Part shown: one piece after another, positions 1 through 64,000 of the stretch | How the letters are laid out: each line of letters starts with the position of its first letter | Position numbering within the stretch: the first letter of the stretch is position 1 | NCBI GenBank assembly: GCA_020348445.1 | Contig: CP070751.1 | Coordinates: forward strand, 3,681,002 to 3,745,001 | Direction of reading: 5' to 3' | Source of the DNA: Thermoplasmata archaeon | Lineage (GTDB): Archaea; Thermoplasmatota; Thermoplasmata; GCA-020350865 | DNA length: 64,000 bases | The notes under the pieces: model-generated | Database searches by the model: none | What the model was told of the DNA's origin: nothing | What the model saw: only the letters and a program-made list of their open reading frames with translations | Program-made: the position numbers and the translations under genes

Positions 1-52
1 GGTTTTTGCGGACAGTTCTTTTGATTTTTAGGCTGGGGCATGGAGAGGTCGT

Positions 53-205
53 ATACACCTGATTTCGTATATCAATTTCGGTGGATAGAGTCGGGTAGAG
101 GGTGGTTTCATGCACCGGGTTTCATATGAAAATACACCGCATTTCGTATGCATTGCGTACACCGGATTTCGTATAGTATCGAGAAATATCAACCGAATTT
201 CGTAT
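53..205. repeat. Five imperfect 18-bp direct repeats (consensus ATACACCGGATTTCGTAT)
   Basis: Copies read at 53-70, 110-127, 132-149, 157-174 and 188-205; spacing irregular; intergenic. Confidence 0.7.
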
Positions 206-388
206 AGGATTTTTTGGAACTGGATAAGTGGATTTTAATGATCGAGAGATATTTTTGGTTTCCATCAGGTTATTGATGGGGGGGCCAAAATTATAAATAT
301 ATAAAAGTGGCATTATTACCATCAAGGTCTTGAGGGAGACACCAGGAAGGGTGTTTCTACTAAAGTCAGCGATTATGGAGTGTATTAA

Positions 389-3300
389 ATGAAAGTAAAG
401 AATAAGAGTATATTTTTATGTATCGTGATTATAACGAGTATTTCATCACCAATCACTCTGAATATTAGTGAGCCAAAGTCAGATTCCAGTGGAACAGGTG
501 GACTTGCAGATTCACCGTGGCCTATGTTTCGGCAAAATCTTAATCATACTGGTCTTAGTCCATATGACATGAGCGCAAATCCTGGTAAATTAAAATGGAG
601 TTTTGAGACTGGTGATTATGTTTTCTCCTCACCAGCAATTAATTCCGATGGGACAATTTATTTTGGTTCGACCGATAATAAAATATATGCAATCAATCCT
701 GACGGTTCTGAAAAATGGAATTTCACGACTGACGGAGATGTACACTCATCACCAGCAATAAGCTCGGAAGGTGAAATATATATAGGTTCAAAAGATGGTA
801 AGGTATATGCAATTAACTTAGATGGTACTGAGAAATGGACTTTTACGACTGGTTCTGATGTTGATTCATCACCAATAATTGGGTCCGATGGCACGATTTA
901 TGTTGGATCTCATGATTATAGATTATATGCTATCAACCCAGATGGTTCTGAGAAATGGACTTTTATGACTGGCAATAAGATAAATGACTGTTCACCCGCA
1001 ATCAATTCTGAAGGTATAATTTATATTGGATCTTCGGACAATAAATTTTATGCTATCAATCCCGATGGAACTGAGAAATGGAACTTTATCACAGGTGGGG
1101 TAATATCTTCATCACCTACAATTGGGGTTGATGGAACATTATATTTTGGATCAGGAGATGGTAATTTATATGCACTCAACTCTGATGGTTCCGAGAAATG
1201 GAGGTTTGCTATAGGTAGCTATATATTTTCCTCACCAGCAATAAACTCCGATAATATAATTTATGTTGGTTCGAATGATTATAAATTGTATGCAATCAAT
1301 CCTGATGGAACTGAGAAATGGAACTTTTTAACTGGATTTATTGTTGAGTCATCACCTTCTATTGGCTCTGATGGATCGATTTACTTTGGTTCTAAAGACA
1401 ATAAAGTATATGCAATCAATCCCGATGGAACTGAGAGATGGAATTTTACTACTAAAAACGGTATTTTATCGTCACCTGCAATTGATTCCGATGGAACGAT
1501 TTATATTGGCTCCTATGATAATAAACTGTATGCAATTGGATCACTTAATATACCACCTATCGCCAACTCAGGTCCAGACCAAATCATTAACGAAGGCTCT
1601 CTCATCCAATTCGACACCTCATCCTCCTACGACCCCGACGGCACAATCGAAACCTACGAATGGGATTTCGAAAGTGATGGGATCTATGATTACGTCGAGA
1701 CAGCTATTAACTCGCCTGACGGCATCTTTGATGGGAAGATAAATCACGTTTATGGTGATAATGGTGTATATATTGTGACCTTAAGAGTAACAGATGATAC
1801 TGGAGATAGCGATACAGACACTTGTGATGTTATAGTCAAAAATCTTGCGCCAACAATATATTCAATATCATCTCCCTCAGGTAGTGAAGGGGCTCCAATT
1901 ATATTCATATCCACCTCCACAGATCAAGGCAGCGACGATCTCACTTTCACATGGGAATGGGGAGATGGAACCTCTGCGACAACCACTACCTACTACAACA
2001 ATGGCGCTAGTCCAGATCCTCCTAAAAGCCCATGGGGAATATATCCATTTACAGTTATGGACACAGTCCAGCATACCTATGGCGACAATGGAGTATACAC
2101 TATCACAATGAAGGTTACAGACGATGATAGGGGAATTACTGTTATCACAGCCGAAGTTGTGGTCAACAATGTTGCTCCTACCATTACATTGGATATTACA
2201 CCATCTAGGGATGAGGGTTCGTCAATCACATTTGAAGCAGATGCAACTGATCCCGGAAGCGATGATCTGGCATTCTTCTGGGAGTTTGAATACGGCCCCA
2301 TTATCCAAAACAGATATTACAACAATGGTGTGAATCCTGAACCTGTTTACATGCCCATTACAAACGAGATTAAAAGTCCGCAAGGCACATATCCATTTAA
2401 TGCCTCAGACATTGTGACCCACACATATGGGGACAATTATAATTATACAATGATTCTAACAGTTACCGACGATGACGGTGCCGTGACCACGTATACGACC
2501 ATAGTTTCTGTGGACAATGTGGCTCCGTCCATTATCGAGCTCGCAATCCCATATGTGGCCTACGAGGGTACATCAGCTACTTACAGGGCGACAGTAAAAG
2601 ACCTGGGAAGCGATGATTTGACTTTTGAATGGGACTTTGGCGATTCGACTCCAGTCATCGAAAGAACATACTATAATAATGGAACCACTCCGGATCCGTA
2701 CCCGAGCCCCGATGGTATCTTTCCCTTTATTGCCCAGGATACGATAGACCATACTTATGGTGACAATTATAATTACACACTGACTTTCAAGGTAACTGAC
2801 GATGATGGGGATGTATCTACATTAACAACCACAGTGTATGTGGATAACGTTGCTCCTACAATCAAGCCTTTCGGGCCTTTTACAGTGGACGAGGGCATGC
2901 CATTGGATCTTACTGCAATTTCAACTGATTTAGGCAGCGACGATTTAACATTCACCTGGGAATTTGAATACGGACCAACATATGTGAATTCATACTACAA
3001 TGACGGCGCAGGGCCTGATCCTTATCCTAGTCCGTGGGGGATATACCCGTTCACTGCTACAGACAATGTTGGGCATATCTACGGCGACAATGGAGTGTTT
3101 GGCTTAACGTTGACAGTGGAAGATGATGATGGAGATTCAACTACTTTTATTACGAATATTACAGTAAAAAATGTGGCGCCAGTCATCGAGAAAATAGAGG
3201 CCTACGTGTATGTGAATATTTCCCTTAGGGTGGCAGGAGAAAAATATCACTCTGTAGATATTTACCTCTACGAGGAAGATTCTAAGATTTGGACGGGAAA

Positions 3301-3859
3301 GGTGACCAGGTACCCGGGAAGTCCTGATGAACAAAAGGCCAAGATTGCCAATGTCAAGCTGGACATGACCAAGAGATATTCAGCTAAAGTAGATTACCTC
3401 CCAAATGATCCAAGGATAAATGGCAACGTCTGGGGCGGCAATCCTGTATGGATAGAAATTGAATTTGAGAATGAATCAACAGCTCGCATACACCATACGT
3501 TCAACGTGCGGCAGTCCTACTGGAACAGCGACCACTGGAACCATATCGATCCCTGGGAGGTGGAGCTTAATCCCCACCTTGTGGGACACAACATAACTCT
3601 TGAGGGAATTGCCACCGATCCCGGCAGTGACGATCTAACCTTTACCTGGGATTTCGGAGACGGGGTAACTGCAGGGCCGACCACTTATTACAACAACGGA
3701 CTAAGTCCTGATCCTTACCCAAGTCCCGAGATAAATCCAATGAATGTTACGGATACTTGTGTGCATTCATACACTACTTCTGGGACTTATATGATTACTC
3801 TAGTTGTCGAGGATGATGATGGTGGGATTACGATAACAACCTTGGAAATCGGATTGTGA
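389..3859 (+). CDS. Secreted PQQ-like beta-propeller protein with tandem PKD domains
   Basis: N-terminal signal peptide; about 8 SSPAIxxDGTIYxGSxDxKxYAINPDGxEKW blades; repeated DxGSDDLTFxWxFGD...HTYGDNGxYxxTLxVTDDDG PKD units. Confidence 0.85.
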   Translation: MKVKNKSIFLCIVIITSISSPITLNISEPKSDSSGTGGLADSPWPMFRQNLNHTGLSPYDMSANPGKLKWSFETGDYVFSSPAINSDGTIYFGSTDNKIYAINPDGSEKWNFTTDGDVHSSPAISSEGEIYIGSKDGKVYAINLDGTEKWTFTTGSDVDSSPIIGSDGTIYVGSHDYRLYAINPDGSEKWTFMTGNKINDCSPAINSEGIIYIGSSDNKFYAINPDGTEKWNFITGGVISSSPTIGVDGTLYFGSGDGNLYALNSDGSEKWRFAIGSYIFSSPAINSDNIIYVGSNDYKLYAINPDGTEKWNFLTGFIVESSPSIGSDGSIYFGSKDNKVYAINPDGTERWNFTTKNGILSSPAIDSDGTIYIGSYDNKLYAIGSLNIPPIANSGPDQIINEGSLIQFDTSSSYDPDGTIETYEWDFESDGIYDYVETAINSPDGIFDGKINHVYGDNGVYIVTLRVTDDTGDSDTDTCDVIVKNLAPTIYSISSPSGSEGAPIIFISTSTDQGSDDLTFTWEWGDGTSATTTTYYNNGASPDPPKSPWGIYPFTVMDTVQHTYGDNGVYTITMKVTDDDRGITVITAEVVVNNVAPTITLDITPSRDEGSSITFEADATDPGSDDLAFFWEFEYGPIIQNRYYNNGVNPEPVYMPITNEIKSPQGTYPFNASDIVTHTYGDNYNYTMILTVTDDDGAVTTYTTIVSVDNVAPSIIELAIPYVAYEGTSATYRATVKDLGSDDLTFEWDFGDSTPVIERTYYNNGTTPDPYPSPDGIFPFIAQDTIDHTYGDNYNYTLTFKVTDDDGDVSTLTTTVYVDNVAPTIKPFGPFTVDEGMPLDLTAISTDLGSDDLTFTWEFEYGPTYVNSYYNDGAGPDPYPSPWGIYPFTATDNVGHIYGDNGVFGLTLTVEDDDGDSTTFITNITVKNVAPVIEKIEAYVYVNISLRVAGEKYHSVDIYLYEEDSKIWTGKVTRYPGSPDEQKAKIANVKLDMTKRYSAKVDYLPNDPRINGNVWGGNPVWIEIEFENESTARIHHTFNVRQSYWNSDHWNHIDPWEVELNPHLVGHNITLEGIATDPGSDDLTFTWDFGDGVTAGPTTYYNNGLSPDPYPSPEINPMNVTDTCVHSYTTSGTYMITLVVEDDDGGITITTLEIGL

Positions 3860-3977
3860 GATAAGGTAATGTGGTAATCAAGGAAAACAGAATGGAATAT
3901 AGTCTATCACCTTTTTTTTAACCATGGACTGTAACTTGACCTAAAAAGTTTTATAAACAATAGATGTTATATACGAA

Positions 3978-4796
3978 ATGAGGGATATTATGAAGAAAAG
4001 AGGAAGGCTTTCTGCAATCTTATTAATAATAAGCATTTTAAGCTGTGTGGTTTTGCCTGTTGCAAACGCTGAAACTTTGGACATAGGCACAAAAACTGCG
4101 GATTCAGATTTTAAGTGGTATACTTTCAGCTCAGGTATTGTTGTTTCGACAGGGGCAGATTATATAGATTATGCACCATTAATATTTGATGGAAATGAAA
4201 GTACTGGTTTAGATCATGATTTTGGGGCTGATCATAATCACATGAGTTTTACTTTGGGTTTTCCTCATTTATATTATATAACGAACATAACACTTAAGCC
4301 CCACTTCGGTGGAAACGTGTCAAAATATTCGCTTTCTCTCTATTATTTAGGCCAAAGTCGCGAAATGGTAACTGGTTCAAATATACAAAGTACGCTTCAT
4401 ATAAACAGGACACTAGAGGGGATAGGACTAAAACTTGATAGTAATGGGACAAATCATTTCTATTTTAATGATATGATAATAAATTATACTCCAAGCGTTT
4501 ATAATCATGATGAACTTCAAAATCAAATCAATAACCTCAATAATAGCGTCCTTCAGCTTGAATCTGAAAATGCAGCCCTTAAGGAAGAGATACAGAACCT
4601 TACAACAGAAATAGAAATCCTTAAAAGCACCGAGAAGCAACCAGATAATAATCTTGTTTATACGGCCATTATACTAGGAATCTTAGGTATTATTTTAGCC
4701 TTAGCAGCATTAATCTCGATTTCTAAAAAATTTGGCTCACAAGAACCATCTACTGCGAAAGAGGAATCTGAGGATATAATTCCTAAAGAGAAGTAA
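3978..4796 (+). CDS. Membrane-anchored surface protein (signal peptide, extracellular domain, coiled coil, C-terminal TM)
   Basis: Hydrophobic N-terminus, heptad stretch LQNQINNLNNSVLQLESENAALKEEIQNL, TM AIILGILGIILALAALISI. Confidence 0.75.
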   Translation: MRDIMKKRGRLSAILLIISILSCVVLPVANAETLDIGTKTADSDFKWYTFSSGIVVSTGADYIDYAPLIFDGNESTGLDHDFGADHNHMSFTLGFPHLYYITNITLKPHFGGNVSKYSLSLYYLGQSREMVTGSNIQSTLHINRTLEGIGLKLDSNGTNHFYFNDMIINYTPSVYNHDELQNQINNLNNSVLQLESENAALKEEIQNLTTEIEILKSTEKQPDNNLVYTAIILGILGIILALAALISISKKFGSQEPSTAKEESEDIIPKEK

Positions 4797-4860
4797 AAGT
4801 AAATGTGGTGAGTGTAAAAGGGCTTATTGGACAGGACGGAGGAATCGCACCAGGAGAAAG

Positions 4861-5007
4861 ATGAGAAACGTATCTAAGCCCATTCACGAAGAGGAAATTG
4901 AACAAAAGGTAATAGGAAAAGGGACCCCAAGGTTTTGTGGATATTGTGGAAAACCAGTAGGTGTTCCATAATGCAAAAATTGTGGCCGTTATGTTAAAAA
5001 TAGTTAG
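4861..5007 (+). pseudogene. Small zinc-ribbon ORF interrupted by an in-frame TAA (CGYCGKPVGVP*CKNCG)
   Basis: Manual translation from ATG 4861 (GGAGA upstream); two CxxC motifs in one frame, separated by TAA at 4969-4971. Confidence 0.5.
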
Positions 5008-5140
5008 ATTTCTCTGAAACAAGAAGATATGAAGAGATCTGAAGGAAATATGACACGTAATCCACCACAACTATTATATATCCCACTGCATGTATTGTGC
5101 ATACCAAGAGAAAATGGTTGAGATATAAGGGGGGATGTGA

Positions 5141-5923
5141 ATGCCAATATTTGAAAAAGCAACCGAGAGCCAGGTCACAAGAGCCATAGTGGAAAATTTC
5201 TCGAAACAGTTCTTAGAGTATGCTGAATCAGATGTCATCATAATAGGGGCAGGTCCAAGTGGCCTTATGGCTGCAAAAGAGCTTTCGCAAAAAGGAGTAA
5301 AGACCCTTTTAATTGAAAGAAACAATTATCTGGGTGGTGGATTTTGGATCGGTGGCTATCTAATGAACAAGGTCACGGTGAGGGCTCCTGCTCATGAGAT
5401 TCTGGATGAACTTGGCATTCCCTATGAGAAGGTAAACGAAGGCCTTTTTGTTGCTGATGGTCCCCATGCTTGTTCGAGATTGATTGCCGCAGCCTGCGAT
5501 GCCGGTGTAAAGACACTGAACATGACAAAGTTCGATGATCTTGTGCTCTACGAGGAGAACAGGGTTGGCGGTGTCGTTGTGAATTGGACACCTGTTTCTG
5601 CGCTTCCCAGGGAGATCACCTGTGTGGATCCCATTGCCCTTGAGGGTAAGATAGTTGTAGACGGAACAGGCCATGACGCCACAGTTGTCAAGTCCCTAGA
5701 GGAACGGGGCCTAATAAAGACAAGAGGTATGAATCCAATGTGGGTGGACCGCTCAGAGGAGATGGTTGTGGAGTACACAAGTGAAGTTCATCCCGGATTG
5801 GTTGTGATAGGGATGGCAGTGGCAACAACATTCGGTCTTCCGCGCATGGGCCCGACATTTGGAGGGATGCTGCTTTCAGGCAGAAAGGGGGCTGAGATTG
5901 TCTACGAGAAGCTCCAAAGGTGA
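5141..5923 (+). CDS. thi4: Thiazole synthase Thi4 (adenosine diphosphate thiazole synthase), Cys-type
   Basis: GAGPSG dinucleotide-binding motif, GGGFWIGG, TCVDP, DGTGHDA, PRMGPTFGGM. Confidence 0.93.
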   Translation: MPIFEKATESQVTRAIVENFSKQFLEYAESDVIIIGAGPSGLMAAKELSQKGVKTLLIERNNYLGGGFWIGGYLMNKVTVRAPAHEILDELGIPYEKVNEGLFVADGPHACSRLIAAACDAGVKTLNMTKFDDLVLYEENRVGGVVVNWTPVSALPREITCVDPIALEGKIVVDGTGHDATVVKSLEERGLIKTRGMNPMWVDRSEEMVVEYTSEVHPGLVVIGMAVATTFGLPRMGPTFGGMLLSGRKGAEIVYEKLQR

Positions 5924-6764
5924 AGTAAATAAAACCTCATTATCCTTTAACATCCCTGATTTTTTACATATTTACACAAACGAGTCCAATATAGATTGGA
6001 ATTTACTAAAGATTTATATTGAACAGAAAATTGGGACTGGGATTACTGTTGATGTACGGAAGGACTTCCTCTTTTATAATACAAGGGAGACCCAAGACCT
6101 GAATTTCATAGCAGAGCAATTGGTAAAGACTAAGGTCTTCGATGTCTCCAATCCAACAAGAGAGTACGATCCTTTTCCTGTGGAGATAAAACACGAAATG
6201 GATTTAATTAAAGATCCTGAGAAAAAGGTTTTCGGGATGCTGTACGATGGCTTCAAGCTACAGACATTATTTAGGGGATTAATTTCAAGTGGTGAATCGA
6301 ATTTCAAACATCTTCATCTTGTATTTACCAATCGATCCATCGGTACATGGGATAGGGGGGATGGAAGGTACCATGCAAGAACCAGTGTGTACGGATTTCC
6401 ATGCATCATCTCTTCACCGGGATTGGTGGAAGCACCTGCAAAACCCAGGGAGTTCTATATCCTAAGAAAGGCTTTGGTTGTCTCTGGCATGGCAAGGGAG
6501 TTGGTCGAAGCGGAGTTGAAGGATAAGTTCAGGGACACATTCATAGACTACGAGGATGAGAGGCTTACAGACATTGTCAAGGGCTATATCCTACAGGCTT
6601 TTTTCTATCACACCACCTTTGAGCCATTTTGCGAGGACAAGAACTGTCGGCTCTTTAACGCACACTGGCAGGAGGATATGATGCACGCTCAACTCACAGG
6701 CAAAGATTTTTGTGATAAACACGAAGGGATTTTGGAGGAAATAAAAACTAAAATGAAAAAATAA
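5859..6764 (+). CDS. Conserved archaeal protein, putative metallopeptidase (DUF6775-like); start uncertain
   Basis: C-terminal FCEDKNCRLFNAHWQEDM...FCDKH motif recalled from this family; the only canonical in-frame starts before the conserved FLHIY segment (5859 ATG, 5898 TTG) lie inside thi4. Confidence 0.6.
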   Translation: MEGCCFQAERGLRLSTRSSKGEVNKTSLSFNIPDFLHIYTNESNIDWNLLKIYIEQKIGTGITVDVRKDFLFYNTRETQDLNFIAEQLVKTKVFDVSNPTREYDPFPVEIKHEMDLIKDPEKKVFGMLYDGFKLQTLFRGLISSGESNFKHLHLVFTNRSIGTWDRGDGRYHARTSVYGFPCIISSPGLVEAPAKPREFYILRKALVVSGMARELVEAELKDKFRDTFIDYEDERLTDIVKGYILQAFFYHTTFEPFCEDKNCRLFNAHWQEDMMHAQLTGKDFCDKHEGILEEIKTKMKK

Positions 6765-6783
6765 AAAAAAACAGTGAGTCAAG

Positions 6784-7056
6784 TTAAATCAGAGCGTTTT
6801 CATCAAAATAATCTGGTGCGCATCTTCTTAGTTCTTTCATCATCATCTGGTGAACCAGCCTAGCTCCATCTGGTCCCAGAAAATCTCTTAAGGCCAGTTC
6901 CATTCTCTTTATGAATTCCTCGGCAAGCTCAGGAGTCAGTGTATCCACTGTCGCTTGAACCTCTGCCAGCTGTTTTCTTATAATTCCAGGCAGGACAATG
7001 GGGGCAATTGGATCCAGCCTCTCTTGAACGTTTTGAATAAATACCTTGGAATTCAT
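6784..7056 (-). CDS. Small helical protein resembling the C-terminal domain of the Rab-like GTPases at 22-25 kb
   Basis: GIIRKQLAEVQATVDTLTPELAEEFIKRMELA vs PILRKQFELAKFDPNHPTQEAIISAIERLAS, aligned by eye. Confidence 0.6.
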   Translation of the reverse strand: MNSKVFIQNVQERLDPIAPIVLPGIIRKQLAEVQATVDTLTPELAEEFIKRMELALRDFLGPDGARLVHQMMMKELRRCAPDYFDENALI

Positions 7057-7065
7057 ATCTTGTCC

Positions 7066-7392
7066 TCAAACCGAAAACTTCTTCAGCTGTTCTAGATGCT
7101 CTATGACCTTCTTGAAAATCATGAAGAAACAGAATCCAAGACCAAAAGCAATGATGGCTCCGGCGGCATTAAAGAGCCATGAATCACCTATTGCGCCTAT
7201 GAATCTCAATCCGTAGCTAACAAGATATAAAACAGATGCGATCAGAAGATACGTTACAGTTACCTCCACCATTCCCCCGCCTGTTAATTTCAATGCTTCC
7301 CTGCCCTTTGTCAACCCCATCATAACGGCGAATAGGGCGCAGAACACTCCTAACAGTTCCAAAATCGAAATAACGACCATGGGTATATCCAT
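7066..7392 (-). CDS. Small three-TM membrane protein, likely operonic with 6784-7056
   Basis: Three hydrophobic segments; GGTGG upstream; 9-bp gap to the next gene. Confidence 0.7.
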   Translation of the reverse strand: MDIPMVVISILELLGVFCALFAVMMGLTKGREALKLTGGGMVEVTVTYLLIASVLYLVSYGLRFIGAIGDSWLFNAAGAIIAFGLGFCFFMIFKKVIEHLEQLKKFSV

Positions 7393-7565
7393 AAAACCAC
7401 CGACAAAAAAATTGGCCTAGGAAATATATATTTATATTGTTCCAATTATCTAATTAGAACATTTATTTTATCGACCATTTCCTATCGTGCATTTTTCAGG
7501 TATCTAAAAAATCCACAACCTTAATAAACCCTGAGTCTTTTATGATTGGATAGATTTGATGACCT

Positions 7566-8909
7566 ATGGTACTCGAAGGTTTGGGCGACTCACTGAAAAC
7601 AACACTAAGAAAGATCGCAAACGCTCCACATATAGATAAAGAACTCATAAAGTCCGTGGTAAAGGACATCCAGAGGGCGCTGTTACAGGCTGATGTAAAT
7701 GTTCAGCTCGTTTTGGGCTTGACAAAGGAAGTGGAGAAAAGAGCACTTACAGAACGCCCGCCCGCTGGCATGAGCTCAAGGGAGCATGTGATCAGGATCA
7801 TCTACGAGGAATTGGTTAATATCCTAGGGGAGACAAAGGAAGTTCCCCTTAAAAAACAGATCATACTCATGGTTGGATTGTACGGCCAGGGAAAGACAAC
7901 CACAGCAGGAAAGCTTTCCAAATACTTCCAAAAAAAGGGCCTCAAGCCAGCTCTTCTTGCAGGAGACACTCACAGACCTGCAGCTTACGATCAGCTCAAA
8001 CAGATCGCGGATTTAGTTAGCGTTCCTTTTTATGGTGAACCAAAGGCAAAAAAAGCGGTAAAAGTCGTGAAAAACGGATTAAAAGAACTTTCTGACAATG
8101 ATGTAATCATCGTCGACACATCAGGAAGACATTCCCTCGAGGATGATTTGATAGCCGAGATAAAGAGCATTGGAAAGGTTACAAAGCCCACAGAAGTTCT
8201 TTTGGTGTTGGATGCGGCTGTGGGGCAACAAGCAGGGCCTCAGGCAAAGGCCTTTCACGAGGCAGTTAAAATAACAGGTGTTGTGCTTACAAAGTTGGAT
8301 GGCACAGCCAAGGGCGGGGGTGCGCTGAGCGCAGTTTCTGAAACCGAGGCTCCAATTGTCTTCATAGGGACAGGGGAGCATATAAACGACCTGGAGAAGT
8401 TCGAGCCTCCAAGGTTCATATCACGCCTTCTGGGAATGGGCGATATACAGTCACTTTTGGAAAAAGCCGAGGAGGTTGTTGACAAGGAAAGGGCTGAGGA
8501 GACCGCAAGGAAGATGCTATCTGGTAAATTCACTTTGATGGAGATGCGGGAGCAGTTGGACATGGTATCTGGGATGGGGCCTTTGAAGAAAGTGATGAGC
8601 ATGCTTCCTTTCATGCCCGGTGTTTCTGACAAAATCTCGGATATGGAGATGTACCAAACCCAGGATAGAATGCAGAAATTCAAGGTCATCATGGACAGTA
8701 TGACAGAAGAGGAAATGCTAAATCCAAAGCTAATCAAATCCCAGAGGATAACAAGGATAGCCAGGGGCTCAGGATGCGAGCCCAAGGATGTCAAGGAGCT
8801 TCTCAAGTACTACAACCAGACCAGAAAGATGATCAAGGGTTTTTCATCCAACAGAAAGATGAGGAAGGCGCTTATGAAGCAGCTCAAGTTCGGTGATATT
8901 GGGATGTAG
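7566..8909 (+). CDS. srp54: Signal recognition particle protein SRP54
   Basis: ALLQADVN, GLYGQGKTTT, DTSGRH, TKLDGTAKGGGALS, Met-rich M domain with RIARGSG. Confidence 0.97.
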   Translation: MVLEGLGDSLKTTLRKIANAPHIDKELIKSVVKDIQRALLQADVNVQLVLGLTKEVEKRALTERPPAGMSSREHVIRIIYEELVNILGETKEVPLKKQIILMVGLYGQGKTTTAGKLSKYFQKKGLKPALLAGDTHRPAAYDQLKQIADLVSVPFYGEPKAKKAVKVVKNGLKELSDNDVIIVDTSGRHSLEDDLIAEIKSIGKVTKPTEVLLVLDAAVGQQAGPQAKAFHEAVKITGVVLTKLDGTAKGGGALSAVSETEAPIVFIGTGEHINDLEKFEPPRFISRLLGMGDIQSLLEKAEEVVDKERAEETARKMLSGKFTLMEMREQLDMVSGMGPLKKVMSMLPFMPGVSDKISDMEMYQTQDRMQKFKVIMDSMTEEEMLNPKLIKSQRITRIARGSGCEPKDVKELLKYYNQTRKMIKGFSSNRKMRKALMKQLKFGDIGM

Positions 8910-8941
8910 CCTCGCTGTTTTTTCGGGGGGTTTGTAAAACA

Positions 8942-9541
8942 ATGCGTAGATTTGTGGTTGTAGGTCATCGTGCCATTACCTCATCCAAATTCAATTTAAA
9001 TGATCTCTGTGGTGCCACAGGAAGACTGGATGTGCTATTACGGTGCATAAACTCCGCTTTTTTTCTTTCCCACGATATACGAAGGGATGTGGAGCTTTAT
9101 TTGATTTTACAAGGGGAACCAGAACCTCCCAAGACCATCAGGTTGGTTGGAGACGAGCTCAAATACCTCAATCCAGATGAAAGAAGTACAGCTGCGCTGA
9201 TTCGAAACGCCCTAATAAAAAAAATTGGCAAGGATGAGGAGATGTCCACGCCTGGCATCTACATTTCTAAAAACGGTCTCGAAGAGGTAATAAAAGGATT
9301 AGCAAAGAACTCAACGCTTGTATATTTAAGGGAAGATGGAGGAATCTTTGAACCAACGGAGAAGGAGCAGGACTATACATTTATCTTAAGTGACGATAAG
9401 GATATGGATGAAAAGGAGGAGGCTTTATTAAAGGTATATGAACCTGAGATAGTAAGTCTTGGATCGATAAGTTACCACTCGGACCATTGTATTGTAATCG
9501 TAAATAATCTCATGGACAGGTTTTCCAATAATAGCCGTTGA
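8942..9541 (+). CDS. trmY: tRNA (pseudouridine54-N1)-methyltransferase (SPOUT)
   Basis: DLCGATGRLDVLLRC, LSHDIRRDV, LNPDERSTAALI, C-terminal SLG...HSDHCI. Confidence 0.9.
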   Translation: MRRFVVVGHRAITSSKFNLNDLCGATGRLDVLLRCINSAFFLSHDIRRDVELYLILQGEPEPPKTIRLVGDELKYLNPDERSTAALIRNALIKKIGKDEEMSTPGIYISKNGLEEVIKGLAKNSTLVYLREDGGIFEPTEKEQDYTFILSDDKDMDEKEEALLKVYEPEIVSLGSISYHSDHCIVIVNNLMDRFSNNSR

Positions 9542-9638
9542 TTTAGAAACTCAAGACTACTGTCAACATACGTTAATCCATTAAAAGTGCGCATACCATT
9601 ATGCTCATCCAATTTTGAAAAAATATCCTCCAATAGCA

Positions 9639-11378
9639 TCATGTTGTTTCAGATTTTGCCCCATCAGTAGAATAAGATCCCATTTCCATGGTTGATTCAA
9701 GGGGGGTCTTATCATTGATATGACATTTTGACCGGTACTTATTTCCAAATTCAGATCTTAAGATTCCCCCCATCTCAAGAATCTTTACGTGATAGTTGAC
9801 AACCTGGTGGCTCAAATCAAGTTTCTTTGCTATTTCAGTTTGTATGATGCCATCAAATTCCCGGACGGTTTTTACTATTCTTTTTTGGACCTCACTCAAC
9901 CTTCCTAATGTTTTTGGTACATTTGCATTCCGCGGATAGAATCGTTTGTACATACCATCACGTTTGGATACAACCACATTCTCTCGCTCTAGAACCCTTA
10001 GGTGATATGTTAATGCACCATTGTTGATATTGAGGGCATATTTAATGGCATTGTAATGTTCCCCTGGGTTGGCTTCAATGTAACCATTGATGCGGCCCCT
10101 AAGATATTGATTGAGGACTTGATCCTTTTTAATACGGGTATATAATGGAATTAGTAGAGCTGTAAATTTGTATTTACCCCCCTCGGTAAGGCTGTATAAG
10201 GCAGCTATTGTGCAAATCCCAATTATGCTGATTATCGAGAGACCCAATAAGTTCAAATTGAGACCGGATGACCTTTTTTCCTCCTCATCTTCAGAGGGAG
10301 GAGATATATCACTTGATATAATAAGTGGGTATTCATCCAATCTGTAATATCCATTACCTTGATTATCGATTGGATGCGGAATCTCTGTATCGCCGATACC
10401 ATCATCAGGAGAGCGACCATTACTACCATCATCTAATCCATCATAGTCACTCCAATAATTACCTTCGCCCGTACCGTCATCCCATACATTATTTACGCAT
10501 GTAGAGACGTCAAGACTCACTTGGTCTGAATTGTCAATGAACCAATTGTGATGTATTATGTTGTTCGATGACGATAACATAAACTTGATTCCAAAGCCAC
10601 CGAAACCTGAAGCACCATTTGATGAGATATTGTTGTATGTTATGTTATTTCCCGAAGATTGCCCCAATAAGATGCCGATAAACCTGCTTTGCGAAATATC
10701 ATTTTTCGTTATGTTGTTTGATGATGAATCTGAAAAATAGATACCGAAATCATTGTTCGTTACATTGTTGTTCCTGATATCATTGTTTGACGAACTGGCA
10801 AGATATATAGCATGATCATCATTCGATGACAGTTCGTTGCTAGTTATGCTGATAAATCTCGAATCAGAAAGATAGATTCCGTTATAATTGGAGACCACGA
10901 TGTTGTTTTCGATTCTACAGTTCTCTGCAAAGAAAAGAGCAATGCCAGCATCCACTAAATTACTACCACTGTTCTTAACAGTGAATCCCGTGATATTCAC
11001 CCAATAGGAGAAGGCCACATTCAACACATATCCATCTTCTCCGCCATCGATTATAGTGGTTTCTCTATCCTCACCAATTAAGGATATGGCTCTGTTCACA
11101 TTCACGTTTTCGTTGTAGATGCCTGAATGTACGAACACTGTATCTCCATCGCTGGCATTTTCAATTGCATATTGGATCTTTGAGTAGTTACCTGGGCCTG
11201 TACCCCCCACGTAAATCGTTGAAGCACCTGAAGCATTTGGGGCGATATCAAATGTGAGGTTCAATATGAATATCAGGTTAAAAATTAATATGAATATCAT
11301 TAATAGGTGAACATACCGGGGTTTGAATTTTGTCTTTCCCCACGACAATCCATACTTGTCTTTTTTAATTCTGGTCAT
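9639..11378 (-). CDS. Membrane-tethered regulator: extracellular NosD/CASH beta-helix, TM, cytoplasmic tandem winged HTH
   Basis: YSKIQYAIENASDGDTVFVHSGIYNENV, parallel beta-helix repeats, GNYWSDY, TM, then RGRINGYIEANPGEHYNAIKYALNINNGALTYHL and a second HTH. Confidence 0.85.
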   Translation of the reverse strand: MTRIKKDKYGLSWGKTKFKPRYVHLLMIFILIFNLIFILNLTFDIAPNASGASTIYVGGTGPGNYSKIQYAIENASDGDTVFVHSGIYNENVNVNRAISLIGEDRETTIIDGGEDGYVLNVAFSYWVNITGFTVKNSGSNLVDAGIALFFAENCRIENNIVVSNYNGIYLSDSRFISITSNELSSNDDHAIYLASSSNNDIRNNNVTNNDFGIYFSDSSSNNITKNDISQSRFIGILLGQSSGNNITYNNISSNGASGFGGFGIKFMLSSSNNIIHHNWFIDNSDQVSLDVSTCVNNVWDDGTGEGNYWSDYDGLDDGSNGRSPDDGIGDTEIPHPIDNQGNGYYRLDEYPLIISSDISPPSEDEEEKRSSGLNLNLLGLSIISIIGICTIAALYSLTEGGKYKFTALLIPLYTRIKKDQVLNQYLRGRINGYIEANPGEHYNAIKYALNINNGALTYHLRVLERENVVVSKRDGMYKRFYPRNANVPKTLGRLSEVQKRIVKTVREFDGIIQTEIAKKLDLSHQVVNYHVKILEMGGILRSEFGNKYRSKCHINDKTPLESTMEMGSYSTDGAKSETT

Positions 11379-14300
11379 GGTTCTTCCTCGGTCAGCAACG
11401 GTGGATCTTGAGGTGTGATTTGAGGGGCCATTGACTCTGTCGATTGTTCCCTTTGATACCCCATAGATGTATTATACTCACCTGAGGGTCCCTTAGGTGA
11501 ATACATATTTTCTTTTGGTTTTTTCTTCAGCATAAGAAGGAGCAGGAGTAAAACAACAATGACTACGATTATGATGATAATTGATAATAATAATAGAGGC
11601 GAACCTTCTGAATTTTTATCATCCGAGTCCATTTCTTTGACCTCGATTTCGAATGTGACACTTGTGAAATCCTTACCGTCCGAAAGCCTGACGGTCACTG
11701 TGTGTGTTCCGACCTGGCCTTCTTCTGGGGTCCAGGTGATGGTCCCATTACTCGAGATTTCCATGCCTTCTGGAGCTGAATCCAAACTGTATACAAGATT
11801 CGAAGCATCCTCTGGATCCAAATCTTGGCCATTAACTACCAGGGTTAAGTTCTCCCCGACCTTGATGGAATGATCAGCTATTGGTTCTAGCACCGGCGGA
11901 TTGTTAAAGGTTGCACTTTCATTTACTGTGAATGACCAAACCCCCTCTGGGCATATACCGTACTCTGTTCCATCATGGGGTATAACTGTCCAATAATAGG
12001 TTTCGCCCTTTTCAAGTGGGTCTGTGAGTTTAAATGTAGTTGTCGTTAGCTCTTCCCCGACCTTATTGGATGGATTCAAACCCTGAATATAGAGGAGATT
12101 CGTCCCTAAATATAAATCGGAGGTACAATCATCTCCATCCTCATCTGTTACAATCCAACTAAAGGTTGGATTCAAAACTTCAATTATAAAAGTATCTTTA
12201 GGGTATGTAAGTGATGTACTTGGTGGCAGGTTCTCTGATGGGCTTCTGACATCTATCTGGAAATCGTGATATATCATAATACTTTGATCCGTAGCACCGA
12301 TTTTGACCTGATAGAGACCAACACTTTCCGAAGAGAATTCAAAAAGACCTGAAGTCTCATTTAATGAGGCAGAATAAGTATTTCCACTAAGGGTGGATAT
12401 TTGTATCAATCGATATTCCATTCTATCAAATAAATCTTCATCGAAAGCGTTGATATCGAACTCATATGAATCACCCATTCTAATCAGTGTATTGGTTGGA
12501 GTGTCAATCCATTCTGGGGGATCGTTCGTATTCAATACATCCAGAGTGAAGTTACTTGAGTCCCAGCCTCCATTGCCATCCTCAACACTGATATTGACGT
12601 AATACACACCAACCTGCTCATTTATTGGGGTACCGTTTATGATACCTGTGATTGAATTGAATGATAGCCAGCTGGCATTTGTGGATACGTACCATGTTAT
12701 CATGCCTTGACCATCGTCATCGGAATCATAGTCTACAAGATATTCCGAATCCTCGTATGCATAAGTAGTATCGCCTGTGATGATTTCAAGGGGTGTGTTC
12801 AAAACATTTAACGTGAAGTTGTGTTCGTCGTAACCACTTGTTTCATTTGAGATATTTATCCTTACCCAGAACGACCCTACATCTGTATTATCTGGAATTC
12901 CATATATATCATGAGTTGTTTCATTCCATTCTAACCAGCCGGCATTGGTTTCGAAGACCCAAGTGTCGGCTGTTGCGTTTACAGACCAATAATGAGCATT
13001 GTACTGTTCATCCTCTGCTGCAGTTGGATTATCCTGTAATGGATAAAGGGTCATAGGGGGTGTATAGTTCAGCTTAGGAAAAATCAGGTAGACCTTTCCT
13101 TTATAGGAACTGTCCAATTCATGGTATGGGTGACCGATGAGAATATCATCATATCCATCGTCATTGAAGTCCCCCGCGGAACTCAACGAGTGGATAGATA
13201 TCCGTCCCCCTTCCCCTAAGAACGATGCATCTGCATCCGATAGATTCATATCCATGGACCAGCCAGAGGCATTACCCATGATTAGGTAGACTAGATCTGA
13301 TTGGTCTTCCCTCCAAGCTCCAATGAGGATATCATCAAAGCCATCTCCATCTACATCCCCAGCGCTGGAAAGTGAACATCCTGATAAATCCCCGGCAGCT
13401 TCTCCCAGAAAAGAAGCATCTGCGTTCGATAGATTAACATCCTCGCCCCATCCAGAAGTTTTACCGAATATAATATAGGTCTGGCCTGCATCCTCGCCTG
13501 CCTCGTCATTCTTGTAGGCTCCGATCAATATATCATCGAGGTTGTCTCCGTTAATGTCTCCTGCAGCAGCTACAGAATATCCAGAATAATCAAAGGCATA
13601 CTCCCCTAAAAATGTGACATTTACACTGGCAAGGTTCGTGTTCTTCTCCCAGCCTGAGGCGTTGCCGAATATTAGGTAGCTTTTACCCGCCTCGCCTCCG
13701 CTATCATCATTGCCACTAGCACCGATGAGGATGTCGTCGTACCCATCACCATTTACATCACCTAAAATCGCAATGGACTTGCCTGAACTGTCATTTGCAG
13801 ATTCCCCGATGAATGAGGCATCTGCATTTGATAAGGTGTTGTCCTTTGACCAACCAGTGTTGTTACCAAAAATAACATAGGTTTGACCTGAATATGGGCC
13901 GTTATCATCATTCTTGCGAGCGCTAATGATAACGTCATCAAAACCATCATTATTGATATCACCTGAACCTGACACGCAAAAGCCTGCTTCATCGTCAATG
14001 CCAACTCCAATGTAAGAGGCATCGACGTTGGATAGGCTTGTACCCATGGCCCAACCCGAGCTTTTGCCAAATATTAGATAGGCCTGTCCTGCATTAAATC
14101 CTCTACCATCATTACCTCTTGCACCAATAATCATATCATCGAATCCATCACCGTTTACATCGCCTGCAGCTGCAACTGAAAAACCGGCGTCAGAAAATAT
14201 ATGTTCTCCAAAAAACGAAGCGTCTGCCTCTGCAAGGTTCATATCCGGGGTCCAGCCCGAAGATTTCCCGAATATCAGGTAGACCTGGCCCTCGTCCCAT

Positions 14301-14533
14301 TCACCTCTGCTAGGAGCACCGATTATTATGTCATCATATCCATCTCCGTTCACATCACCTACACCTGCAACTGAAAAACCTGCATGATCATCTGGACTTT
14401 GGCCCACATACGAAGCTCCCATAATGGAAAGATCTGTGTTCCTTGAATATCCAATTGCCTCGGATGGAACCGAGATAAAACTTATTGAAACTACAAACAA
14501 AATTATCATCAATAATACAGTCATATTTTTCAT
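11375..14533 (-). CDS. FG-GAP (integrin-alpha-like) seven-bladed propeller with cadherin-like/Ig domains and C-terminal TM
   Basis: Seven GDVNGDGxDDxxIGA repeats; ED...TNAxWL...GTP...VG.Y.VNISV.DG Ig units; likely ATG 14533 after GGTGA (the track ORF starts at 14590); 4-nt overlap with the downstream gene. Confidence 0.88.
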   Translation of the reverse strand: MKNMTVLLMIILFVVSISFISVPSEAIGYSRNTDLSIMGASYVGQSPDDHAGFSVAGVGDVNGDGYDDIIIGAPSRGEWDEGQVYLIFGKSSGWTPDMNLAEADASFFGEHIFSDAGFSVAAAGDVNGDGFDDMIIGARGNDGRGFNAGQAYLIFGKSSGWAMGTSLSNVDASYIGVGIDDEAGFCVSGSGDINNDGFDDVIISARKNDDNGPYSGQTYVIFGNNTGWSKDNTLSNADASFIGESANDSSGKSIAILGDVNGDGYDDILIGASGNDDSGGEAGKSYLIFGNASGWEKNTNLASVNVTFLGEYAFDYSGYSVAAAGDINGDNLDDILIGAYKNDEAGEDAGQTYIIFGKTSGWGEDVNLSNADASFLGEAAGDLSGCSLSSAGDVDGDGFDDILIGAWREDQSDLVYLIMGNASGWSMDMNLSDADASFLGEGGRISIHSLSSAGDFNDDGYDDILIGHPYHELDSSYKGKVYLIFPKLNYTPPMTLYPLQDNPTAAEDEQYNAHYWSVNATADTWVFETNAGWLEWNETTHDIYGIPDNTDVGSFWVRINISNETSGYDEHNFTLNVLNTPLEIITGDTTYAYEDSEYLVDYDSDDDGQGMITWYVSTNASWLSFNSITGIINGTPINEQVGVYYVNISVEDGNGGWDSSNFTLDVLNTNDPPEWIDTPTNTLIRMGDSYEFDINAFDEDLFDRMEYRLIQISTLSGNTYSASLNETSGLFEFSSESVGLYQVKIGATDQSIMIYHDFQIDVRSPSENLPPSTSLTYPKDTFIIEVLNPTFSWIVTDEDGDDCTSDLYLGTNLLYIQGLNPSNKVGEELTTTTFKLTDPLEKGETYYWTVIPHDGTEYGICPEGVWSFTVNESATFNNPPVLEPIADHSIKVGENLTLVVNGQDLDPEDASNLVYSLDSAPEGMEISSNGTITWTPEEGQVGTHTVTVRLSDGKDFTSVTFEIEVKEMDSDDKNSEGSPLLLLSIIIIIVVIVVLLLLLLMLKKKPKENMYSPKGPSGEYNTSMGYQREQSTESMAPQITPQDPPLLTEEEP

Positions 14534-15184
14534 GGAATCACCATCAATTTTGTTAATTCCGCCTACAAATCGCTGTACGCTTTTCATCAATTAACTCTAT
14601 TGAAGTTTACTGTATATAAGAAGATTTGTACACTTTTTTTAAAAAATGATAAAAAAGAACAGTCATTATTTTTCCTTCTTTTAGTCCCCTTCCGATTGTT
14701 TATCTATTATATAAAATGTAATAAACATAAAAATACTTGGTATGAACGATTTTTACCAAGATATCCGTGGATAGCCCCTATTAAAACCAAACATAAAAGA
14801 TGCAATATAATGTTATTCCACTGGTCTATACATAGCATCTATGGTTAGGAAGCTTTTTGCGAACAGGTAAGCCATTTTGTCGTCTCTTTCTAGGAACAGT
14901 AGGAGAGCTCTGGTCACTGCATAAAGGACATCCATTGGATTTCAGTCTCCTTTTACCTCTATTTCTGCGTTTTGGAGGGTATTTCGCCCATTTAAGGGTT
15001 ATTACTCTTCAAATATTTTACTTTATCGCCAAATCCAGCACAAATCCAACAGTTAATAATAAATAATTTAGCATCAATATACATAAATTAGCAGTCATGT
15101 GAAGAATTAGCCCTAAATTGGAAATTGGCTGTATAAGGATGCTTTATTCTCTACATGAGGAGATGAAGAGAATGGGGGTTTATA

Positions 15185-15919
15185 ATGGATGATCATGAAT
15201 TGATGTTCGAGTTATCACATTCTGGAAGATTAGAAGCGCTGCATATGTTGAACGAAAAACCCCAGCGACTCACCGATATCTCCAAGGCGTTGGGCCTGAC
15301 CTCTGCCGAGGTATCAAGACACCTGGGTAGGCTTTCAAAAGCCAATTTAATAATTAAAGATGGTAAGGGTAGGTACAGTACAACCTCCTTTGGCACCATC
15401 ATTCTCCATGAGCTCTCAAACCTTAAATTTCTTACAAAATATAATAAATATTTTCTCAAACATGATATATCTGTCCTACCCGATGAACTACGCTGGCTTT
15501 CTGCCTTATCCAAGTGCGAGATCGTGGAGGGCACATTGGAGATCATGTCCATGGTTGAAGACCTGACTAAAAACGCGAAAAGATATGTACGTATAATGTC
15601 AAATCAACTGATGAGGACAATGGTGGATGTCAACGTTCAAAAGGCGAAAAAAGGCGTTGTCATCAAGGTAATTTACCCAAAGGATGTGGATTTGCCTGAT
15701 TCATTTCGTCCAAAAAAGGGACTCTCGTTAGAGGTTAGGCTCATAGACGAAGTGAAATTCAGCATGAAATCCAACGAAAAAGTTGCAGGAATTGTGCTCC
15801 CAAATCTAAATGGCAAAATCGATTATGAGTTCGGCTTGATAGGTTCCGACCCATCATTTACCAGATGGGCAGAAATATTGTTCGACCATTTCTGGCAGAA
15901 GGCCGACTTTGCATTTTAA
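15185..15919 (+). CDS. ArsR-like wHTH transcriptional regulator with C-terminal PLD-like domain (DUF1724/HVO_A0261-type)
   Basis: RLEALHML...RLTDISKALGLTSAEVSRHLGRL; C-terminal DPSFTRWAEILFDHFW. Confidence 0.8.
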   Translation: MDDHELMFELSHSGRLEALHMLNEKPQRLTDISKALGLTSAEVSRHLGRLSKANLIIKDGKGRYSTTSFGTIILHELSNLKFLTKYNKYFLKHDISVLPDELRWLSALSKCEIVEGTLEIMSMVEDLTKNAKRYVRIMSNQLMRTMVDVNVQKAKKGVVIKVIYPKDVDLPDSFRPKKGLSLEVRLIDEVKFSMKSNEKVAGIVLPNLNGKIDYEFGLIGSDPSFTRWAEILFDHFWQKADFAF

Positions 15920-15960
15920 AGGGGATATCTCTTGGAATTATAATAAAAGCCTACCCAAAT

Positions 15961-17073
15961 TTATTTTTTCCATTCCTTAAGCAGATGCACAAGTTCTGTG
16001 TGGTAACCTTGGTCTATGTAATTGGTGTTAACCACAACATCCAAGATACGGATGTCCAGATCGGGATTATTCCTTAAAATAGGTATGCATTCCTTAGCCA
16101 AAAAAAAGCTTACGGGGTCGTTGTTGAAGCTTATACCATCCAATATGAAATTTTCACCTATCTTCCGTATCTCCTTGATAAGTCCGACTTCATATACCAT
16201 CTTTTTGATACTTTCGATTTTTTCATCATCAGGTCCTATTTCATCTATAGATGATAAAAAATGCCTGTTGTCCTCGATAATAACCGTGGCCTTAGACTCT
16301 AAGAATCCTGCGATCTTCAAGTTAAGGACATTCAATCTATTTATGGCCTGATCTGTAAAGTTCTGCTCTCCTGTTAATTTTAAAACGACATCTTTTATTG
16401 CCTCTTCTTGCTTATTTGTGATGTTGCCTCCTTCTAATGGATAACGCTCAGAATCGAGGGTTCCAAATTCTTTTAAATCCTCTAAGACCTTTTCACTTTC
16501 CTTTTGTCTGTCACCTAAAGGTGAGATTACTAATACAAGATTCTCTCCTTTTTCGTTGGGAGTAATAGATGTTGCTATAAATCCCCAATCCATGGTTGCT
16601 TCTTCACCCACCTCCTTTGTGAGGATCTCCATAACCTCAGCAGTCTTGTCACCTTCGCTCAATTCAGCAAGGAATTTTTTTGCCCCCTCTGGATTGGCAA
16701 TTACCGTATCTATCCTCTCCCGCAATCCACTGTAAACATCCTCGATTTCGACCTCCAAAATCTCTTCTAAGAGAAGAGCACCACAATCACCGCACTCTTC
16801 TTCATCTCCATAGACAGTTCCCATGCAGAGAGGGCACTTGAACTTATGAGCTGGAATATCGTCTGCGTCCATGCTTAAAAACTGGTTTAATATTCTGAAA
16901 TTGAGGATCTCCACCAAACCCCTGACCTTTGCCTCCTCATCTAAAGAGAACTCCAGCAGTTCACGAAGGTGTTTAAATCCGATGTCATAGAGCTCCTGTG
17001 CCTTTTCGATGGTAACTTCTGGGATACAGGTAAATTCTATTATAGCACGCTCTTTTTCTTTGATTTTCACCAT
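15961..17073 (-). CDS. Hypothetical protein with N-terminal degenerate HhH and zinc ribbon
   Basis: IPEVTIEKAQELYDIGF (HhH-like); CPLC...CGDCG. Confidence 0.7.
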   Translation of the reverse strand: MVKIKEKERAIIEFTCIPEVTIEKAQELYDIGFKHLRELLEFSLDEEAKVRGLVEILNFRILNQFLSMDADDIPAHKFKCPLCMGTVYGDEEECGDCGALLLEEILEVEIEDVYSGLRERIDTVIANPEGAKKFLAELSEGDKTAEVMEILTKEVGEEATMDWGFIATSITPNEKGENLVLVISPLGDRQKESEKVLEDLKEFGTLDSERYPLEGGNITNKQEEAIKDVVLKLTGEQNFTDQAINRLNVLNLKIAGFLESKATVIIEDNRHFLSSIDEIGPDDEKIESIKKMVYEVGLIKEIRKIGENFILDGISFNNDPVSFFLAKECIPILRNNPDLDIRILDVVVNTNYIDQGYHTELVHLLKEWKK

Positions 17074-17340
17074 ATTTTAGCCTTGGGGACAGTATGCGTT
17101 GTCGAGATAAAAAACTAACGGTTTTGGTATCCCGAATTGTAGGTTACTTTCAAAGCATTTCATATTCGATTACCAGGATATCGAAGTAAAATTCTGCACT
17201 CCCAAATCACTAAAAAATTAAAGAAAAGCCTAGATTCCTTCTAACGGTTGATTATAATCATTTTTGATAATCAAAAATATGAATTTTGGCTAGTAAAGTT
17301 ATTATATCTTTATATTATATAACTTAATTAGAGGCAGTAC

Positions 17341-18909
17341 ATGGCCTGCGTAAATTGTGGAATGCAGACCGAGACGGAGGTCTATATTTGCGAGAAATGT
17401 GAAAATGAAGAGAGTTCTCAGTTTCGCATTGGTGCCAGCATATGCATTTTTCCTTCAACTCTTAACAACATGATGCTCAGTTCATCCGACATGTTAGGGC
17501 TGGATACCGTAAGATCCACGGATTCTTTGAATCTCATTGTTGATATCAGTCAAGATAAACGCCTAATTGAAGAAGCAAGCTTTTCATTGGAAAACATGAC
17601 GGAAAGCGGCGTAAAAAACCAACAAAAGGAATTTGCTAGAATGTTAATCAACATGGGACTATCTCTGGATTTAGAAGAAAAAGTAAATCCCATCCTCCCG
17701 GAAAATGATTATTCTCTAGTAGAGAAGATATTGAAAGCAAATGAAGAACTCGAAAATAATTACCCGGGCATGCCAGATATAGAATTATACCTACTTATAG
17801 GGAGTCTGCATTATACGATCAGTTCTGTAAATAGCGGTATTATCACAGTTGCACAGAAAGAATATCATTTAAATAAGGCAGTGGAATATTTTGATAAAGT
17901 TCTGAGCACTGATAAGAATTCCACATCTGGTTGGAAGAACAAGGCGAAGGTGCTGCTAGAAAGAGGTGAATATGAAGAAGCCATCCAGTGTCTTAATTGG
18001 TTCCTCGATAATTTCGAACTAACAAGGGATAATCTGTCGGTGCTGATAAACAAAGGTATTGCTTTTTATAATTTAGGAGATTTAGACAAAGCCAGAGAAT
18101 GTTATGACAAGGTCATAGACAAGGATCCTGCAAATGTTGAGGCATGGCGCAGAAGGGGAGATGTTTTTGCTAAAATGGACAGGTGGGGTGGAGCTATCCA
18201 GTGCTATAATGAAGCCTTAAAACATGATCCAACAAGGGAGGATATATTGATATCCATGGCTGAAACCTATATCAACCACGGAAAATACCAGGAGGCATCA
18301 AAATGCCTTGATTCCGTGTTGAAGATAAATATCTGGAATACTGAAGCTTGGTACCTGCAAGGGATCGTTTTCTCAAAGATCGGCAGATGGGGTGCGGCAA
18401 TCCAGTGTTTGGATAAGGCCTTGAATGCCAATTCTTCACACATCAAAGCCTTGAAAGCAAAAGGGGACCTGCTTGTTGGTACAAATAGATTTGAGGATGC
18501 TATGGATTGTTATGAAAAAGCCCTGAAGATCCTGCCAAAAGACCCAGAAATCCTGATATCGAAGGGGAGATTATTGAAATTAATGAAAAGATATGACGAT
18601 GCTCAGAAGATAATCGAAGAGATCTTGTCGATAAATGAGGATGATCCCTTGGCGTTGTTCGAGAAGGGGGATATCCTTCAGGAAACTGGGAAGGCTTACA
18701 AGGCCCTAAAATGTTTTGATGATGCCCTTAAAACCGACCCTTCGATGGTAGAGGCATATTACAAGAAGGGCTTGACACTGGAGAAACTCAGGAGGTATAA
18801 AGAAGCAATACAATGTTACGACATGGCTCTTGAGCTGGATCCGAAGTTCGAAAAAGCACAGTTGGCAAAGAAGGACTGCCAGCTCAGGATGGATGGAAAA
18901 TCGGGTTGA
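17341..18909 (+). CDS. TPR-repeat protein with N-terminal zinc ribbon
   Basis: CVNCG...CEKC; about 10 TPR units (AWxxKG...GRWGGAIQCYxxAL). Confidence 0.9.
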   Translation: MACVNCGMQTETEVYICEKCENEESSQFRIGASICIFPSTLNNMMLSSSDMLGLDTVRSTDSLNLIVDISQDKRLIEEASFSLENMTESGVKNQQKEFARMLINMGLSLDLEEKVNPILPENDYSLVEKILKANEELENNYPGMPDIELYLLIGSLHYTISSVNSGIITVAQKEYHLNKAVEYFDKVLSTDKNSTSGWKNKAKVLLERGEYEEAIQCLNWFLDNFELTRDNLSVLINKGIAFYNLGDLDKARECYDKVIDKDPANVEAWRRRGDVFAKMDRWGGAIQCYNEALKHDPTREDILISMAETYINHGKYQEASKCLDSVLKINIWNTEAWYLQGIVFSKIGRWGAAIQCLDKALNANSSHIKALKAKGDLLVGTNRFEDAMDCYEKALKILPKDPEILISKGRLLKLMKRYDDAQKIIEEILSINEDDPLALFEKGDILQETGKAYKALKCFDDALKTDPSMVEAYYKKGLTLEKLRRYKEAIQCYDMALELDPKFEKAQLAKKDCQLRMDGKSG

Positions 18910-21900
18910 TCGATTTGGAAAAAAAGATCGCTGAAAAGAATATGCCGAATGCTGGCTTCGTAAATGCCTTAAATCGCATGGGTAGTGATACATTCGAGGA
19001 GCTTGTAAACAAATTAATGGGTTTTTTGGGTTTGGAAATAATTGCAGGCAATTTTGTAGACGATATATGTGATATTAAGGCCAGGGTCGGCGATAAGGTA
19101 AAAGATGCGGATTTTCCTTTATACCTCATCAGAATGTACAGAAGAGGAAATACGGTGTCCCCAGAGGATCTGCAGGATTTTGTTGGTCAGGGAAGAGATG
19201 GGGATGAGGGTTTAATGTTTTTTTCTACATCAAGTGTATCAGAGGATGCTAGGCTTTACGCAAAAGAATTCGATGTCGAGATCGTGGATAATAAAGCATT
19301 GGCAGCAATTTTGAAAAAATCGTACCTTCTACATGAGCTTTTGACCTATAGGGACAGGGAGATACTCAGAGAAGAAAAGGGAAGGTATTTACCAAGTATT
19401 GACGAGCTGGAGAACATAATCGAATCTGGAAATCGGGCATTCGCCAAAAGGGACTATTATGATGCTTTGAGTTATTTTAAAAAAGCCACGGATCTAAAGC
19501 CGAATTACGATGCGGCATGGTACATGAAAGGTTTGATATTCAACAATCTAAAGAGGTACCAGGAGGCTTTGGAAGCCTTTATGAAGGCTCTTGAGAGCAA
19601 CATCGAGAATGAGGAAGCATGGTACAGCTTGGGTCTCGTCTTGTACTCCCTAGGCAGATACGATGAGGAGCTCGAATGTTACGACAAAGCAATTGAATTG
19701 AAGAAGAACTTTTTCTCTGCATGGAACAACAAGGGTACAACACTTCTTCAGCTGGAAAGGTATGAAGAGGCCATCGAATGTTATGATGAGATTTTAAGGC
19801 AAAACCGAAACTTCAAGATGGCCCTGAACAACAAGGGCATAGCTCTTAAGAAAATGAAGAGAACTGATGAAGCCCTCGAGTGTTTTACAGAGGCCATAAA
19901 AATCGATGCTAATTATCAGGATGCTTGGTTTAACAAGGGTCAGATTCTTTTGGACAGCAAGCGATACAAAGAGGCCTATCATTGTTTCGAGAGGGTCCTT
20001 GCGTTTAATCCGGACAATATACAGGGCCTCTATGGAAAAGGCAGGTCTTTAGAGGGAGTGGGCCAGTTTAGCAGGGCTATTGAATGTTATGGGCGTATAA
20101 TCACCATCGATGCCAGATTTTACGCGGCAAAAAGGCGAAAAAAGAAGGCCCAGAAATCGCTTGAACAGAAAGGAGACTCACCAATTGATGAGGATTTCTT
20201 TAAAATAGATTTGGGCATGCAGGATGTATTTCAGATCATGCCTCATATACCTGAAAAAGAAAGAATTCTAGTGGAGAAAACTGTATCCATACCGGAGGTT
20301 TCCCTGAAAGAGGTAGAATCGAAATTAGAACCTACGTTCGTCTCAGAGCCAGAACCAAAACCCGATATCAAGGAAGTCGTTTCAGAAGAAAAGAAACCAT
20401 TGCCAGAAAGACAGGCACTAACAGCTGAGGCAAAAGCCCTTTCTGATATGAGACAGAAATTGGAGGAGAAAGAACTTGAATTAATCCAAATGGAGGACTG
20501 GTTAAAAGATAAATATGAGACCTTTAAGAAAGAGCGTCATGAAAGAGATGCATCTGCTGAGAATTTTGTTAGGGAAAGAGAGGTACTCCAAAGTGAAAGA
20601 GAGGCCCTGAAAAGAGAAAAAGCGAAGTTGATTGGGCAAACAAAAGGTGTGGCAAAGGCTAAGGAGAATATATCTGTAATAGAGAGCGCCCTATATGAAA
20701 AAGAAGAGGAATTGACCAAGCGTTACGAGGAAATAGAAAAAAATAACGAAAAGATACTCCAAAGGGAAAAGGAGCTGGAAACAGCCGCATTAAAGCTGAA
20801 GAAGAGGCAAGAAGATCTTGAGATGCAGGCAAAGATTCTGATGGATAAAGAAAGAAGTTTGCGCGAGGATGCAAGGATTCACATGGAGGTGGGAACAGAG
20901 GAAAAGCAGGTTTTTGATTTTGTTTCGGAAGTTGAGGAACCAGGTGAAAAGGAGCAAATGGCGGAGGAGGAACCTGAAGAAATAGAAATGGATGTGGAAA
21001 TAGAGGGGGTGGAAGAAGAAGTTGAACCCAAGGTTAAAGGCATTGAGCCAGAACCTCAAGTGGTGGCTGAAGAAGGAATTAGGGAACTTTTCATCGAAGG
21101 GGAGACAGTATTAGATAGGGAGGTTCTTGCACTGTACAGTCTAAGACGCTTTGATGAAGTCGATGAAAGAATTACCCAATCTTTCCAACAGGGATTTGAA
21201 TCCAAGCTCCTTTGGATATTAAAGGGTAATATCTTGCGGGAAAAAAGACAACTTGATGAAGCCTCAAGTTGTTATGAGAATGCCCTGAAATTGGATCAGA
21301 ATTATATTATTACCCTTGTGAACCTTATGTCCATAAACTATGAGCGCGGAGGGTATGAGGAAGCCTATAACTGGTGTAAAAAGATATTGGCACATAGACC
21401 GAAGGATGAGAAGTTCCTTTTAGAGAAAGCCCTTTTGGAGGCGAAGTTTGGGCAAATTGATGAAGCCATATCCACAATCGATAGTATTCTAGAAATCAAC
21501 AATAAACTTGAAGGGGTCTGGAATCTAAAGGGCATGATCATGTATAACTTGAATCGTGATGATGAGGCCATGGCCTGTTTTGATAGGGTGCTGCATATCA
21601 ATTCAACAAATTACACAGCATTGAACAATAAAGGAGTCCTATTGTATCATGGCAAGAAGCTGGATGAGGCAGTCGAGTGTTTTGATTCTGCCCTTGAAAT
21701 TGCACCTAATAAGCGGATATTGGAAAATAAGGATGCGATCCTAAAAGAATTAGACCAAATGAAAGAAGAAGAGGAAGTTGGTGAAGAGCACGCAGAACCA
21801 GGGATCATATCCACATTACTTGGGGAAATTGCTAAGCCCGAGCAAATTGGGGAGGGTGATGTTACCCAGGACTTGGAAATTGAAGAATCAAAGGCAGTTG

Positions 21901-22346
21901 GGGATGATGAGGGCGATATGTTGGATTTGGGGAGAGAGGGGGCAAAGGAAGCCGAGAGTTCCCTTTTCATGTGTCCTTCATGTGGCGCTTTTGTGAGCGA
22001 AACCGCGACAAAATGCAATAGCTGTGGTTATGATTTCGAATCTGAAGAAACAGAATTGATAGAAGAGGTCGAGGAGGTTGAAGAGGAAGAAGAATTTGAG
22101 GAACAAAAGGAAGATAAGGAGATATCAGAAGGGCGACCAAAGGATGAAATAATCAAAGATCTGATGAACATATCTGGTATCGGCCTTTCAAAGGCCAATG
22201 CTTTGTATGAAGCAGGTTTTCGAAGTATCGACGATTTGAGAGAGGCTCCAGTAACTGACTTGGCAGAGGTAAAGGGAATCGGTCGTACCCTCGCTAAAAT
22301 CATAAAAAAACGACTGGAGAGTAAGAAATTCAAGGAGGGGGAATGA
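18906..22346 (+). CDS. Multidomain protein: Mrr-like nuclease fold, TPRs, coiled coil, TPRs, zinc ribbon, HhH
   Basis: FEELVNKLM...FFSTSSVSEDARLYAKEFDVEIVD (Mrr_cat-like); TPRs; CPSCG...CNSCG; ISGIGLSKANALYEAGF...VKGIGRTLA. Confidence 0.85.
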   Translation: MIDLEKKIAEKNMPNAGFVNALNRMGSDTFEELVNKLMGFLGLEIIAGNFVDDICDIKARVGDKVKDADFPLYLIRMYRRGNTVSPEDLQDFVGQGRDGDEGLMFFSTSSVSEDARLYAKEFDVEIVDNKALAAILKKSYLLHELLTYRDREILREEKGRYLPSIDELENIIESGNRAFAKRDYYDALSYFKKATDLKPNYDAAWYMKGLIFNNLKRYQEALEAFMKALESNIENEEAWYSLGLVLYSLGRYDEELECYDKAIELKKNFFSAWNNKGTTLLQLERYEEAIECYDEILRQNRNFKMALNNKGIALKKMKRTDEALECFTEAIKIDANYQDAWFNKGQILLDSKRYKEAYHCFERVLAFNPDNIQGLYGKGRSLEGVGQFSRAIECYGRIITIDARFYAAKRRKKKAQKSLEQKGDSPIDEDFFKIDLGMQDVFQIMPHIPEKERILVEKTVSIPEVSLKEVESKLEPTFVSEPEPKPDIKEVVSEEKKPLPERQALTAEAKALSDMRQKLEEKELELIQMEDWLKDKYETFKKERHERDASAENFVREREVLQSEREALKREKAKLIGQTKGVAKAKENISVIESALYEKEEELTKRYEEIEKNNEKILQREKELETAALKLKKRQEDLEMQAKILMDKERSLREDARIHMEVGTEEKQVFDFVSEVEEPGEKEQMAEEEPEEIEMDVEIEGVEEEVEPKVKGIEPEPQVVAEEGIRELFIEGETVLDREVLALYSLRRFDEVDERITQSFQQGFESKLLWILKGNILREKRQLDEASSCYENALKLDQNYIITLVNLMSINYERGGYEEAYNWCKKILAHRPKDEKFLLEKALLEAKFGQIDEAISTIDSILEINNKLEGVWNLKGMIMYNLNRDDEAMACFDRVLHINSTNYTALNNKGVLLYHGKKLDEAVECFDSALEIAPNKRILENKDAILKELDQMKEEEEVGEEHAEPGIISTLLGEIAKPEQIGEGDVTQDLEIEESKAVGDDEGDMLDLGREGAKEAESSLFMCPSCGAFVSETATKCNSCGYDFESEETELIEEVEEVEEEEEFEEQKEDKEISEGRPKDEIIKDLMNISGIGLSKANALYEAGFRSIDDLREAPVTDLAEVKGIGRTLAKIIKKRLESKKFKEGE

Positions 22347-22374
22347 CCAGTAAAGCAAGACGTGGTGAAATAAA

Positions 22375-23253
22375 ATGACAGAATTCAAGGAAATAATGAA
22401 AAAAATGTGTGTAATCGGTGAGGCAGCTGCAGGAAAAACAAGCCTGATACGAAGGTTCGTGGTGGACAAATTCGACGATAAATACATTGTCACCATTGGG
22501 ACGAAGACCTCCAAAAAGATATTGACAATCAAAGACAAAGATGTCAATGTGAGCCTTAAATTGATGATTTGGGACATACTTGGCCAGAGTCATTTTGAAA
22601 AGCTAAAGCAATCGGCTTTTAAAGGCTCAAATGGAGCTTTTATTGTGTTGGATCTAACAAGAAAGGAAACCCTAGAGTCATTCGAGAAATGGCTTTCGTC
22701 ACTGTATAACGTGGTTCCAGGGATTCCTGTGATCATACTGGCCAATAAGAACGATTTGAAGATGGAATTTGGAGCCCAGGAGATTGAAGACCTCGTCAAG
22801 GACTATGGATTCCCGTATTATCTCACAAGCGCAAAAACAGGGGAGAATGTAAATGATGCCTTCTATACCATTGGAAAAATGATGATCGAGGGTTGGAAAT
22901 GTGCAGAAACGCAACCTTCATCTGAGATAAAAGAGGTCGCAGAAGAGCTTATCGATGAAGAAATGGTGCTGGATAAAGAGCTCACCGCAATAGAAGTTGA
23001 GGATATAATCATGGCGAGATATTGTGAGCTTCTCGAGGATCCAGAGTATGCAATGGCCATAATAAGGGAGCAATTTAAAAGAGCGGATGTGGATTTTAGG
23101 AATCCCACTCCACAGGGTCTTTTGAGGGTTGTGGAATTTATAATAAATGCTGCCGCAGATCAGGTCGAGGCCAGTAGGTTAAAGCATGAGAAGAAAACAT
23201 ATTCCGATCTGATCAGGATGATAGACCGACAAGATACTATCACCATAAGGTAA
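22375..23253 (+). CDS. Rab-like small GTPase 1 with C-terminal helical domain
   Basis: G1 GEAAAGKT, G2 TIG, G3 WDILGQ, G4 NKND, G5 TSAK. Confidence 0.92.
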   Translation: MTEFKEIMKKMCVIGEAAAGKTSLIRRFVVDKFDDKYIVTIGTKTSKKILTIKDKDVNVSLKLMIWDILGQSHFEKLKQSAFKGSNGAFIVLDLTRKETLESFEKWLSSLYNVVPGIPVIILANKNDLKMEFGAQEIEDLVKDYGFPYYLTSAKTGENVNDAFYTIGKMMIEGWKCAETQPSSEIKEVAEELIDEEMVLDKELTAIEVEDIIMARYCELLEDPEYAMAIIREQFKRADVDFRNPTPQGLLRVVEFIINAAADQVEASRLKHEKKTYSDLIRMIDRQDTITIR

Positions 23254-23285
23254 GATGATAATGCTTTGGTGCGGTGGTGATTAGC

Positions 23286-24116
23286 ATGAAGGAATATAAT
23301 AAGAAGCTCATTCTCCTAGGCGACGCAGCAGTGGGAAAAACAAGCCTTATTAGAAGGCTTGTCGTGGACCAATTTGACGATAAATATATATCGACTATAG
23401 GAACAAAAATCACCGCAAAAGAGCTACAAATCACAATTGATGAGGCAATAACCTACTTAAAGCTTCAAATCTGGGATATACTGGGTCAGAAGGGTTATAC
23501 AAAACTGCATCATAACAGCTTTCGCGGAACCAATGGTGTCTTTATGGTGGCAGACATAACAAGAAAGGATACTTTGCAAAGCCTCAAGAGCTATTGGATT
23601 CCAGAGGTGGAAAACCTAGTTGGTTCTGTCCCTTTTATCATATTGGCAAACAAATCCGATCTTATTGAACGCGCAGAATTTAATGAAAGCGAATTAAGGG
23701 AATTTGCATCCAAATACAAGGTACCATTCTATCTTACCAGTGCAAAAAACGGTGAGAATGTGAATAGAGCATTTCATAGACTTGGGGAAAGAATGTTAAA
23801 ATCCAAAGAAGCTGAGCCTGTAAAGCCTTTTATGCCAGTGGAAATTGAAATAGAAAAGAACGAGATCATAGAGCTTATTGACAGATTAATAGATGATTTT
23901 TGCAGGGAATATGGTAATCCTGAAGGGGCAATGCCTATTTTAAGAAAACAGTTCGAACTCGCAAAGTTCGATCCCAACCACCCAACACAGGAGGCCATAA
24001 TATCGGCTATTGAGAGATTGGCGAGTTTTGAGATGGGCTTCAAGAAGAAGGAGATTGCAGAGACAAATCTCCTAAAAAGACTCAGGTGGATCAAAGAAGT
24101 CAAATGGAATGGATGA
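23286..24116 (+). CDS. Rab-like small GTPase 2 with C-terminal helical domain
   Basis: GDAAVGKT, KLQIWDILGQ, NKSD, TSAK; ATG 23286 lies 5 nt after GGTGA (the track ORF starts at 23274). Confidence 0.92.
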   Translation: MKEYNKKLILLGDAAVGKTSLIRRLVVDQFDDKYISTIGTKITAKELQITIDEAITYLKLQIWDILGQKGYTKLHHNSFRGTNGVFMVADITRKDTLQSLKSYWIPEVENLVGSVPFIILANKSDLIERAEFNESELREFASKYKVPFYLTSAKNGENVNRAFHRLGERMLKSKEAEPVKPFMPVEIEIEKNEIIELIDRLIDDFCREYGNPEGAMPILRKQFELAKFDPNHPTQEAIISAIERLASFEMGFKKKEIAETNLLKRLRWIKEVKWNG

Positions 24117-24366
24117 TACAATATTCATTTCTTGGTAAGAATTTTCAAATAATTTCACTGATATTTTTAAAGGTATCATTATTTCCTTATTCTTTATTAT
24201 CAAACCTGATTTTATAGACAAAAATATTTAATCGACTTCTGTCTGTATTAAATATTGTAATCCTATATTGAATGATTTGGGTAATTAAACACAGGCAAAC
24301 AAGATGATATTTATCTTTGACATCAAACATGTCAATTGCATAAGAAAACCTTCCTGAGGCATTAAA

Positions 24367-25221
24367 ATGACTGAAGTTATTGAGATTATGAAGAAGATGT
24401 GTGTAATTGGTGAGACATCAGTGGGCAAGACAAGCCTGATACGAAGGTTCGTGATTGACAAATTCGATGACAAATACATAGTCACCATCGGCACAAAAAC
24501 CTCCAAAAAAATACTGACTATCAGAGCTGATGATGCCAATGTGAATCTAAAATTGATGATCTGGGATATACTTGGCCAGAGTCACTTTGAAAATATTAAG
24601 GAGTCCGCTTTCAAGGGTACAAACGGAGCCTTTATTGTATTGGACCTCACAAGAAGAGAGACCTTAGAGTCATTTGATAGATGGCTCTCATCACTTTATA
24701 ATGTGGCCTATGGGATTCCCGTTATTGTATTGGCCAATAAGAGCGATTTACAGGTGGAATTTAGAGAGAGCGACGTTGAAGCACTCGTTAGGGATTATGG
24801 ATACCCGTATTTTATAACGAGTGCAAAAACTGGGGAGAATGTGAACAATGCATTCTACACCCTTGGGAAAATGATGGTCGAGGGTTGGAGATGTGAAGCC
24901 GTCCAATCCCTGTCCAAACCGGCTAGAACAACTGATGAGATAATCGAGGGCAACATGAATCTGGACAGAAAGCTTTCGGCAATAGATGTTGAAGACATAA
25001 TCATGGCAAGATACTGTGAACTTCTTGATGATCCGGAATTTGCTATGGCTATACTAAGAGAGCAATTCAACAGGGCAAATGTGGACTTTCGGAATCCAAC
25101 ACCAGAGGAGCTTTTGAAAGTTGTGGATTACATTATAGAAGCGGCCTCGAACCAGGTTGAGGCCTCTCGTTTAGAGAGGGAGAGGAAGGCCTATTCAACT
25201 CTCATCAGGATGATCAACTGA
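24367..25221 (+). CDS. Rab-like small GTPase 3, close paralog of GTPase 1
   Basis: GETSVGKT, WDILGQ, NKSD, TSAK; long stretches identical to 22375-23253. Confidence 0.92.
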   Translation: MTEVIEIMKKMCVIGETSVGKTSLIRRFVIDKFDDKYIVTIGTKTSKKILTIRADDANVNLKLMIWDILGQSHFENIKESAFKGTNGAFIVLDLTRRETLESFDRWLSSLYNVAYGIPVIVLANKSDLQVEFRESDVEALVRDYGYPYFITSAKTGENVNNAFYTLGKMMVEGWRCEAVQSLSKPARTTDEIIEGNMNLDRKLSAIDVEDIIMARYCELLDDPEFAMAILREQFNRANVDFRNPTPEELLKVVDYIIEAASNQVEASRLERERKAYSTLIRMIN

Positions 25222-25547
25222 GAATGCGATTTGGGATATAAAACCTGTATATTTTTTTTGAACGATTCCAATAATTACGTTAAATATCATTGTTGAGAAT
25301 TGATGTTGATAATTAAGAAAAAGAATTTTAATATTTGTACAGGGTAAGTTATTGTACATTAATAGTCGGATAGGTAGAACTCTCGAATCCTTCGATTATA
25401 TCGACGCCAGATAAAATATGTTTATTCGGATGAAGAAAAAATAATATGGTTAGAGAATTAGAGGAAAACGTATTTCCATTTGAGAACGATAATTGATCAA
25501 GGGAAAATTGAAAGCACAGATAATACCCAGCTCATTTAAAACACTCC

Positions 25548-28500
25548 ATGGGTCGATACGCGATGATACAAAATACAAAAAAGCCCCATAAAAATGCCAT
25601 AATCAAGATTATCTTAATGACTTTGGTACTCAGCAATGTAGTGATTCTTCCAATTTATCAACAAGTTCAGGCAAAAGAGCACTTGATAGAGGAGAACGAT
25701 GAAGAGGGAGTGGGGCAGGGGCTAGCTATTTATTCTAACTATAGACTGGCTCAGTGCTTTAATGCCACCAGTAATTATACCCTGAAAAGGGTGAGCCTTT
25801 TTGTAAATGATGAGGGTAGTATGGAGAGTACACTGGGTGTACAAATCTATGATAACGATGATAAGAGTGATGGGATTTCCGACAATGATGTACCTAATTC
25901 TTCAATTAGTCCTATGGTTGGTAACAACGGCCCTAATAATGAATTTACCTGGCTGGATTTTAAGTATTCGGTTCCCTTGACTGAGGGAGAGAGGTATTGG
26001 ATCGTGGCAGATTGTGGAGGTCCTGAGGGTGATGGTTACAGATGGAAGGATTCTGAGAATGATTCATATTCAGGTGGATATATCGCAAAGGAAGGCAATC
26101 CTGATTGGATTCTAGATACCTCCAACGACCTGATGTTCAGAGTTTTTGGGGAGTACGACAACGATGTTGGCGTGGAAGAAATAATAGCTCCTGAGCTACA
26201 GGAGTTGTACTTGGAGGCCAATGTCACAGCTATAATAATGAATTACGGTGTGAGCTCCCAGAGTGGCTTTGATGTGAGGTGCACTATATTGGCTCCAAAT
26301 GGTTCTGAGATATTGAATGACACAGAGACAATTGATACCTTGGGTTCTGACAAGATGACTGGATTAACTTGGTTCTTTACTCCTGTAGTTGAGGGCGTCT
26401 ATGCGATTACGGTAACAACACTTTTGGAAGGAGACGAATATAATATCAACAACGCAATAAGCATGAATATGAATGTTCAGAAAATGGCTGTACTTAAGCT
26501 TCACGCACCAATCGAAGTCACTGATAATTATGGCAACTGGCATGGGGATAAAGTACCTACAAATGACACCTGGCATACGAGCAGAAGGGAATTTATATGG
26601 AATGACACAGTCGGTGATGATAACGGCGATGGAGATTATACCTATCCAAATAGTACCCAATTCGAAGCCGGTTGTCTGGATATCACTGAATTTCGAGTGG
26701 CTGTGGATTATAATCGCCTCAATTTTAGAATTGAATTTGGAAGCATCGACGACGGCGTTGGAGATGGTTCAGATGGTTGGTTGGGTTTCAGCGAGCAGAT
26801 CATCGAGATTCTGATAGATACTGACAGGGACGGCACTGGCAGAGACGATACAATAAGGAACGCCAGACTTAAATTGGATAAGAGCATAGGATGGGAATAT
26901 GCACTCTGGGTAAATGGATGGAATGATGGGTACATCTTGGATGAGTCCGGGAATATGCCATTTGGTGTGCTAGCACAGGGCTCGCCTGAAACCAATGCAG
27001 TGCAAATCTCATTACCTTTATCTAACGGATTTTCTCCCGATTTCGAGGTTTGGAGATATGTGGTTCTTGTAGGGGCCCATCATAACAAAAGTCTCCCTTT
27101 TAATGTCCACGGCAGTAGATGCGGTTTTATGAGGGTAGATTCGCAAAATTCTACAGTCAGCGGAGGAGGAGGTGAGGATAAAAACGGCGCGGATTCCAAT
27201 GTCTATGATATGGTATTTGCATCTTTACAAAGCTCGCAGCTTGATGATTATGGAAGTGAAGATATATTATTAACAGAATTTACTGATACCATGGGCATGT
27301 CCGGTAGTGATATTTCAAGTTCCGAGTGGTGGGCCCAATCATTTACAGCCCCGTTCACCTGTCTGCTCTCTTCTGTGGATATCTTTGCTAAGGATGTTGC
27401 TCCAGACTCGATTATGATGGGGATAACGATATATGACAATAATGATATGGACAATTTTAATCCTGATGATGATTTACCGGGTTGGACGTGGTTATCTTCA
27501 ATAAATGGTACGGATTTTGGGACAGAATATGAATGGAAAAACGTGGAATTCTCAAATCCACCTGTAATCAGAGGTGGTGAGACATATTGGATAGTAGCAA
27601 AAAGTATGGATGAGTCTGGGAAAGGATACAAGTGGGGAAAGAATCAGAATACTCCCTGGGGCGGTGGTCATAGTGCAAGTTGGCATGGCAGTGACTGGCA
27701 ATTGGAAGATGGTGATATGCTGTTTCGGGCCTATTTTAGGAAATTGACAACAATCGATGCCCATCAACCGATATATTTTGCACCCATAGTTATCAACGAG
27801 ATTTATGTGAATGGCTCAGCTGATAAAGAATGGATCAATATCTTATATGATGGAACAGACTATGCTCCTCCATACTTGGATATGAACAATTGGACTTTAA
27901 CAGATCAGGATGGAAATATTTTTCAATTTGAGGATTTTACATTATACAACTACGATAGTGTCACAGTCCATTCCGGCTTTGGGGCAGACAGCGAAACCGA
28001 TCTTTTCTGGGGTAAATCTGTAGGGGTATGGGACGATTTCGGCGATGATGTTTTGCTCAATTCAAACTTTATCGTACCTGTAGATTTTATGAACTACACC
28101 GATGGCAACGAATTTGGCAATGATCCTCCTGTTGGAATGAATTGGGGGCCAGAAGACAACGAGAACCTTCCTATAAATCCTCACCGTCTCCAAAAGCTAT
28201 CCTTGAAAGTCGAAGGTGGAGATTACGATTTCTACAGGGATTGGGAGTTCGTTGCATTGGGTAATGTACAAGACAAAACCCTGTATTTTTTTGATGACGG
28301 AACTTTCGATTCACAAGATCCACATGATTTTATGAATACCACACCACCAATAAAAGTTGAAGTCTTAGATTTTGACGGGGATGGGAATCCTGGCTTAACA
28401 TTGAATAAATCTGCCCCACCTACAGATCCTCAAAGGTATCAGGAATTCAACCTCACACCCGTTCTGGCAATGGATTTCAAAATTGTTGATAATGTTTTAA

Positions 28501-31500
28501 TAGACCTCTGGTTTTTTGATTATGAAACAGGAGGAAAGGAAGCTCTTAAGGTAACGTTATATGATTGCAACACGACAATAAAAAAAGAGATTGCTAACGA
28601 AACAATATCATTTATCCTTGAGGATTCGGCGCAATGGTCGTTGATAAATATAATCATTTTTGATTTGGATTATACATTACGTAGTGGTCATTACCTAACT
28701 TTCCGTGTGATGATAGATTCATCATCAGAAAATGATCTAGTGCTGGCCTATAATTCCACAGAAGTACCCTCATGCATAAGAACCATCCCAACACGAACCT
28801 TTGTCAATGTGGATTGGGCTAAGACATATAACACCCTAGGACAAGAAAGTACGAGCTTTTCGATTGGTGAAGATGTAATAATCAAGGCGAATGTCTCGGA
28901 TCCTTTGGGCTCTTATGATATTTTTGGTGCGTACATTTCCATTACTCCACCAGGGGCGGGTTTGGAAGGTGCAGAAAAACCAATGACCTTGAAGATTACA
29001 GATCCAAGTAATCCATCAGCTTGGAAGTTATTCAATTATACATACAAGAATGCCAATAAAGCTGGCGAGTACACAGTGAGAATCAAGGGGATAGAATCAA
29101 ATGGTGTTATACATACCATCACAATATATTTCTATATCCTGAGAAATGAAAAACCGCAGCTTACAAACAAATCCCTCATTCCTTCCTCGGGTCTTGCATC
29201 AACGAGCTTCAATTTTACAATCAATTATACAGATTTAGAAAACCATCCCCCCGGTATTGTGACTGTGAATATCACGGGTCGTGGTACCTTCAAAATGGAT
29301 CCCCTGGACCCAGATGACGATAACTATACTGATGGAAATCTGTATTTTATAAATCTCACAGGCTTTGTGAACGGCACTTCATATTCTTATCATTTTGCAG
29401 CCAACGATTCAAAGGGCCTCTGGAACTATACCGACCCGTTCAATGGACCGTATGTATATAATACGCCGCCTGTACTTTCAGATTGGGGTCTAGATCCACC
29501 CGAAGGCTATGCCTCAACTGGATTCAATTTTACAGTTAAATACACAGATATAGACAACCAGACTGGAGTTGTCAAAGTGAATATCACTGGTTCTTCACCA
29601 CATGCAGGTAGTTATGAAATGCTTGAGGTTGACCCATATGATACAAATCGCACCGATGGTAAGTTGTATTATTTCAATTACACAGGTTTTTATAATGGCT
29701 CCTACAAACATCAATTTGCAGCATGTGATTCACAGACTTGGGTTAATACCTCGGAGTTATCGGGCCCGCATGTAATGAACACACCTCCATATTTCCGTAA
29801 AGGAAAGGTTTTACCAATAGAGGGTTATATCACGACAGAGTTCAAATACAGTGTTTTTTACTTTGATTTGGACAACCAGGCCCCAGGTAATATTACAGTG
29901 AATATCTCAGGACCATGGCATGCAGGCAGCTGGAAGATGATTGAGAAGGATACCCTAGATGAGTACTATGTAGACGGTAAGGAGTACTATTACACTTACA
30001 CTGGCCTTAAAATCGGCTCCTATTCATTTCATATTTGGGCCAACGACTCTCAAGGTTTAGGGGCCAACACCTCTGAGAGAGACGAACCCATTATACATAA
30101 TACTCGCCCAACACTTTCTGGTCATAATCTAAATCCCAAAGCCGGTGATGTTGGCGCTTACTTCAATTATACTGTAATTTATACTGACCTAGACAATCAA
30201 ACCGCAGGCAACATCACAGTAAATATTACAGGTCCCTCTTATGCAGAGAACCTCACGATGAATGCATTCGATCCTTTAGACACGAATTACACAGACGGTA
30301 AATTCTATTACCTCAATATTACATTATCCAATGAGGGAACCTATAACTACACCATCTATGCCAACGATTCAGACGGATTATGGGCGATTCCTATATTTGA
30401 TAGTGGCCCAAATGTGGGTAGCGATGCACCACCTCTGCTAACCCAGCCCATGGTGAATCCCGAGACAGGTTTTACCACAACGTGGTTCAATTTCACAGTG
30501 AACTTCACAGACTTTCAAAATGATTCAGCAGATGTTATTTTATTGAATCTATCAGGACCTTCTGGTGGTTTATTTACCATGTTCGAGGTGGATACAAGCG
30601 ACATGACCACAGAAGATGGTAAATACTTTTATCGTAATATTACCTGGTTAGAGAAAGGTATTTATTCATTCTATGTGGAAGGCAACGATACAAATGGTAA
30701 TTCTACTCAAAGCGCTGAGAGATATGTGCCCTTGGTAAAGAATACCCCTCATGAGTTGCTAGGAAGTTGCATCAACCAAAGTGAATACGGAGGCAGTTGG
30801 TTCAATTTTTCACTGGTTTATGTGGATACTGACAACGATCCGGCTGGCAGCGTGAATATCAACATTTCTGGTGTAGGTAATGTTACTATGTTAGAACTCG
30901 ATCCTTCTGATGTTATTTTTAGTGATGGTAAGGAGTACTATTACAACACAACTTTTTCAAAAGGGTCGTACTCATATCGCTTTGAGGCCAATGATACAGG
31001 TTTTAACAGGGTATGGAACTACACGACATTTGAGGATTTTACCCTCATAAACAACATACCAATTTTTTTATTACAAGATGTGACACCCCCAACAGGTTTT
31101 GGAGGAGAATATTTCAATTTCACTGTCACGGTTTTGGATTTTGACGGCGACACTCTTGAGGTATTACTTCACATCCAAGGAGATCCTGCAAGTCCTTATA
31201 CCATGCTAGAAGCAGATATGGCTGATACTGATACTACAGACGGTAAGATCTACTTCTATAACCTATCCTTTGAAAGAGGATCCTATAATTACACTTTCTC
31301 TGTTTATGATGGTGAGGAGCCTAATCAAACCAGCCCACTAACACTGATTGTGAAAAACAATCCGCCAGCGATAACCACCTCAGACATTACAAGCACCGAT
31401 GAAGACGATCTATACAGTGTGGACTACGATAACATCGACCTCGATGGAGATATAGTTACCTGGATACTAGATACGAATGCCACATGGCTCAATATAGATT

Positions 31501-34500
31501 CGGACACTGGTGTTTTAGAAGGCACCCCTACGAACCTTGAAGTTGGAAGTTACTATGTAAATGTCAGTGTGGATGATGGGTTTGGTGGTATCGACTTCCA
31601 TAATTTCACCTTGTATGTGATAAATACCCTACCACAATTTACCACGATACCAGATGAATATGCCCAGGAAGATTTCCTTCACCTGGATGATTTTAACTGT
31701 ATCGACGATGGACAAGGCAATATCGTATACTCTCTTCTTACAAATGCTTCTCGGCTTTCTCTTCATCCAGTAACAGGGCTTTTAAGTGGAACACCAGATA
31801 ACACAAATGTGGGATCTTATTGGGTGAAAGTCAGCGTAGATGATGGAAATGGGGGTATCGTTTCTGTAAACTATACACTCTGGGTAAATAACACCCCCCC
31901 GACAATTACCACAGATCCAGATCAAGTGGCAATCGAGGATTCATTACATCTCAACGATTTCACTTGCGATGATGATGGGGAGGGTGATATCACTTATTCA
32001 TTGGAGACAAACGCCACATGGCTCAACTTGAATCCCTCAACTGGAATTCTGAGCGGGATACCAAATAATACTCATGTGGGATCATACTGGGTCAATGTTT
32101 CGGTGGATGATGGAAACGGTGGAAAGGATTTCGTGAACTATTCCCTTTCTGTTCTGAACGTACAACCTATTATTACAATAACACCAGATGTTACAGCCCA
32201 GGAGGATTTTTTACATTCTGATAATTTTGATTGTACCGATGAGGGTCAGGGAAATATCATATATTCCCTCACCACCGATGCGACATGGCTTATGATAAAT
32301 CCTTCGACAGGCCTTTTAAATGGAACACCCAATAACACCCATGTTGGCTTTTATTTTGTCAATGTCACTGTTAATGACGGAAACGGAGGAATTGACAATA
32401 TCAATTACACCATCACAGTTATAAACACTCTGCCAACCATAACTACCATTCCCATTCCTGTTGTGACTCAAGATATCCCCTATCATGATGATATTGATTG
32501 CAATGATGATGGCCAGGGTACAATTATATATTCAATTGCCACAAATGCCACATGGTTCTTTTTCAATTCCACTACAGGCGAATTAAATGGCACGCCAAAC
32601 AATACCCATCTTGGATCGTATTGGGTGAATGTGAGTGTGACAGACGGCAATGGAGGCATGGATTTTATAAATTATTCATTGACAGTGGATGATGTAAACG
32701 ATCCTCCGATTATTACTACAACAAATATCGAATTTGTAGATGAGGATTCCCTATATTCAGTTGATTACGAGTACATCGATATTGACGATCCAGTTATGAC
32801 ATGGTCCTTGTACACAAATTCCTCTTGGCTAGATATCGACACAAGTACAGGTGTACTGTCAGGAATCCCACAGAACGATGATGTGGGCTCGTGTTGGGTG
32901 AATGTAACTGTAAATGACGGACGAGGAGGAACCGACTACACCAACTTCACAATAACAGTGAGCAACACCCCTCCGTCCATAATAAATACCCCTATAGAAT
33001 TCACAGATGAAGATGACTTTCATTTGGATGATTTTAATTGTGACGACGATTTTCAAGGTAATATAGTCTATTCGTTTATAACAAATGCCACCTGGTTAAA
33101 TATCGATTCCTTGACTGGAATAATAAGTGGGACTTCAAACAACACCCTTGTTGGATGGTATTGGGTAAATGTATCTGTTGAAGATGGAAATGGTGGAAGA
33201 GATTCTAGGAATTATACTTTAACAGTGTACAATACACTTCCTTTGATAACCACTACACCAGAAGAGGAAGCGTTCGAGGATACTCTACACGCCGATTATT
33301 TCATGTGCATTGATGACGACCAGGGCAATATCGTTTATTCCATGAAAACAAATGCAACATGGCTTGGTTTTGTTGCCGATAAGGGCATATTAAGTGGAAC
33401 TCCATATAACACTGAAGTTGGATGGTATTGGGTCAATGTAACAGTTAACGATGGAAACGGGGGTGTGGATTCCCTTAATTATACATTGACAGTACATAAT
33501 GTGCATCCTAACATAACTACGATACCCGATGCCACTGCTTCGGAAGATATACTCCACTTGGATAACTTCGATTGCGACGACGATGGCCAGGGCAACATCA
33601 TATATTCACTTGCAAGCAATGCAACTTGGCTCAATATAGATCCCATATCTGGTGTTGTGAACGTGGTCCCAATTAATCTTTATGTGGGTGAGTACTTTGT
33701 CAATGTCTCGGTTTCTGATGGGAACGGTGGAATCGACTTTGTCAATTATTCTCTTACTGTTTTCAATACTCAACCGCATATTACCAACACACCTGATGAT
33801 TTCGCAATTGAGGACATGCTTCATATAGATGATTTTAATTGTGATGATGATGGTCAAGGAAACATCACATATTATCTTGTCACGAATGCAACGTGGCTTA
33901 ATATTGATCCTGTTGAAGGCATTTTAAGCGGCACTCCCGACAATTCTCATGTAGGTTGGTTTTGGATCAATGTCAGTGTTAATGACGGTAATGGGGGTAT
34001 TGATTACAGGAACTACACATTGAACGTGTCAGACGTCAATGATCCACCTGTTATCACCACAATAGATCTTGAGTTTGCCCTGGAGGATTCCCTTTACTAT
34101 GTGGACTATGAATACATAGATGTAGACGACACAGCAGTTTCATGGTACCGTGACTCAAATGCATCATGGCTTACCATAAACTCCCAAACTGGTGAGCTTT
34201 CCGGTATTCCTGAAAACCATGAGGTGGGATGGTGCTGGGTCAATGTGACAGTCGATGATGGCAGGGGAGGCATAGCATTCTCGAACTTCACGATCACTGT
34301 AAACAATACGCCCCCTGCGATTACCAATACACCAATTGAACTTGTTGATGAAGACTTGACGTTTTTGGATGATTTTAACAGCAATGATGACGATCAGGGC
34401 AACATAATATATTCCATGGATACAAATGCGACATGGTTTGATATTGACAACATATCGGGTGTTTTAAGTGGACTTCCCAACAATAATCATGTGGGATGGT

Positions 34501-36365
34501 ACTGGATTAATGTTACAGTAAGTGACGGAAATGGCGGAATAGATTGGAGAAATTATACAATTACTGTGAATAACACCGTTCCACTGATAACAACGTTACC
34601 AACACCGATTTCCTATGAGGATTATCAGTATTTGGTGGACTTTAATTGCAATGACGACGGTCAGGGTGTGATTATCTATTATCTCAATACAAATGGCACT
34701 TGGCTTTCTATAGACGACATAACAGGCACCGTGATCGGAACACCCGTAAATAATGATGTGGGCTCCTATTGGATCAACGTCACTGTCATGGATGGCAACA
34801 GTGGGATGCATTCTGTCAACTACACTCTGACTGTGAACAACACCAACGATGCCCCAATCATAACCACTGGCAATTTGGAATTTGTTGATGAGGATTCCCT
34901 GTACCTGGTTGATTATGATTATTTTGATATCGACGGTGACATGGTTTCATGGAGTAGGAGCACCAACGCATCCTGGCTTTCGATCAATGAAAGTAATGGA
35001 GTATTGTCAGGTAGTCCGAGAAATGCGGATGTGGGATGGTACTGGGTAAACATTGTTGTAGATGACGGTAATGGTGGTTACAATAGTACATATTTCATAA
35101 TTCATGTCAACAATACAAATGATAAGCCCTCTATTCCTGTATTGTCTTACCCTCAGGACGATTCAGTGGTTAATACAACATATCCTGACTTTATCTGGGA
35201 TGCATCCATTGATCCTGATCGCGGAGATTATATTGTAGATTACACGTTGGAGTATTCCACGAGTTCTGCTTTTACCGAGAACATAACAGTTGTCACTGCT
35301 ATAGTCGATACATCTTATGTCCCAGAGATAGAATTAATGGATAAAACATGGTACTACTGGCGTGTGGAAGCCTTTGATTCCTTGGGTGTGGGAAGTGGTT
35401 ATCAAACACCTTATTTTGCATTTTTCGTTGATATAGGATATAAGGAGCCAAGATACAAAGGAACATTGAAAAGCGCTCAAGTGAAATTTGGGGGTACTTG
35501 GAGTGTGGATTTGGATGATCATTTTATACTCGGCTCCATAACCGAGGGTCTTTCGTTCACATCAAATTACGGAGAGATCCAAATCGATCCGAAAACCCAT
35601 GTGGCAACTTGGAAACCTAAAACCAAGGATGATGTTCTTACTGATGTTGTCTTTACCATGTCAGACGGTAAAGTAGATATCAGCTCCAATCCTATAGATA
35701 TCTCAGTGGAACAGGAGAAGACCTCTTTATCCTTCCTGGAAAGAATTTACTGGCCCTATCCCTTGATTCCCATGATATTCTTTATTCTTTTGGGATGTGC
35801 ATTTGCAGTCAAGAGATATAAAGAAAGGCCTGTTGTGGAGGAAGTTTTTTTCATATCTGAAAACGGCAGACTCATTGCCCATGCATCTGTTAAGGTGGAC
35901 GAGGAGATAGACGAGGACATCTTAAGCAGTATGTTAACAGGGGTCAAGGACTTTGTTAGCGATGCATTCATAAGAGACGAGAGTATGCGGGAGGAAAAAG
36001 GCCTTCAAAAACTTGAATTTGGTGAGGAGACCATATATCTTGAAAGGGGAGAACATTTCTTTATTGCCCTCATATTCACTGGCAGGGGCATCCCACCTAA
36101 ACTGAAAGCCGTGAAGGAGGAGATTGAAAAAAGGTTTGGGGATGTACTTGAGGATTGGGACGGCGATATGAGGGCCTTCGAAGGTGCGCATGAGATCATT
36201 TCCTGGCTGTTACCTCTGGAGAAAATGACTGAAGAGCAGAAAAAGAAGCTCAAGGAAGGAAAGGGGAAGGACAAGGTATTGGAAAAATGGGAGAACATTG
36301 ATGAAGAGTTTGCTGAGGTTGACATTTCCATGGAGGAATTAAGAAAAGAGATGGGTTGGAAGTAG
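25548..36365 (+). CDS. Giant (3605 aa) single-pass surface adhesin with cadherin-like/Ig repeats and a cytoplasmic longin-like domain
   Basis: Signal peptide; glucodextranase/DOMON-like segment (DTVGDDNGDGDYTYP); lamin-tail-like IVINEI segment; 7 + 14 tandem repeats; TM at ~35751-35810; tail VEEVFFISENGRLIAH...DILSSMLTGVKDFVSDAF. Confidence 0.9.
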   Translation: MGRYAMIQNTKKPHKNAIIKIILMTLVLSNVVILPIYQQVQAKEHLIEENDEEGVGQGLAIYSNYRLAQCFNATSNYTLKRVSLFVNDEGSMESTLGVQIYDNDDKSDGISDNDVPNSSISPMVGNNGPNNEFTWLDFKYSVPLTEGERYWIVADCGGPEGDGYRWKDSENDSYSGGYIAKEGNPDWILDTSNDLMFRVFGEYDNDVGVEEIIAPELQELYLEANVTAIIMNYGVSSQSGFDVRCTILAPNGSEILNDTETIDTLGSDKMTGLTWFFTPVVEGVYAITVTTLLEGDEYNINNAISMNMNVQKMAVLKLHAPIEVTDNYGNWHGDKVPTNDTWHTSRREFIWNDTVGDDNGDGDYTYPNSTQFEAGCLDITEFRVAVDYNRLNFRIEFGSIDDGVGDGSDGWLGFSEQIIEILIDTDRDGTGRDDTIRNARLKLDKSIGWEYALWVNGWNDGYILDESGNMPFGVLAQGSPETNAVQISLPLSNGFSPDFEVWRYVVLVGAHHNKSLPFNVHGSRCGFMRVDSQNSTVSGGGGEDKNGADSNVYDMVFASLQSSQLDDYGSEDILLTEFTDTMGMSGSDISSSEWWAQSFTAPFTCLLSSVDIFAKDVAPDSIMMGITIYDNNDMDNFNPDDDLPGWTWLSSINGTDFGTEYEWKNVEFSNPPVIRGGETYWIVAKSMDESGKGYKWGKNQNTPWGGGHSASWHGSDWQLEDGDMLFRAYFRKLTTIDAHQPIYFAPIVINEIYVNGSADKEWINILYDGTDYAPPYLDMNNWTLTDQDGNIFQFEDFTLYNYDSVTVHSGFGADSETDLFWGKSVGVWDDFGDDVLLNSNFIVPVDFMNYTDGNEFGNDPPVGMNWGPEDNENLPINPHRLQKLSLKVEGGDYDFYRDWEFVALGNVQDKTLYFFDDGTFDSQDPHDFMNTTPPIKVEVLDFDGDGNPGLTLNKSAPPTDPQRYQEFNLTPVLAMDFKIVDNVLIDLWFFDYETGGKEALKVTLYDCNTTIKKEIANETISFILEDSAQWSLINIIIFDLDYTLRSGHYLTFRVMIDSSSENDLVLAYNSTEVPSCIRTIPTRTFVNVDWAKTYNTLGQESTSFSIGEDVIIKANVSDPLGSYDIFGAYISITPPGAGLEGAEKPMTLKITDPSNPSAWKLFNYTYKNANKAGEYTVRIKGIESNGVIHTITIYFYILRNEKPQLTNKSLIPSSGLASTSFNFTINYTDLENHPPGIVTVNITGRGTFKMDPLDPDDDNYTDGNLYFINLTGFVNGTSYSYHFAANDSKGLWNYTDPFNGPYVYNTPPVLSDWGLDPPEGYASTGFNFTVKYTDIDNQTGVVKVNITGSSPHAGSYEMLEVDPYDTNRTDGKLYYFNYTGFYNGSYKHQFAACDSQTWVNTSELSGPHVMNTPPYFRKGKVLPIEGYITTEFKYSVFYFDLDNQAPGNITVNISGPWHAGSWKMIEKDTLDEYYVDGKEYYYTYTGLKIGSYSFHIWANDSQGLGANTSERDEPIIHNTRPTLSGHNLNPKAGDVGAYFNYTVIYTDLDNQTAGNITVNITGPSYAENLTMNAFDPLDTNYTDGKFYYLNITLSNEGTYNYTIYANDSDGLWAIPIFDSGPNVGSDAPPLLTQPMVNPETGFTTTWFNFTVNFTDFQNDSADVILLNLSGPSGGLFTMFEVDTSDMTTEDGKYFYRNITWLEKGIYSFYVEGNDTNGNSTQSAERYVPLVKNTPHELLGSCINQSEYGGSWFNFSLVYVDTDNDPAGSVNINISGVGNVTMLELDPSDVIFSDGKEYYYNTTFSKGSYSYRFEANDTGFNRVWNYTTFEDFTLINNIPIFLLQDVTPPTGFGGEYFNFTVTVLDFDGDTLEVLLHIQGDPASPYTMLEADMADTDTTDGKIYFYNLSFERGSYNYTFSVYDGEEPNQTSPLTLIVKNNPPAITTSDITSTDEDDLYSVDYDNIDLDGDIVTWILDTNATWLNIDSDTGVLEGTPTNLEVGSYYVNVSVDDGFGGIDFHNFTLYVINTLPQFTTIPDEYAQEDFLHLDDFNCIDDGQGNIVYSLLTNASRLSLHPVTGLLSGTPDNTNVGSYWVKVSVDDGNGGIVSVNYTLWVNNTPPTITTDPDQVAIEDSLHLNDFTCDDDGEGDITYSLETNATWLNLNPSTGILSGIPNNTHVGSYWVNVSVDDGNGGKDFVNYSLSVLNVQPIITITPDVTAQEDFLHSDNFDCTDEGQGNIIYSLTTDATWLMINPSTGLLNGTPNNTHVGFYFVNVTVNDGNGGIDNINYTITVINTLPTITTIPIPVVTQDIPYHDDIDCNDDGQGTIIYSIATNATWFFFNSTTGELNGTPNNTHLGSYWVNVSVTDGNGGMDFINYSLTVDDVNDPPIITTTNIEFVDEDSLYSVDYEYIDIDDPVMTWSLYTNSSWLDIDTSTGVLSGIPQNDDVGSCWVNVTVNDGRGGTDYTNFTITVSNTPPSIINTPIEFTDEDDFHLDDFNCDDDFQGNIVYSFITNATWLNIDSLTGIISGTSNNTLVGWYWVNVSVEDGNGGRDSRNYTLTVYNTLPLITTTPEEEAFEDTLHADYFMCIDDDQGNIVYSMKTNATWLGFVADKGILSGTPYNTEVGWYWVNVTVNDGNGGVDSLNYTLTVHNVHPNITTIPDATASEDILHLDNFDCDDDGQGNIIYSLASNATWLNIDPISGVVNVVPINLYVGEYFVNVSVSDGNGGIDFVNYSLTVFNTQPHITNTPDDFAIEDMLHIDDFNCDDDGQGNITYYLVTNATWLNIDPVEGILSGTPDNSHVGWFWINVSVNDGNGGIDYRNYTLNVSDVNDPPVITTIDLEFALEDSLYYVDYEYIDVDDTAVSWYRDSNASWLTINSQTGELSGIPENHEVGWCWVNVTVDDGRGGIAFSNFTITVNNTPPAITNTPIELVDEDLTFLDDFNSNDDDQGNIIYSMDTNATWFDIDNISGVLSGLPNNNHVGWYWINVTVSDGNGGIDWRNYTITVNNTVPLITTLPTPISYEDYQYLVDFNCNDDGQGVIIYYLNTNGTWLSIDDITGTVIGTPVNNDVGSYWINVTVMDGNSGMHSVNYTLTVNNTNDAPIITTGNLEFVDEDSLYLVDYDYFDIDGDMVSWSRSTNASWLSINESNGVLSGSPRNADVGWYWVNIVVDDGNGGYNSTYFIIHVNNTNDKPSIPVLSYPQDDSVVNTTYPDFIWDASIDPDRGDYIVDYTLEYSTSSAFTENITVVTAIVDTSYVPEIELMDKTWYYWRVEAFDSLGVGSGYQTPYFAFFVDIGYKEPRYKGTLKSAQVKFGGTWSVDLDDHFILGSITEGLSFTSNYGEIQIDPKTHVATWKPKTKDDVLTDVVFTMSDGKVDISSNPIDISVEQEKTSLSFLERIYWPYPLIPMIFFILLGCAFAVKRYKERPVVEEVFFISENGRLIAHASVKVDEEIDEDILSSMLTGVKDFVSDAFIRDESMREEKGLQKLEFGEETIYLERGEHFFIALIFTGRGIPPKLKAVKEEIEKRFGDVLEDWDGDMRAFEGAHEIISWLLPLEKMTEEQKKKLKEGKGKDKVLEKWENIDEEFAEVDISMEELRKEMGWK

Positions 36366-36473
36366 TATCTTGGTTCTCAGCCTTTAAATGAACTCGTTTA
36401 TCTGTTTTTTATTGATGGTAATAAATCGTAGAAAACTTATATTGGTAGCACGATTACCCAAAGAAGTGATACC

Positions 36474-36887
36474 ATGGAAACCATTACCAGAGTGGGTGTG
36501 TCCTTTGAGCCAGAACTGCTTAAAAAATTCGATGCTTTAATTTGGGAAAAAGGATACTCAAGCAGATCAGAGGCCATAAGAGATCTGGTTAGAAAATCCA
36601 TACTGGACTCTGAGGTCAAGGACGAAAGAAGTGATGTAATAGGGACTTTGACGATCATATATGATCACGATGTGGGAGATGTCACCAATAAACTACTTCA
36701 CATCCAACATCACCATCATTCCGAGATCTCCTCCACAACACATTTGCATATAGATGAGCACCTGTGCCTTGAGGTATTGGTGGTTAAAGGAAAGGCCAAG
36801 GACGTAAGAGCTCTTTCTGACAACATAAAAGCTGTAAAGGGTGTGAAACACGGAGAATTGGTGATCACAAGTCGAAAAATTAAATGA
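36474..36887 (+). CDS. nikR: Nickel-responsive transcriptional regulator NikR
   Basis: RVGVSF RHH, YSSRSEAIRDLVR, HHHH...STTHLHID.H.CLEV. Confidence 0.95.
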   Translation: METITRVGVSFEPELLKKFDALIWEKGYSSRSEAIRDLVRKSILDSEVKDERSDVIGTLTIIYDHDVGDVTNKLLHIQHHHHSEISSTTHLHIDEHLCLEVLVVKGKAKDVRALSDNIKAVKGVKHGELVITSRKIK

Positions 36888-36933
36888 TTATTCAAACTGG
36901 ATAAATAAAAAGATGTTTTTAATGGTAAACTGT

Positions 36934-37239
36934 CTACTTCATGGCTTCAGCTATCTCTTTTTTGAGCTCCTCTTCAGATTTTCCCTCTGTCTCGATTCCG
37001 AGCTCTTTTGCGGCCTTTACTATGTCTTTTTCCTCCTTCTTCTCTTGCTTGGCCTCTTCTTCTTTTTTTGCATCTTTGGCCTTTTCCTCTTTGATTTCCC
37101 TCTCGATATCCATTTTTCCCCGCTCAAATTCACCCTTTGCCCTTCCTAGGCTTCTCGCTAGTTCTGGTAGTTTCTTTGCGCCAAATATAAGGATTACTAT
37201 GACAAAGACGATTATGAGTATTTCGCCCATACCGAGCAT
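36934..37239 (-). CDS. tatA: Twin-arginine translocase TatA/TatE
   Basis: LIFGAKKLPELARSLGRAKGEF. Confidence 0.95.
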   Translation of the reverse strand: MLGMGEILIIVFVIVILIFGAKKLPELARSLGRAKGEFERGKMDIEREIKEEKAKDAKKEEEAKQEKKEEKDIVKAAKELGIETEGKSEEELKKEIAEAMK

Positions 37240-37283
37240 TTCATCAGCCTCTTATACCATATGTGCTATATCATTCCCTCTTT

Positions 37284-38075
37284 TTAACCTTTTTGCAGGC
37301 GTTTAGCGATCAAATATCCGATAACATACAATAACATCATGGGTATGGCCACGATAAGCTGGGTTATTCCGCTTCCATCAGGGGTTACAATTGCTCCAAA
37401 TATCACCATTCCAACAAAAGCGTATCTCCAATTTTCACGCCAGAACTGGGCAGAAACCACCCCCAATCGCGTTAATCCCACCATGATTATAGGCAGCTCG
37501 AAGACCAGGCCATAGGCTATAAGAAATATTATCACGAAGGAGATAAATGATTCTAGGGATAAAAATGGCTGAATATCCATTGCAAATGCAAAGCCGTACA
37601 GAAAATCGATTGTAAATGGAATTATTATAAAATAGGCAAAGGCACAACCCAAGGCAAACAGGAATGTGGCAGGAAAGGCGGTCTTGATTAAAATGGCCTT
37701 CTCGTGGGGGTAGAGCCCTGGAGCCACGAACTTACCCAACTGGTACACGATCATGGGCATCCCGAACAGGATTCCGAGAAACAATGATATCTCAAGCTGG
37801 ACTACAACTGGATCCGCTATTCCAATGGGGATTAGCTGAATTCTGGGATCCCTAATCAAATCATTTCTTATTTGGTTGAAAACCAGGGTATTGATGTTGT
37901 CATACAGTTCCGGAAAAGGGTAATATAATGTAATTCCACCCACACTGACCTCTCTCAATCCAAAAATGAAGCAGAAAATAGCAATTGCACAAACTGTTGC
38001 AAGACAATAGATTATGCGCTTTCTCAACTCCTCCAAGTGTTCCCAAAAGCTCATTTCTGCCTTTTTATTATTCAT
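37284..38075 (-). CDS. tatC: Twin-arginine translocase TatC
   Basis: MSFWEHLEELRKR, FVAPGLYPHEK, GLVFELP, TPDG; likely ATG 38075 (the track ORF starts at 38123). Confidence 0.95.
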   Translation of the reverse strand: MNNKKAEMSFWEHLEELRKRIIYCLATVCAIAIFCFIFGLREVSVGGITLYYPFPELYDNINTLVFNQIRNDLIRDPRIQLIPIGIADPVVVQLEISLFLGILFGMPMIVYQLGKFVAPGLYPHEKAILIKTAFPATFLFALGCAFAYFIIIPFTIDFLYGFAFAMDIQPFLSLESFISFVIIFLIAYGLVFELPIIMVGLTRLGVVSAQFWRENWRYAFVGMVIFGAIVTPDGSGITQLIVAIPMMLLYVIGYLIAKRLQKG

Positions 38076-38230
38076 CTTCTTTACAACGCCCCCTTTGCGA
38101 ATTGGTAAATAAATAACTTCCATTAATAGTTTTGGAAAGCCTTTTTATCGATTGTCTTTATGCTGGGTATCCCAATTTATTGGATAACGTACTTATACCC
38201 TTAGAATATTAGGGTTTCGAGATTGAAAAC

Positions 38231-38881
38231 ATGCACAAAACAGTGGATATATCAGTTGAAGAAGATATCTTAAAGGCCAACAGGGAAATCGCCTTGGAAA
38301 ATGCAACTTTGTTAAAGAAATATGGCGTATATTCAATAGATTTCATGGGTTCCATTGGATCAGGTAAAACCCTCTTAATCGAGAGGATCTTGGAGATATT
38401 GGGGGAAAAAGGGAAGAAAGGGGCGGCAATAGCAGGGGATGTAGCAGGTGATGACGATTATAAACGCATCTTGCATCATGATGTTCCCGCAGTTTCCCTG
38501 AACACAGGAAAGGAATGTCATCTTGACGCCCACTTGGTGTCCCATGCATTGGAGGATTTGGATTTTAAGGGTGTTGACGTCCTTTTCATAGAGAACGTCG
38601 GCAATCTCGTATGCCCAATGGACTTTCCCTTGGGCACAGATAAAAGGGCAGTTGTTATCTCTGTTACTGAAGGGGATGATATGGTAAGAAAGCATCCTGC
38701 CATATTTGGTCTGGCAGATGTTATCGTTATCAATAAGATCGACTTGGCTGACATCATGGAGGTTGATATTAAGAGGATCGAAAGCGATGCTAAAAAAATC
38801 AATCCGCATACCAAAATTTGCCAAACAGATGCAAAGCACGGGGTAGGAATCAAGAAATTGATGTCAGAATTGGAAATCTAG
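38231..38881 (+). CDS. hypB: Hydrogenase nickel incorporation GTPase HypB
   Basis: GSIGSGKT, NTGKECHLDAH, IENVGNLVCP, SVTEGDD, NKID. Confidence 0.95.
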   Translation: MHKTVDISVEEDILKANREIALENATLLKKYGVYSIDFMGSIGSGKTLLIERILEILGEKGKKGAAIAGDVAGDDDYKRILHHDVPAVSLNTGKECHLDAHLVSHALEDLDFKGVDVLFIENVGNLVCPMDFPLGTDKRAVVISVTEGDDMVRKHPAIFGLADVIVINKIDLADIMEVDIKRIESDAKKINPHTKICQTDAKHGVGIKKLMSELEI

Positions 38882-38891
38882 GTTTGAGGAT

Positions 38892-41126
38892 ATGAGGATA
38901 GTCTTTTATGGTTTGGTTCAGGGCGTTGGCTTTCGACCTGCTGTTTATCGAGTGGCAAAATCCCTGGGATTAAAGGGTTATATTAGGAATAATGGCTCCA
39001 ATGTGGAGGTCGTGGTGGATAAAAATCACGAGAAACTGATTGAACATTTGAAATCAGAGCTTCCCCCCCTTGCTGAAATCACGCGAATGGAATTTGATGA
39101 TGGCTTTCGGGGATTGGAATATCAGGATTTCAGTATTGTGTTTAGCGAGGATGGTGAGCGAAGCTCTGTTATTCCCACGGACACTGCCATCTGCGATGAT
39201 TGTCTGTCTGAACTGTTTGATGAGACGGATAGAAGATATCTTTACCCTTTTATAAATTGTACAAACTGTGGGGCGCGCTTCTCAGCCATAGAATCCGTAC
39301 CCTACGACAGGATAAATACTTCAATGAATCCCTTTAAACTGTGTGAGAAGTGCCAGGGTGAATATGACATACCATCTGATAGGCGGTTTTATGCCCAAAC
39401 CATATCCTGCAAGGACGACGGCCCACATTTTACTCTGTATGGAAAGGATGAGAAGGTAATCAAAACCGATAATGCAATCGAACATTTTGCTGAGCAAATC
39501 GATTCCGGAGCCATTGGGGTTCTTAAAAGCTGGGGCGGGATGCACCTAATCTGCAATCTCGAGGTTCTTTCCCGGTTCAGGGAATGGTATTCCCGGCCTG
39601 AAAAGCCCTTTGCCGTGATGGCCCGGAATATAAATGCCGCAAGGGAGCTTGCCGAGATATCTTCCTTTGACAAAGAACTCCTTTTATCCCTTCAAAGGCC
39701 CATTGTTATCGTGCAAAAAAGAGAAGATCGCAGGGATGATTACCTCTTGGACCTGGTATCACCTAAATTGGATAATATCGGCATATATTTACCTTACTCT
39801 TCAATCCAGCATCTGTTGTTTCTGTACCTGAAAAAAGATGCAATAATCATGACGTCCGCAAATCCCCCTGGAGAGCCCATTGTAATAGACAATGAGGGGG
39901 TTTTTAAACTGGGTGTGGATGTTTACATGCTTCATAACAGGAACATAATAAATCGAATCGATGATTCAGTTCTGATTCCCTTCGAGGGCAGGACATTTTT
40001 TATTAGAAAATCAAGGGGTTTTGTCCCCAAGGAATTGAATCCCCATCATGATAAAAAGGTTGTAGCAGTGGGTCCTGAGGAAAATCTGACAACTTCTGTT
40101 GCCTTTGGTGGAAAAATGTACACGAGCCAGTACATCGGGGATGTAAGAAAATACAACGTTTATGACTTCCAAAGATCTGCTACATATCATCTAATGAATT
40201 TGTTTGGTATTACAGAAGTGGATGCAATAGGTGCTGATTTACATCCCCTTTACACATCCCGTCACTTTGCCTCTGAGTTGGGTGAGAAATATGAAGCCGA
40301 GGTAATTGAGGTGCAGCATCACTGGGCCCATGCAGTCTCGTTGATGGTGGACAATGATATCTCAGATGAGATAGTATGTTTGACACTTGATGGAGCAGGA
40401 TACGGTTCAGACGGGAATATCTGGGGTGGTGAGGTCCTTTTGTCCTCCTTTACTGATTTTACTAGAATAGCTAGATTGGAGTACCTTCCTTTAATTGGGG
40501 GAGATAAAGCTGTATCCGACCCTAGAAGGCTGGTTTTTGCAATTTCAGAGAAACTCGGGATTGAAACTGATTATTTCGACGATGAAACTGCCTCTGTTTT
40601 TAGGAAAGCCCTGAAAAACAGCCCAATAAGCTGTAGCTTAGGGCGCTTTCTTGATGCAATCTCCTGTTATCTCGGAGTATGCTGTGAAAAGACCTATGAC
40701 GGTGAACCTGCGATAAAGCTGGAGAGATATCTAAATAGAGGCAAGAGAAAGTTCGATTTCAAGGGTGGGGTAAAAGATTCTGAGGTTCAGGTGGTAGAGA
40801 CTCTCCCTCTTTTTGAGCAGTTATTTGAATACTGTAAAAATGGCGATCTTACTGACCAAGATAAGTACAATCTGGCATATTCCATGGTCGCTGCTGTCCT
40901 CGAGTCCATGGTTGAGATAGCTGTAGATAGGGCCAAGGAACTGAATATTCCCATAATTGGAATAACAGGGGGCGTGGCCTATAATCTTCCCATTGTTCGA
41001 ATTATCAATTATGGGGTAAAAAAGGGGGATTTGACCCTCGTAACCCACAATAATGTCCCATGCGGCGATGGCGGGATATCCGTCGGGCAGAATGCAATTG
41101 CCGGTAATATTTTAAGGAGCAAATAA
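38892..41126 (+). CDS. hypF: Carbamoyltransferase HypF
   Basis: GLVQGVGFRP acylphosphatase domain, two zinc fingers, QHHWAHA, DGAGYG, GGVAYN, CGDGGISVGQ. Confidence 0.96.
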   Translation: MRIVFYGLVQGVGFRPAVYRVAKSLGLKGYIRNNGSNVEVVVDKNHEKLIEHLKSELPPLAEITRMEFDDGFRGLEYQDFSIVFSEDGERSSVIPTDTAICDDCLSELFDETDRRYLYPFINCTNCGARFSAIESVPYDRINTSMNPFKLCEKCQGEYDIPSDRRFYAQTISCKDDGPHFTLYGKDEKVIKTDNAIEHFAEQIDSGAIGVLKSWGGMHLICNLEVLSRFREWYSRPEKPFAVMARNINAARELAEISSFDKELLLSLQRPIVIVQKREDRRDDYLLDLVSPKLDNIGIYLPYSSIQHLLFLYLKKDAIIMTSANPPGEPIVIDNEGVFKLGVDVYMLHNRNIINRIDDSVLIPFEGRTFFIRKSRGFVPKELNPHHDKKVVAVGPEENLTTSVAFGGKMYTSQYIGDVRKYNVYDFQRSATYHLMNLFGITEVDAIGADLHPLYTSRHFASELGEKYEAEVIEVQHHWAHAVSLMVDNDISDEIVCLTLDGAGYGSDGNIWGGEVLLSSFTDFTRIARLEYLPLIGGDKAVSDPRRLVFAISEKLGIETDYFDDETASVFRKALKNSPISCSLGRFLDAISCYLGVCCEKTYDGEPAIKLERYLNRGKRKFDFKGGVKDSEVQVVETLPLFEQLFEYCKNGDLTDQDKYNLAYSMVAAVLESMVEIAVDRAKELNIPIIGITGGVAYNLPIVRIINYGVKKGDLTLVTHNNVPCGDGGISVGQNAIAGNILRSK

Positions 41127-41224
41127 TGGAATTTCCCTCGATTGCGAATTTCTCCTCTGATAATGAGAGGGAAAATGTTATATTCTATACCAATTGTTTT
41201 TTCGCCAAATAAGGAGGTTTCCAT

Positions 41225-41440
41225 ATGGGACACAGAATAGGAAAAGAGAAAATTACACGTGAGCCAGGATTTTTGTACTATGTAGGTAAAGACGGATATG
41301 TATGGCGCGCACCAATGAAGACCAACAAGCGCGGCAGAAAGAAGAAAGTCGGATCCGAGAGGATCAAGAAGCGAAAGGGATATATGTACTATCTCGACAA
41401 AAGAGGATATGTTGGCGAAGCCAAGATGGCAAGAAAATAA
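41225..41440 (+). CDS. Small basic protein with an internal tandem duplication, putative nucleic-acid-binding protein
   Basis: REPGFLYYVGKDGYVWRAPM / KRKGYMYYLDKRGYVGEAKM; AAGGAGG SD; very Lys/Arg-rich. Confidence 0.75.
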   Translation: MGHRIGKEKITREPGFLYYVGKDGYVWRAPMKTNKRGRKKKVGSERIKKRKGYMYYLDKRGYVGEAKMARK

Positions 41441-41575
41441 AGAATGCCTATCCAAAATCCTTTTTCTAAATTATTAGGCTCTCTACACTTCGAAATTTCG
41501 CCATACATCAAATAAAATAGGAAAAATGCTCGAGCAAAAAGCAGGTTGCAAATCCTCAACCTGTATAATTTTTTT

Positions 41576-41878
41576 TTATTTTTTACAAATACATGATCTC
41601 ATTTCATCTATATCGCAGAACGTTTCAAAAAATGTGTTTATATGGGCTTCAAGCTGTTTTTGCCCCCTTTTTGTAAGGGAGTAGCGCTTATTTTTATCGA
41701 CAGATAAAAGGCCTTTGTCCTTTAGATCTTTTAGAACAGGGTAGATTGTTCCCGGGCTTGGTTTGTGTCCCTTTCTCTTTTCAAGCTCAATTGCTATCTC
41801 GGCCCCGGTCATGCTCTTTTTACTGATAAGCCAAAGAATAAGGAAATTCAAGAAACCTTTCATCTGACAATGTGTCAT
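41576..41878 (-). CDS. PadR-family transcriptional regulator
   Basis: KGFLNFLILWLI...GAEIAIELE...PSPGTIYPVLKDL. Confidence 0.9.
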   Translation of the reverse strand: MTHCQMKGFLNFLILWLISKKSMTGAEIAIELEKRKGHKPSPGTIYPVLKDLKDKGLLSVDKNKRYSLTKRGQKQLEAHINTFFETFCDIDEMRSCICKK

Positions 41879-41887
41879 CGCTCAATG

Positions 41888-41990
41888 TATCGGAAAAACG
41901 ATATTAAAACGTTTGGTATTATCAAAAAGTATCGGAAAACCGATATGTTTATATAGAAGCTATCGCATATCCGATATCGGAAACCCGATA
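41888..41990. promoter_or_regulatory. Four palindromic TATCG-N6-CGATA boxes in the divergent promoter region
   Basis: Boxes at 41888-41903, 41930-41945, 41961-41976 and 41975-41990. Confidence 0.75.
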
Positions 41991-42011
41991 TAAGCTATGG
42001 AGGTGAAAAAA

Positions 42012-42152
42012 ATGACACATGGAATGTGTTGCGGAAGACAGTTCCTCACATCCGAGGAAAAGATAGAAAAACTTGAAGAATACAAAAAATGGCTGGACAA
42101 TGAAAGCAAGGGTGTTGAGGAAGCAATCGAAAAACTAAAAGAGGCCAGTTAA
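42012..42152 (+). CDS. 46-aa protein MTHGMCCGRQFLTSEEKIEKLEEYKKWLDNESKGVEEAIEKLKEAS (missing from ORF track)
   Basis: GGAGGTGA SD 5 nt upstream; Cys-Cys-Gly motif plus coiled coil. Confidence 0.75.
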   Translation: MTHGMCCGRQFLTSEEKIEKLEEYKKWLDNESKGVEEAIEKLKEAS

Positions 42153-42160
42153 TTCTGGCC
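42143..42160 (+). terminator. Hairpin GGCCAG-TTAATT-CTGGCC followed by a T-rich run
   Basis: 6-bp stem spanning the stop codon of 42012-42152, followed by cttatattttt. Confidence 0.4.
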
Positions 42161-42243
42161 CTTATATTTTTATTTACATTTGACGAGATTTGGTTACATT
42201 CTATGCGAAGAAAATATAAATAAGGATGTCAATGAGCTAATTA

Positions 42244-42639
42244 ATGGATGGAAAACTTATATTCATATACAACGCTGATTCAGGCATCATCAGCTCTGTT
42301 TCGGATTACTTTCACAAGATAGTAAAACCTGATACATACCAATGCAATCTCTGCGCCTTGACTTATGGGAATCTGGGTATGAAGACCCAATGGAAGGATT
42401 TTATCGAGAATCTTGAGATTTCAGTGGAGTTTTTCCACAAGGACGAGTTCAAATCAAAATATCCCTGGGAAAAGGCAAAATTCCCTTCTGCCTACATTTT
42501 CAAGGACTCGGAATTATATCTCTTGATCGCCCAAAAGGATATGAACCAATTGCACACATTGGATGAGCTCATTAACCTGGTAAATGAGAAGTTAAAGGAG
42601 TTTAAGGATAAGCAGGATGATTACTGCCTTTTAAAATAG
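42244..42639 (+). CDS. Conserved hypothetical protein (FIYNADSG...YQCNLCALTYG motif)
   Basis: Clean ORF with a CxxC motif, of a type seen in bacteria. Confidence 0.7.
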   Translation: MDGKLIFIYNADSGIISSVSDYFHKIVKPDTYQCNLCALTYGNLGMKTQWKDFIENLEISVEFFHKDEFKSKYPWEKAKFPSAYIFKDSELYLLIAQKDMNQLHTLDELINLVNEKLKEFKDKQDDYCLLK

Positions 42640-42681
42640 TTGATGACCCTATTATGAATGCCAATCCATCAAGTAATTTGA

Positions 42682-43225
42682 TTACCCCAGCACTTGAATG
42701 TTCTTCTTTTTACAAATATCCTTGAGCTGCTTTGGCCACACTGTGACACTTACCTCCCCAAGATGGGCTCTTTTGAGAAGCAGCATATAGGTTCGTGACT
42801 GTCCAATACCACTACCGATTGACAGTGGGATCGTGTCGTTCAAGATTGCCTGATGGTACTTCTTTTTAAGAAAATCCAACTGGCCTGGCATCTCAAGCTG
42901 TGTTTTAAGGATTTCTTTTGTCAAACGAATTCCCATTGAGGGGAGCTCATGGCGTCTTTGGTCACGGGTTTCCTGAGGGGAATATCACTGTTTAGGACGT
43001 GCATTAGCTTTTTAGCCTTTGATGTTGTCTTCATAATCAAATCATCGTAGTCAGCTACCCTCATCTCGTGGGGATATCAGTCCGAAAAAAGCCAACCGAC
43101 GCCTTTTATGAATATAGCTAAATACTTTTGCTGGCCCTCTGTTTTCCTCTGCTTTCGTGCTACGTCGGAGAAAGTGTCAAGTATATCCTCGGCATGGTGG
43201 AATTTAAACTCTTTTTATTATCTTG
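42682..43225 (-). pseudogene. asnA: Aspartate--ammonia ligase remnant (C-terminal half, with stop and frameshift)
   Basis: Manual translation gives HAEDILD...RKQR, AIFIKGVGW..D*YPHEMRVADYDD (TGA 43077-43079), a frameshift near 42965 into RRHELPSMGIRL, then PLSIGSGIGQSRT...AHLGEV. Confidence 0.85.
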
Positions 43226-43310
43226 ATAATTATGAAATGCCAAGATTCTTACAAAATTTTTACTAATATATTTTATTCCTCAGTGGGCCCTTACTTTAAA
43301 AAAGAAATAT

Positions 43311-44702
43311 CTATCTCAAATATCTATTCACAAAATTGTCAACTTCAGGTATTCCTCCTTGCAATATGATATAACCGTTATGTGGTTCCCTTTCTGTAAT
43401 CTCGCCTGCAATAGGTGTAAGCATGATCTTTTTTACTTCATCTAAGTTGCTTGTATGGCCCAACGCCCAGGCAAGTTTCATATATGCGACCTCAGGCAAC
43501 ATATTCTCTGTTGGTACCACACCGATCTTCATCAGGTCACGTCCAGTGTCATATACATACATTTGCACATATCCCCATAAGGTCTGTACCGTCATATATA
43601 CCGCTATTTCATCTTCTATAGCACGCTTTAAGGGTTCATACAGTGGTTTATTGACATGACCAAGTCCAGTACCCGCTATGACTATGCCTTTGTATTTATG
43701 GTCTATCAGTGACTCTATAATATCAGGCATCATGTTAGGGTAATAGTATACTATAGCCACCTTCTCTTCAAATGCTGTATCTATCTTCACGTCTTGATCC
43801 CTTCTTCTTTTATTATAGTCTTTTCTCATATACTTGAAATCCCCTGGGGTAACAATTGCAAGTGGTATGTCACCTATTGTTCTAAATGTACTTCTGTAAC
43901 TGCTGTGCATTTTCCGAACACGCGTGCCCCTATGCAGTAAATTGTATTGATCGCTTGTAGGCCCGAACATACAAACCATTACCTCAGCAATATCGCAAAA
44001 AGCAGCGGTTCTTGTTCCGCATATTAAATTCAATGCCGCATCACTTGAGGGTCTGTCTGATGATCTCTGCGAACCTACAATGACTATTGGGACAGGCGGA
44101 TTCTGAACCATAAACGATAATATTGCCCCAGTGTGATGCATTGTGTCCGTACCATGGCCAATGATGATACCGTCAACACCATTCTCAATCTCTTTGCCGA
44201 TTGCCTTTGCAGTTGTTATATACTGCCTTGGTCCCATGTTCTCACTGAATATGCCATACAATTTCTCGGTCTTTAAATTGCAAATGCCCGCAAGTTCTGG
44301 CACAGCACCATATAACTCACCTGGGGTAAATGCTGGGATTACTGCACCTGTACGGTAATCCAATCTCGATGCAATGGTGCCTCCAGTCCCAAAAAGTGTA
44401 ACATTGGGTTTTTTAGGGTCCTTTGGGAACTCAGATTCCGGGATTTTATAATGCCCTTCTTTATAACCTATTTCTTTAATTGAATTTATTGAGCTCACTT
44501 TTAAACCTACATTGTAACCGTTATGAAGTTTTAGTACAATGTGTTGATCGTCCTCAGTTTCCGCCCTGGGGAGTATAATACCCTCAAATTTTCCTCTAGC
44601 TGATTTGATGATTACATCGCTCCAAACTTTTACACCTGATTCTTTAAGTTTCTTTTTTGCCGAGCCTCGGTACCCTTTATATATGTCCTCTTCATTCGCT
44701 AT
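43311..44702 (-). CDS. gatD: Glutamyl-tRNA(Gln) amidotransferase subunit D; apparent ATA start at 44702
   Basis: GTGGTIASR, GHGTDTM, GSQRSSDRPSSD; the frame extends 68 codons upstream of the track start (ILPRAE...HIVLKLHNGYNVG) to an ATA 5 nt after GGTGA, preceded by an in-frame TAA. Confidence 0.93.
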   Translation of the reverse strand: MANEEDIYKGYRGSAKKKLKESGVKVWSDVIIKSARGKFEGIILPRAETEDDQHIVLKLHNGYNVGLKVSSINSIKEIGYKEGHYKIPESEFPKDPKKPNVTLFGTGGTIASRLDYRTGAVIPAFTPGELYGAVPELAGICNLKTEKLYGIFSENMGPRQYITTAKAIGKEIENGVDGIIIGHGTDTMHHTGAILSFMVQNPPVPIVIVGSQRSSDRPSSDAALNLICGTRTAAFCDIAEVMVCMFGPTSDQYNLLHRGTRVRKMHSSYRSTFRTIGDIPLAIVTPGDFKYMRKDYNKRRRDQDVKIDTAFEEKVAIVYYYPNMMPDIIESLIDHKYKGIVIAGTGLGHVNKPLYEPLKRAIEDEIAVYMTVQTLWGYVQMYVYDTGRDLMKIGVVPTENMLPEVAYMKLAWALGHTSNLDEVKKIMLTPIAGEITEREPHNGYIILQGGIPEVDNFVNRYLR

Positions 44703-44817
44703 TTATATCACCCTAATTGTTTATCTAATTAATTATTATTTATTCATTTTTTTTTATACGTATATTATTATCATAAATATCTAACTTAGGTGAGGTTTTC
44801 CTAGTAAATTGATGCAA

Positions 44818-46344
44818 TTATCCCCAATGAATAAAGTTTTTTATATATTTTTCCGCTATTTGTCTATCCTTTTTCAATTTTTTATTTAGATCTTTGTCTT
44901 TAAATAATTCAAGCTGCTTTACTAGACCATCGATGATCCTTTTGTTGAAAACATCATCTTCATTATAAAAATAAGCCTGTTCTTTTAATTTTTCTGCTGA
45001 TTGAAAGCAGGATGTCGGAAGGTGATTAAACTTTTCTTCCTTCTTTTTATATCCCTCTTTGGATATATTTAAATCAACATAACATTCTTTGGCCAACCTT
45101 ATTGATTCGTCATTTGTCAAACCAAATTTTGCTGCTACCGCAATACCTGCTAACAACAAATGAATATTCGCAGATCCATCTGGAGATCTTAACTCAATAG
45201 TTTGTCTTTCTTTGCAAGAACTTCGGTTGGTAATGCCCTTATTTATTTTAAAACTAAGATCAGGTATTTTTCTCCATCCGAGTGGCACTCTTATGAGTAA
45301 AGATCTGTTTTTATCCCCCCAGCATATGTAAGTTGGCGCTTCTTGATTGGGAACGAATCTTAAATAGGAAGTTGGGTTTGTATTCCCAAATGCCGTAATG
45401 CTTGGTGCTAACTTGAGCAATCCGCCGATAATTCTTCTGGCGGTTTCACTTAGATTCTCATTATCATCTAATAAAACGTTTTTATTTTTCTTAAATGCAG
45501 CGACATGTATATGTAACCCAGTTCCTGCATGACCTACTGCGATTTTAGGGGCAAATGTTATCTCGACACCATATTTTACTGCAATATTTCTTATTATCCA
45601 CCTTGCAATGACAACATGATCCGCCATATCTTCTAATGATTCTAAATCAAGTTCTATCTCGTACTGTTCAAATCGTGTGCCGTCTTCTTGCACAATATTG
45701 CCAACTTCCGAATGCCCATATTTTGCCTTTATACCCAATGAAGCAAGTGTATATAGGATTTCATTATTCATGTCCTCATATTTTATAAATGGTTTGCTTT
45801 CTTGATAACTTCTTTGAGACACTCCAGGGAAGAGTTCGCTTTCTTGGGTAATATATTTCACATAATATTCTAGTTCACCATATGCTTCAAGGTTTATACC
45901 CGTTTTTTTCTTTAATTGCAGGTGCGCCTTTTTTATAATATACTCCGGAGCTATATCGAGTTCATCACCATTGGCATCAAAATATGAACAGAGCATGTTA
46001 AGGGTAGGAATTGCAGAGAACGGGTTTAAAAAGGCTGTTTTAAACCGAGGTATAACATATAAATCACTATTTCTTGGATCAATATATGAAAATAAACTTG
46101 ACCCGTCAACACGTTCACCGCAGTCTAATAGCATTTTTAGTTGTTTTTCACTTCTAATCGGGAAACTTAATGTCTTTAATCTACCATCCCCTCCTACAAA
46201 ATTAAAATTAAGCATTTTTATATTGTTTTCCTTGATAAAGTTAATAATGTCTTTCCGGGTAAACTCCATCGGTTCTTTCTTTAAGAATTGAGTTAGTATA
46301 TTTGTATTTTGATAAGATTTTTCATCTTCCATTTTATCACTCAT
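44818..46344 (-). CDS. glnA: Glutamine synthetase family protein (GSI-like, ~500-aa type)
   Basis: DGSS, GELEYY, GHSEVG, AGTGLHIH, SYLRFVPNQEAP, NRSLLIRVP, IELRSPDGSAN. Confidence 0.9.
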   Translation of the reverse strand: MSDKMEDEKSYQNTNILTQFLKKEPMEFTRKDIINFIKENNIKMLNFNFVGGDGRLKTLSFPIRSEKQLKMLLDCGERVDGSSLFSYIDPRNSDLYVIPRFKTAFLNPFSAIPTLNMLCSYFDANGDELDIAPEYIIKKAHLQLKKKTGINLEAYGELEYYVKYITQESELFPGVSQRSYQESKPFIKYEDMNNEILYTLASLGIKAKYGHSEVGNIVQEDGTRFEQYEIELDLESLEDMADHVVIARWIIRNIAVKYGVEITFAPKIAVGHAGTGLHIHVAAFKKNKNVLLDDNENLSETARRIIGGLLKLAPSITAFGNTNPTSYLRFVPNQEAPTYICWGDKNRSLLIRVPLGWRKIPDLSFKINKGITNRSSCKERQTIELRSPDGSANIHLLLAGIAVAAKFGLTNDESIRLAKECYVDLNISKEGYKKKEEKFNHLPTSCFQSAEKLKEQAYFYNEDDVFNKRIIDGLVKQLELFKDKDLNKKLKKDRQIAEKYIKNFIHWG

Positions 46345-46570
46345 ATTATTTTAACTTTCAACTGTAAATCATTTCTATTTAAAAACCTTTCTTCACCGCT
46401 GTTCAAGCAAGAATAAAGAATTTTATGGCCTAATGGGCATCATATGGCTCCCTATAATACATGACACGAACTTTATTTTTTTAATTTCTCAGTAATAGAA
46501 CCATAATAAGTATTATATTTATTTATTAATATCACTCTGGGCATATTATGGTTTAATATTTAGATGATAG

Positions 46571-48517
46571 GTGAAATCTTTGAAAATCAATATGGCAGAA
46601 AAGCACAAAGATAACGAAGATTACTACCGTAAGTTAGGTTTAAAATGTGGGTTGGAAATCCATCAACAATTGGATACTGAAAAAAAATTATTCTGCCGAT
46701 GCAGAGCCGCAATGCATAAAGATGAGCCCAGCGCTGAGATCTTAAGGCATATGAGGCCCACCCTTTCCGAACTTGGCGAATATGATGGTACCGCGTTAAT
46801 GGAATTCAAAACCAAAAAGAACGTGATTTATCAGCTCTATGATGATACAGTGTGCACTTACGAAATGGATGACACACCTCCCTTTCCATTAAACCAACAA
46901 GCATTGGATATAGCCTTAGAGATCGCGCTTTTGCTAAATTGCAGCATTGTGGATGAGATCCATATCAGTAGGAAACAATATCTGGATGGCAGCATACCTA
47001 CAGGTTTTCAAAGAACTGGGATCATTGGCATCGAGGGATGGGTTCCTTATCATAATAGAAAGATAAGAATTATTCAGCTGGGATTAGAAGAAGATGCTTG
47101 CAGAGAAGTTAGCGATGTGGGCCATACAATTGTTTTTAAAACCGACCGTTTGAGTATTCCCCTGGTTGAGGTGGTAACATACCCAGATATTAGAACCCCT
47201 AACGAGTCTGGTGAGGTTGCAAAGGCCATTGGTAGGTTGCTTAGATCGACGGGTAAGGTGCGTAGGGGATTGGGCAGTGTCCGCCAGGATGTAAACGTGA
47301 GCATCGAGGGAGGAACAAGGGTGGAACTCAAAGGGATACCTAAACTTCAATATATACCAAAAGCCGTGGCTAATGAGGCCAGAAGACAAAAGGCTCTGCT
47401 CGATATCCGCGACGACCTGCGATTGCGAGGCATCACGGAAGCAACTTTTCGTAGCGATTTTAAAGACATTACATCGATGTTTAAGATTTCGAAGTGCAAA
47501 CGGTTTAGGGAGGTTATTGAAAACAATGGGAAAATCTACGGGATGGTACTCCGGGTTATTGCAGGTATATTGGATAAAACAACACAGCCTGGCAATACCT
47601 TCGGTGATGAGATTGCTGGGCGGGTGAGGGTAATCGCATGTCTTGATGTCATGCCAAATATAGTATATTCCAATCATTTTGAAGATTTTGGCCTGACTCT
47701 GGATGAGATTGAGAAGTTAGAGGAATCATTCGATGCCAAATCCACAGATACCATCATTTTGGTTTGGGGCGATGAAGCCGATGTTAAGACCGCTGTGGAG
47801 GAGATCAAGATACGGGTAATAGAAGCAACAAAGGGCGTGCCTTCAGAAACCAGACAGGTCTTTGCTAATGGTACAAATGATTTCGAAAGGATCCTACCCG
47901 GACCTAATAGGATGTATCCAGATACAGATTCACCGCCCACACCAATTTCGGAAGAACGTCTGGAACATTTGAGAAAGGCTTTACCAGAACCAGTATGGGA
48001 TCGTGAAAAAAGGATGAAGAAACTTGGTCTTCCCAGCGATTTGGTTAAATCCCTGGCTGTATCCCGTTATTTCGACGTATTTGATAAAATCGTAAAGGAT
48101 TTAAATGTTAATCCTACTCTTGTTGCCGTGACCTTAGAGGAAAGGCTGAGGTTTTTGCGAAGAAAAGGAAAAAAAGTGGATTCAATTTCAGACGAGGACA
48201 TATACCAGTTGTTCCAGGAGTTGGATGAAAATAGACTTAGTAAGGGAGCAATCCCAGTTATTCTTGAATTATTGGCAAATAACCCGGATAAAACAGTAAA
48301 AGAGGCAATCACAGAATCGAACCTAAAACCCCTGTCAATAGAAGAAATACAAGATTTAGTCGATGAAAAAATTGGTCATTATTCGAACCCTAAAAGTATC
48401 AACAGCTCAATTAAAGTAATAATGGGTGAAGTTATGAAGGTTGCCCGAAATAGAATCGATGGTAAATTATTAAAAGAGGTCGTAACAGCTAAATTAGAAA
48501 AATCCATGAAGGAGTAA
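46571..48517 (+). CDS. gatE: Glutamyl-tRNA(Gln) amidotransferase subunit E
   Basis: GLKCGLEIHQQL, RKQYLDGSIPTGFQRT, LEEDACR, RRGLGSVRQDVNVSI, RILPGPNRMYPDTD; start GTG 46571 or ATG 46592. Confidence 0.96.
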   Translation: MKSLKINMAEKHKDNEDYYRKLGLKCGLEIHQQLDTEKKLFCRCRAAMHKDEPSAEILRHMRPTLSELGEYDGTALMEFKTKKNVIYQLYDDTVCTYEMDDTPPFPLNQQALDIALEIALLLNCSIVDEIHISRKQYLDGSIPTGFQRTGIIGIEGWVPYHNRKIRIIQLGLEEDACREVSDVGHTIVFKTDRLSIPLVEVVTYPDIRTPNESGEVAKAIGRLLRSTGKVRRGLGSVRQDVNVSIEGGTRVELKGIPKLQYIPKAVANEARRQKALLDIRDDLRLRGITEATFRSDFKDITSMFKISKCKRFREVIENNGKIYGMVLRVIAGILDKTTQPGNTFGDEIAGRVRVIACLDVMPNIVYSNHFEDFGLTLDEIEKLEESFDAKSTDTIILVWGDEADVKTAVEEIKIRVIEATKGVPSETRQVFANGTNDFERILPGPNRMYPDTDSPPTPISEERLEHLRKALPEPVWDREKRMKKLGLPSDLVKSLAVSRYFDVFDKIVKDLNVNPTLVAVTLEERLRFLRRKGKKVDSISDEDIYQLFQELDENRLSKGAIPVILELLANNPDKTVKEAITESNLKPLSIEEIQDLVDEKIGHYSNPKSINSSIKVIMGEVMKVARNRIDGKLLKEVVTAKLEKSMKE

Positions 48518-48602
48518 ATATCTGCTATTCGATAGTTTATGCCATTTAACCCCGAAACTCGATTACAAAATTGGATTCTCATAAGGTGGTCTTTTATTTT
48601 AC

Positions 48603-49709
48603 TCATTTTCTGAGTTCCTCAATCACCTTGGGGAAGGCCCCGCAGAATCTTGCGCACTGTTCTTCTGGTATTGAAAACGATGTTCTAACAAACCTGCTTC
48701 CGAACCTTTTGGAGAGATAGTTTCCGCCCCTTACAAAGACATGATGGTCGAACAAAAGTTTCCTCTCAACCTCGTCTGGGTCTATTTTCGTTTCCGAGAT
48801 GTCTATAACGAACATGTTTGTGTGTGAGGGGTATACTGGAAGAAAGGCCCCCTCTATTCCTTCCACGCATTTTTTGATAGCTTTTTGGTTCTTCCTTGAA
48901 ATCCCCACGACCCTGTCGATCCATTGTTCCTTTGTCTGAAGTGCGGCCAGTGCGGCCCTCTGGGCAATTATGTTCACTGAAAGAACATTTGTGTTGAAAG
49001 GTTTGAGCTCCTTCATAATATCTTTTGGAGCCAAAAGGGCTCCTATTCTCATTCCCGCAAATCCGCAGTTCTTTGAGAAGGAGTATGCTATCAGGGTCTT
49101 CTCGGGGTAAAATTCGGTTGTCAAAGTGTGGCTGTCTGCAAAATCCCTGTAGGTGATATCGTCTATCATATAGAGGTCGTGATCCTTACAAATCTCGCAG
49201 AAGGCCTTAACCTCATCTTTTGTATAAGGTGTGCCTAAGGGATTCAAGGGGTCAATCAATAGAAACATCCTGGTTTTGTCATCCACTGCTTCTTTTACCT
49301 GCTCTTCTGTAAGCCTCCATGGCTCTTGGTAGACAGGCAGTTCTTTTACCTTAGCATTTGAAAGTCTCACCTGATGATGAATCGGCATGAAACTCGGGTC
49401 CGAAGCGATTACGTTATCCCCCTCCTTGAGTAGAGCTCTGTTGAGGATGTACAGGCCCTCGATTCCTCCTGGGGTGATCAGGCAGTCGAATTCATCCTGG
49501 GAGATTCCCAGGTCCTTGAATATTGCCTCCTGAAGTCCGAAGATCCCGGGGGCATAGGGATAGAGGTTGTACTCCTTGCTTTTCACGCTCTCCAAAATTG
49601 CTTTTTCTATCTCGGGGGATGTGGGAATCGTATTCGTATTCTGGCTCATCCAGACGATCTCGTTCCTGTGTTCGTGTGCGTACTCGAAGTTTGAGGGCAT
49701 GGGGGTCAC
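48603..49709 (-). CDS. PLP-dependent class I/II aminotransferase
   Basis: DPLNPLG, DDITY, SFSKNCGFAGMRIG (PLP lysine). Confidence 0.9.
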   Translation of the reverse strand: MTPMPSNFEYAHEHRNEIVWMSQNTNTIPTSPEIEKAILESVKSKEYNLYPYAPGIFGLQEAIFKDLGISQDEFDCLITPGGIEGLYILNRALLKEGDNVIASDPSFMPIHHQVRLSNAKVKELPVYQEPWRLTEEQVKEAVDDKTRMFLLIDPLNPLGTPYTKDEVKAFCEICKDHDLYMIDDITYRDFADSHTLTTEFYPEKTLIAYSFSKNCGFAGMRIGALLAPKDIMKELKPFNTNVLSVNIIAQRAALAALQTKEQWIDRVVGISRKNQKAIKKCVEGIEGAFLPVYPSHTNMFVIDISETKIDPDEVERKLLFDHHVFVRGGNYLSKRFGSRFVRTSFSIPEEQCARFCGAFPKVIEELRK

Positions 49710-49842
49710 CGGCAGGGTATCTTCTCGGGTGGTAAAAAGGATTTTGGGAGGGCGATAATAATATAAGTGGATAGAGCAATTGTCAGATGAACCAAGACCA
49801 AAGGTTATAATCTGAAATATACAAAATCGGGAGAATCATTAT

Positions 49843-50355
49843 ATGGATGAGGAAAGGAAGTTAGGTTTAATTCCCCAGGTAAGAATACCAGGAGCGTTGG
49901 GAGTTAATATTTATGCAATCCTTATAACGACGAGAAGACTTCTTTTTATTCGAACCTCTAAAGGATACGGATTTATTTTAGGCGGTGCAGTTGGAGCTGC
50001 TATCGGTTCATATTATGGTGATAAAGGGACAAGGCCATTCACTGATCCGGCAATTCTTCGGGATATCGACATAAACACTCTAAAGGAAGAAAAAGGCAAC
50101 AAGGACATATTGATAGATAATATTACAAAGGTAAAGTTAAAAAAAGGACTGGCAGCAAATAAGCTCTCTATTTATGGCCTGAAGAAGAACAAGAAGAAGT
50201 TATTGTTGGAAGGGTATTTGGTACCCCCCTCAGGTTACACCAAAGGTTATAAGGAAGAGGGTCTTGATTCAAAAGAAATAAGTCTCAGATATATCCAGGA
50301 AACTGAAAGTATTTTTCAAACGGTATTATTGGATCGAATTGAAAGGAATTATTAA
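49843..50355 (+). CDS. Hypothetical protein
   Basis: 170-aa ORF with GGGAGA SD and a Gly-rich hydrophobic segment. Confidence 0.65.
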   Translation: MDEERKLGLIPQVRIPGALGVNIYAILITTRRLLFIRTSKGYGFILGGAVGAAIGSYYGDKGTRPFTDPAILRDIDINTLKEEKGNKDILIDNITKVKLKKGLAANKLSIYGLKKNKKKLLLEGYLVPPSGYTKGYKEEGLDSKEISLRYIQETESIFQTVLLDRIERNY

Positions 50356-50503
50356 TTCATACATTGGGAGTATGCTCAAAAGCGTGAAGTATAAGGGATA
50401 CAAATGGAGGAATATTCTCTGGGAATAAAAAGTGCTTTGGAGGGAACCTAAGCGATAATATTATATTTGACGATAAAGTTAATCATTCAAGTGAAGGGTG
50501 CTA

Positions 50504-50583
50504 CTTAGAAAATGCATATCGCTGGTTTGCCATCGCCATTTCCGAGGCCTGCGTCCGTTTAACAGTAAAAGGAGGAGATTGTC
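50504..50583 (+). repeat. Structured intergenic element, copy A (right module only)
   Basis: CTTAGAAA...CGCCATTTCCGAGGCCTGCGTCCGT...AGGAGGAGATTGTC. Confidence 0.85.
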
Positions 50584-50591
50584 GATTTTTT

Positions 50592-52085
50592 TTATTTTAC
50601 AGGGTCAATCGCCCTTATCCCATCGCTGTATCCCTCGAACTTTGTTCCATCTGTTAATTCTCCTGTAACCTTTAAATTGTAAGTTCCAGGTGACAGCATA
50701 TCCTCCACTTCGCTTCTATCGAATTTGACCATGAGTGTATCGCCTTGGATGTCACCCCATTCAGCTGGGATTGTATCTTCTAGTATCACAGTGCTGATAT
50801 CTATATCGTTGACATCATATGAGCTGTTCATTGTAATATAGCATGCAATCCATCTACCTTTGCTTTTTAAATTAAAGGTATTGGGATTTATATCCACTCC
50901 AGCAGAGATTGATGGAAAGGGGAGTAATATCTGTTTAAAGTAAATCTCATGATTACCATCTCTATAATCCGCCCAGACAACATGAACCATGTTTTCATTA
51001 ACTACGATATCCGGCGAAACGGAAGTCTCAGGGGCAACCGTAAGTCTTGTGTCAACACTCCATGTATTGCCTCTATCAAAACTGCTTTTGAAGTAAATTT
51101 CAAGACTCCCTCCCTTATCCCGGTCATCCTCCCATACTATATAGATATTATCGTTCTCTGCAGATATTGCCGGATCAAAAATATTGTGAGTAGAATTCGA
51201 GAGTTTAATATTTTTAACCCATGTATTCCCATTATCTTCACTATAGCTAAAATAAACCTGTCTTTTAGACTCTTTATGACCATAAACAACATAGATGTAA
51301 TCGTTATTATGAGCAATATCAACATAATAATTACTATTCGTTGGTGTACTAGTGATGTTAATATCCTTTTCCCACGTTACACCGTTATCTCTGCTTTTTA
51401 TATAAAAGATATCCGGAATCAAGTGTCCTGCTCTTTCGGTATCTCTCCACACTATATGTACATTATTTTCATTGACGGCTATAGCTGTCTCAATTGATAC
51501 ACTTCTGTTAGGTATTAGTATTTCGGGAACGCTCCAAGTAAAGCCGTTATCATTGCTATGAATGTAAGAAAGTTTATGATTTGAGTCTGAGTAGACAACA
51601 TGCAAGTTGTTCTCATACACGCCGATATCCCAATTAGGAAAATTGTCGTACATTATTGGCGTTATTGCGATCTCAGGGCTCCAGGTATTTCCATTATCTG
51701 TACTGCGAATATAATGTATTCTTTTATCATCGCTTTCACACCATATTACATGAATGTTACTTCCATTGACTGCTATTTTTGGATGTAATGCTTTTGTTGA
51801 AGGACCACTTACCAAGCAGATAGGAGGATTCCATGTATTTCCGCGGTCGCGGCTGTTTATGTACCATAAAAACATTTCGAGATATCCTGCACCTTCATTG
51901 TCGATATACGCCACATGGATGTTGTTGCCTTCTACTGCAATAGCTGGAAATAAGGAGCGTCCATCATTAAATGTCAGTCTAATATCCTCGCTCCAATCAC
52001 CTATATCAGTGGATGCTGTGGTTATTGAGATACTACTTAGCCCAATAGCAAACACAAACATAATGCTTAATAATTTTTTTCTCAT
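50592..52085 (-). CDS. Secreted BNR/Asp-box (sialidase-like) propeller protein
   Basis: Signal peptide MRKKLLSIMF; repeated SxDxGxTW boxes; likely ATG 52085 (the track ORF starts at 52130). Confidence 0.85.
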   Translation of the reverse strand: MRKKLLSIMFVFAIGLSSISITTASTDIGDWSEDIRLTFNDGRSLFPAIAVEGNNIHVAYIDNEGAGYLEMFLWYINSRDRGNTWNPPICLVSGPSTKALHPKIAVNGSNIHVIWCESDDKRIHYIRSTDNGNTWSPEIAITPIMYDNFPNWDIGVYENNLHVVYSDSNHKLSYIHSNDNGFTWSVPEILIPNRSVSIETAIAVNENNVHIVWRDTERAGHLIPDIFYIKSRDNGVTWEKDINITSTPTNSNYYVDIAHNNDYIYVVYGHKESKRQVYFSYSEDNGNTWVKNIKLSNSTHNIFDPAISAENDNIYIVWEDDRDKGGSLEIYFKSSFDRGNTWSVDTRLTVAPETSVSPDIVVNENMVHVVWADYRDGNHEIYFKQILLPFPSISAGVDINPNTFNLKSKGRWIACYITMNSSYDVNDIDISTVILEDTIPAEWGDIQGDTLMVKFDRSEVEDMLSPGTYNLKVTGELTDGTKFEGYSDGIRAIDPVK

Positions 52086-52148
52086 ATCTACCGCCCTCCC
52101 TCTCCAAAGAATAAATGCATCTGGAAGCATATAAAACCTTCTCTAAAA

Positions 52149-52307
52149 GACAATCCCCTCCTTCAAAAAAACGTACCGAGGAAGAAGAAGGCAAGAGCAA
52201 AGGACGCAGGCCTTCATGGAAGTTAGATTTGTGAGCAATCGGTACACTGAGGGAGTGGCAAAATCTTTATCCCCGAAGAGAGATAATGGTTTTAGGGATG
52301 GGGTTTA
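52149..52307 (+). repeat. Structured intergenic element, copy B (left and middle modules; right module absent)
   Basis: GACAATCCCCTCCTT...GGACGCAGGCCTT...AAAATCTTTATC...GATAATGGTTTTAGGGATGGGGTTTA. Confidence 0.85.
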
Positions 52308-52411
52308 ACGGCGACTCCCGAATATAAGCGAGGCTTAAGGTATGATCGTAAGTAAAAAAATACAGACTGCCAATAACAATTAAATCTAAAGAAAATACCC
52401 GGTGAAGAAAA

Positions 52412-53674
52412 ATGAAAGAGAAAGCTATTTCTGTGCTAGTTATTTGGTTGGTTTTGGTTGGGACATTTTTATCTAGCTTTTCTATTTCGTCCATCAGTGG
52501 CCAAGGGGATGAACACGTTGAAACAAGAATCGGAACCGAGATCCAAATATCCAACGCCTCCGGAGATCAAAGTTACCCAGCAATTTATGGCAACCTAATC
52601 GTGTGGGAAGACTATAGAAATTGGAGCTCACGCTATGATATTTATATGTATGATCTTGACACTGGTGAAGAAACTCGGATAACCATCAATGATTATGATC
52701 AAACTGCACCTGCCATCCACGGCAATCGAATTGTCTGGGAAGATAACAGGAATGATAATATGGATATATATATGTATGATTTAAGCACAGGAACAGAAAC
52801 ACCAATATGTCCAAATCCCACAAATCAATATGATCCGGCCATATATGACGACAAAATAGTCTGGAGCTCATTCGGCGGCATTTACTTATACAATCTGACG
52901 AACCAGACCGAGATAAGGATAAATGATGACTATGCACTCTTTGGCAAGAATCCAGATATCCATGGAGATCGAATTGTCTGGCAGGAAAAAAAGAATGAAA
53001 ATTATGATATATATCTCTATGATTTGAGTACAGGTAGCGAAACGCAGATAACAACTGGTCACATAAATTATACTTATCCTGCGATTTATGGCAACTATAT
53101 CATATACACATCTAGTGTAAATAGTGGTGAATTTCTTATATATTTATTTGACCTAACAACCGGATTAGAGAAACAGATAGCCAATGCGATTACGCATGAT
53201 TTACGGCCTGCAATTTATGATAACCTCATCGTTTGGGAAGATGCTGAGAATCATACGGGGGCCTTCATTCGAGATGTTTACCTGTACAACATTATCACGG
53301 ACACTGAGATACGGGTAAGCAACAACACCGCAAACCAGATTAAACCAGATATCTATGGCAATAGAATCGTTTGGATGGATGATAGAAACGGGGGGAGTTG
53401 GGACATATATATATGTGAAATTTCCGTAATGATTAATGGGGAGGAGGATGGTAGAGGAGATGATAAAGACGATATTTTTCCCCTCCTCTACAGCCTGATT
53501 GCCATCATCATAACGATCGTGTTCATTATATTTCTCGTCTTCATAATCAAAGCTAAAAAGAAATCCACTATTCAAAAGGAAGATGAAGAGAAATGGACGA
53601 GATGTCCAAAGTGTAAAGCACGCCTTAAAAAGAAGAATCTTAAAAGCCATATCAAAAAAGTTCATAAAAAATAA
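52412..53674 (+). CDS. Surface beta-propeller repeat protein (TolB-like/methanogen type) with TM and cytoplasmic C2H2 zinc finger
   Basis: Q..PAIYGN.IVWED.RN...DIYMYDL repeats; TM; CPKC...LKSHIKKVH. Confidence 0.85.
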   Translation: MKEKAISVLVIWLVLVGTFLSSFSISSISGQGDEHVETRIGTEIQISNASGDQSYPAIYGNLIVWEDYRNWSSRYDIYMYDLDTGEETRITINDYDQTAPAIHGNRIVWEDNRNDNMDIYMYDLSTGTETPICPNPTNQYDPAIYDDKIVWSSFGGIYLYNLTNQTEIRINDDYALFGKNPDIHGDRIVWQEKKNENYDIYLYDLSTGSETQITTGHINYTYPAIYGNYIIYTSSVNSGEFLIYLFDLTTGLEKQIANAITHDLRPAIYDNLIVWEDAENHTGAFIRDVYLYNIITDTEIRVSNNTANQIKPDIYGNRIVWMDDRNGGSWDIYICEISVMINGEEDGRGDDKDDIFPLLYSLIAIIITIVFIIFLVFIIKAKKKSTIQKEDEEKWTRCPKCKARLKKKNLKSHIKKVHKK

Positions 53675-53699
53675 AATGATAACAGATCACGAGCTACAG

Positions 53700-54004
53700 T
53701 GCGCCGAGCATAAGGGGAACGGCTTCGTTTTCGAATTTTGAAGAAATTTGAAAACTGAGATGGGCGAACGAAGCGAGCACATCGAAGGCGCAGGCAACCA
53801 AACGGTGTGGGGGGAAGAAGGTAAGAACAAAGGGCGCAGGCCTCCATGAAGCAAGGAGTAATCTGAGAGCACAGAATGGCAAAACCTTTATCCCTTTAGG
53901 AAGATAATGGTTTTAGGGATGGGGCTTAGAAATGGCATGTGAACAATAACCCAACGTCATTTCCGAGGCCTGCACCCGTTTACCAATAAAATGAGGTGAT
54001 TCTT
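53700..54004 (+). repeat. Structured intergenic element, copy C (left TIR lost, right TIR degenerate)
   Basis: GCCGAGCATAAGGGG...GGGCGCAGGCCTC...GGGGCTTAGAAATGGC...GAGGCCTGCACCC. Confidence 0.85.
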
Positions 54005-54117
54005 GGGACTAAATTCAGAATTAGTAAATTAATAGCCTTTAAGCCTATACTTTTTTTTATAGCAATTAATATATAATCATACTGTCTATCTATGAAGAGG
54101 TTAATAGGAGGATAAAA

Positions 54118-54624
54118 ATGAAAATTCCCGTGTTTGTTTCTTGTCCAACAACCTTAAATGATAATCAAGAGAGTGCAAGAAAAATTATTATTCATGAACT
54201 TGATGAATTAGGATTAGAACCCAGAGCATTGGGAAGAACGGATTATCCTGCAGATTTCCCCTTGAAGGAAGTTTTAGTTATTGCAAATCATTGTTCGGGA
54301 GGAGTTGTTTTAGGATTTGAACAATTTTCAACAGATAAGGGGATATGGAAAAGGGGGATGAAAGAAGAAAGAGTTCAGAACGATTTAATTGCATTTTCGA
54401 CTCCATGGAATCACCTTGAAGCAGGTATTATGTTTGCTTTAAGCCTTCCGCTTATTGTTTTTAAAGAAAATAGTATTTCTGGAGGAGTTTTCGATAGAGG
54501 TGTTACAGATGTATTTATCCATAAAATGCCCATGGGGGAATTATCCAAACAAAGTAAAAATGCACTAAGGGAAGTGTTTCTAAATTGGCAAAGGAAAGTA
54601 AGGGCACACTATTATGGAGATTAA
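54118..54624 (+). CDS. TIR-like/nucleoside-deoxyribosyltransferase-fold protein
   Basis: VFVSCP first strand, PWNHLEAG putative catalytic Glu, LPLIVFKE; fold inferred by eye. Confidence 0.55.
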   Translation: MKIPVFVSCPTTLNDNQESARKIIIHELDELGLEPRALGRTDYPADFPLKEVLVIANHCSGGVVLGFEQFSTDKGIWKRGMKEERVQNDLIAFSTPWNHLEAGIMFALSLPLIVFKENSISGGVFDRGVTDVFIHKMPMGELSKQSKNALREVFLNWQRKVRAHYYGD

Positions 54625-54947
54625 ATAACTTATGCTATAATGGTTGTATTCTTTCTTTTGGATAATAACTTGCCTGGTTTTTTATTCCTGTTCTTTCCGG
54701 TTTTGAATTTCATGGTTTTATCGTTTGGAGCAAGTTTTTAGTGTATTACTTTCTATGGAATAGAGAGTTTTACTTGAAATATGCGATTTTTATATGAAAG
54801 ACGAAGTTGAGGAGAGGATAATGCAAAAGAAGTTTTACAATCAGAGGAATGCAACAAGACGACGGGATGTGAAGGCAAACAATATTGTTAGTAAAATATA
54901 TATGGTCATTTATATGTAATGATCTTGATTATTTGGAGATGATATAT

Positions 54948-55946
54948 ATGAAACTAATTGAAATAGAGATAATGAATAAAGAAAGTATCGTTAATGTTGA
55001 AGCGGATTATATCATGTTGAAAAACGCCGAGGAAGGATTGTTTGGTCCAGAATTAAATGTTAATAAAGTTTCAGGAGGATTATTATCTCTATTAAATAAG
55101 CCAGAAGAAACAAAAATTGGAGCTGTAAATATTATAACTAATGTAAGTGGGACTTCTGCAAAAGGAGTTATTCTCATTGGTATAGGTCTAGGATTCCAGT
55201 TTCGCTATAAAGCTTTAGGTATTATGTGCAAAAAAATGATAGAAACGGTATTTAAAATATCTCCACCTGTAAAAGTTATTGCAACTGTTAATCATGGTGT
55301 AGGTTTTGGTCTTGATCGAAGAGAGGTTTTTCTTACACAATTAGTTAGTTTTAAATCCGCTCTTGAAAAAACTGATAAAACACTTGAAATTGAAAAAATA
55401 AGATTCAATGAAACAAAAGAGATGAATGTAAATTTTTTAAAAGTTTATCTTAAGGAACTTTCCGATTTAGATGAAAGCCCTATTATCAAAAAAGAAGATA
55501 AATATTTTTTACAACTAGGAAAGAGTTCAGAAATATTAACGCAATTTGTTATGAGAGTGGAAAAAGGTGATTATGTATTTGTGGCTATGCCTTTTGCAGA
55601 GGAATTTGAAAATGTTTATGATTTTGGAATAAGATTGCCAATTATTGAAAAACAATTTCAACCTATTCGAACCGATAAAAAATATTTTGTGGGTTCAGTT
55701 TTAAGAGAAATACAAAATAGAATTCAAAAGAGTATATTAGTAATAGCGGATATAAGTACTCTTAACCCAAATGTAATGTTTGAATTAGGGTATGCCCAAG
55801 GCTGTGGGAAACCAACAATAATAATATGTCGCACAGGAGAAAAACTTCCATTTAATGTTTCTGGAATGAACATAATATTTTATAATCCACATTTATTAAG
55901 AGAATTAAATGATTCTCTATTAAAAGCACTATCAGCAATAATGTAA
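54948..55946 (+). CDS. Macro-like N-terminal domain fused to an NDT/TIR-like C-terminal domain
   Basis: VEADYIMLK and VIATVNHGVGFGLD (macro-like); FVAMPF...VIADISTLNPNVMFELGYA.G.GKP (NDT-like); likely ATG 54948 after GGAGA. Confidence 0.65.
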   Translation: MKLIEIEIMNKESIVNVEADYIMLKNAEEGLFGPELNVNKVSGGLLSLLNKPEETKIGAVNIITNVSGTSAKGVILIGIGLGFQFRYKALGIMCKKMIETVFKISPPVKVIATVNHGVGFGLDRREVFLTQLVSFKSALEKTDKTLEIEKIRFNETKEMNVNFLKVYLKELSDLDESPIIKKEDKYFLQLGKSSEILTQFVMRVEKGDYVFVAMPFAEEFENVYDFGIRLPIIEKQFQPIRTDKKYFVGSVLREIQNRIQKSILVIADISTLNPNVMFELGYAQGCGKPTIIICRTGEKLPFNVSGMNIIFYNPHLLRELNDSLLKALSAIM

Positions 55947-55974
55947 AATTTAATAGAGAATAATTTTATTTTAA

Positions 55975-56330
55975 GACACTCCCCTCCTTAATAAAGAGCG
56001 CGCCGAATATAAGGGGGACGGCTTTACCACAGGCACGCAAACCGAGACCAAAGGTCGAGGAAATGTGCAGTGCGAAGCACTGTATGTGGGGAAGCCACCC
56101 TTTTTCCACCGGCGCTTTTTATAATAGGGCCGATGGGGAGGATGAAGGTAAGAGCAAAGGACGCAGGCCTCCTATAAGCAAGGAGCAATCCAAGAGTGCG
56201 GAGTGGCAAAACCTTTATCTTAGCAAGAGATAATGGTTTTAGGGGTGGGGCTTAGAAATGGCATGAGGACAATATCCCAACGCCATTTCCGAGGACTGCG
56301 TCCGTCATAAAGAAAAAGGAGGGGATTGTC
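55975..56330 (+). repeat. Structured intergenic element, copy D (complete, 356 bp)
   Basis: TIRs GACACTCCCCTCCTT / AAGGAGGGGATTGTC; nested stems; CAGTGC-GAA-GCACTG hairpin. Confidence 0.9.
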
Positions 56331-56422
56331 GATAATAAATAATTTACATGTGTAATTATATAAAAATGCTTAAATCTCATCAAATTAATATAAGATAGGA
56401 TTTTAAATTTAGGAGGAAGAAA

Positions 56423-57145
56423 ATGGCAGAGAATAATAAAACTTCAAACGGCGGGACCAGAATTGTCCTTGCATATGTGACTATTATCTTTTCGATAGCG
56501 GCTATCACTACTTTAGCTTTGATTGCTATAGTAAGTGACCAAGCGAACACCATGACCGTTTTCAACATTATGTTGCCGATGTTCGCAACCTGGGTGGGTA
56601 CCATATTGGCATTCTATTTTGGTAGGGAAAACTTTGAATCGGCAAATGAACAAGTTCAGAAAATGGTCGACCGAATTACTCCCGAGCAACGCGCAAAGGC
56701 ACCTGTCACCTCGATTATGAGGAGATTGAATATAACAACCCATTACCAGATTCCAAAAGGAAAAGACGATAAAGATGTAAAGCTCTCGGAATTGAAAGAC
56801 AAACTCATGCCTATAAATATTACTCGCCTACCTATTATCTATTCTGATAAAAAACCGAAGTATATGATCCATGAAAGTAGCATCGATAAATATATTTCCA
56901 CTGGTGGTAAGCAAGATGACACTCTTGAGAAGTTCGTTACCACACAGAAGAAAGAAGGATTTGAGTTCGGTTTGAACAAAGGCTTTATTGTGGTCTCGGA
57001 AGAAACCTCACTTTCAGTAGCAAAGCGCAAAATGGAGGAAATCCCTCCCTGTCAAGACATTTTTATCACGAAAGAAGGAAGTCCAGACGAACCACTTACG
57101 GGATGGATTTCAAATATACGAATGGGGAAATATCTCGAACCGTAA
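56423..57145 (+). CDS. Two-TM protein with a CBS-like cytoplasmic domain
   Basis: Two N-terminal hydrophobic helices (...TWVGTILAFYFGRENF); PVTSIM and ITRLPII segments are CBS-like. Confidence 0.6.
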   Translation: MAENNKTSNGGTRIVLAYVTIIFSIAAITTLALIAIVSDQANTMTVFNIMLPMFATWVGTILAFYFGRENFESANEQVQKMVDRITPEQRAKAPVTSIMRRLNITTHYQIPKGKDDKDVKLSELKDKLMPINITRLPIIYSDKKPKYMIHESSIDKYISTGGKQDDTLEKFVTTQKKEGFEFGLNKGFIVVSEETSLSVAKRKMEEIPPCQDIFITKEGSPDEPLTGWISNIRMGKYLEP

Positions 57146-57340
57146 AAAAACAAAGGAAAATGAGGATAGATAAAATAAGGAAATATTTAGGTGACTCGGC
57201 CCAAACTCGGTGCTTCGCACCGACCCTAACGGGTATGTATAACTAAAGGTTATCTGACTCACCTTAAACATATATTGTAAAATAGCAATTAATTTATATC
57301 CATTTATCTGATATATAAGAAACATATTAGGAGGGAAAAT

Positions 57341-57526
57341 ATGAAAATTCCTGTGTTTGTATCATGCCCAACTATGTTGAATAATAATCAAGAGAACGCA
57401 AGAGAAATAATTATTCATGAACTTGACGAATTAGGATTAGAGCCAAGGGCATTGGGTAGAACTGATTACCCAACAGATTTCCCTCTGATATCGCTGGTTA
57501 CGATAGGATTGAATATCAAAGTATAG
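57341..57526 (+). pseudogene. Truncated duplicate of 54118-54624 (similarity ends after about 48 codons)
   Basis: MKIPVFVSCP...LGLEPRALGRTDYP.DFPL nearly identical, then unrelated sequence. Confidence 0.85.
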
Positions 57527-57699
57527 TTGAGTTTAAAGAGTTGCTAGATTTAAAATTTAAAAAATTTGTAAAAGAATTTATAAGGGTATAGAATATTATC
57601 GGTAATTGGATTTCGGATAGCAATCATATTTCCTTGAGGTAAATTAATATGTTTATTGCAATTGCATAATCATATATTAGCCTTATCAGAGGAAGACAT

Positions 57700-58746
57700 A
57701 TGGTAAAAGATTTAAAAACTTGTTTCATATTAATGCCCTTCTCAGGTACACACTCTTGTACGGAAGATGAGTGGGAGCATATATTCAAAAACATCTTTAA
57801 ACCAACATTTTAGGAATTAGGTTATAAATGTTGGAGGTCAGAGGCTACAACTGGAAATGTATTGAAGGATATACTAAAGGATATTTTAAATTGCACAATT
57901 GTAGTACCGGATCTAACGGACCGGAATCCAAATGTCTTTTATGAATTGGGAGTACGACATTCATTGCGAAATAAAACAATAATTCTTGCCCAAAATAGAT
58001 CAGATATACCTTTTGACCTACAATCATATGCAAACCACAAATATCGGTGGAAAACGAAAAAAGACCTCGATAGTTTTAAAAAAAGAATGAAATCTTTAGT
58101 TAATTATATTGAAGCTCATCCTGATCGCCCTGATAACCCTGTGGGTGACTTTTTAGGAACAAAAGAAGGTATTGAAGATACTATTGGTTCTATATCAACG
58201 TTTATTGATCGTTTTCAAAATCAAATGAACATTTATAAAAAAGAGAGTGACATGCTAAAATCAGATATTGAAGAATTAAAAAATGTTGTATCGACAATTC
58301 CTGCTCCTAAAAAAGACCTTCAGCTTAGGCACCGGTTTGAAGGTGTGTGGTATAGTGAGGAAACGGACAACACATTAGTAATAAAAGTGGTAAACAATAA
58401 AATAAGAGGGTGCTATAATTATGGACATAATAAATTAATTGGACATTATAGAAATACTGCTATTGTAGGTGGTATTTTACGATATGAATTCGAGTGGATA
58501 GATAAGTCTTATGCCGGAAAAGGATTTGAAAAATTAAGTAAAGATGGTAAAAAAATGTCTGGTGGGTGGTGGTTTTCCTATATGAACCTCAAATATGATA
58601 TTGCTGAGAAACATTATGAATCTGTAACAACACCTGAGGATCTAATAATAACAAAAAGTGAATTTAAAAGGAGGAGAAGAAAAACTCCAAAATGGGCAGA
58701 AGTATATTTTAAAAATATTCAAAAAAGTCCATCATATTATGATTGA
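57700..58746 (+). pseudogene. NDT-like domain + coiled coil + beta-barrel protein with an in-frame TAG at 57811-57813
   Basis: ATG 57700 gives MVKDLKTCFILMPFS...FKPTF*ELG in frame with track ORF 57862 (DLTDRNPNVFYELGVRH). Confidence 0.75.
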
Positions 58747-58809
58747 TAAGGAAGTCGATGATACGCTCTGATTTTCCTCTCATCTACTTATAAAGCGCAT
58801 CAATATAAA

Positions 58810-59203
58810 GACAATCCTCTCCTAATATAAAGCGTGCCGAGCATAAGGGGGACGGCTTCGTTTTCGAATTTTGAAGAAATTTGAAAACTAAGTGGGCGAG
58901 CGAAGCGAGACCACGGAGGCGCAGGCACAAGACGGTCTGGGGAGGAAGAAGGTAAGTGCAAAGGACGCAGGCCTCCGTGGAAGCTCCGGCTGAGGGAGCC
59001 CGGTTTTCCTGGGCGAACGAGGGTTGCGACGAGAGTGGGCATTTAAATCTTCAGTGATGTATAATTATGGAGCCAGGAGCAATCGGAAATGACGGTAGTG
59101 GCAAAACCTTTATCCCCGTAGAGAGATAATGGTTTTAGGGGCGAACGAGCAGGCGAATCAAACAATAGCGTAAAAAGCCAGCGCAGTGAGCGGACGGGGC
59201 TTA
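58810..59203 (+). repeat. Structured intergenic element, copy E (left TIR plus extended middle, ends at GGGGCTTA)
   Basis: GACAATCCTCTCCT...GCGAGCGAAGCGAG...GGACGCAGGCCTC...GATAATGGTTTTAGGGG...CGGGGCTTA. Confidence 0.88.
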
Positions 59204-59311
59204 AAGGCGAGGGGGCATGTATTTATCGAAGGAGTTTGGCCTCGGTTCTAAAGTATAAAATATGTGGAAAAACATAAATATGTTAAACAACATATATAGA
59301 TTGGTGAGAAT

Positions 59312-59542
59312 ATGCCAAGTATGACGCTATCTATCCCAGAAGATCTCCACTCATTCATTAAAAGACATAATGAAATTCGCTGGAGCGAGATTGCACGGAG
59401 AGCTATGTGGGATTATGCAAAACGATTAGAGATATTGGATCGTATTGCAGAAAAAAGTAAACTTACTGAGAAAGATGTCGAAGAATTAGACAGAATGATA
59501 AAGAAAGCAGTTCACAAACATTATAGGAAGTATACCAAATGA
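59312..59542 (+). CDS. Ribbon-helix-helix antitoxin (VapB-like)
   Basis: MTLSIPEDL...IRWSEIARRAM; ATGA overlap with the PIN gene. Confidence 0.85.
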   Translation: MPSMTLSIPEDLHSFIKRHNEIRWSEIARRAMWDYAKRLEILDRIAEKSKLTEKDVEELDRMIKKAVHKHYRKYTK

Positions 59543-59949
59543 GATTCGTAGTGGACACTAACATAATATTTTCTGCACTAATAAAGGATTCAATATCTAG
59601 GAAGATTTTATTATCAACAAAATTTGAGTTTTTTACACCCGAGTACATTTTTGTAGAAATCCAAAATCACTCAGATGAAATTATCAGGAGGTGTGATCTT
59701 GATACTGAGGGTTTTGAACTCATGGTAGATTCATTAATGACTGATGTCATGGTAGTCTCTATCGATGATTTTAAAAAATATATACCAAAGGCATATCATA
59801 TAATGAAAGATATTGATGAATATGATACCTCATTTTTAGCACTTGGATTAATGATAGACGGAGAAGGGATATGGAGTAATGATGCCCATTTTGACAAACA
59901 GAATGCAATTAAGGTGTGGAAAACAAAGGACATGATAAAGCTTCTTTAA
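59539..59949 (+). CDS. PIN-domain toxin (VapC-like)
   Basis: VVDTNIIFSAL, EIQNH, DEYDTSFLAL, IWSNDAHF acidic quartet. Confidence 0.92.
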   Translation: MRFVVDTNIIFSALIKDSISRKILLSTKFEFFTPEYIFVEIQNHSDEIIRRCDLDTEGFELMVDSLMTDVMVVSIDDFKKYIPKAYHIMKDIDEYDTSFLALGLMIDGEGIWSNDAHFDKQNAIKVWKTKDMIKLL

Positions 59950-61270
59950 ATCATTTATAATATCCTGAGCAGGTAGGGGATGGCCAGCACAAGGATATAA
60001 TGGCTAGGGGAGGTATAGGAAGGGCCAAACTCCGCTTGAAATCTAGATGCACCCTCGCCTTCGATGCGTGAGCTATTTATAGCGACGCAAGCGACTGTGG
60101 AAGATGGTATGTTTAAATCCGCCTTCGAGATAATGTGCTCGGAGGTGCAGAAGTATGCTATACGCAGGATTGGATGTACATAAAAACTTTTGTCAGGCCA
60201 TAGTAATGACAAAAGGAGGTAAAGTTGTAAAAGAAGATAAGATAGGAACGGAGCAGGAAGATATCGAAGAATTCTTTTATGGGTTGAAGAATGTAAGAAT
60301 TGCGTTTGAGGCATCGATGTATTATGAGTATGTCTACGAAATACTCAATGGATTGGGATATGAAGTATCTCTATCCCATTCATTAAAGACAAGGCTGATA
60401 GCCGAGTCAAGGATAAAGACAGATAAGATCGATGCAAAGGCACTAGCAGATTTGTTACGAGCAGATCCATTGCCAACATCTTATATCCCGCCTGAAGATA
60501 TTCGTAAAGTGAGACATTTAGTCCGTCATAGGATATTCTTAGGAAGACACCGGACCAAATTGAAGAACCATATATATTCAGAGTTGAACCATAGAAACTT
60601 GAAGTTCTGCGGTCCTGATGTGTTCACCAGGGCTGGTATGAAATGGTTGCAGGGATTAAATATCCCAGCAATTAATTCCTACTTGGTAATTTTAGATGCG
60701 GTATTAAATGAAGTAAAATCTGTAGAGTTGAAGATAAAGATTGAAGGTATGAAATATGATGAAGTAAGGTTGTTGAGCACTATACCGGGAATAGGAGTAT
60801 ATTCTGCATTGATAATCCTTTCAGAGATAGGAGACATAAATCGGTTCAGCTCTGAAGAGAAATTGTACTCCTATGCTGGAATGATACCTAGAGTCCATCA
60901 ATCTGGCGATAGTAGTTATCAAGGTAGAATCACGAAGGAGGGTTCTAAACACCTTAGATGGATCTTAGTAGAAGCACTCCGAATCCATATTCAATGTGCA
61001 CCAGATAGTAAGGTCACTCGTTATTATTATCGTCTCAAAAAGAAGAAACCAGGTAATGTTGCTACTATGGCAGGAGCAAGAAAGCTTCTTCAAGTGATTT
61101 ATCATATGTTGAAAAATCAGGATGAATATCGAGGTTAGATGTGCAGACCTTGAGGCGGAGCTTGCGGCATTGCGACCGCCCGTGGAAGATTAAGGTGCAC
61201 ATCTAACCAAGGACGAAGCAGCCATATTGCGGCACTATGACCGCGAATAGGAGCATGTCATAAGTGATAT
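59950..61270 (+). mobile_element. IS110-family insertion sequence (ends approximate)
   Basis: Transposase flanked by GC-richer, hairpin-rich non-coding ends; weak 9/11 subterminal IR ATCATTTATAA (59950) / TCATAAGTGAT (61258). Confidence 0.7.
60155..61138 (+). CDS. IS110-family DEDD recombinase/transposase
   Basis: GLDVHK, FEAS, KTDKIDA (DEDD); IPGIG; HQSG serine; KEGSKHLRWILVEA. Confidence 0.95.
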   Translation: MLYAGLDVHKNFCQAIVMTKGGKVVKEDKIGTEQEDIEEFFYGLKNVRIAFEASMYYEYVYEILNGLGYEVSLSHSLKTRLIAESRIKTDKIDAKALADLLRADPLPTSYIPPEDIRKVRHLVRHRIFLGRHRTKLKNHIYSELNHRNLKFCGPDVFTRAGMKWLQGLNIPAINSYLVILDAVLNEVKSVELKIKIEGMKYDEVRLLSTIPGIGVYSALIILSEIGDINRFSSEEKLYSYAGMIPRVHQSGDSSYQGRITKEGSKHLRWILVEALRIHIQCAPDSKVTRYYYRLKKKKPGNVATMAGARKLLQVIYHMLKNQDEYRG

Positions 61271-61319
61271 ATACAAACGAAAATAATAAGGTATCGTAAA
61301 TTCGGGCGGATTTCACATA

Positions 61320-61597
61320 GAAGCTCCGCCCGAGAGAGTCGACGGGGCGAGCGAGGGGTTGCGACCGGCGAATATATTTGGCGACACAGGGAGCAATTCG
61401 AGTGTTCGAGGTCAGATTTTATGATCGACGCCTCGATATTCCGGACGGAGTGGCCGAAGTGGTTATATGTGATTAATGTCATAGCGGAGAGGGATACAAG
61501 CAAAGTCCCAGTTTCTGGGGCTTAGAAATGGCATGTGGACATGTCCCAACGCCATTTCCGAGGCCTACGTCCGTCTTAAAAAAAAGGAGGGGATTGT
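61320..61597 (+). repeat. Structured intergenic element, copy F (middle fragment 61320-61365 and right module 61517-61597)
   Basis: GAAGCTCCGCCCGAG...GGGTTGCGAC, then GGGGCTTAGAAATGGC...GAGGCCTACGTCC...AAGGAGGGATTGTC. Confidence 0.85.
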
Positions 61598-61676
61598 CAA
61601 AACGATTGAGTATTTCGATCTTAAACAAAATATAAATGATGATAGATTATATCTACTTCTTAAGAGCGTGAATTGA

Positions 61677-63383
61677 TTGATAAGAAATACTATTATTACA
61701 TTGACAGTAATGATGTTGTTAATTTTATTTCAAATTCGAGTAATAGCCGATGGAGAAAACGGTCAGGAAAGCTCTTGGTCGGATCCATTTCAACTATCAG
61801 GTCCTCAAACAAATTGCTATATACCGGCAATTGCCGTAAATAATAGTACGGTTCATGTAATTTATTCTCAGCGGAATTATACGGGAATTTATTACAAAAG
61901 AGGTTATAATAATGGTACTATTTGGGAAAATGAAAAATTATTAATAAATGTTACATCGGGAGAACCAGCTATTGCCGTATATAACAATAATGTTCATATT
62001 GTATGGTCAGATTTCAGAAATAATGAAGAAATGAATATTTCAAAAGGATGGGAAATATATTATAAACGAAGTACAGATGGAGGAAATACTTGGTCAGATG
62101 ACATGAGATTAAGTAATGCCGATAATAATATCTCCGGAACCCCTAATATTGTGTGTGAAGGAGATATTGTTCATGTTGTTTGGGGTGATGCAAGAGATAG
62201 TGTTGGGACTATGTATTATGGATATGGCGGGGCGATATATTATAAAAAAAGTGTTGATAATGGCAACAATTGGACAAACGATACAAGAATAAGTGATACA
62301 AAAGTAAAAGCATTCGTCCCTTCTATAGCAATTTCAGGAAATTATGTTTATGTCGCTTGGAATGATAAAAGAGATTATGTAAATGATGAAATATATTTTA
62401 AAAGAAGTATCGATCAAGGTGAAACATGGGAAAATGATACAAGATTAACTTTCTCAGAAAATATTACATCTTATATTCCTGATATTGCTGCAATGAATGA
62501 ATCAGTATATATTACCTGGGAAGAGGATAATTATTATGATGGTGTGTCGTTCATTAAAAGTGAAAATTATGGTCAGACATGGAGTAATATAACCCCTTTA
62601 ACACCTGGAATACATTTTGTAGGAGTACCAAAGATAGGTATTAATGAAAATTATATTCATATTGCATTTGAAAGAGGTGATTCCCTTGGGGGAGATTTAT
62701 TTTATTTAATAAGTAAGGATTTTGGAGAAAATTGGGAAAATATTAGGAAAATTACTTTTAATGAATTGGTATGGAGTTATGTTAATATTTATGTTATGGG
62801 AAATCTATTACATTTCGTATGGACAGATCCGGGTGAAATAAATTCAATTTTTTATATGAATAATTCTAATTTTGGATTAGGTTTCGTAGGAATAGATGTT
62901 GATGGTGATTGGGTAGAAAACAATAATGATGCGTTCCCAGAAGATCCTGCAGCTAGTATAGATTCAGATGGTGATGGATATCCTGACGAATGGAATCCTT
63001 GGAAGACTAGCGAAGACTCAACAACAGGCTTAAATCTTGATGTATTTCCAAATAATGCAGATGAATGGAATGATACAGATAATGATAGTTTTGGAGATAA
63101 TTATGACGCATTTCCAACAAATCCAAATGAGTGGAAAGATACCGATAATGACAGTTACGGAGACAATGAAGACGTATTTCCGAATGACCCAAATGAATGG
63201 ATTGATTCCGATGGTGATGGTATCGGTGATAATACAGATGCATATCCCAACGATCCTTCAAAATGGGAAAGAGAAGAGTCAAAAGAAGATAATTTTCTCT
63301 TGATTTTATTGATTATTTCAATTTTTATTATAATTTTTATAGTCCTAATATATAAAGTCATTAATGGAAGAAGAAAAAGCTAA
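61677..63383 (+). CDS. Surface BNR/Asp-box propeller protein with thrombospondin type-3-like Ca-binding repeats and C-terminal TM
   Basis: SxDxGxTW boxes; DSDGDGYPD/DTDNDSFGDNYDAFP repeats; TM; paralogous to 50592-52085. Confidence 0.87.
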   Translation: MIRNTIITLTVMMLLILFQIRVIADGENGQESSWSDPFQLSGPQTNCYIPAIAVNNSTVHVIYSQRNYTGIYYKRGYNNGTIWENEKLLINVTSGEPAIAVYNNNVHIVWSDFRNNEEMNISKGWEIYYKRSTDGGNTWSDDMRLSNADNNISGTPNIVCEGDIVHVVWGDARDSVGTMYYGYGGAIYYKKSVDNGNNWTNDTRISDTKVKAFVPSIAISGNYVYVAWNDKRDYVNDEIYFKRSIDQGETWENDTRLTFSENITSYIPDIAAMNESVYITWEEDNYYDGVSFIKSENYGQTWSNITPLTPGIHFVGVPKIGINENYIHIAFERGDSLGGDLFYLISKDFGENWENIRKITFNELVWSYVNIYVMGNLLHFVWTDPGEINSIFYMNNSNFGLGFVGIDVDGDWVENNNDAFPEDPAASIDSDGDGYPDEWNPWKTSEDSTTGLNLDVFPNNADEWNDTDNDSFGDNYDAFPTNPNEWKDTDNDSYGDNEDVFPNDPNEWIDSDGDGIGDNTDAYPNDPSKWEREESKEDNFLLILLIISIFIIIFIVLIYKVINGRRKS

Positions 63384-63405
63384 CCATTTGTTAGTTGAGC
63401 AAAAA

Positions 63406-63747
63406 GACAATCCCCTCCTATTAAGAAAGCGTGCCGAGCATAAGGGGGACGGCTTCGTTTTCGGATTTCGAAGAAATTTGAAAACTAAGTGGGCGAGCGA
63501 AGCGAGACCACGCAGGCGCAGGCACAAGACGGTCTGGGGAGGAAGAAGGTAAGAGCAAAGGACGCAGGCCTCCGTGGAAGCTCCGCCCGAGATAGCCCGT
63601 TTTATTGGGCGAACGAGCAGGTGAAGAAAGCAATAGCAAAATGAGCCAGCGCAGTGAGCGAACGGGGCTTAGAAACGGCATGAGGACAATATCCCAACGA
63701 CATTTCCGAGGCCTGCGTCCGTCTAAAAGAAAATGGAGGGGAATGTC
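63406..63747 (+). repeat. Structured intergenic element, copy G (complete, 342 bp)
   Basis: TIRs GACAATCCCCTCC / GGAGGGGAATGTC; GGACGCAGGCCTC pairs perfectly with GAGGCCTGCGTCC. Confidence 0.9.
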
Positions 63748-63853
63748 GAAAACTTTTAAAAAGGTTTAAATATGAGCGTATCGTTATTAATGAAAACGGC
63801 GAGAATCGTTAATAAGAATCTGAAGTTGTATCCTTATTAATGAGGACGATAAT

Positions 63854-64000
63854 ATGAAATTTCCAACAGACCGTGCAGGTAAGTATAAGAAGCATAAGAA
63901 TGGTTATAAGACATTCGTTCCTAAATCCCTGCCGCCCAATCCACCTCTTGAGTTGGATGGTCAATTATTGAGATTATTATCAAAAGCCGACCAGGCACTT
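63854..64000 (+). CDS. Fic-family protein, N-terminus (runs off the window)
   Basis: GAGGA SD; MKFPTDRAG...GYKTFVPKSLPPNPPLELDGQLLRLLSKADQAL matches the Fic_N pattern; the catalytic motif lies outside the window. Confidence 0.7.
   Translation, partial: MKFPTDRAGKYKKHKNGYKTFVPKSLPPNPPLELDGQLLRLLSKADQAL

Follow-up and report, generated by a model that had tools for sequence, protein, structure and literature searches.

The window analysed here, a 64,000-nucleotide stretch of contig CP070751.1 from a Thermoplasmata archaeon, carries a row of co-oriented genes that includes three tandem genes for small GTPases, two upstream genes for TPR proteins and a downstream gene for a giant surface protein. 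The features are as follows:

17341–18909, forward strand: zinc-ribbon and TPR protein (522 aa; Pfam TPR), first gene of the row
18906–22346, forward strand: multidomain TPR protein (1146 aa; Pfam)
22375–23253, forward strand: GTPase copy 1 (292 aa, tail type A; open reading frame, Pfam Ras E 1.9e-34), with the G domain at about 22375–22896, an acidic disordered linker at about 22897–22974 and a four-helix tail at about 22975–23226
23274–24116, forward strand: GTPase copy 2 (280 aa, tail type B; open reading frame, Pfam Ras E 1.4e-37), with the G domain at about 23274–23801 and the tail at about 23862–24101
24367–25221, forward strand: GTPase copy 3 (284 aa, tail type A; open reading frame, Pfam Ras E 3.2e-34), with the G domain at about 24367–24888 and the tail at about 24967–25218
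25548–36365, forward strand: giant surface protein (3605 aa; open reading frame, Pfam on the N-terminal 1000 aa)
35745–35810, forward strand: predicted transmembrane helix of the giant protein, judged from a hydrophobic stretch in the translation
35820–36221, forward strand: domain X of the giant protein (about 135 aa, predicted to be cytoplasmic; profile match E 1.4e-43)

The gene for the 1146-aa protein shares 4 nt with the one before it and stops 28 nt short of copy 1, which is in turn followed after 20 nt by copy 2. The listed start of copy 2 is a GTG, and an ATG 12 nt downstream may be the true start, a small correction to the list of open reading frames. AT-rich spacers of 250 nt and 326 nt precede copy 3 and the giant gene, respectively, and given these spacers each of the two genes probably has its own promoter; an oligo-T run follows copy 3. 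Rfam and tRNA scans of the window returned no matches. The 1146-aa protein combines an Mrr_cat-like N-terminus with TPRs, a coiled coil, a zinc ribbon and HhH, and its orthologs lie directly upstream of an A-type GTPase gene at three related loci (L003, L004 and L001), while orthologs of the 522-aa protein (52–57% identical) occupy the same position in L003 and L004. In the giant protein, an N-terminal signal or anchor is combined with Glucodextran_C, lamin-tail and Ig-like repeats, a single membrane helix at the C-terminal end and a tail that is predicted to be cytoplasmic. Its ortholog at the same locus of another genome (G001) is 54% identical; the end of that gene, where domain X would lie, is hidden by about 100 N. 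No giant gene adjoins the orthologous A-type gene at L003.

All three genes are intact and encode small Ras-superfamily GTPases with a Ras-like alpha/beta G-domain fold. Each product matched the Pfam Ras family (PF00071) over the whole model with 118–129 bits (cut-off 21.6) and the NCBIfam small_GTP model (TIGR00231) with 61–72 bits (cut-off 42.5). The sequence-only reading of this DNA had described complete G1–G5 motifs, a retained catalytic Gln and Rab-like segments, and the translations and alignments bore this out as quoted: G1 reads GxxxxGKT, T40 is the switch-I Thr, all three copies share WDILGQ as G3, with both the Asp and the catalytic Gln retained, G4 is NKxD and G5 is SAK. The RabF2 motif KLQIW is exact in copy 2 and matches at four of five residues in copies 1 and 3; the equivalents of YYRGA (AFKGS/SFRGT) and LVYDIT (IVLDLT/MVADIT) are partly kept, and that of IGVDF is IGTKT. 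Copy 2 matched Rab1, Rab11 and a Thorarchaeota Rab best among PDB sequences, and the top 60 PDB sequence matches were all Rab, Ypt, Sec4 or Thorarchaeota Rab proteins, a measure of similarity rather than of phylogenetic placement. By fold, the AlphaFold2 model matched Rab1b, Sec4, the Thorarchaeota Rab and H-Ras with E values of 1e-11 to 1e-13 and TM scores by target of 0.72–0.79.

These proteins thus resemble Rab and Ras GTPases in both sequence and fold, and we use ‘Rab-like’ for resemblance only, because the prenylation Cys is absent and the RabF motifs are just partly kept. Indeed, eukaryotic Rab1/Ypt1, Rab8 and Rab11 gave the best PDB sequence matches (E down to 5.8e-29, approximately 30% identity) as well as the best fold matches, and share the exact RabF2 motif with copy 2; in contrast to them, the window proteins have no hypervariable region, keep RabF1, F3 and F4 only in part and are matched nearly as well by H-Ras in fold, and an endomembrane role is unsupported here. 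The lack of a C-terminal Cys prenylation motif, also claimed earlier, was confirmed: none of the three copies has a Cys within its last six residues, nor is there one in the 51 sequences assigned to types A, B or B0 (see below), the sole exception among 64 sequences longer than 255 aa being one untyped locus sequence. The prenylatable CC, CXC or CAAX motif that marks the Rab family in the eukaryotic sense is thus absent from all three copies.

Rab-like GTPases are also known from Asgard archaea. Work on the Rab-like proteins of Lokiarchaeum (Surkont & Pereira-Leal 2016, PMC4915359) and on Asgard GTPases (Tran et al. 2024, PMC10933270) stressed their short C-termini. Asgard proteins such as the Thorarchaeota Rab (PDB 7EZB) are alike in being archaeal, single-G-domain proteins closest to Rab by sequence and fold, in keeping DxxGQ without a prenylation Cys, in occurring in multiple copies and in having Roadblock/longin proteins as presumed partners. 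The window proteins differ in their 85-aa four-helix domain and in their Thermoplasmata host, and they score lower with the Pfam Ras model (95–136 bits for the family studied here versus 140–181 bits for Thorarchaeota). As the window’s genome is a metagenome-assembled genome (MAG) of 354 contigs and 5.16 Mb, as compared to 2.3–3.7 Mb for its congeners, one could suspect mis-binned Asgard DNA or a recent transfer from Asgard archaea. We regard this as extremely improbable and rejected it, since SRP54, encoded on this 141-kb contig, shares 92% and 90% identity with Thermoplasmata/Methanomassiliicoccales MAGs but only 43% with a Thorarchaeote, the tailed relatives are all found in Thermoplasmat* MAGs, orthologous loci are present in a single-record 3.2-Mb chromosome assembly, the Thorarchaeota GTPases form their own clade (support 99) separate from the tailed clade, and a search of a Thorarchaeote genome for the tail did not find it. 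The host had been thought to be non-Asgard, and the SRP54 identities and the hosts of the tailed relatives agree with that assignment.

The three genes are one locus of a lineage-specific expansion of the Ras family. We counted 34–35 PF00071 matches in the MAG itself, 26–27 in CP070739.1 (a single-record chromosome assembly), 23–30 in other species of the genus and 12 in the sister family; per genome, this genus carries 23–34 Ras-family genes. In a sample of 50 other genomes of the phylum, 10 carried 1–12 Ras-family genes and the remaining 40 carried none.

Behind an acidic disordered linker, each of these GTPases ends in a C-terminal tail, a helical segment of approximately 85 aa that had been noticed previously and that the structure predictions reproduced. 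In the AlphaFold2 model of whole copy 1, helices span residues 205–284 and are preceded by a linker (residues 175–200) with a pLDDT below 50, and the tail folded alone is predicted to form a four-helix domain (pLDDT 87.9, pTM 0.78). The tail is conserved across 61 sequences, with A226, Q233 and P244 invariant. Searches of Pfam, the PDB and fold databases with the tail gave no match to any characterised family, and across 42 tails neither a Pfam family at an E value of 0.02 nor a COR match was found; a Roadblock identity was likewise rejected, with an hhalign probability of just 1.7%. We therefore consider the tail a confidently predicted extra domain that has neither a name nor a characterised family. 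Our literature search, whose coverage was incomplete and does not prove absence, found no description of the tail or of the GTPase expansion in Thermoplasmata.

Such a tail might replace prenylation as a membrane-targeting device, with its basic, Trp-bearing last helix lying on the lipid surface. The absence of a C-terminal Cys, the net charge of +1 to +4 over the last 30 residues as compared to the acidic linker, and the K/R-rich motif with a conserved Trp kept by the B types are in line with this idea. Nevertheless, AlphaFold2 packs the last helix into the bundle with a pLDDT above 90, the A-type tail as a whole has a net charge of −4, and the tail also exists in a stand-alone form, which points to a protein–protein module. 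Membrane targeting by the tail itself hence appears quite improbable.

A putative partner of the GTPases, not mentioned in the sequence-only reading of these genes, lies at the C-terminus of the giant protein. Domain X aligned with Roadblock/LC7 over 99 columns with an hhalign probability of 88% (E 3e-6), whereas reversed and shuffled controls reached at most 0.5% and all controls stayed below 2%; Pfam matches were weak (Fuz_longin_1 E 0.02, Robl_LC7 E 0.064), as were PDB sequence matches. On the basis of this alignment and the weak Pfam hints, domain X is predicted to have a Roadblock/longin-like fold. The window’s own genome contains 21 copies of domain X, and 7 of its 26 GTPase units lie within 10 kb of one, as compared to 1.7 expected (p approximately 0.002). 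Domain X adjoins GTPase genes in about half of 50 related loci, and in at least 11 genomes a small two-TM X protein, for which the ESM Atlas contained no model, and a tailed GTPase recur as a conserved pair. Within the phylum sample, domain X occurred in exactly those 10 of 50 genomes (7 of 28 families) that carry Ras-family genes and in 0 of the 40 others, a match that effectively counts 7 families and not 10 genomes, as related genomes are non-independent. In the window itself, 11–13 kb separate the GTPases from the X domain, which is encoded at the distal end of the following gene. By analogy with known regulators, domain X is likely a docking or regulatory platform for the GTPases.

The tail is also encoded as a separate small gene. 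At one locus it is the first gene of an operon, followed by genes for a 1635-aa X protein, a tail-less GTPase and V4R, an order that one more species (L080) shares; at a third locus (L081), which is truncated, the tail gene is followed by a giant gene that runs off the end of the locus. Another stand-alone tail gene lies upstream of genes for two X-bearing proteins and a tailed GTPase. For some other stand-alone tail genes the neighbours are housekeeping genes, namely those for Nre, radical SAM, MTA phosphorylase and amidohydrolase, a context that is uninformative. Given that domain X is also found next to tail-less GTPases, the tail is not required for the link to X.

Several known systems share parts of this arrangement. 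MglA of Myxococcus and Thermus is likewise a small Ras-like GTPase, and it is regulated by the product of a neighbouring gene with a Roadblock-type fold, MglB. However, MglA lacks the G3 Asp (Thr instead) and the catalytic Gln arrangement, while the window GTPases have WDILGQ; whereas MglB is small, soluble and dimeric, domain X either has a membrane anchor or forms part of giant or TPR proteins, and it appears longin-like in its sequence pattern (no N-terminal helix, extra C-terminal helices). No mglB gene (PF03259) adjoins the trio, with six PF03259 matches located elsewhere in the genome, and MglA family membership was rejected given the G3 Asp and Gln and the lack of an adjacent mglB. ROCO proteins also have a Ras-like G domain (Pfam Roc E approximately 1e-26) followed by a C-terminal domain, but the tail described here has 85 residues in four helices and matches no COR model in any of the 42 tails, and LRR or kinase parts are missing, so that ROCO membership was rejected.

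Prokaryotic Ras-like proteins other than MglA were surveyed by Wuichet & Sogaard-Andersen (2014, PMC4316618), who excluded proteins longer than 240 aa and reported bacterial Group 1 Rup proteins beside an uncharacterised conserved domain that is often membrane-anchored. Their Group 1 is single-copy and tail-less and has no catalytic Gln, and Group 2 is crenarchaeal (PMC4316618). The similarity to Group 1 lies in being prokaryotic and non-MglA, and at two Saprospiraceae loci (L046 and L048) a domain-X relative is encoded next to the GTPase; the position of the catalytic Gln is K or E in four bacterial examples. We rejected membership in Groups 1 and 2 on the length of 280–292 aa, the extra domain, the presence of the Gln, the Thermoplasmata host and the separate clustering of the bacterial relatives. 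Taken loosely, as any prokaryotic Ras-like protein other than MglA, the Rup label does fit the three proteins.

The Rag/Gtr GTPases on Ragulator are similar in having two paralog types, a G domain joined to a C-terminal non-GTPase domain and a membrane-anchored platform of the Roadblock type, as predicted here for domain X, and the window G domains score above the Pfam Gtr1_RagA cut-off (approximately 27–29 bits), even though they score far higher with the Ras model. The C-terminal domain of Rag proteins is a Roadblock, in contrast to the four-helix bundle of the window tail, and Rag/Gtr membership was rejected given this all-helical tail and its hhalign probability of 1.7% to Roadblock.

Two paralog types exist in the tailed family too. 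By tail motif and G-domain tree, copies 1 and 3 belong to type A, whereas copy 2 belongs to type B. Even without the tail, the G domain separates A (support 97) and B (support 99) as sister clades (A plus B 97), which indicates that G domain and tail evolve together; copy 2 falls within the B clade (SH-aLRT 99), and copies 1 and 3 group with L001-A (support 98). A and B are two old paralog types that are intermixed in tandem arrays. The catalytic Gln is present in 20 of 20 B sequences but in only 6 of 17 A sequences, the others carrying Leu (8), Val (2) or Arg (1). RagA/B and RagC/D heterodimerise through their C-terminal domains. By extension, A and B could heterodimerise through their tails, with A often hydrolysis-dead, the TPR scaffolds as main partners and the giant protein a mere neighbour. 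The asymmetric retention of Gln is what such pairs would predict, the sister relationship of A and B also speaks for them, and both types were present in all eight examined arrays of at least two tailed genes. Yet mixed arrays would arise by chance with p of approximately 0.1 and the arrays share common descent, A genes (L003 and L004) and B genes (L009 and L010) also occur singly, small genomes have the B-like form only, and both A copies in the window keep the Gln. We consider this arrangement possible but unlikely.

The relationships among the copies had also been anticipated: copies 1 and 3 are close paralogs (73% identical) and copy 2 is divergent (44% to copy 1). A recent duplication of copies 1 and 3 including their flanks was ruled out, as their DNA identity of 73–80% stops at the coding region. 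The proposed local paralog expansion holds as well, with copy number at the orthologous TPR–TPR–GTPase locus varying from 1 to 3 among species: one A-type gene in L003 and L004, at least two in L001, and three GTPase genes here. The suggestion built on it, a sequential cascade of the Rab kind, with each GTPase recruiting the activator of the one after it, fared less well. In its favour are just the tandem order of the genes and the divergent sequence of copy 2, while no GEF or GAP gene lies between the copies, the near-duplicate copies 1 and 3 (79% identical in the G domain) suit redundancy or dosage better than distinct steps, and the copy number varies among species. We hence judge a cascade to be improbable.

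The reading that we favour, with a probability of roughly 55%, is that the locus encodes receptor-anchored GTPase switches. The three genes would encode working Rab/Ras-like nucleotide switches of the Ras superfamily, in a family specific to Thermoplasmata, in which a flexible acidic linker joins the G domain to a family-specific four-helix domain. These switches would act at the cytoplasmic face of the membrane, immediately beneath which the 3605-aa surface protein would display its predicted Roadblock/longin-like domain. Following the example of MglB, Ragulator and longin GEF/GAPs, domain X would serve the GTPases as dock and regulator, the two TPR proteins encoded upstream may serve as scaffolds or effectors, and the helical tail might be an adaptor that either tethers the G domain to the X platform or pairs A with B. 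The analysis shows the genes with their motifs and fold, the taxonomy, the expansion, the A and B types, the links to domain X by gene neighbourhood and phylogenetic profile, and the tail as a gene of its own; the binding, any GEF/GAP activity, which way the signal runs and what the tail does are those parts of the scheme that we infer. Several points speak against the scheme: the 11–13 kb between the GTPases and domain X, the probable separate promoters of copy 3 and the giant gene, the L003 locus without a giant gene, the occurrence of X next to tail-less GTPases and the stand-alone tail genes in housekeeping surroundings. More tentatively, and at clearly less than even odds, a Thermoplasmata lineage may have independently built a large GTPase network in which giant surface receptors, STAND ATPases and TPR proteins carry the membrane-proximal X platform, which would recruit paired A and B GTPases via the four-helix adaptor. 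Such a network would represent a prokaryotic functional analogue of Rag–Ragulator or longin-GEF systems with an origin outside the Asgard–eukaryote line.

Large Rab/Ras-like families together with longin/Roadblock regulators serve as a hallmark of Asgard archaea and have been read as evidence that eukaryotic membrane organisation has archaeal roots. Finding 23–34 such genes per genome in a second archaeal lineage shows that such network expansion is possible without a link to eukaryogenesis and, lying outside the Asgard–eukaryote line, helps to calibrate how GTPase gene counts are read. Moreover, this lineage has added a domain of its own, and its predicted Roadblock/longin-like partner co-occurs strictly with the GTPases and is often located on giant surface proteins. 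The system is compact, with a putative receptor–GTPase pair and an identifiable neighbour for every switch. The tail adds an unnamed fold that is confidently predicted; as leads only, its matches in the ESM Atlas were members of its own family, archaeal hypothetical proteins of 79 aa and bacterial DUF8082 at a TM score of 0.67.

The three tandem GTPase genes are intact open reading frames, with boundaries exactly as called by the sequence-only reading, and stand in the following row:

18906-22346, +: TPR protein, 1146 aa, with an Mrr_cat restriction-endonuclease-like N-terminus, TPRs, acidic coiled coil, zinc ribbon and HhH pair
22375-23253, +: GTPase copy 1, intact ORF, 292 aa
23274-24116, +: GTPase copy 2, intact ORF, 280 aa
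24367-25221, +: GTPase copy 3, intact ORF, 284 aa
25548-36365, +: giant surface protein, 3605 aa, the next gene after copy 3
35820-36221, +: domain X of the giant protein, ~135 aa, its predicted cytoplasmic end, after a single hydrophobic helix

As that reading had described, every copy has all five motifs G1–G5, including the G3 Asp, keeps the catalytic Gln (WDILGQ in 3/3) and lacks a C-terminal Cys; copies 1 and 3 are close (73% identity) and copy 2 is divergent (44% to copy 1). Pfam Ras (PF00071) covers all three end to end (E 1e-34 to 1e-37), with Roc, Arf and Gtr1_RagA scoring far below, NCBIfam assigns only the generic small_GTP domain, and relatives already carry the NCBI label 'Rab family GTPase'. 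The best 60 distinct PDB sequences for copy 2 were all Rab, Ypt, Sec4 or the Thorarchaeota Rab 7EZB, led by Rab1a (E 5.8e-29), and the fold of the copy 1 AF2 model matches Rab1b, Sec4 and Thor Rab, with H-Ras only slightly behind. Judging from these sequence and model matches, 'Rab/Ras-like' is a fair description of resemblance.

The row is tightly spaced from the first TPR gene to copy 2: the two TPR genes overlap by 4 nt, and the gaps before copies 1 and 2 measure 28 and 20 nt. AT-rich spacers of 250 and 326 nt precede copy 3 and the giant gene, so that the row is likely to yield more than one transcript. The 1146-aa TPR protein, whose gene holds a conserved position directly upstream of a GTPase, is an odd domain mix, in which the acidic coiled coil is long and the HhH pair lies at the C-terminus; its TPRs also exceed the Pfam cut-off for PPTA (prenyltransferase alpha repeat). 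Directly downstream of the giant gene, window 36474-41126 encodes a NikR-like regulator, a HypB-type GTPase, HypF (hydrogenase maturation) and TatC. Elsewhere (9639-14590, -) a NosD/beta-helix protein with C-terminal HVO_0163-type and MarR-type HTH domains neighbours a 1071-aa FG-GAP/He_PIG surface protein.

The host was placed by comparing the SRP54 encoded at 7566-8909 of the window with that of five genomes. Identity was 92% over residues 1-344 of 447 to CP070739.1 ('Methanomassiliicoccales archaeon bin396', a single 3.2-Mb record of the same GTDB genus), 90% to 'Thermoplasmata archaeon SCS1bin.31', 67–68% to two other chromosome-level Thermoplasmata and 43% to a Thorarchaeote. The 42 tail-bearing relatives, each taken from a species-representative genome, all come from records with the titles Thermoplasmata, Thermoplasmatota, Methanomassiliicoccales, Euryarchaeota or Methanobacteriota, the last two being older umbrella names, and the tail profile gave zero matches in the one Thorarchaeote genome. 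The host is therefore non-Asgard, as first suggested, and an Asgard artefact is unlikely. The SRP54 match in CP070739.1 (C1:759039-760070, -) stops at residue 344, and an open frame of 861 aa there contains a single in-frame TAG; an insertion (e.g. an intein), a codon that is read through or a fault in the assembly may be the reason. This record is not gap-free: a run of about 100 N falls within the 3'-terminal part of the giant-protein ortholog (L115, C1:929500-949400), near 9800-9900.

PF00071 matches number 34–35 in the window's own MAG, 26–27 in CP070739.1, 23–30 in other species of the genus, 12 in the other family of the same six-species order, 5 in each of two 2-Mb Thermoplasmata and 58 in the Thorarchaeote. 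Across 50 other Thermoplasmatota genomes, evenly sampled and at least 85% complete, matches at E ≤1e-25 were found in 10 (1–12 each) and in none of the remaining 40, including 7/7 from the host's own class. The host assembly joins 354 contigs with 100-N spacers, the window covering the initial 64 kb of a contig of 141.5 kb, and is larger (5.16 Mb) than its congeners (2.3–3.7 Mb); its GTPase count is thus perhaps inflated, it may contain more than one strain, and its gene counts are upper bounds. Since the single-record relative CP070739.1 is also rich in Ras-family genes, the expansion in the genus is real. The host has 18 tailed genes and ~17 short ones, and the tail profile matched 3/120 other sampled genomes of the phylum. 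A different design within the same order is seen in the sister family (L077, G010 C53:7345-10051), where a tandem of four short GTPase genes lacking the tail is followed by a V4R protein.

The predicted helical C-terminal tail was borne out by the copy 1 AF2 model (61-sequence alignment), with a G domain (residues 1-174), a linker (175-200; pLDDT below 50, net charge -7) and four helices (205-284). Modelled by itself, using 42 homologues, the tail gave a confident four-helix domain (pLDDT 87.9, pTM 0.78). In copy 1 numbering, A226, Q233 and P244 are invariant across the alignment, and D210, I212, C217, M227, A237 and L256 are further conserved. That this tail binds lipid is unlikely. Searching 1.84 billion cluster representatives with the tail (phmmer) returned only 40 proteins at E ≤1e-3, and full-length matches were mostly GTPase-plus-tail proteins of ~270–295 aa. 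We found no published description of the tail, its A and B types, the Thermoplasmata expansion or domain X. A 2016 study reported single Rab-like proteins in a Thermoplasmatales archaeon and Aciduliprofundum and described archaeal Rab-like proteins as having short C-termini (PMC4915359); a 2014 survey of prokaryotic Ras-like GTPases left out proteins >240 aa (PMC4316618).

Two tail types can be told apart, A in copies 1 and 3 and B in copy 2, with a B-like form in the small Thermoplasmata genomes. In a quick-search maximum-likelihood tree of 134 G domains, tails left out, A (16 rows, SH-aLRT 97), B (20 rows, 99) and A plus B (97) form clades, every tailed protein falls in one 74-row clade (83), and the Thor proteins form a separate 34-row clade (99). 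These sequence groupings speak against a recent transfer from Asgard; with one Asgard genome and no eukaryotes, the tree says nothing on deep origins. The closest relative of copy 1 is copy 3 and vice versa; the two group with the A gene of locus L001 (support 98) and share 73–80% DNA similarity confined to the coding region. The orthologous TPR, TPR, GTPase locus has a single A gene in each of L003 and L004 and an A with a B in L001, against A-B-A in the window, so the proposed local paralog expansion was correct; the Rab-style cascade of three copies suggested with it is unlikely.

The catalytic Gln is kept in 20/20 B sequences and in 6/17 A sequences, all six from the TPR locus or its relatives, both window copies included; where A genes stand in arrays that follow giant X proteins (G000 C1:3131528-3137291; L005–L008), they read WDIxGL/V, with Leu or Val replacing Gln. 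This asymmetric loss in A, together with the mixing of A and B in every other array of 2–7 tailed genes, suggests a Rag-like pairing of A and B through their tails, the main rival, which we consider possible but doubtful.

We regard as most likely, at a probability of roughly 0.55, that copies 1–3 are membrane-proximal switches docking on the Roadblock/longin-like end of the surface protein. This end would serve as anchor, GAP or GEF, the TPR proteins as scaffolds and the helical tail as adaptor. Domain X adjoins GTPase genes in about half of 50 related loci (BLASTP and profile), on giant surface proteins, zinc-ribbon-TPR proteins and a 194-aa two-TM protein, the latter directly upstream of a tailed GTPase in at least 11 genomes. 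The host has 21 copies and CP070739.1 10; in the host, X lies within 10 kb of 7/26 GTPase units versus 1.7 by chance. In the 50-genome sample, X occurs in exactly the 10 genomes (seven families) with Ras-family genes and in 0/40 without; it is also present in two Saprospiraceae.

An X alignment matched 22 PF03259 proteins with 88% probability over 99 columns (hhalign), reversed, shuffled and unrelated controls reaching 1.7% or less, and single sequences hinted at Fuz_longin_1, Robl_LC7 and MglB. The order of elements read from its sequence, two strands, one helix, three strands and two helices with the N-terminal helix absent, fits the longin variant defined in PMC10933270. One 2181-aa open frame of the host (C1:555382-558807) holds three X copies, so that a single protein presents three Roadblock/longin-like modules.

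The tail is also encoded by stand-alone genes (106–113 aa). In one operon such a gene precedes a 1635-aa X protein, a tail-less GTPase and a V4R protein, an order conserved in one other species of the genus, at L080; the sequence of a third locus, L081, breaks off behind the gene next to the tail. Another stand-alone tail lies upstream of two ~937-aa X-bearing proteins and a tailed GTPase. Its occurrence both fused and free links the tail with the GTPase-X system; tail-less GTPases are accompanied by X as well, and some free tail genes lie among housekeeping genes. Stand-alone homologs of 99–152 aa (G000 C1:684635-684955, L078, L079, L083, L084) have radical-SAM, MTA-phosphorylase-like and amidohydrolase neighbours and no GTPase in the vicinity, a setting that recurs in at least four genomes.

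Follow-up and report, generated by a model that had tools for sequence, protein, structure and literature searches.

Co-oriented gene cassettes joined behind CTTA in an uncultured archaeon of the Thermoplasmata: a probable site-specific array and its candidate Y1 transposase

The window, the whole 64,000-nucleotide stretch of DNA analysed here, covers the first part of a chromosomal array in an uncultured archaeon. The array comprises about 20 recognisable cassettes over ~30 kb, within a 36-kb island that has an aminotransferase gene on one side and hypC on the other. It extends past the window; the sequence-only reading had placed its end at 63747, whereas locus L001 shows it continuing to around 81-82 kb in window-equivalent coordinates. 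The assembly is a metagenome-assembled genome of 353 contigs strung together by runs of 100 N and may contain a mixture of strains; the window's array lies entirely within one contig of 141 kb. Across the array, the cargo includes toxin-antitoxin (TA), TIR, Fic, GNAT and surface-protein genes, and at least some cassettes have a promoter-like box of their own.

Homology to the aminotransferase flank of the sister genomes stops near 49780, where the island head begins (49781-50507, + strand). The head contains an ORF of 170 aa (49843-50355) without any family match, and its left flank ends in GCTACTTA, the first joint, after 50507; this end is similar to the ACTTA terminus of the master site described below. 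An upstream ORF of 368 aa, considered as a possible integrase, was rejected because it is the aminotransferase. Cassette 1 opens with copy A of the repeat (50508-50583, + strand), which is a class I head only and runs from a hairpin through the 3' strand of a long-range stem to a 3' inverted end at 50571-50583. Its cargo is a BNR-repeat surface protein gene on the minus strand (50592-52130, Pfam BNR_2), with 3' and 5' ends common to two other minus-strand cargo genes. The tail of the cassette is copy B (52149-52307, + strand), in which a 5' inverted end (52149-52161) and the core hairpin precede a terminal GGGGTTTA at 52300-52307. The cassettes that follow in the window all lie on the + strand. 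Cassette 2 (52308-53928) has a class III head starting with ACGGCGAC, a beta-propeller gene (52412-53674) and copy C as its tail, with GGGGCTTA at 53921-53928. Cassette 3 (53929-56254) combines a class I head, reaching to about 54013, with an ORF at 54118-54624, a TIR-like gene at 54885-55946 and copy D as its tail, from 55975.

Cassette 4 (56255-59203) has a class I head with its 3' inverted end at 56319-56331, three ORFs (56423-57145, 57341-57526 and 57862-58746, the last TIR-like) and copy E as its tail, from 58810. Cassette 5 (59204-61524) starts with AAGGCGAGG in a class II head and carries a VapB-like gene (59312-59542) together with a PIN toxin gene (59539-59949); a private inverted repeat at 60039-60061 pairs with its own head. 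Its tail, copy F, is split into 60062-60103 and 61324-61524 by an insertion sequence of the IS110/IS1111 type (60104-61323, + strand; transposase 60155-61138, Pfam DEDD_Tnp_IS110 and Transposase_20), which is lodged after GTGGAAG and has a subterminal inverted repeat and GAAG on both sides. Cassette 6 (61525-63671) consists of a class I head (3' inverted end 61586-61598), a BNR protein gene (61677-63383) and copy G, from 63406 with GGGGCTTA at 63664-63671. Cassette 7 starts at 63672 with a class I head (3' inverted end 63735-63747), followed by a TATA-like box and a Fic gene from 63855 that continues past the end of the window at 64000.

Much of the earlier description of the repeats holds. 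Its seven copies in a single orientation were all found where it had placed them, all on the + strand; copies begin shortly after a cargo stop codon (29 nt after 55946, 23 nt after 63383), the next start codon follows at 92-108 nt, and target-site duplications were, as it had said, not seen. What had been taken for a fixed unit of ~350 bp is instead modular, with copies of about 80 to 460 nt, and copy F is not 5'-truncated but has its 5' part at 60039-60103, beyond the 1.2-kb insertion sequence. Further, the 13-bp inverted repeats are not the ends of the element but lie within the heads and tails of a single class of cassette. Their 5' form is present at 52149, 55975, 58810 and 63406, and their 3' form ends at 50583, 56331, 61598 and 63747; copies B and E are without a 3' form because a head of a different class follows. 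The exact motif occurs almost exclusively inside arrays, internal to blocks of homology, and a class II cassette is nested between the two halves of the class I 'element' both in the window (between E and F) and in G002. The joint, for which a site ending in GAC/GTC had been proposed, lies instead 3' of GGGGCTTA, mid-way through the element as first drawn.

A search of the whole assembly with nhmmer gave 48 matches, 43 of them on six array contigs, and all 18 matches on the window's contig are on the + strand. The number and placement of the repeats are far beyond chance. REPs are intergenic palindromes of 20-40 nt, scattered in both orientations and without cargo. The 13-bp inverted ends do look MITE-like, and a MITE- or REPIN-like repeat at a recombination hotspot, where cargo is swapped by homologous recombination without dedicated machinery, was one of the two readings first offered. 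We regard this as improbable, given copies that are clustered and co-oriented, inverted ends that are internal and do not coincide with the homology boundary, and the finding of neither a duplication nor a cognate DDE transposase or other transposase with matching ends. With REP/RAYT systems, the genome does have in common a single-copy, domesticated-looking Y1 gene alongside many structured non-coding repeats; unlike REPs, the repeats here are long, clustered on six array contigs and co-oriented, and the Y1 protein (P0001) scores 17.8 bits on the RAYT model, for which the cut-off is 80.

A cassette consists of a short conserved head, a cargo of one to three genes and a folded tail of 150-400 nt that invariably ends in GGGGCTTA. 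Across five genomes of the genus, the homology between copies breaks sharply after GGGGCTTA at 46 joints; to the right lie four or more classes of head, of which class I has a hairpin and the 3' inverted end, and then unique sequence. In 21 independent metagenome contigs, 27 joints were found with 23 distinct right-hand sides. Every joint follows (G/A)CTTA, a pattern which suggests that insertion takes place 3' of a fixed sequence of four or five nucleotides. There is no inverted relationship between the two ends of a cassette, the head and the terminal GGGGCTTA, nor is there a flanking duplication.

Comparison across genomes points to the movement of such units. One TA cassette is present in G002, G004 and G000 with 85-91% nucleotide identity, and its homology begins precisely at CTT|AAAGGCGAGG; the left sides in front of it are unrelated in the three genomes, and one has only ACTT in common with the others. 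The Fic and GH114 cassettes of the window's array also recur elsewhere. At the aminotransferase/hypC locus, the sister genome G001 has an empty site, with the aminotransferase directly followed by hypC-hypA, where G000 has 36 kb between aminotransferase and hypC; G002, G003 and G004, which are other species, have arrays with different cargo there. Homologous recombination would find 50-300 nt of common homology between tails, which is sufficient in length, and deletions between parts of the repeats do occur: a GH114 cassette has lost its tail in this way, as has the TA cassette in G004. What it accounts for poorly is a breakpoint with single-base precision, which is kept even when the left sides have no more than four to five bases in common. 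Deletions have likewise eroded the distal half of the array, so that much of it may be immobile now. In public reads, three runs from two studies contain all or part of the stretch as Logan contigs; their joints (e.g. 50583 to 52150, 59212 to 60055) could all stem from other repeat copies or from relatives, and neither an excised circle nor a polymorphism was seen in these contigs with their ambiguous joints. Taken together, we are confident that this is a site-specific gene-cassette array, the joints of which are marked by the repeats. The other reading first offered, an undescribed platform for gene capture, fits the co-oriented array, the sharp joint, the occurrence of one cassette in different contexts, the empty site in the sister genome and the different cargo in other species; no paper describing such a system was found in the literature.

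The tails and heads fold. The tail hairpin covaries: 93.7% of cells are paired as compared to 40-55% with the partner slid, 36 cells show double changes, and none of 500 shuffles reaches the observed value. These pairs were counted on a structure named by hand, the hairpin having been missed by RNAalifold on the core alignment. For the outer 8-bp stem of the class I head hairpin, 149 of the 160 cells are Watson-Crick, and several copies show a swap from C-G to G-C. Heads of classes II-IV are without a local hairpin and pair instead with the tail of their own cassette; the private inverted repeat is clear only in five short class II cassettes, the shared TA cassette and cassette 5, and for class I the test gives a generic signal. 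For the long-range stem and the 13-bp ends, which have few variants, mean mismatches are 0.8 for pairing across the tail, between neighbouring cassettes, and 1.0 for pairing across the gene, within one cassette. A structured RNA of the accessory genes (a 3' UTR, terminator, insulator or small RNA), with the array-like appearance as a secondary matter, would agree with the covarying hairpin, with an element placed downstream of a stop codon and ahead of the next promoter, and with the folding of both strands better than shuffles (z -3.7 and -4.8). Nevertheless, this explanation is very unlikely. Rfam gave no match at the gathering threshold or at E up to 1, wobble pairs, which favour neither strand (G:T 11, A:C 11), show no excess of G:U over A:C such as would be expected of an RNA, and no RNA run contains the stretch; further, the sharp joint, the shared cassettes, the empty site and the master site would be left unexplained.

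No Y1 gene or recombinase of any kind is present on the window's 141-kb contig, which the sequence-only reading had suggested searching beyond the 64 kb. On another contig, the assembly encodes P0001, an intact, full-length Y1 (HUH) protein of the IS200/IS605 type, which scores 127.9 bits on NF033573 (IS200 TnpA) and aligns to the TnpA of IS608 (2a6m) with E 6e-26, including the HVH motif and the C-terminal catalytic Tyr. The gene forms a pair with a paralogue that is catalytically dead. Downstream of Y1 in G000, G003, G002 and G004 lies a conserved structure of ~130 nt ending in GTACGTGACTT, the master site, which ends in GTGACTT and beyond which the sequences diverge. It is situated about 150 nt or less from the Y1 stop in three genomes and ~1.1 kb from it in G002, and pairs as a stem with the nucleotides that immediately follow the Y1 stop codon. 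In G002 (contig C138), an array follows the master site on the same contig, while in G004 a master site without Y1 heads the array on the aminotransferase side. In other families of the class, homologues of Y1 were found within 1-6 kb of repeat arrays at five of the six loci examined. By this association, the Y1 gene is the best candidate for the enzyme, with the proviso that every genome of the genus has both Y1 and arrays, which leaves the link without a negative control.

An array that is just as site-specific could be moved by another enzyme, such as a Xer-like tyrosine recombinase or a protein that escaped recognition, with Y1 a mere neighbour or a resident of the array. One concern in this regard is that no recombinase adjoins the window's array. 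Another is that pairs of Y1 paralogues also lie, in the manner of cargo, within the arrays of G002 and G003, and the geometry of head and tail is unlike that of IS608. Still, we find this rather unlikely: matches to PF00589 in the whole assembly amount to two short fragments (frames of 98 and 63 aa, at 1864225 and 2412539), neither near an array, the master site lies downstream of Y1 in four genomes and pairs with the bases just downstream of the Y1 stop, and the combination of no duplication, no inverted cassette ends and a short fixed target fits Y1 chemistry. The IS110-family gene was also considered as the builder of the array and was rejected; the element is present as one copy in the assembly, interrupts a tail and is found in no other array.

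We lean slightly towards an array moved by an IS200/IS605-type Y1 transposase that acts on the tail hairpin and CTTA. The enzyme, encoded elsewhere in the genome and assumed to act in trans, would bind the tail hairpin, cut after CTTA, at a set distance on the 3' side of the hairpin, and rejoin the ends by peel-and-paste chemistry as in IS608. Cassettes would move as single-stranded DNA, presumably excised as a circle, and a new cassette would attach immediately 3' of CTTA, either where an earlier cassette's tail ends or at the master site. As joining 3' of CTTA would recreate the target with each insertion, the row would grow head to tail in one orientation. The master site and the end of any earlier cassette could both serve for pasting, also in arrays without an enzyme gene of their own, and the system may still be active at present. 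As in IS200/IS605 elements (IS608, ISDra2) and the gene-less PATEs, the genome has an intact Y1 HUH TnpA, the units have neither inverted ends nor a target duplication, a subterminal hairpin lies at a fixed distance 5' of the right-end cut, and insertion falls 3' of a short fixed sequence with a strictly single-strand-like orientation. Unlike in those elements, the units here carry ordinary cargo and no tnpA of their own, the target is the end of a sister unit, hence one long array rather than scattering, most heads have no left-end hairpin, the tails are far longer than the IS608 right end, and Y1 is paired with a catalytically dead paralogue. It counts against the Y1 mechanism that heads of classes II-IV are without a hairpin like that of the IS608 left end, so that hairpins 5' of the site would need to specify both cuts, a geometry that is not that of IS608; a guide sequence pairing with the CTTA cleavage site, as in IS608, was not found.

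To our knowledge, no well-understood platform other than the integron stockpiles and shuffles single genes, and every known integron relies on the same tyrosine-recombinase family. The attC sites of integrons are 55-140 nt long, with R''/L''-L'/R' boxes and RYYYAAC...GTTRRRY cores. In common with integrons, the present array is a one-directional row of unrelated cassettes at a fixed chromosomal locus, with a folded site at the 3' end of each cassette, one sharp joint per cassette, a master site adjoining the candidate enzyme gene and a cargo rich in TA and defence genes; like CALINs, the window's array is without an enzyme gene. To read it as a classical integron or a CALIN whose attC sites have diverged is nonetheless hardly credible. 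IntI is missing from the assembly, where both PF00589 fragments lie elsewhere and the candidate is an HUH Y1 transposase, and the sites are 150-400 nt long without R/L boxes or AAC/GTT cores at the homology boundary. Further, the joint lies 3' of CTTA, and at least some cassettes bring a promoter-like box. The archaeal integrons described by Ghaly et al. (2022) have canonical IntI and attC (PMC9668308).

We put at about even the chance that a domesticated Y1 and its dead paralogue run an integron-like capture platform in Thermoplasmata, with single-stranded circles pasted 3' of CTTA. If so, the principle of the integron would have been invented a second time, independently and on HUH chemistry, and gene-cassette capture would have evolved more than once. 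Such a platform would help to explain the trade of defence and TA genes among uncultured archaea and would widen the known repertoire of HUH enzymes; its compact site, a hairpin plus CTTA, could be tested in vitro and might lend itself to tools for single-strand DNA insertion. Knowledge of the exact joint also means that searches for such arrays should target the homology break and not the inverted repeats. A smaller likeness to integrons is found in cassette 5: IS1111-attC elements lodge in attC sites, and here an element of the IS110/IS1111 type is lodged in a site in the same manner.

The window very likely carries a site-specific array of gene cassettes, each made up of a head, cargo and a folded tail. 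The seven repeats at 50504-63747 (A to G) noted in the sequence-only reading are real: every copy lies on the plus strand, blocks of 35-180 nt recur among them at 62-95% identity, and their 13-nt inverted ends sit where that reading placed them. Rfam returned no match to the repeat. The source MAG (G000) is shown as '1 contig, 5.16 Mb' and consists of 353 contigs linked by runs of 100 N rather than a closed genome; its size is well above that of its relatives (2.3-3.7 Mb), so it may contain more than one strain. The window is the start of a 141-kb contig that contains the whole array. An HMM built from the copies gave 48 matches in the whole assembly, 43 of them on six contigs that each are an array or terminate in one; the window's contig has 18, all on the plus strand. 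Past the window (locus L001), copies become progressively more decayed and continue as far as window-equivalent position ~81-82 kb. Several array contigs of the MAG are array from end to end and broken at repeats. The presence of GatE identifies the host as an archaeon, and the public runs holding the stretch are labelled as sediment metagenomes.

When the copies that retain it are aligned, the conserved core consists of a hairpin, GCAAAACCTTTATC..GATAATGGTTTTAG, and then GGGATGGGGCTTA. At 46 joints in G000 and four other genomes of the genus (G001-G004), homology ends sharply 3' of GGGGCTTA, and to the right lies one of a few head classes with unique sequence beyond it. An exact search with the 22-nt core tail found 27 joints on 21 metagenome contigs, with 23 distinct right sides. 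Because the break is sharp and the right sides vary, what had been taken for a single element spans two cassettes, the tail of one and the head of the next, with the joint between them; the 13-bp inverted repeats proposed as its ends do not coincide with this break. In the window, the joints fall after 50507, 52307, 53928, 56254, 59203, 61524 and 63671. Class I heads begin GAAATGGCAT and comprise a hairpin, one strand of a 13-bp stem and then the 3' inverted end, while classes II, III and IV begin A(A)GGCGAGG, ACGGCGAC and AGGAGGC, respectively. At copy E, the GGGGCTTA is followed by a class II cassette (a VapB-like gene and a PIN toxin), which is why this copy lacks a 3' end; the class I head appears only after copy F, the tail of that class II cassette. 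G002 shows the same nested arrangement.

Compensatory change maintains the core hairpin. Pairing is retained in 93.7% of cells, compared with 40-55% when the partner is slid, and both-side changes occur at four pairs (36 cells), a result matched by none of 500 shuffles. One variant differs in stem sequence and retains pairing. Another, at L005:15306-15565 and L001:3000-3122, has an apical-loop insertion of ~75 nt, with stem and GGGGCTTA terminus intact. In the class I head hairpin, an 8-bp outer stem is conserved and is Watson-Crick in 149 of 160 cells, with a C-G to G-C swap in several copies; the variable apex of this hairpin looks self-complementary by eye and was left uncounted owing to its variable register. 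Several cassettes also have a head that pairs with the beginning of their own tail, using bases private to the cassette concerned. This private pairing amounts to 14 of 15 bases in cassette 5 of the window, and in five short class II cassettes the cognate head-tail pair ranks first.

Cassettes appear to be units of exchange. One toxin-antitoxin (TA) cassette is common to G002:C1, G004:C128 and a second G000 contig at 85-91% nucleotide identity, and is flanked by a private 11-bp pair. Its homology starts precisely at CTT|AAAGGCGAGG. To the left, two of the copies have differing variants of the core, and the third has an unrelated sequence sharing only ..ACTT with them. The window's Fic cassette is also found in G002:C17, and the GH114 cassette on another G000 contig. 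The array is flanked by housekeeping genes, with GatE, GlnA and an aminotransferase on one side and hypC/A/D and [NiFe] hydrogenase on the other. In G001, hypC-hypA directly follows the aminotransferase; ~36 kb separate the two in G000, and arrays with other cargo occupy this locus in G002:C54, G003:C86 and G004:C57. Two outcomes had been named beforehand as speaking against gene capture, namely copies scattered genome-wide and cargo order invariant across strains. The locus varies and the copies cluster, so neither is what is seen. The original observation holds and its interpretation survives in part: a gene-capture array with shared cassettes and varying cargo fits the evidence, and sites ended by inverted repeats are not supported, since the joint lies elsewhere.

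The suggested look for a recombinase beyond the 64 kb gave nothing on the window's contig, where searches for tyrosine recombinases (PF00589) and Y1 (IS200/IS605-type HUH) transposases (PF01797) gave zero matches. Two identical ordinary IS200 copies in G000 have flanks without array, the nearest repeat match to either being a single weak one ~49 kb away. On another contig lies a divergent Y1 pair (L003:7532-7876, minus strand, and 8049-8462, plus strand; G000 4214531-4215461). One product, P0001, is a full-length IS200 TnpA that aligns to IS608 TnpA, including the HUH motif and catalytic Tyr. The other, P0002, is a shorter paralogue with HVR in place of HUH and without the catalytic Tyr helix, and might act as a partner in a regulatory or structural role. 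Divergent pairing of Y1 with a P0002-like gene is also seen in G001 and G003. Directly 3' of the P0001 stop, a ~130-nt structure with a closing 13-bp stem ends in GTACGTGACTTA, after which come a class III head, a cargo gene and a tail, inside which the contig ends. ORF254 is a 77% relative of this first cassette behind the Y1 gene. The Y1 orthologues of G003 (divergence immediately after ..GACTT), G004:C168 and G002:C138 have the same master site downstream, the last with an array next on the same contig. In G004, the aminotransferase-side array begins with a master-site copy that has no Y1 gene, and the window's first joint (..GCTACTTA) looks like a decayed master site. Y1 homologues of 45-52% identity from other families of the class adjoin repeat arrays at five of the six loci examined. 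The Y1-array link is an association, not proof.

We somewhat favour a Y1 single-strand mechanism as the best candidate. A Y1 dimer bound to two core hairpins could cut at the left joint and again where the cassette ends, in each case after CTTA and 12 nt 3' of a core hairpin. Joining the upstream CTTA to the next head would leave the donor joint, and joining the cassette's CTTA to its own head would yield a circle, with the polarity of IS608; head-tail pairing would bring the two cut sites together. Y1 elements are expected to use the lagging-strand template. Insertion behind any CTTA-ended tail, or behind the master site, would recreate the target, and this recreation at each insertion would account for the one-directional rows. 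Better-preserved cassettes lie near the array head and decayed ones distally, a gradient weakly suggestive of insertion near the head.

The array works like an integron, yet has neither defining part, IntI nor attC; canonical IntI/attC integrons do occur in Archaea (Ghaly et al. 2022, PMC9668308). It has parts and rules in common with IS200/IS605 elements, but its units are non-autonomous, bear cargo and are aimed at one another's ends. No description of such a system was found in the literature searched. The present analysis contributes a joint located to the base, a set of head classes, the empty site of G001 and a master site common to Y1-linked and Y1-less arrays, and removes the 13-bp inverted repeats as boundary.

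Some arrays enclose tandem pairs of more distant Y1 paralogues, 41-55% identical to P0001, which resemble cargo and run on the strand opposite the array (G002:C1 42473-43772 and 49956-51258; G002:C138 2961-3884; G003:C220 19-930). In G005, the sole genome sampled from another family of the same order, GTACGTGACTT occurs twice on the minus strand of L064 (G005:C300) at ~5626 and ~5856, 230 nt apart, downstream of a Y1 orthologue (63% identity). The sequence following both sites is identical, a layout unlike that of the genus.

The cargo comprises BNR, WD40, NosD/PKD and fn3 surface proteins, two TIR-like effectors, PIN and ParE toxin-antitoxin pairs, Fic, two GNATs, two radical SAM enzymes and GH114, with GC content down to 0.29-0.32 versus ~0.40-0.45 in the flanks. 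Adjacent cassettes 3 and 4 hold paralogous two-gene sets, with a small ORF (54118-54624 and, truncated, 57341-57526; 83% nucleotide identity across 164 nt) ahead of a TIR-like effector (54885-55946 and 57862-58746). A minus-strand trio of BNR, WD40 and NosD beta-helix genes (50592-52130, L001:9009-10346 and L001:11986-13380) has in common ~300 nt of 3' and ~120 nt of 5' terminal sequence, at 77-84% nucleotide identity, around unrelated middles, and resembles a family of surface proteins whose termini stay fixed while the cores are exchanged. These genes lie 8 and 18 nt from class I inverted ends and have relatives in G001 and G002. Finally, a single-copy IS110/IS1111-type IS (60104-61323; transposase 60155-61138) sits within a cassette tail immediately after GTGGAAG. 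It carries the subterminal inverted repeat AAATCCGCC/GGCGGATTT, its right end comprises 183 nt of non-coding DNA, and GAAG flanks it on both sides; its position resembles that of IS1111-attC elements, which target integron attC sites.
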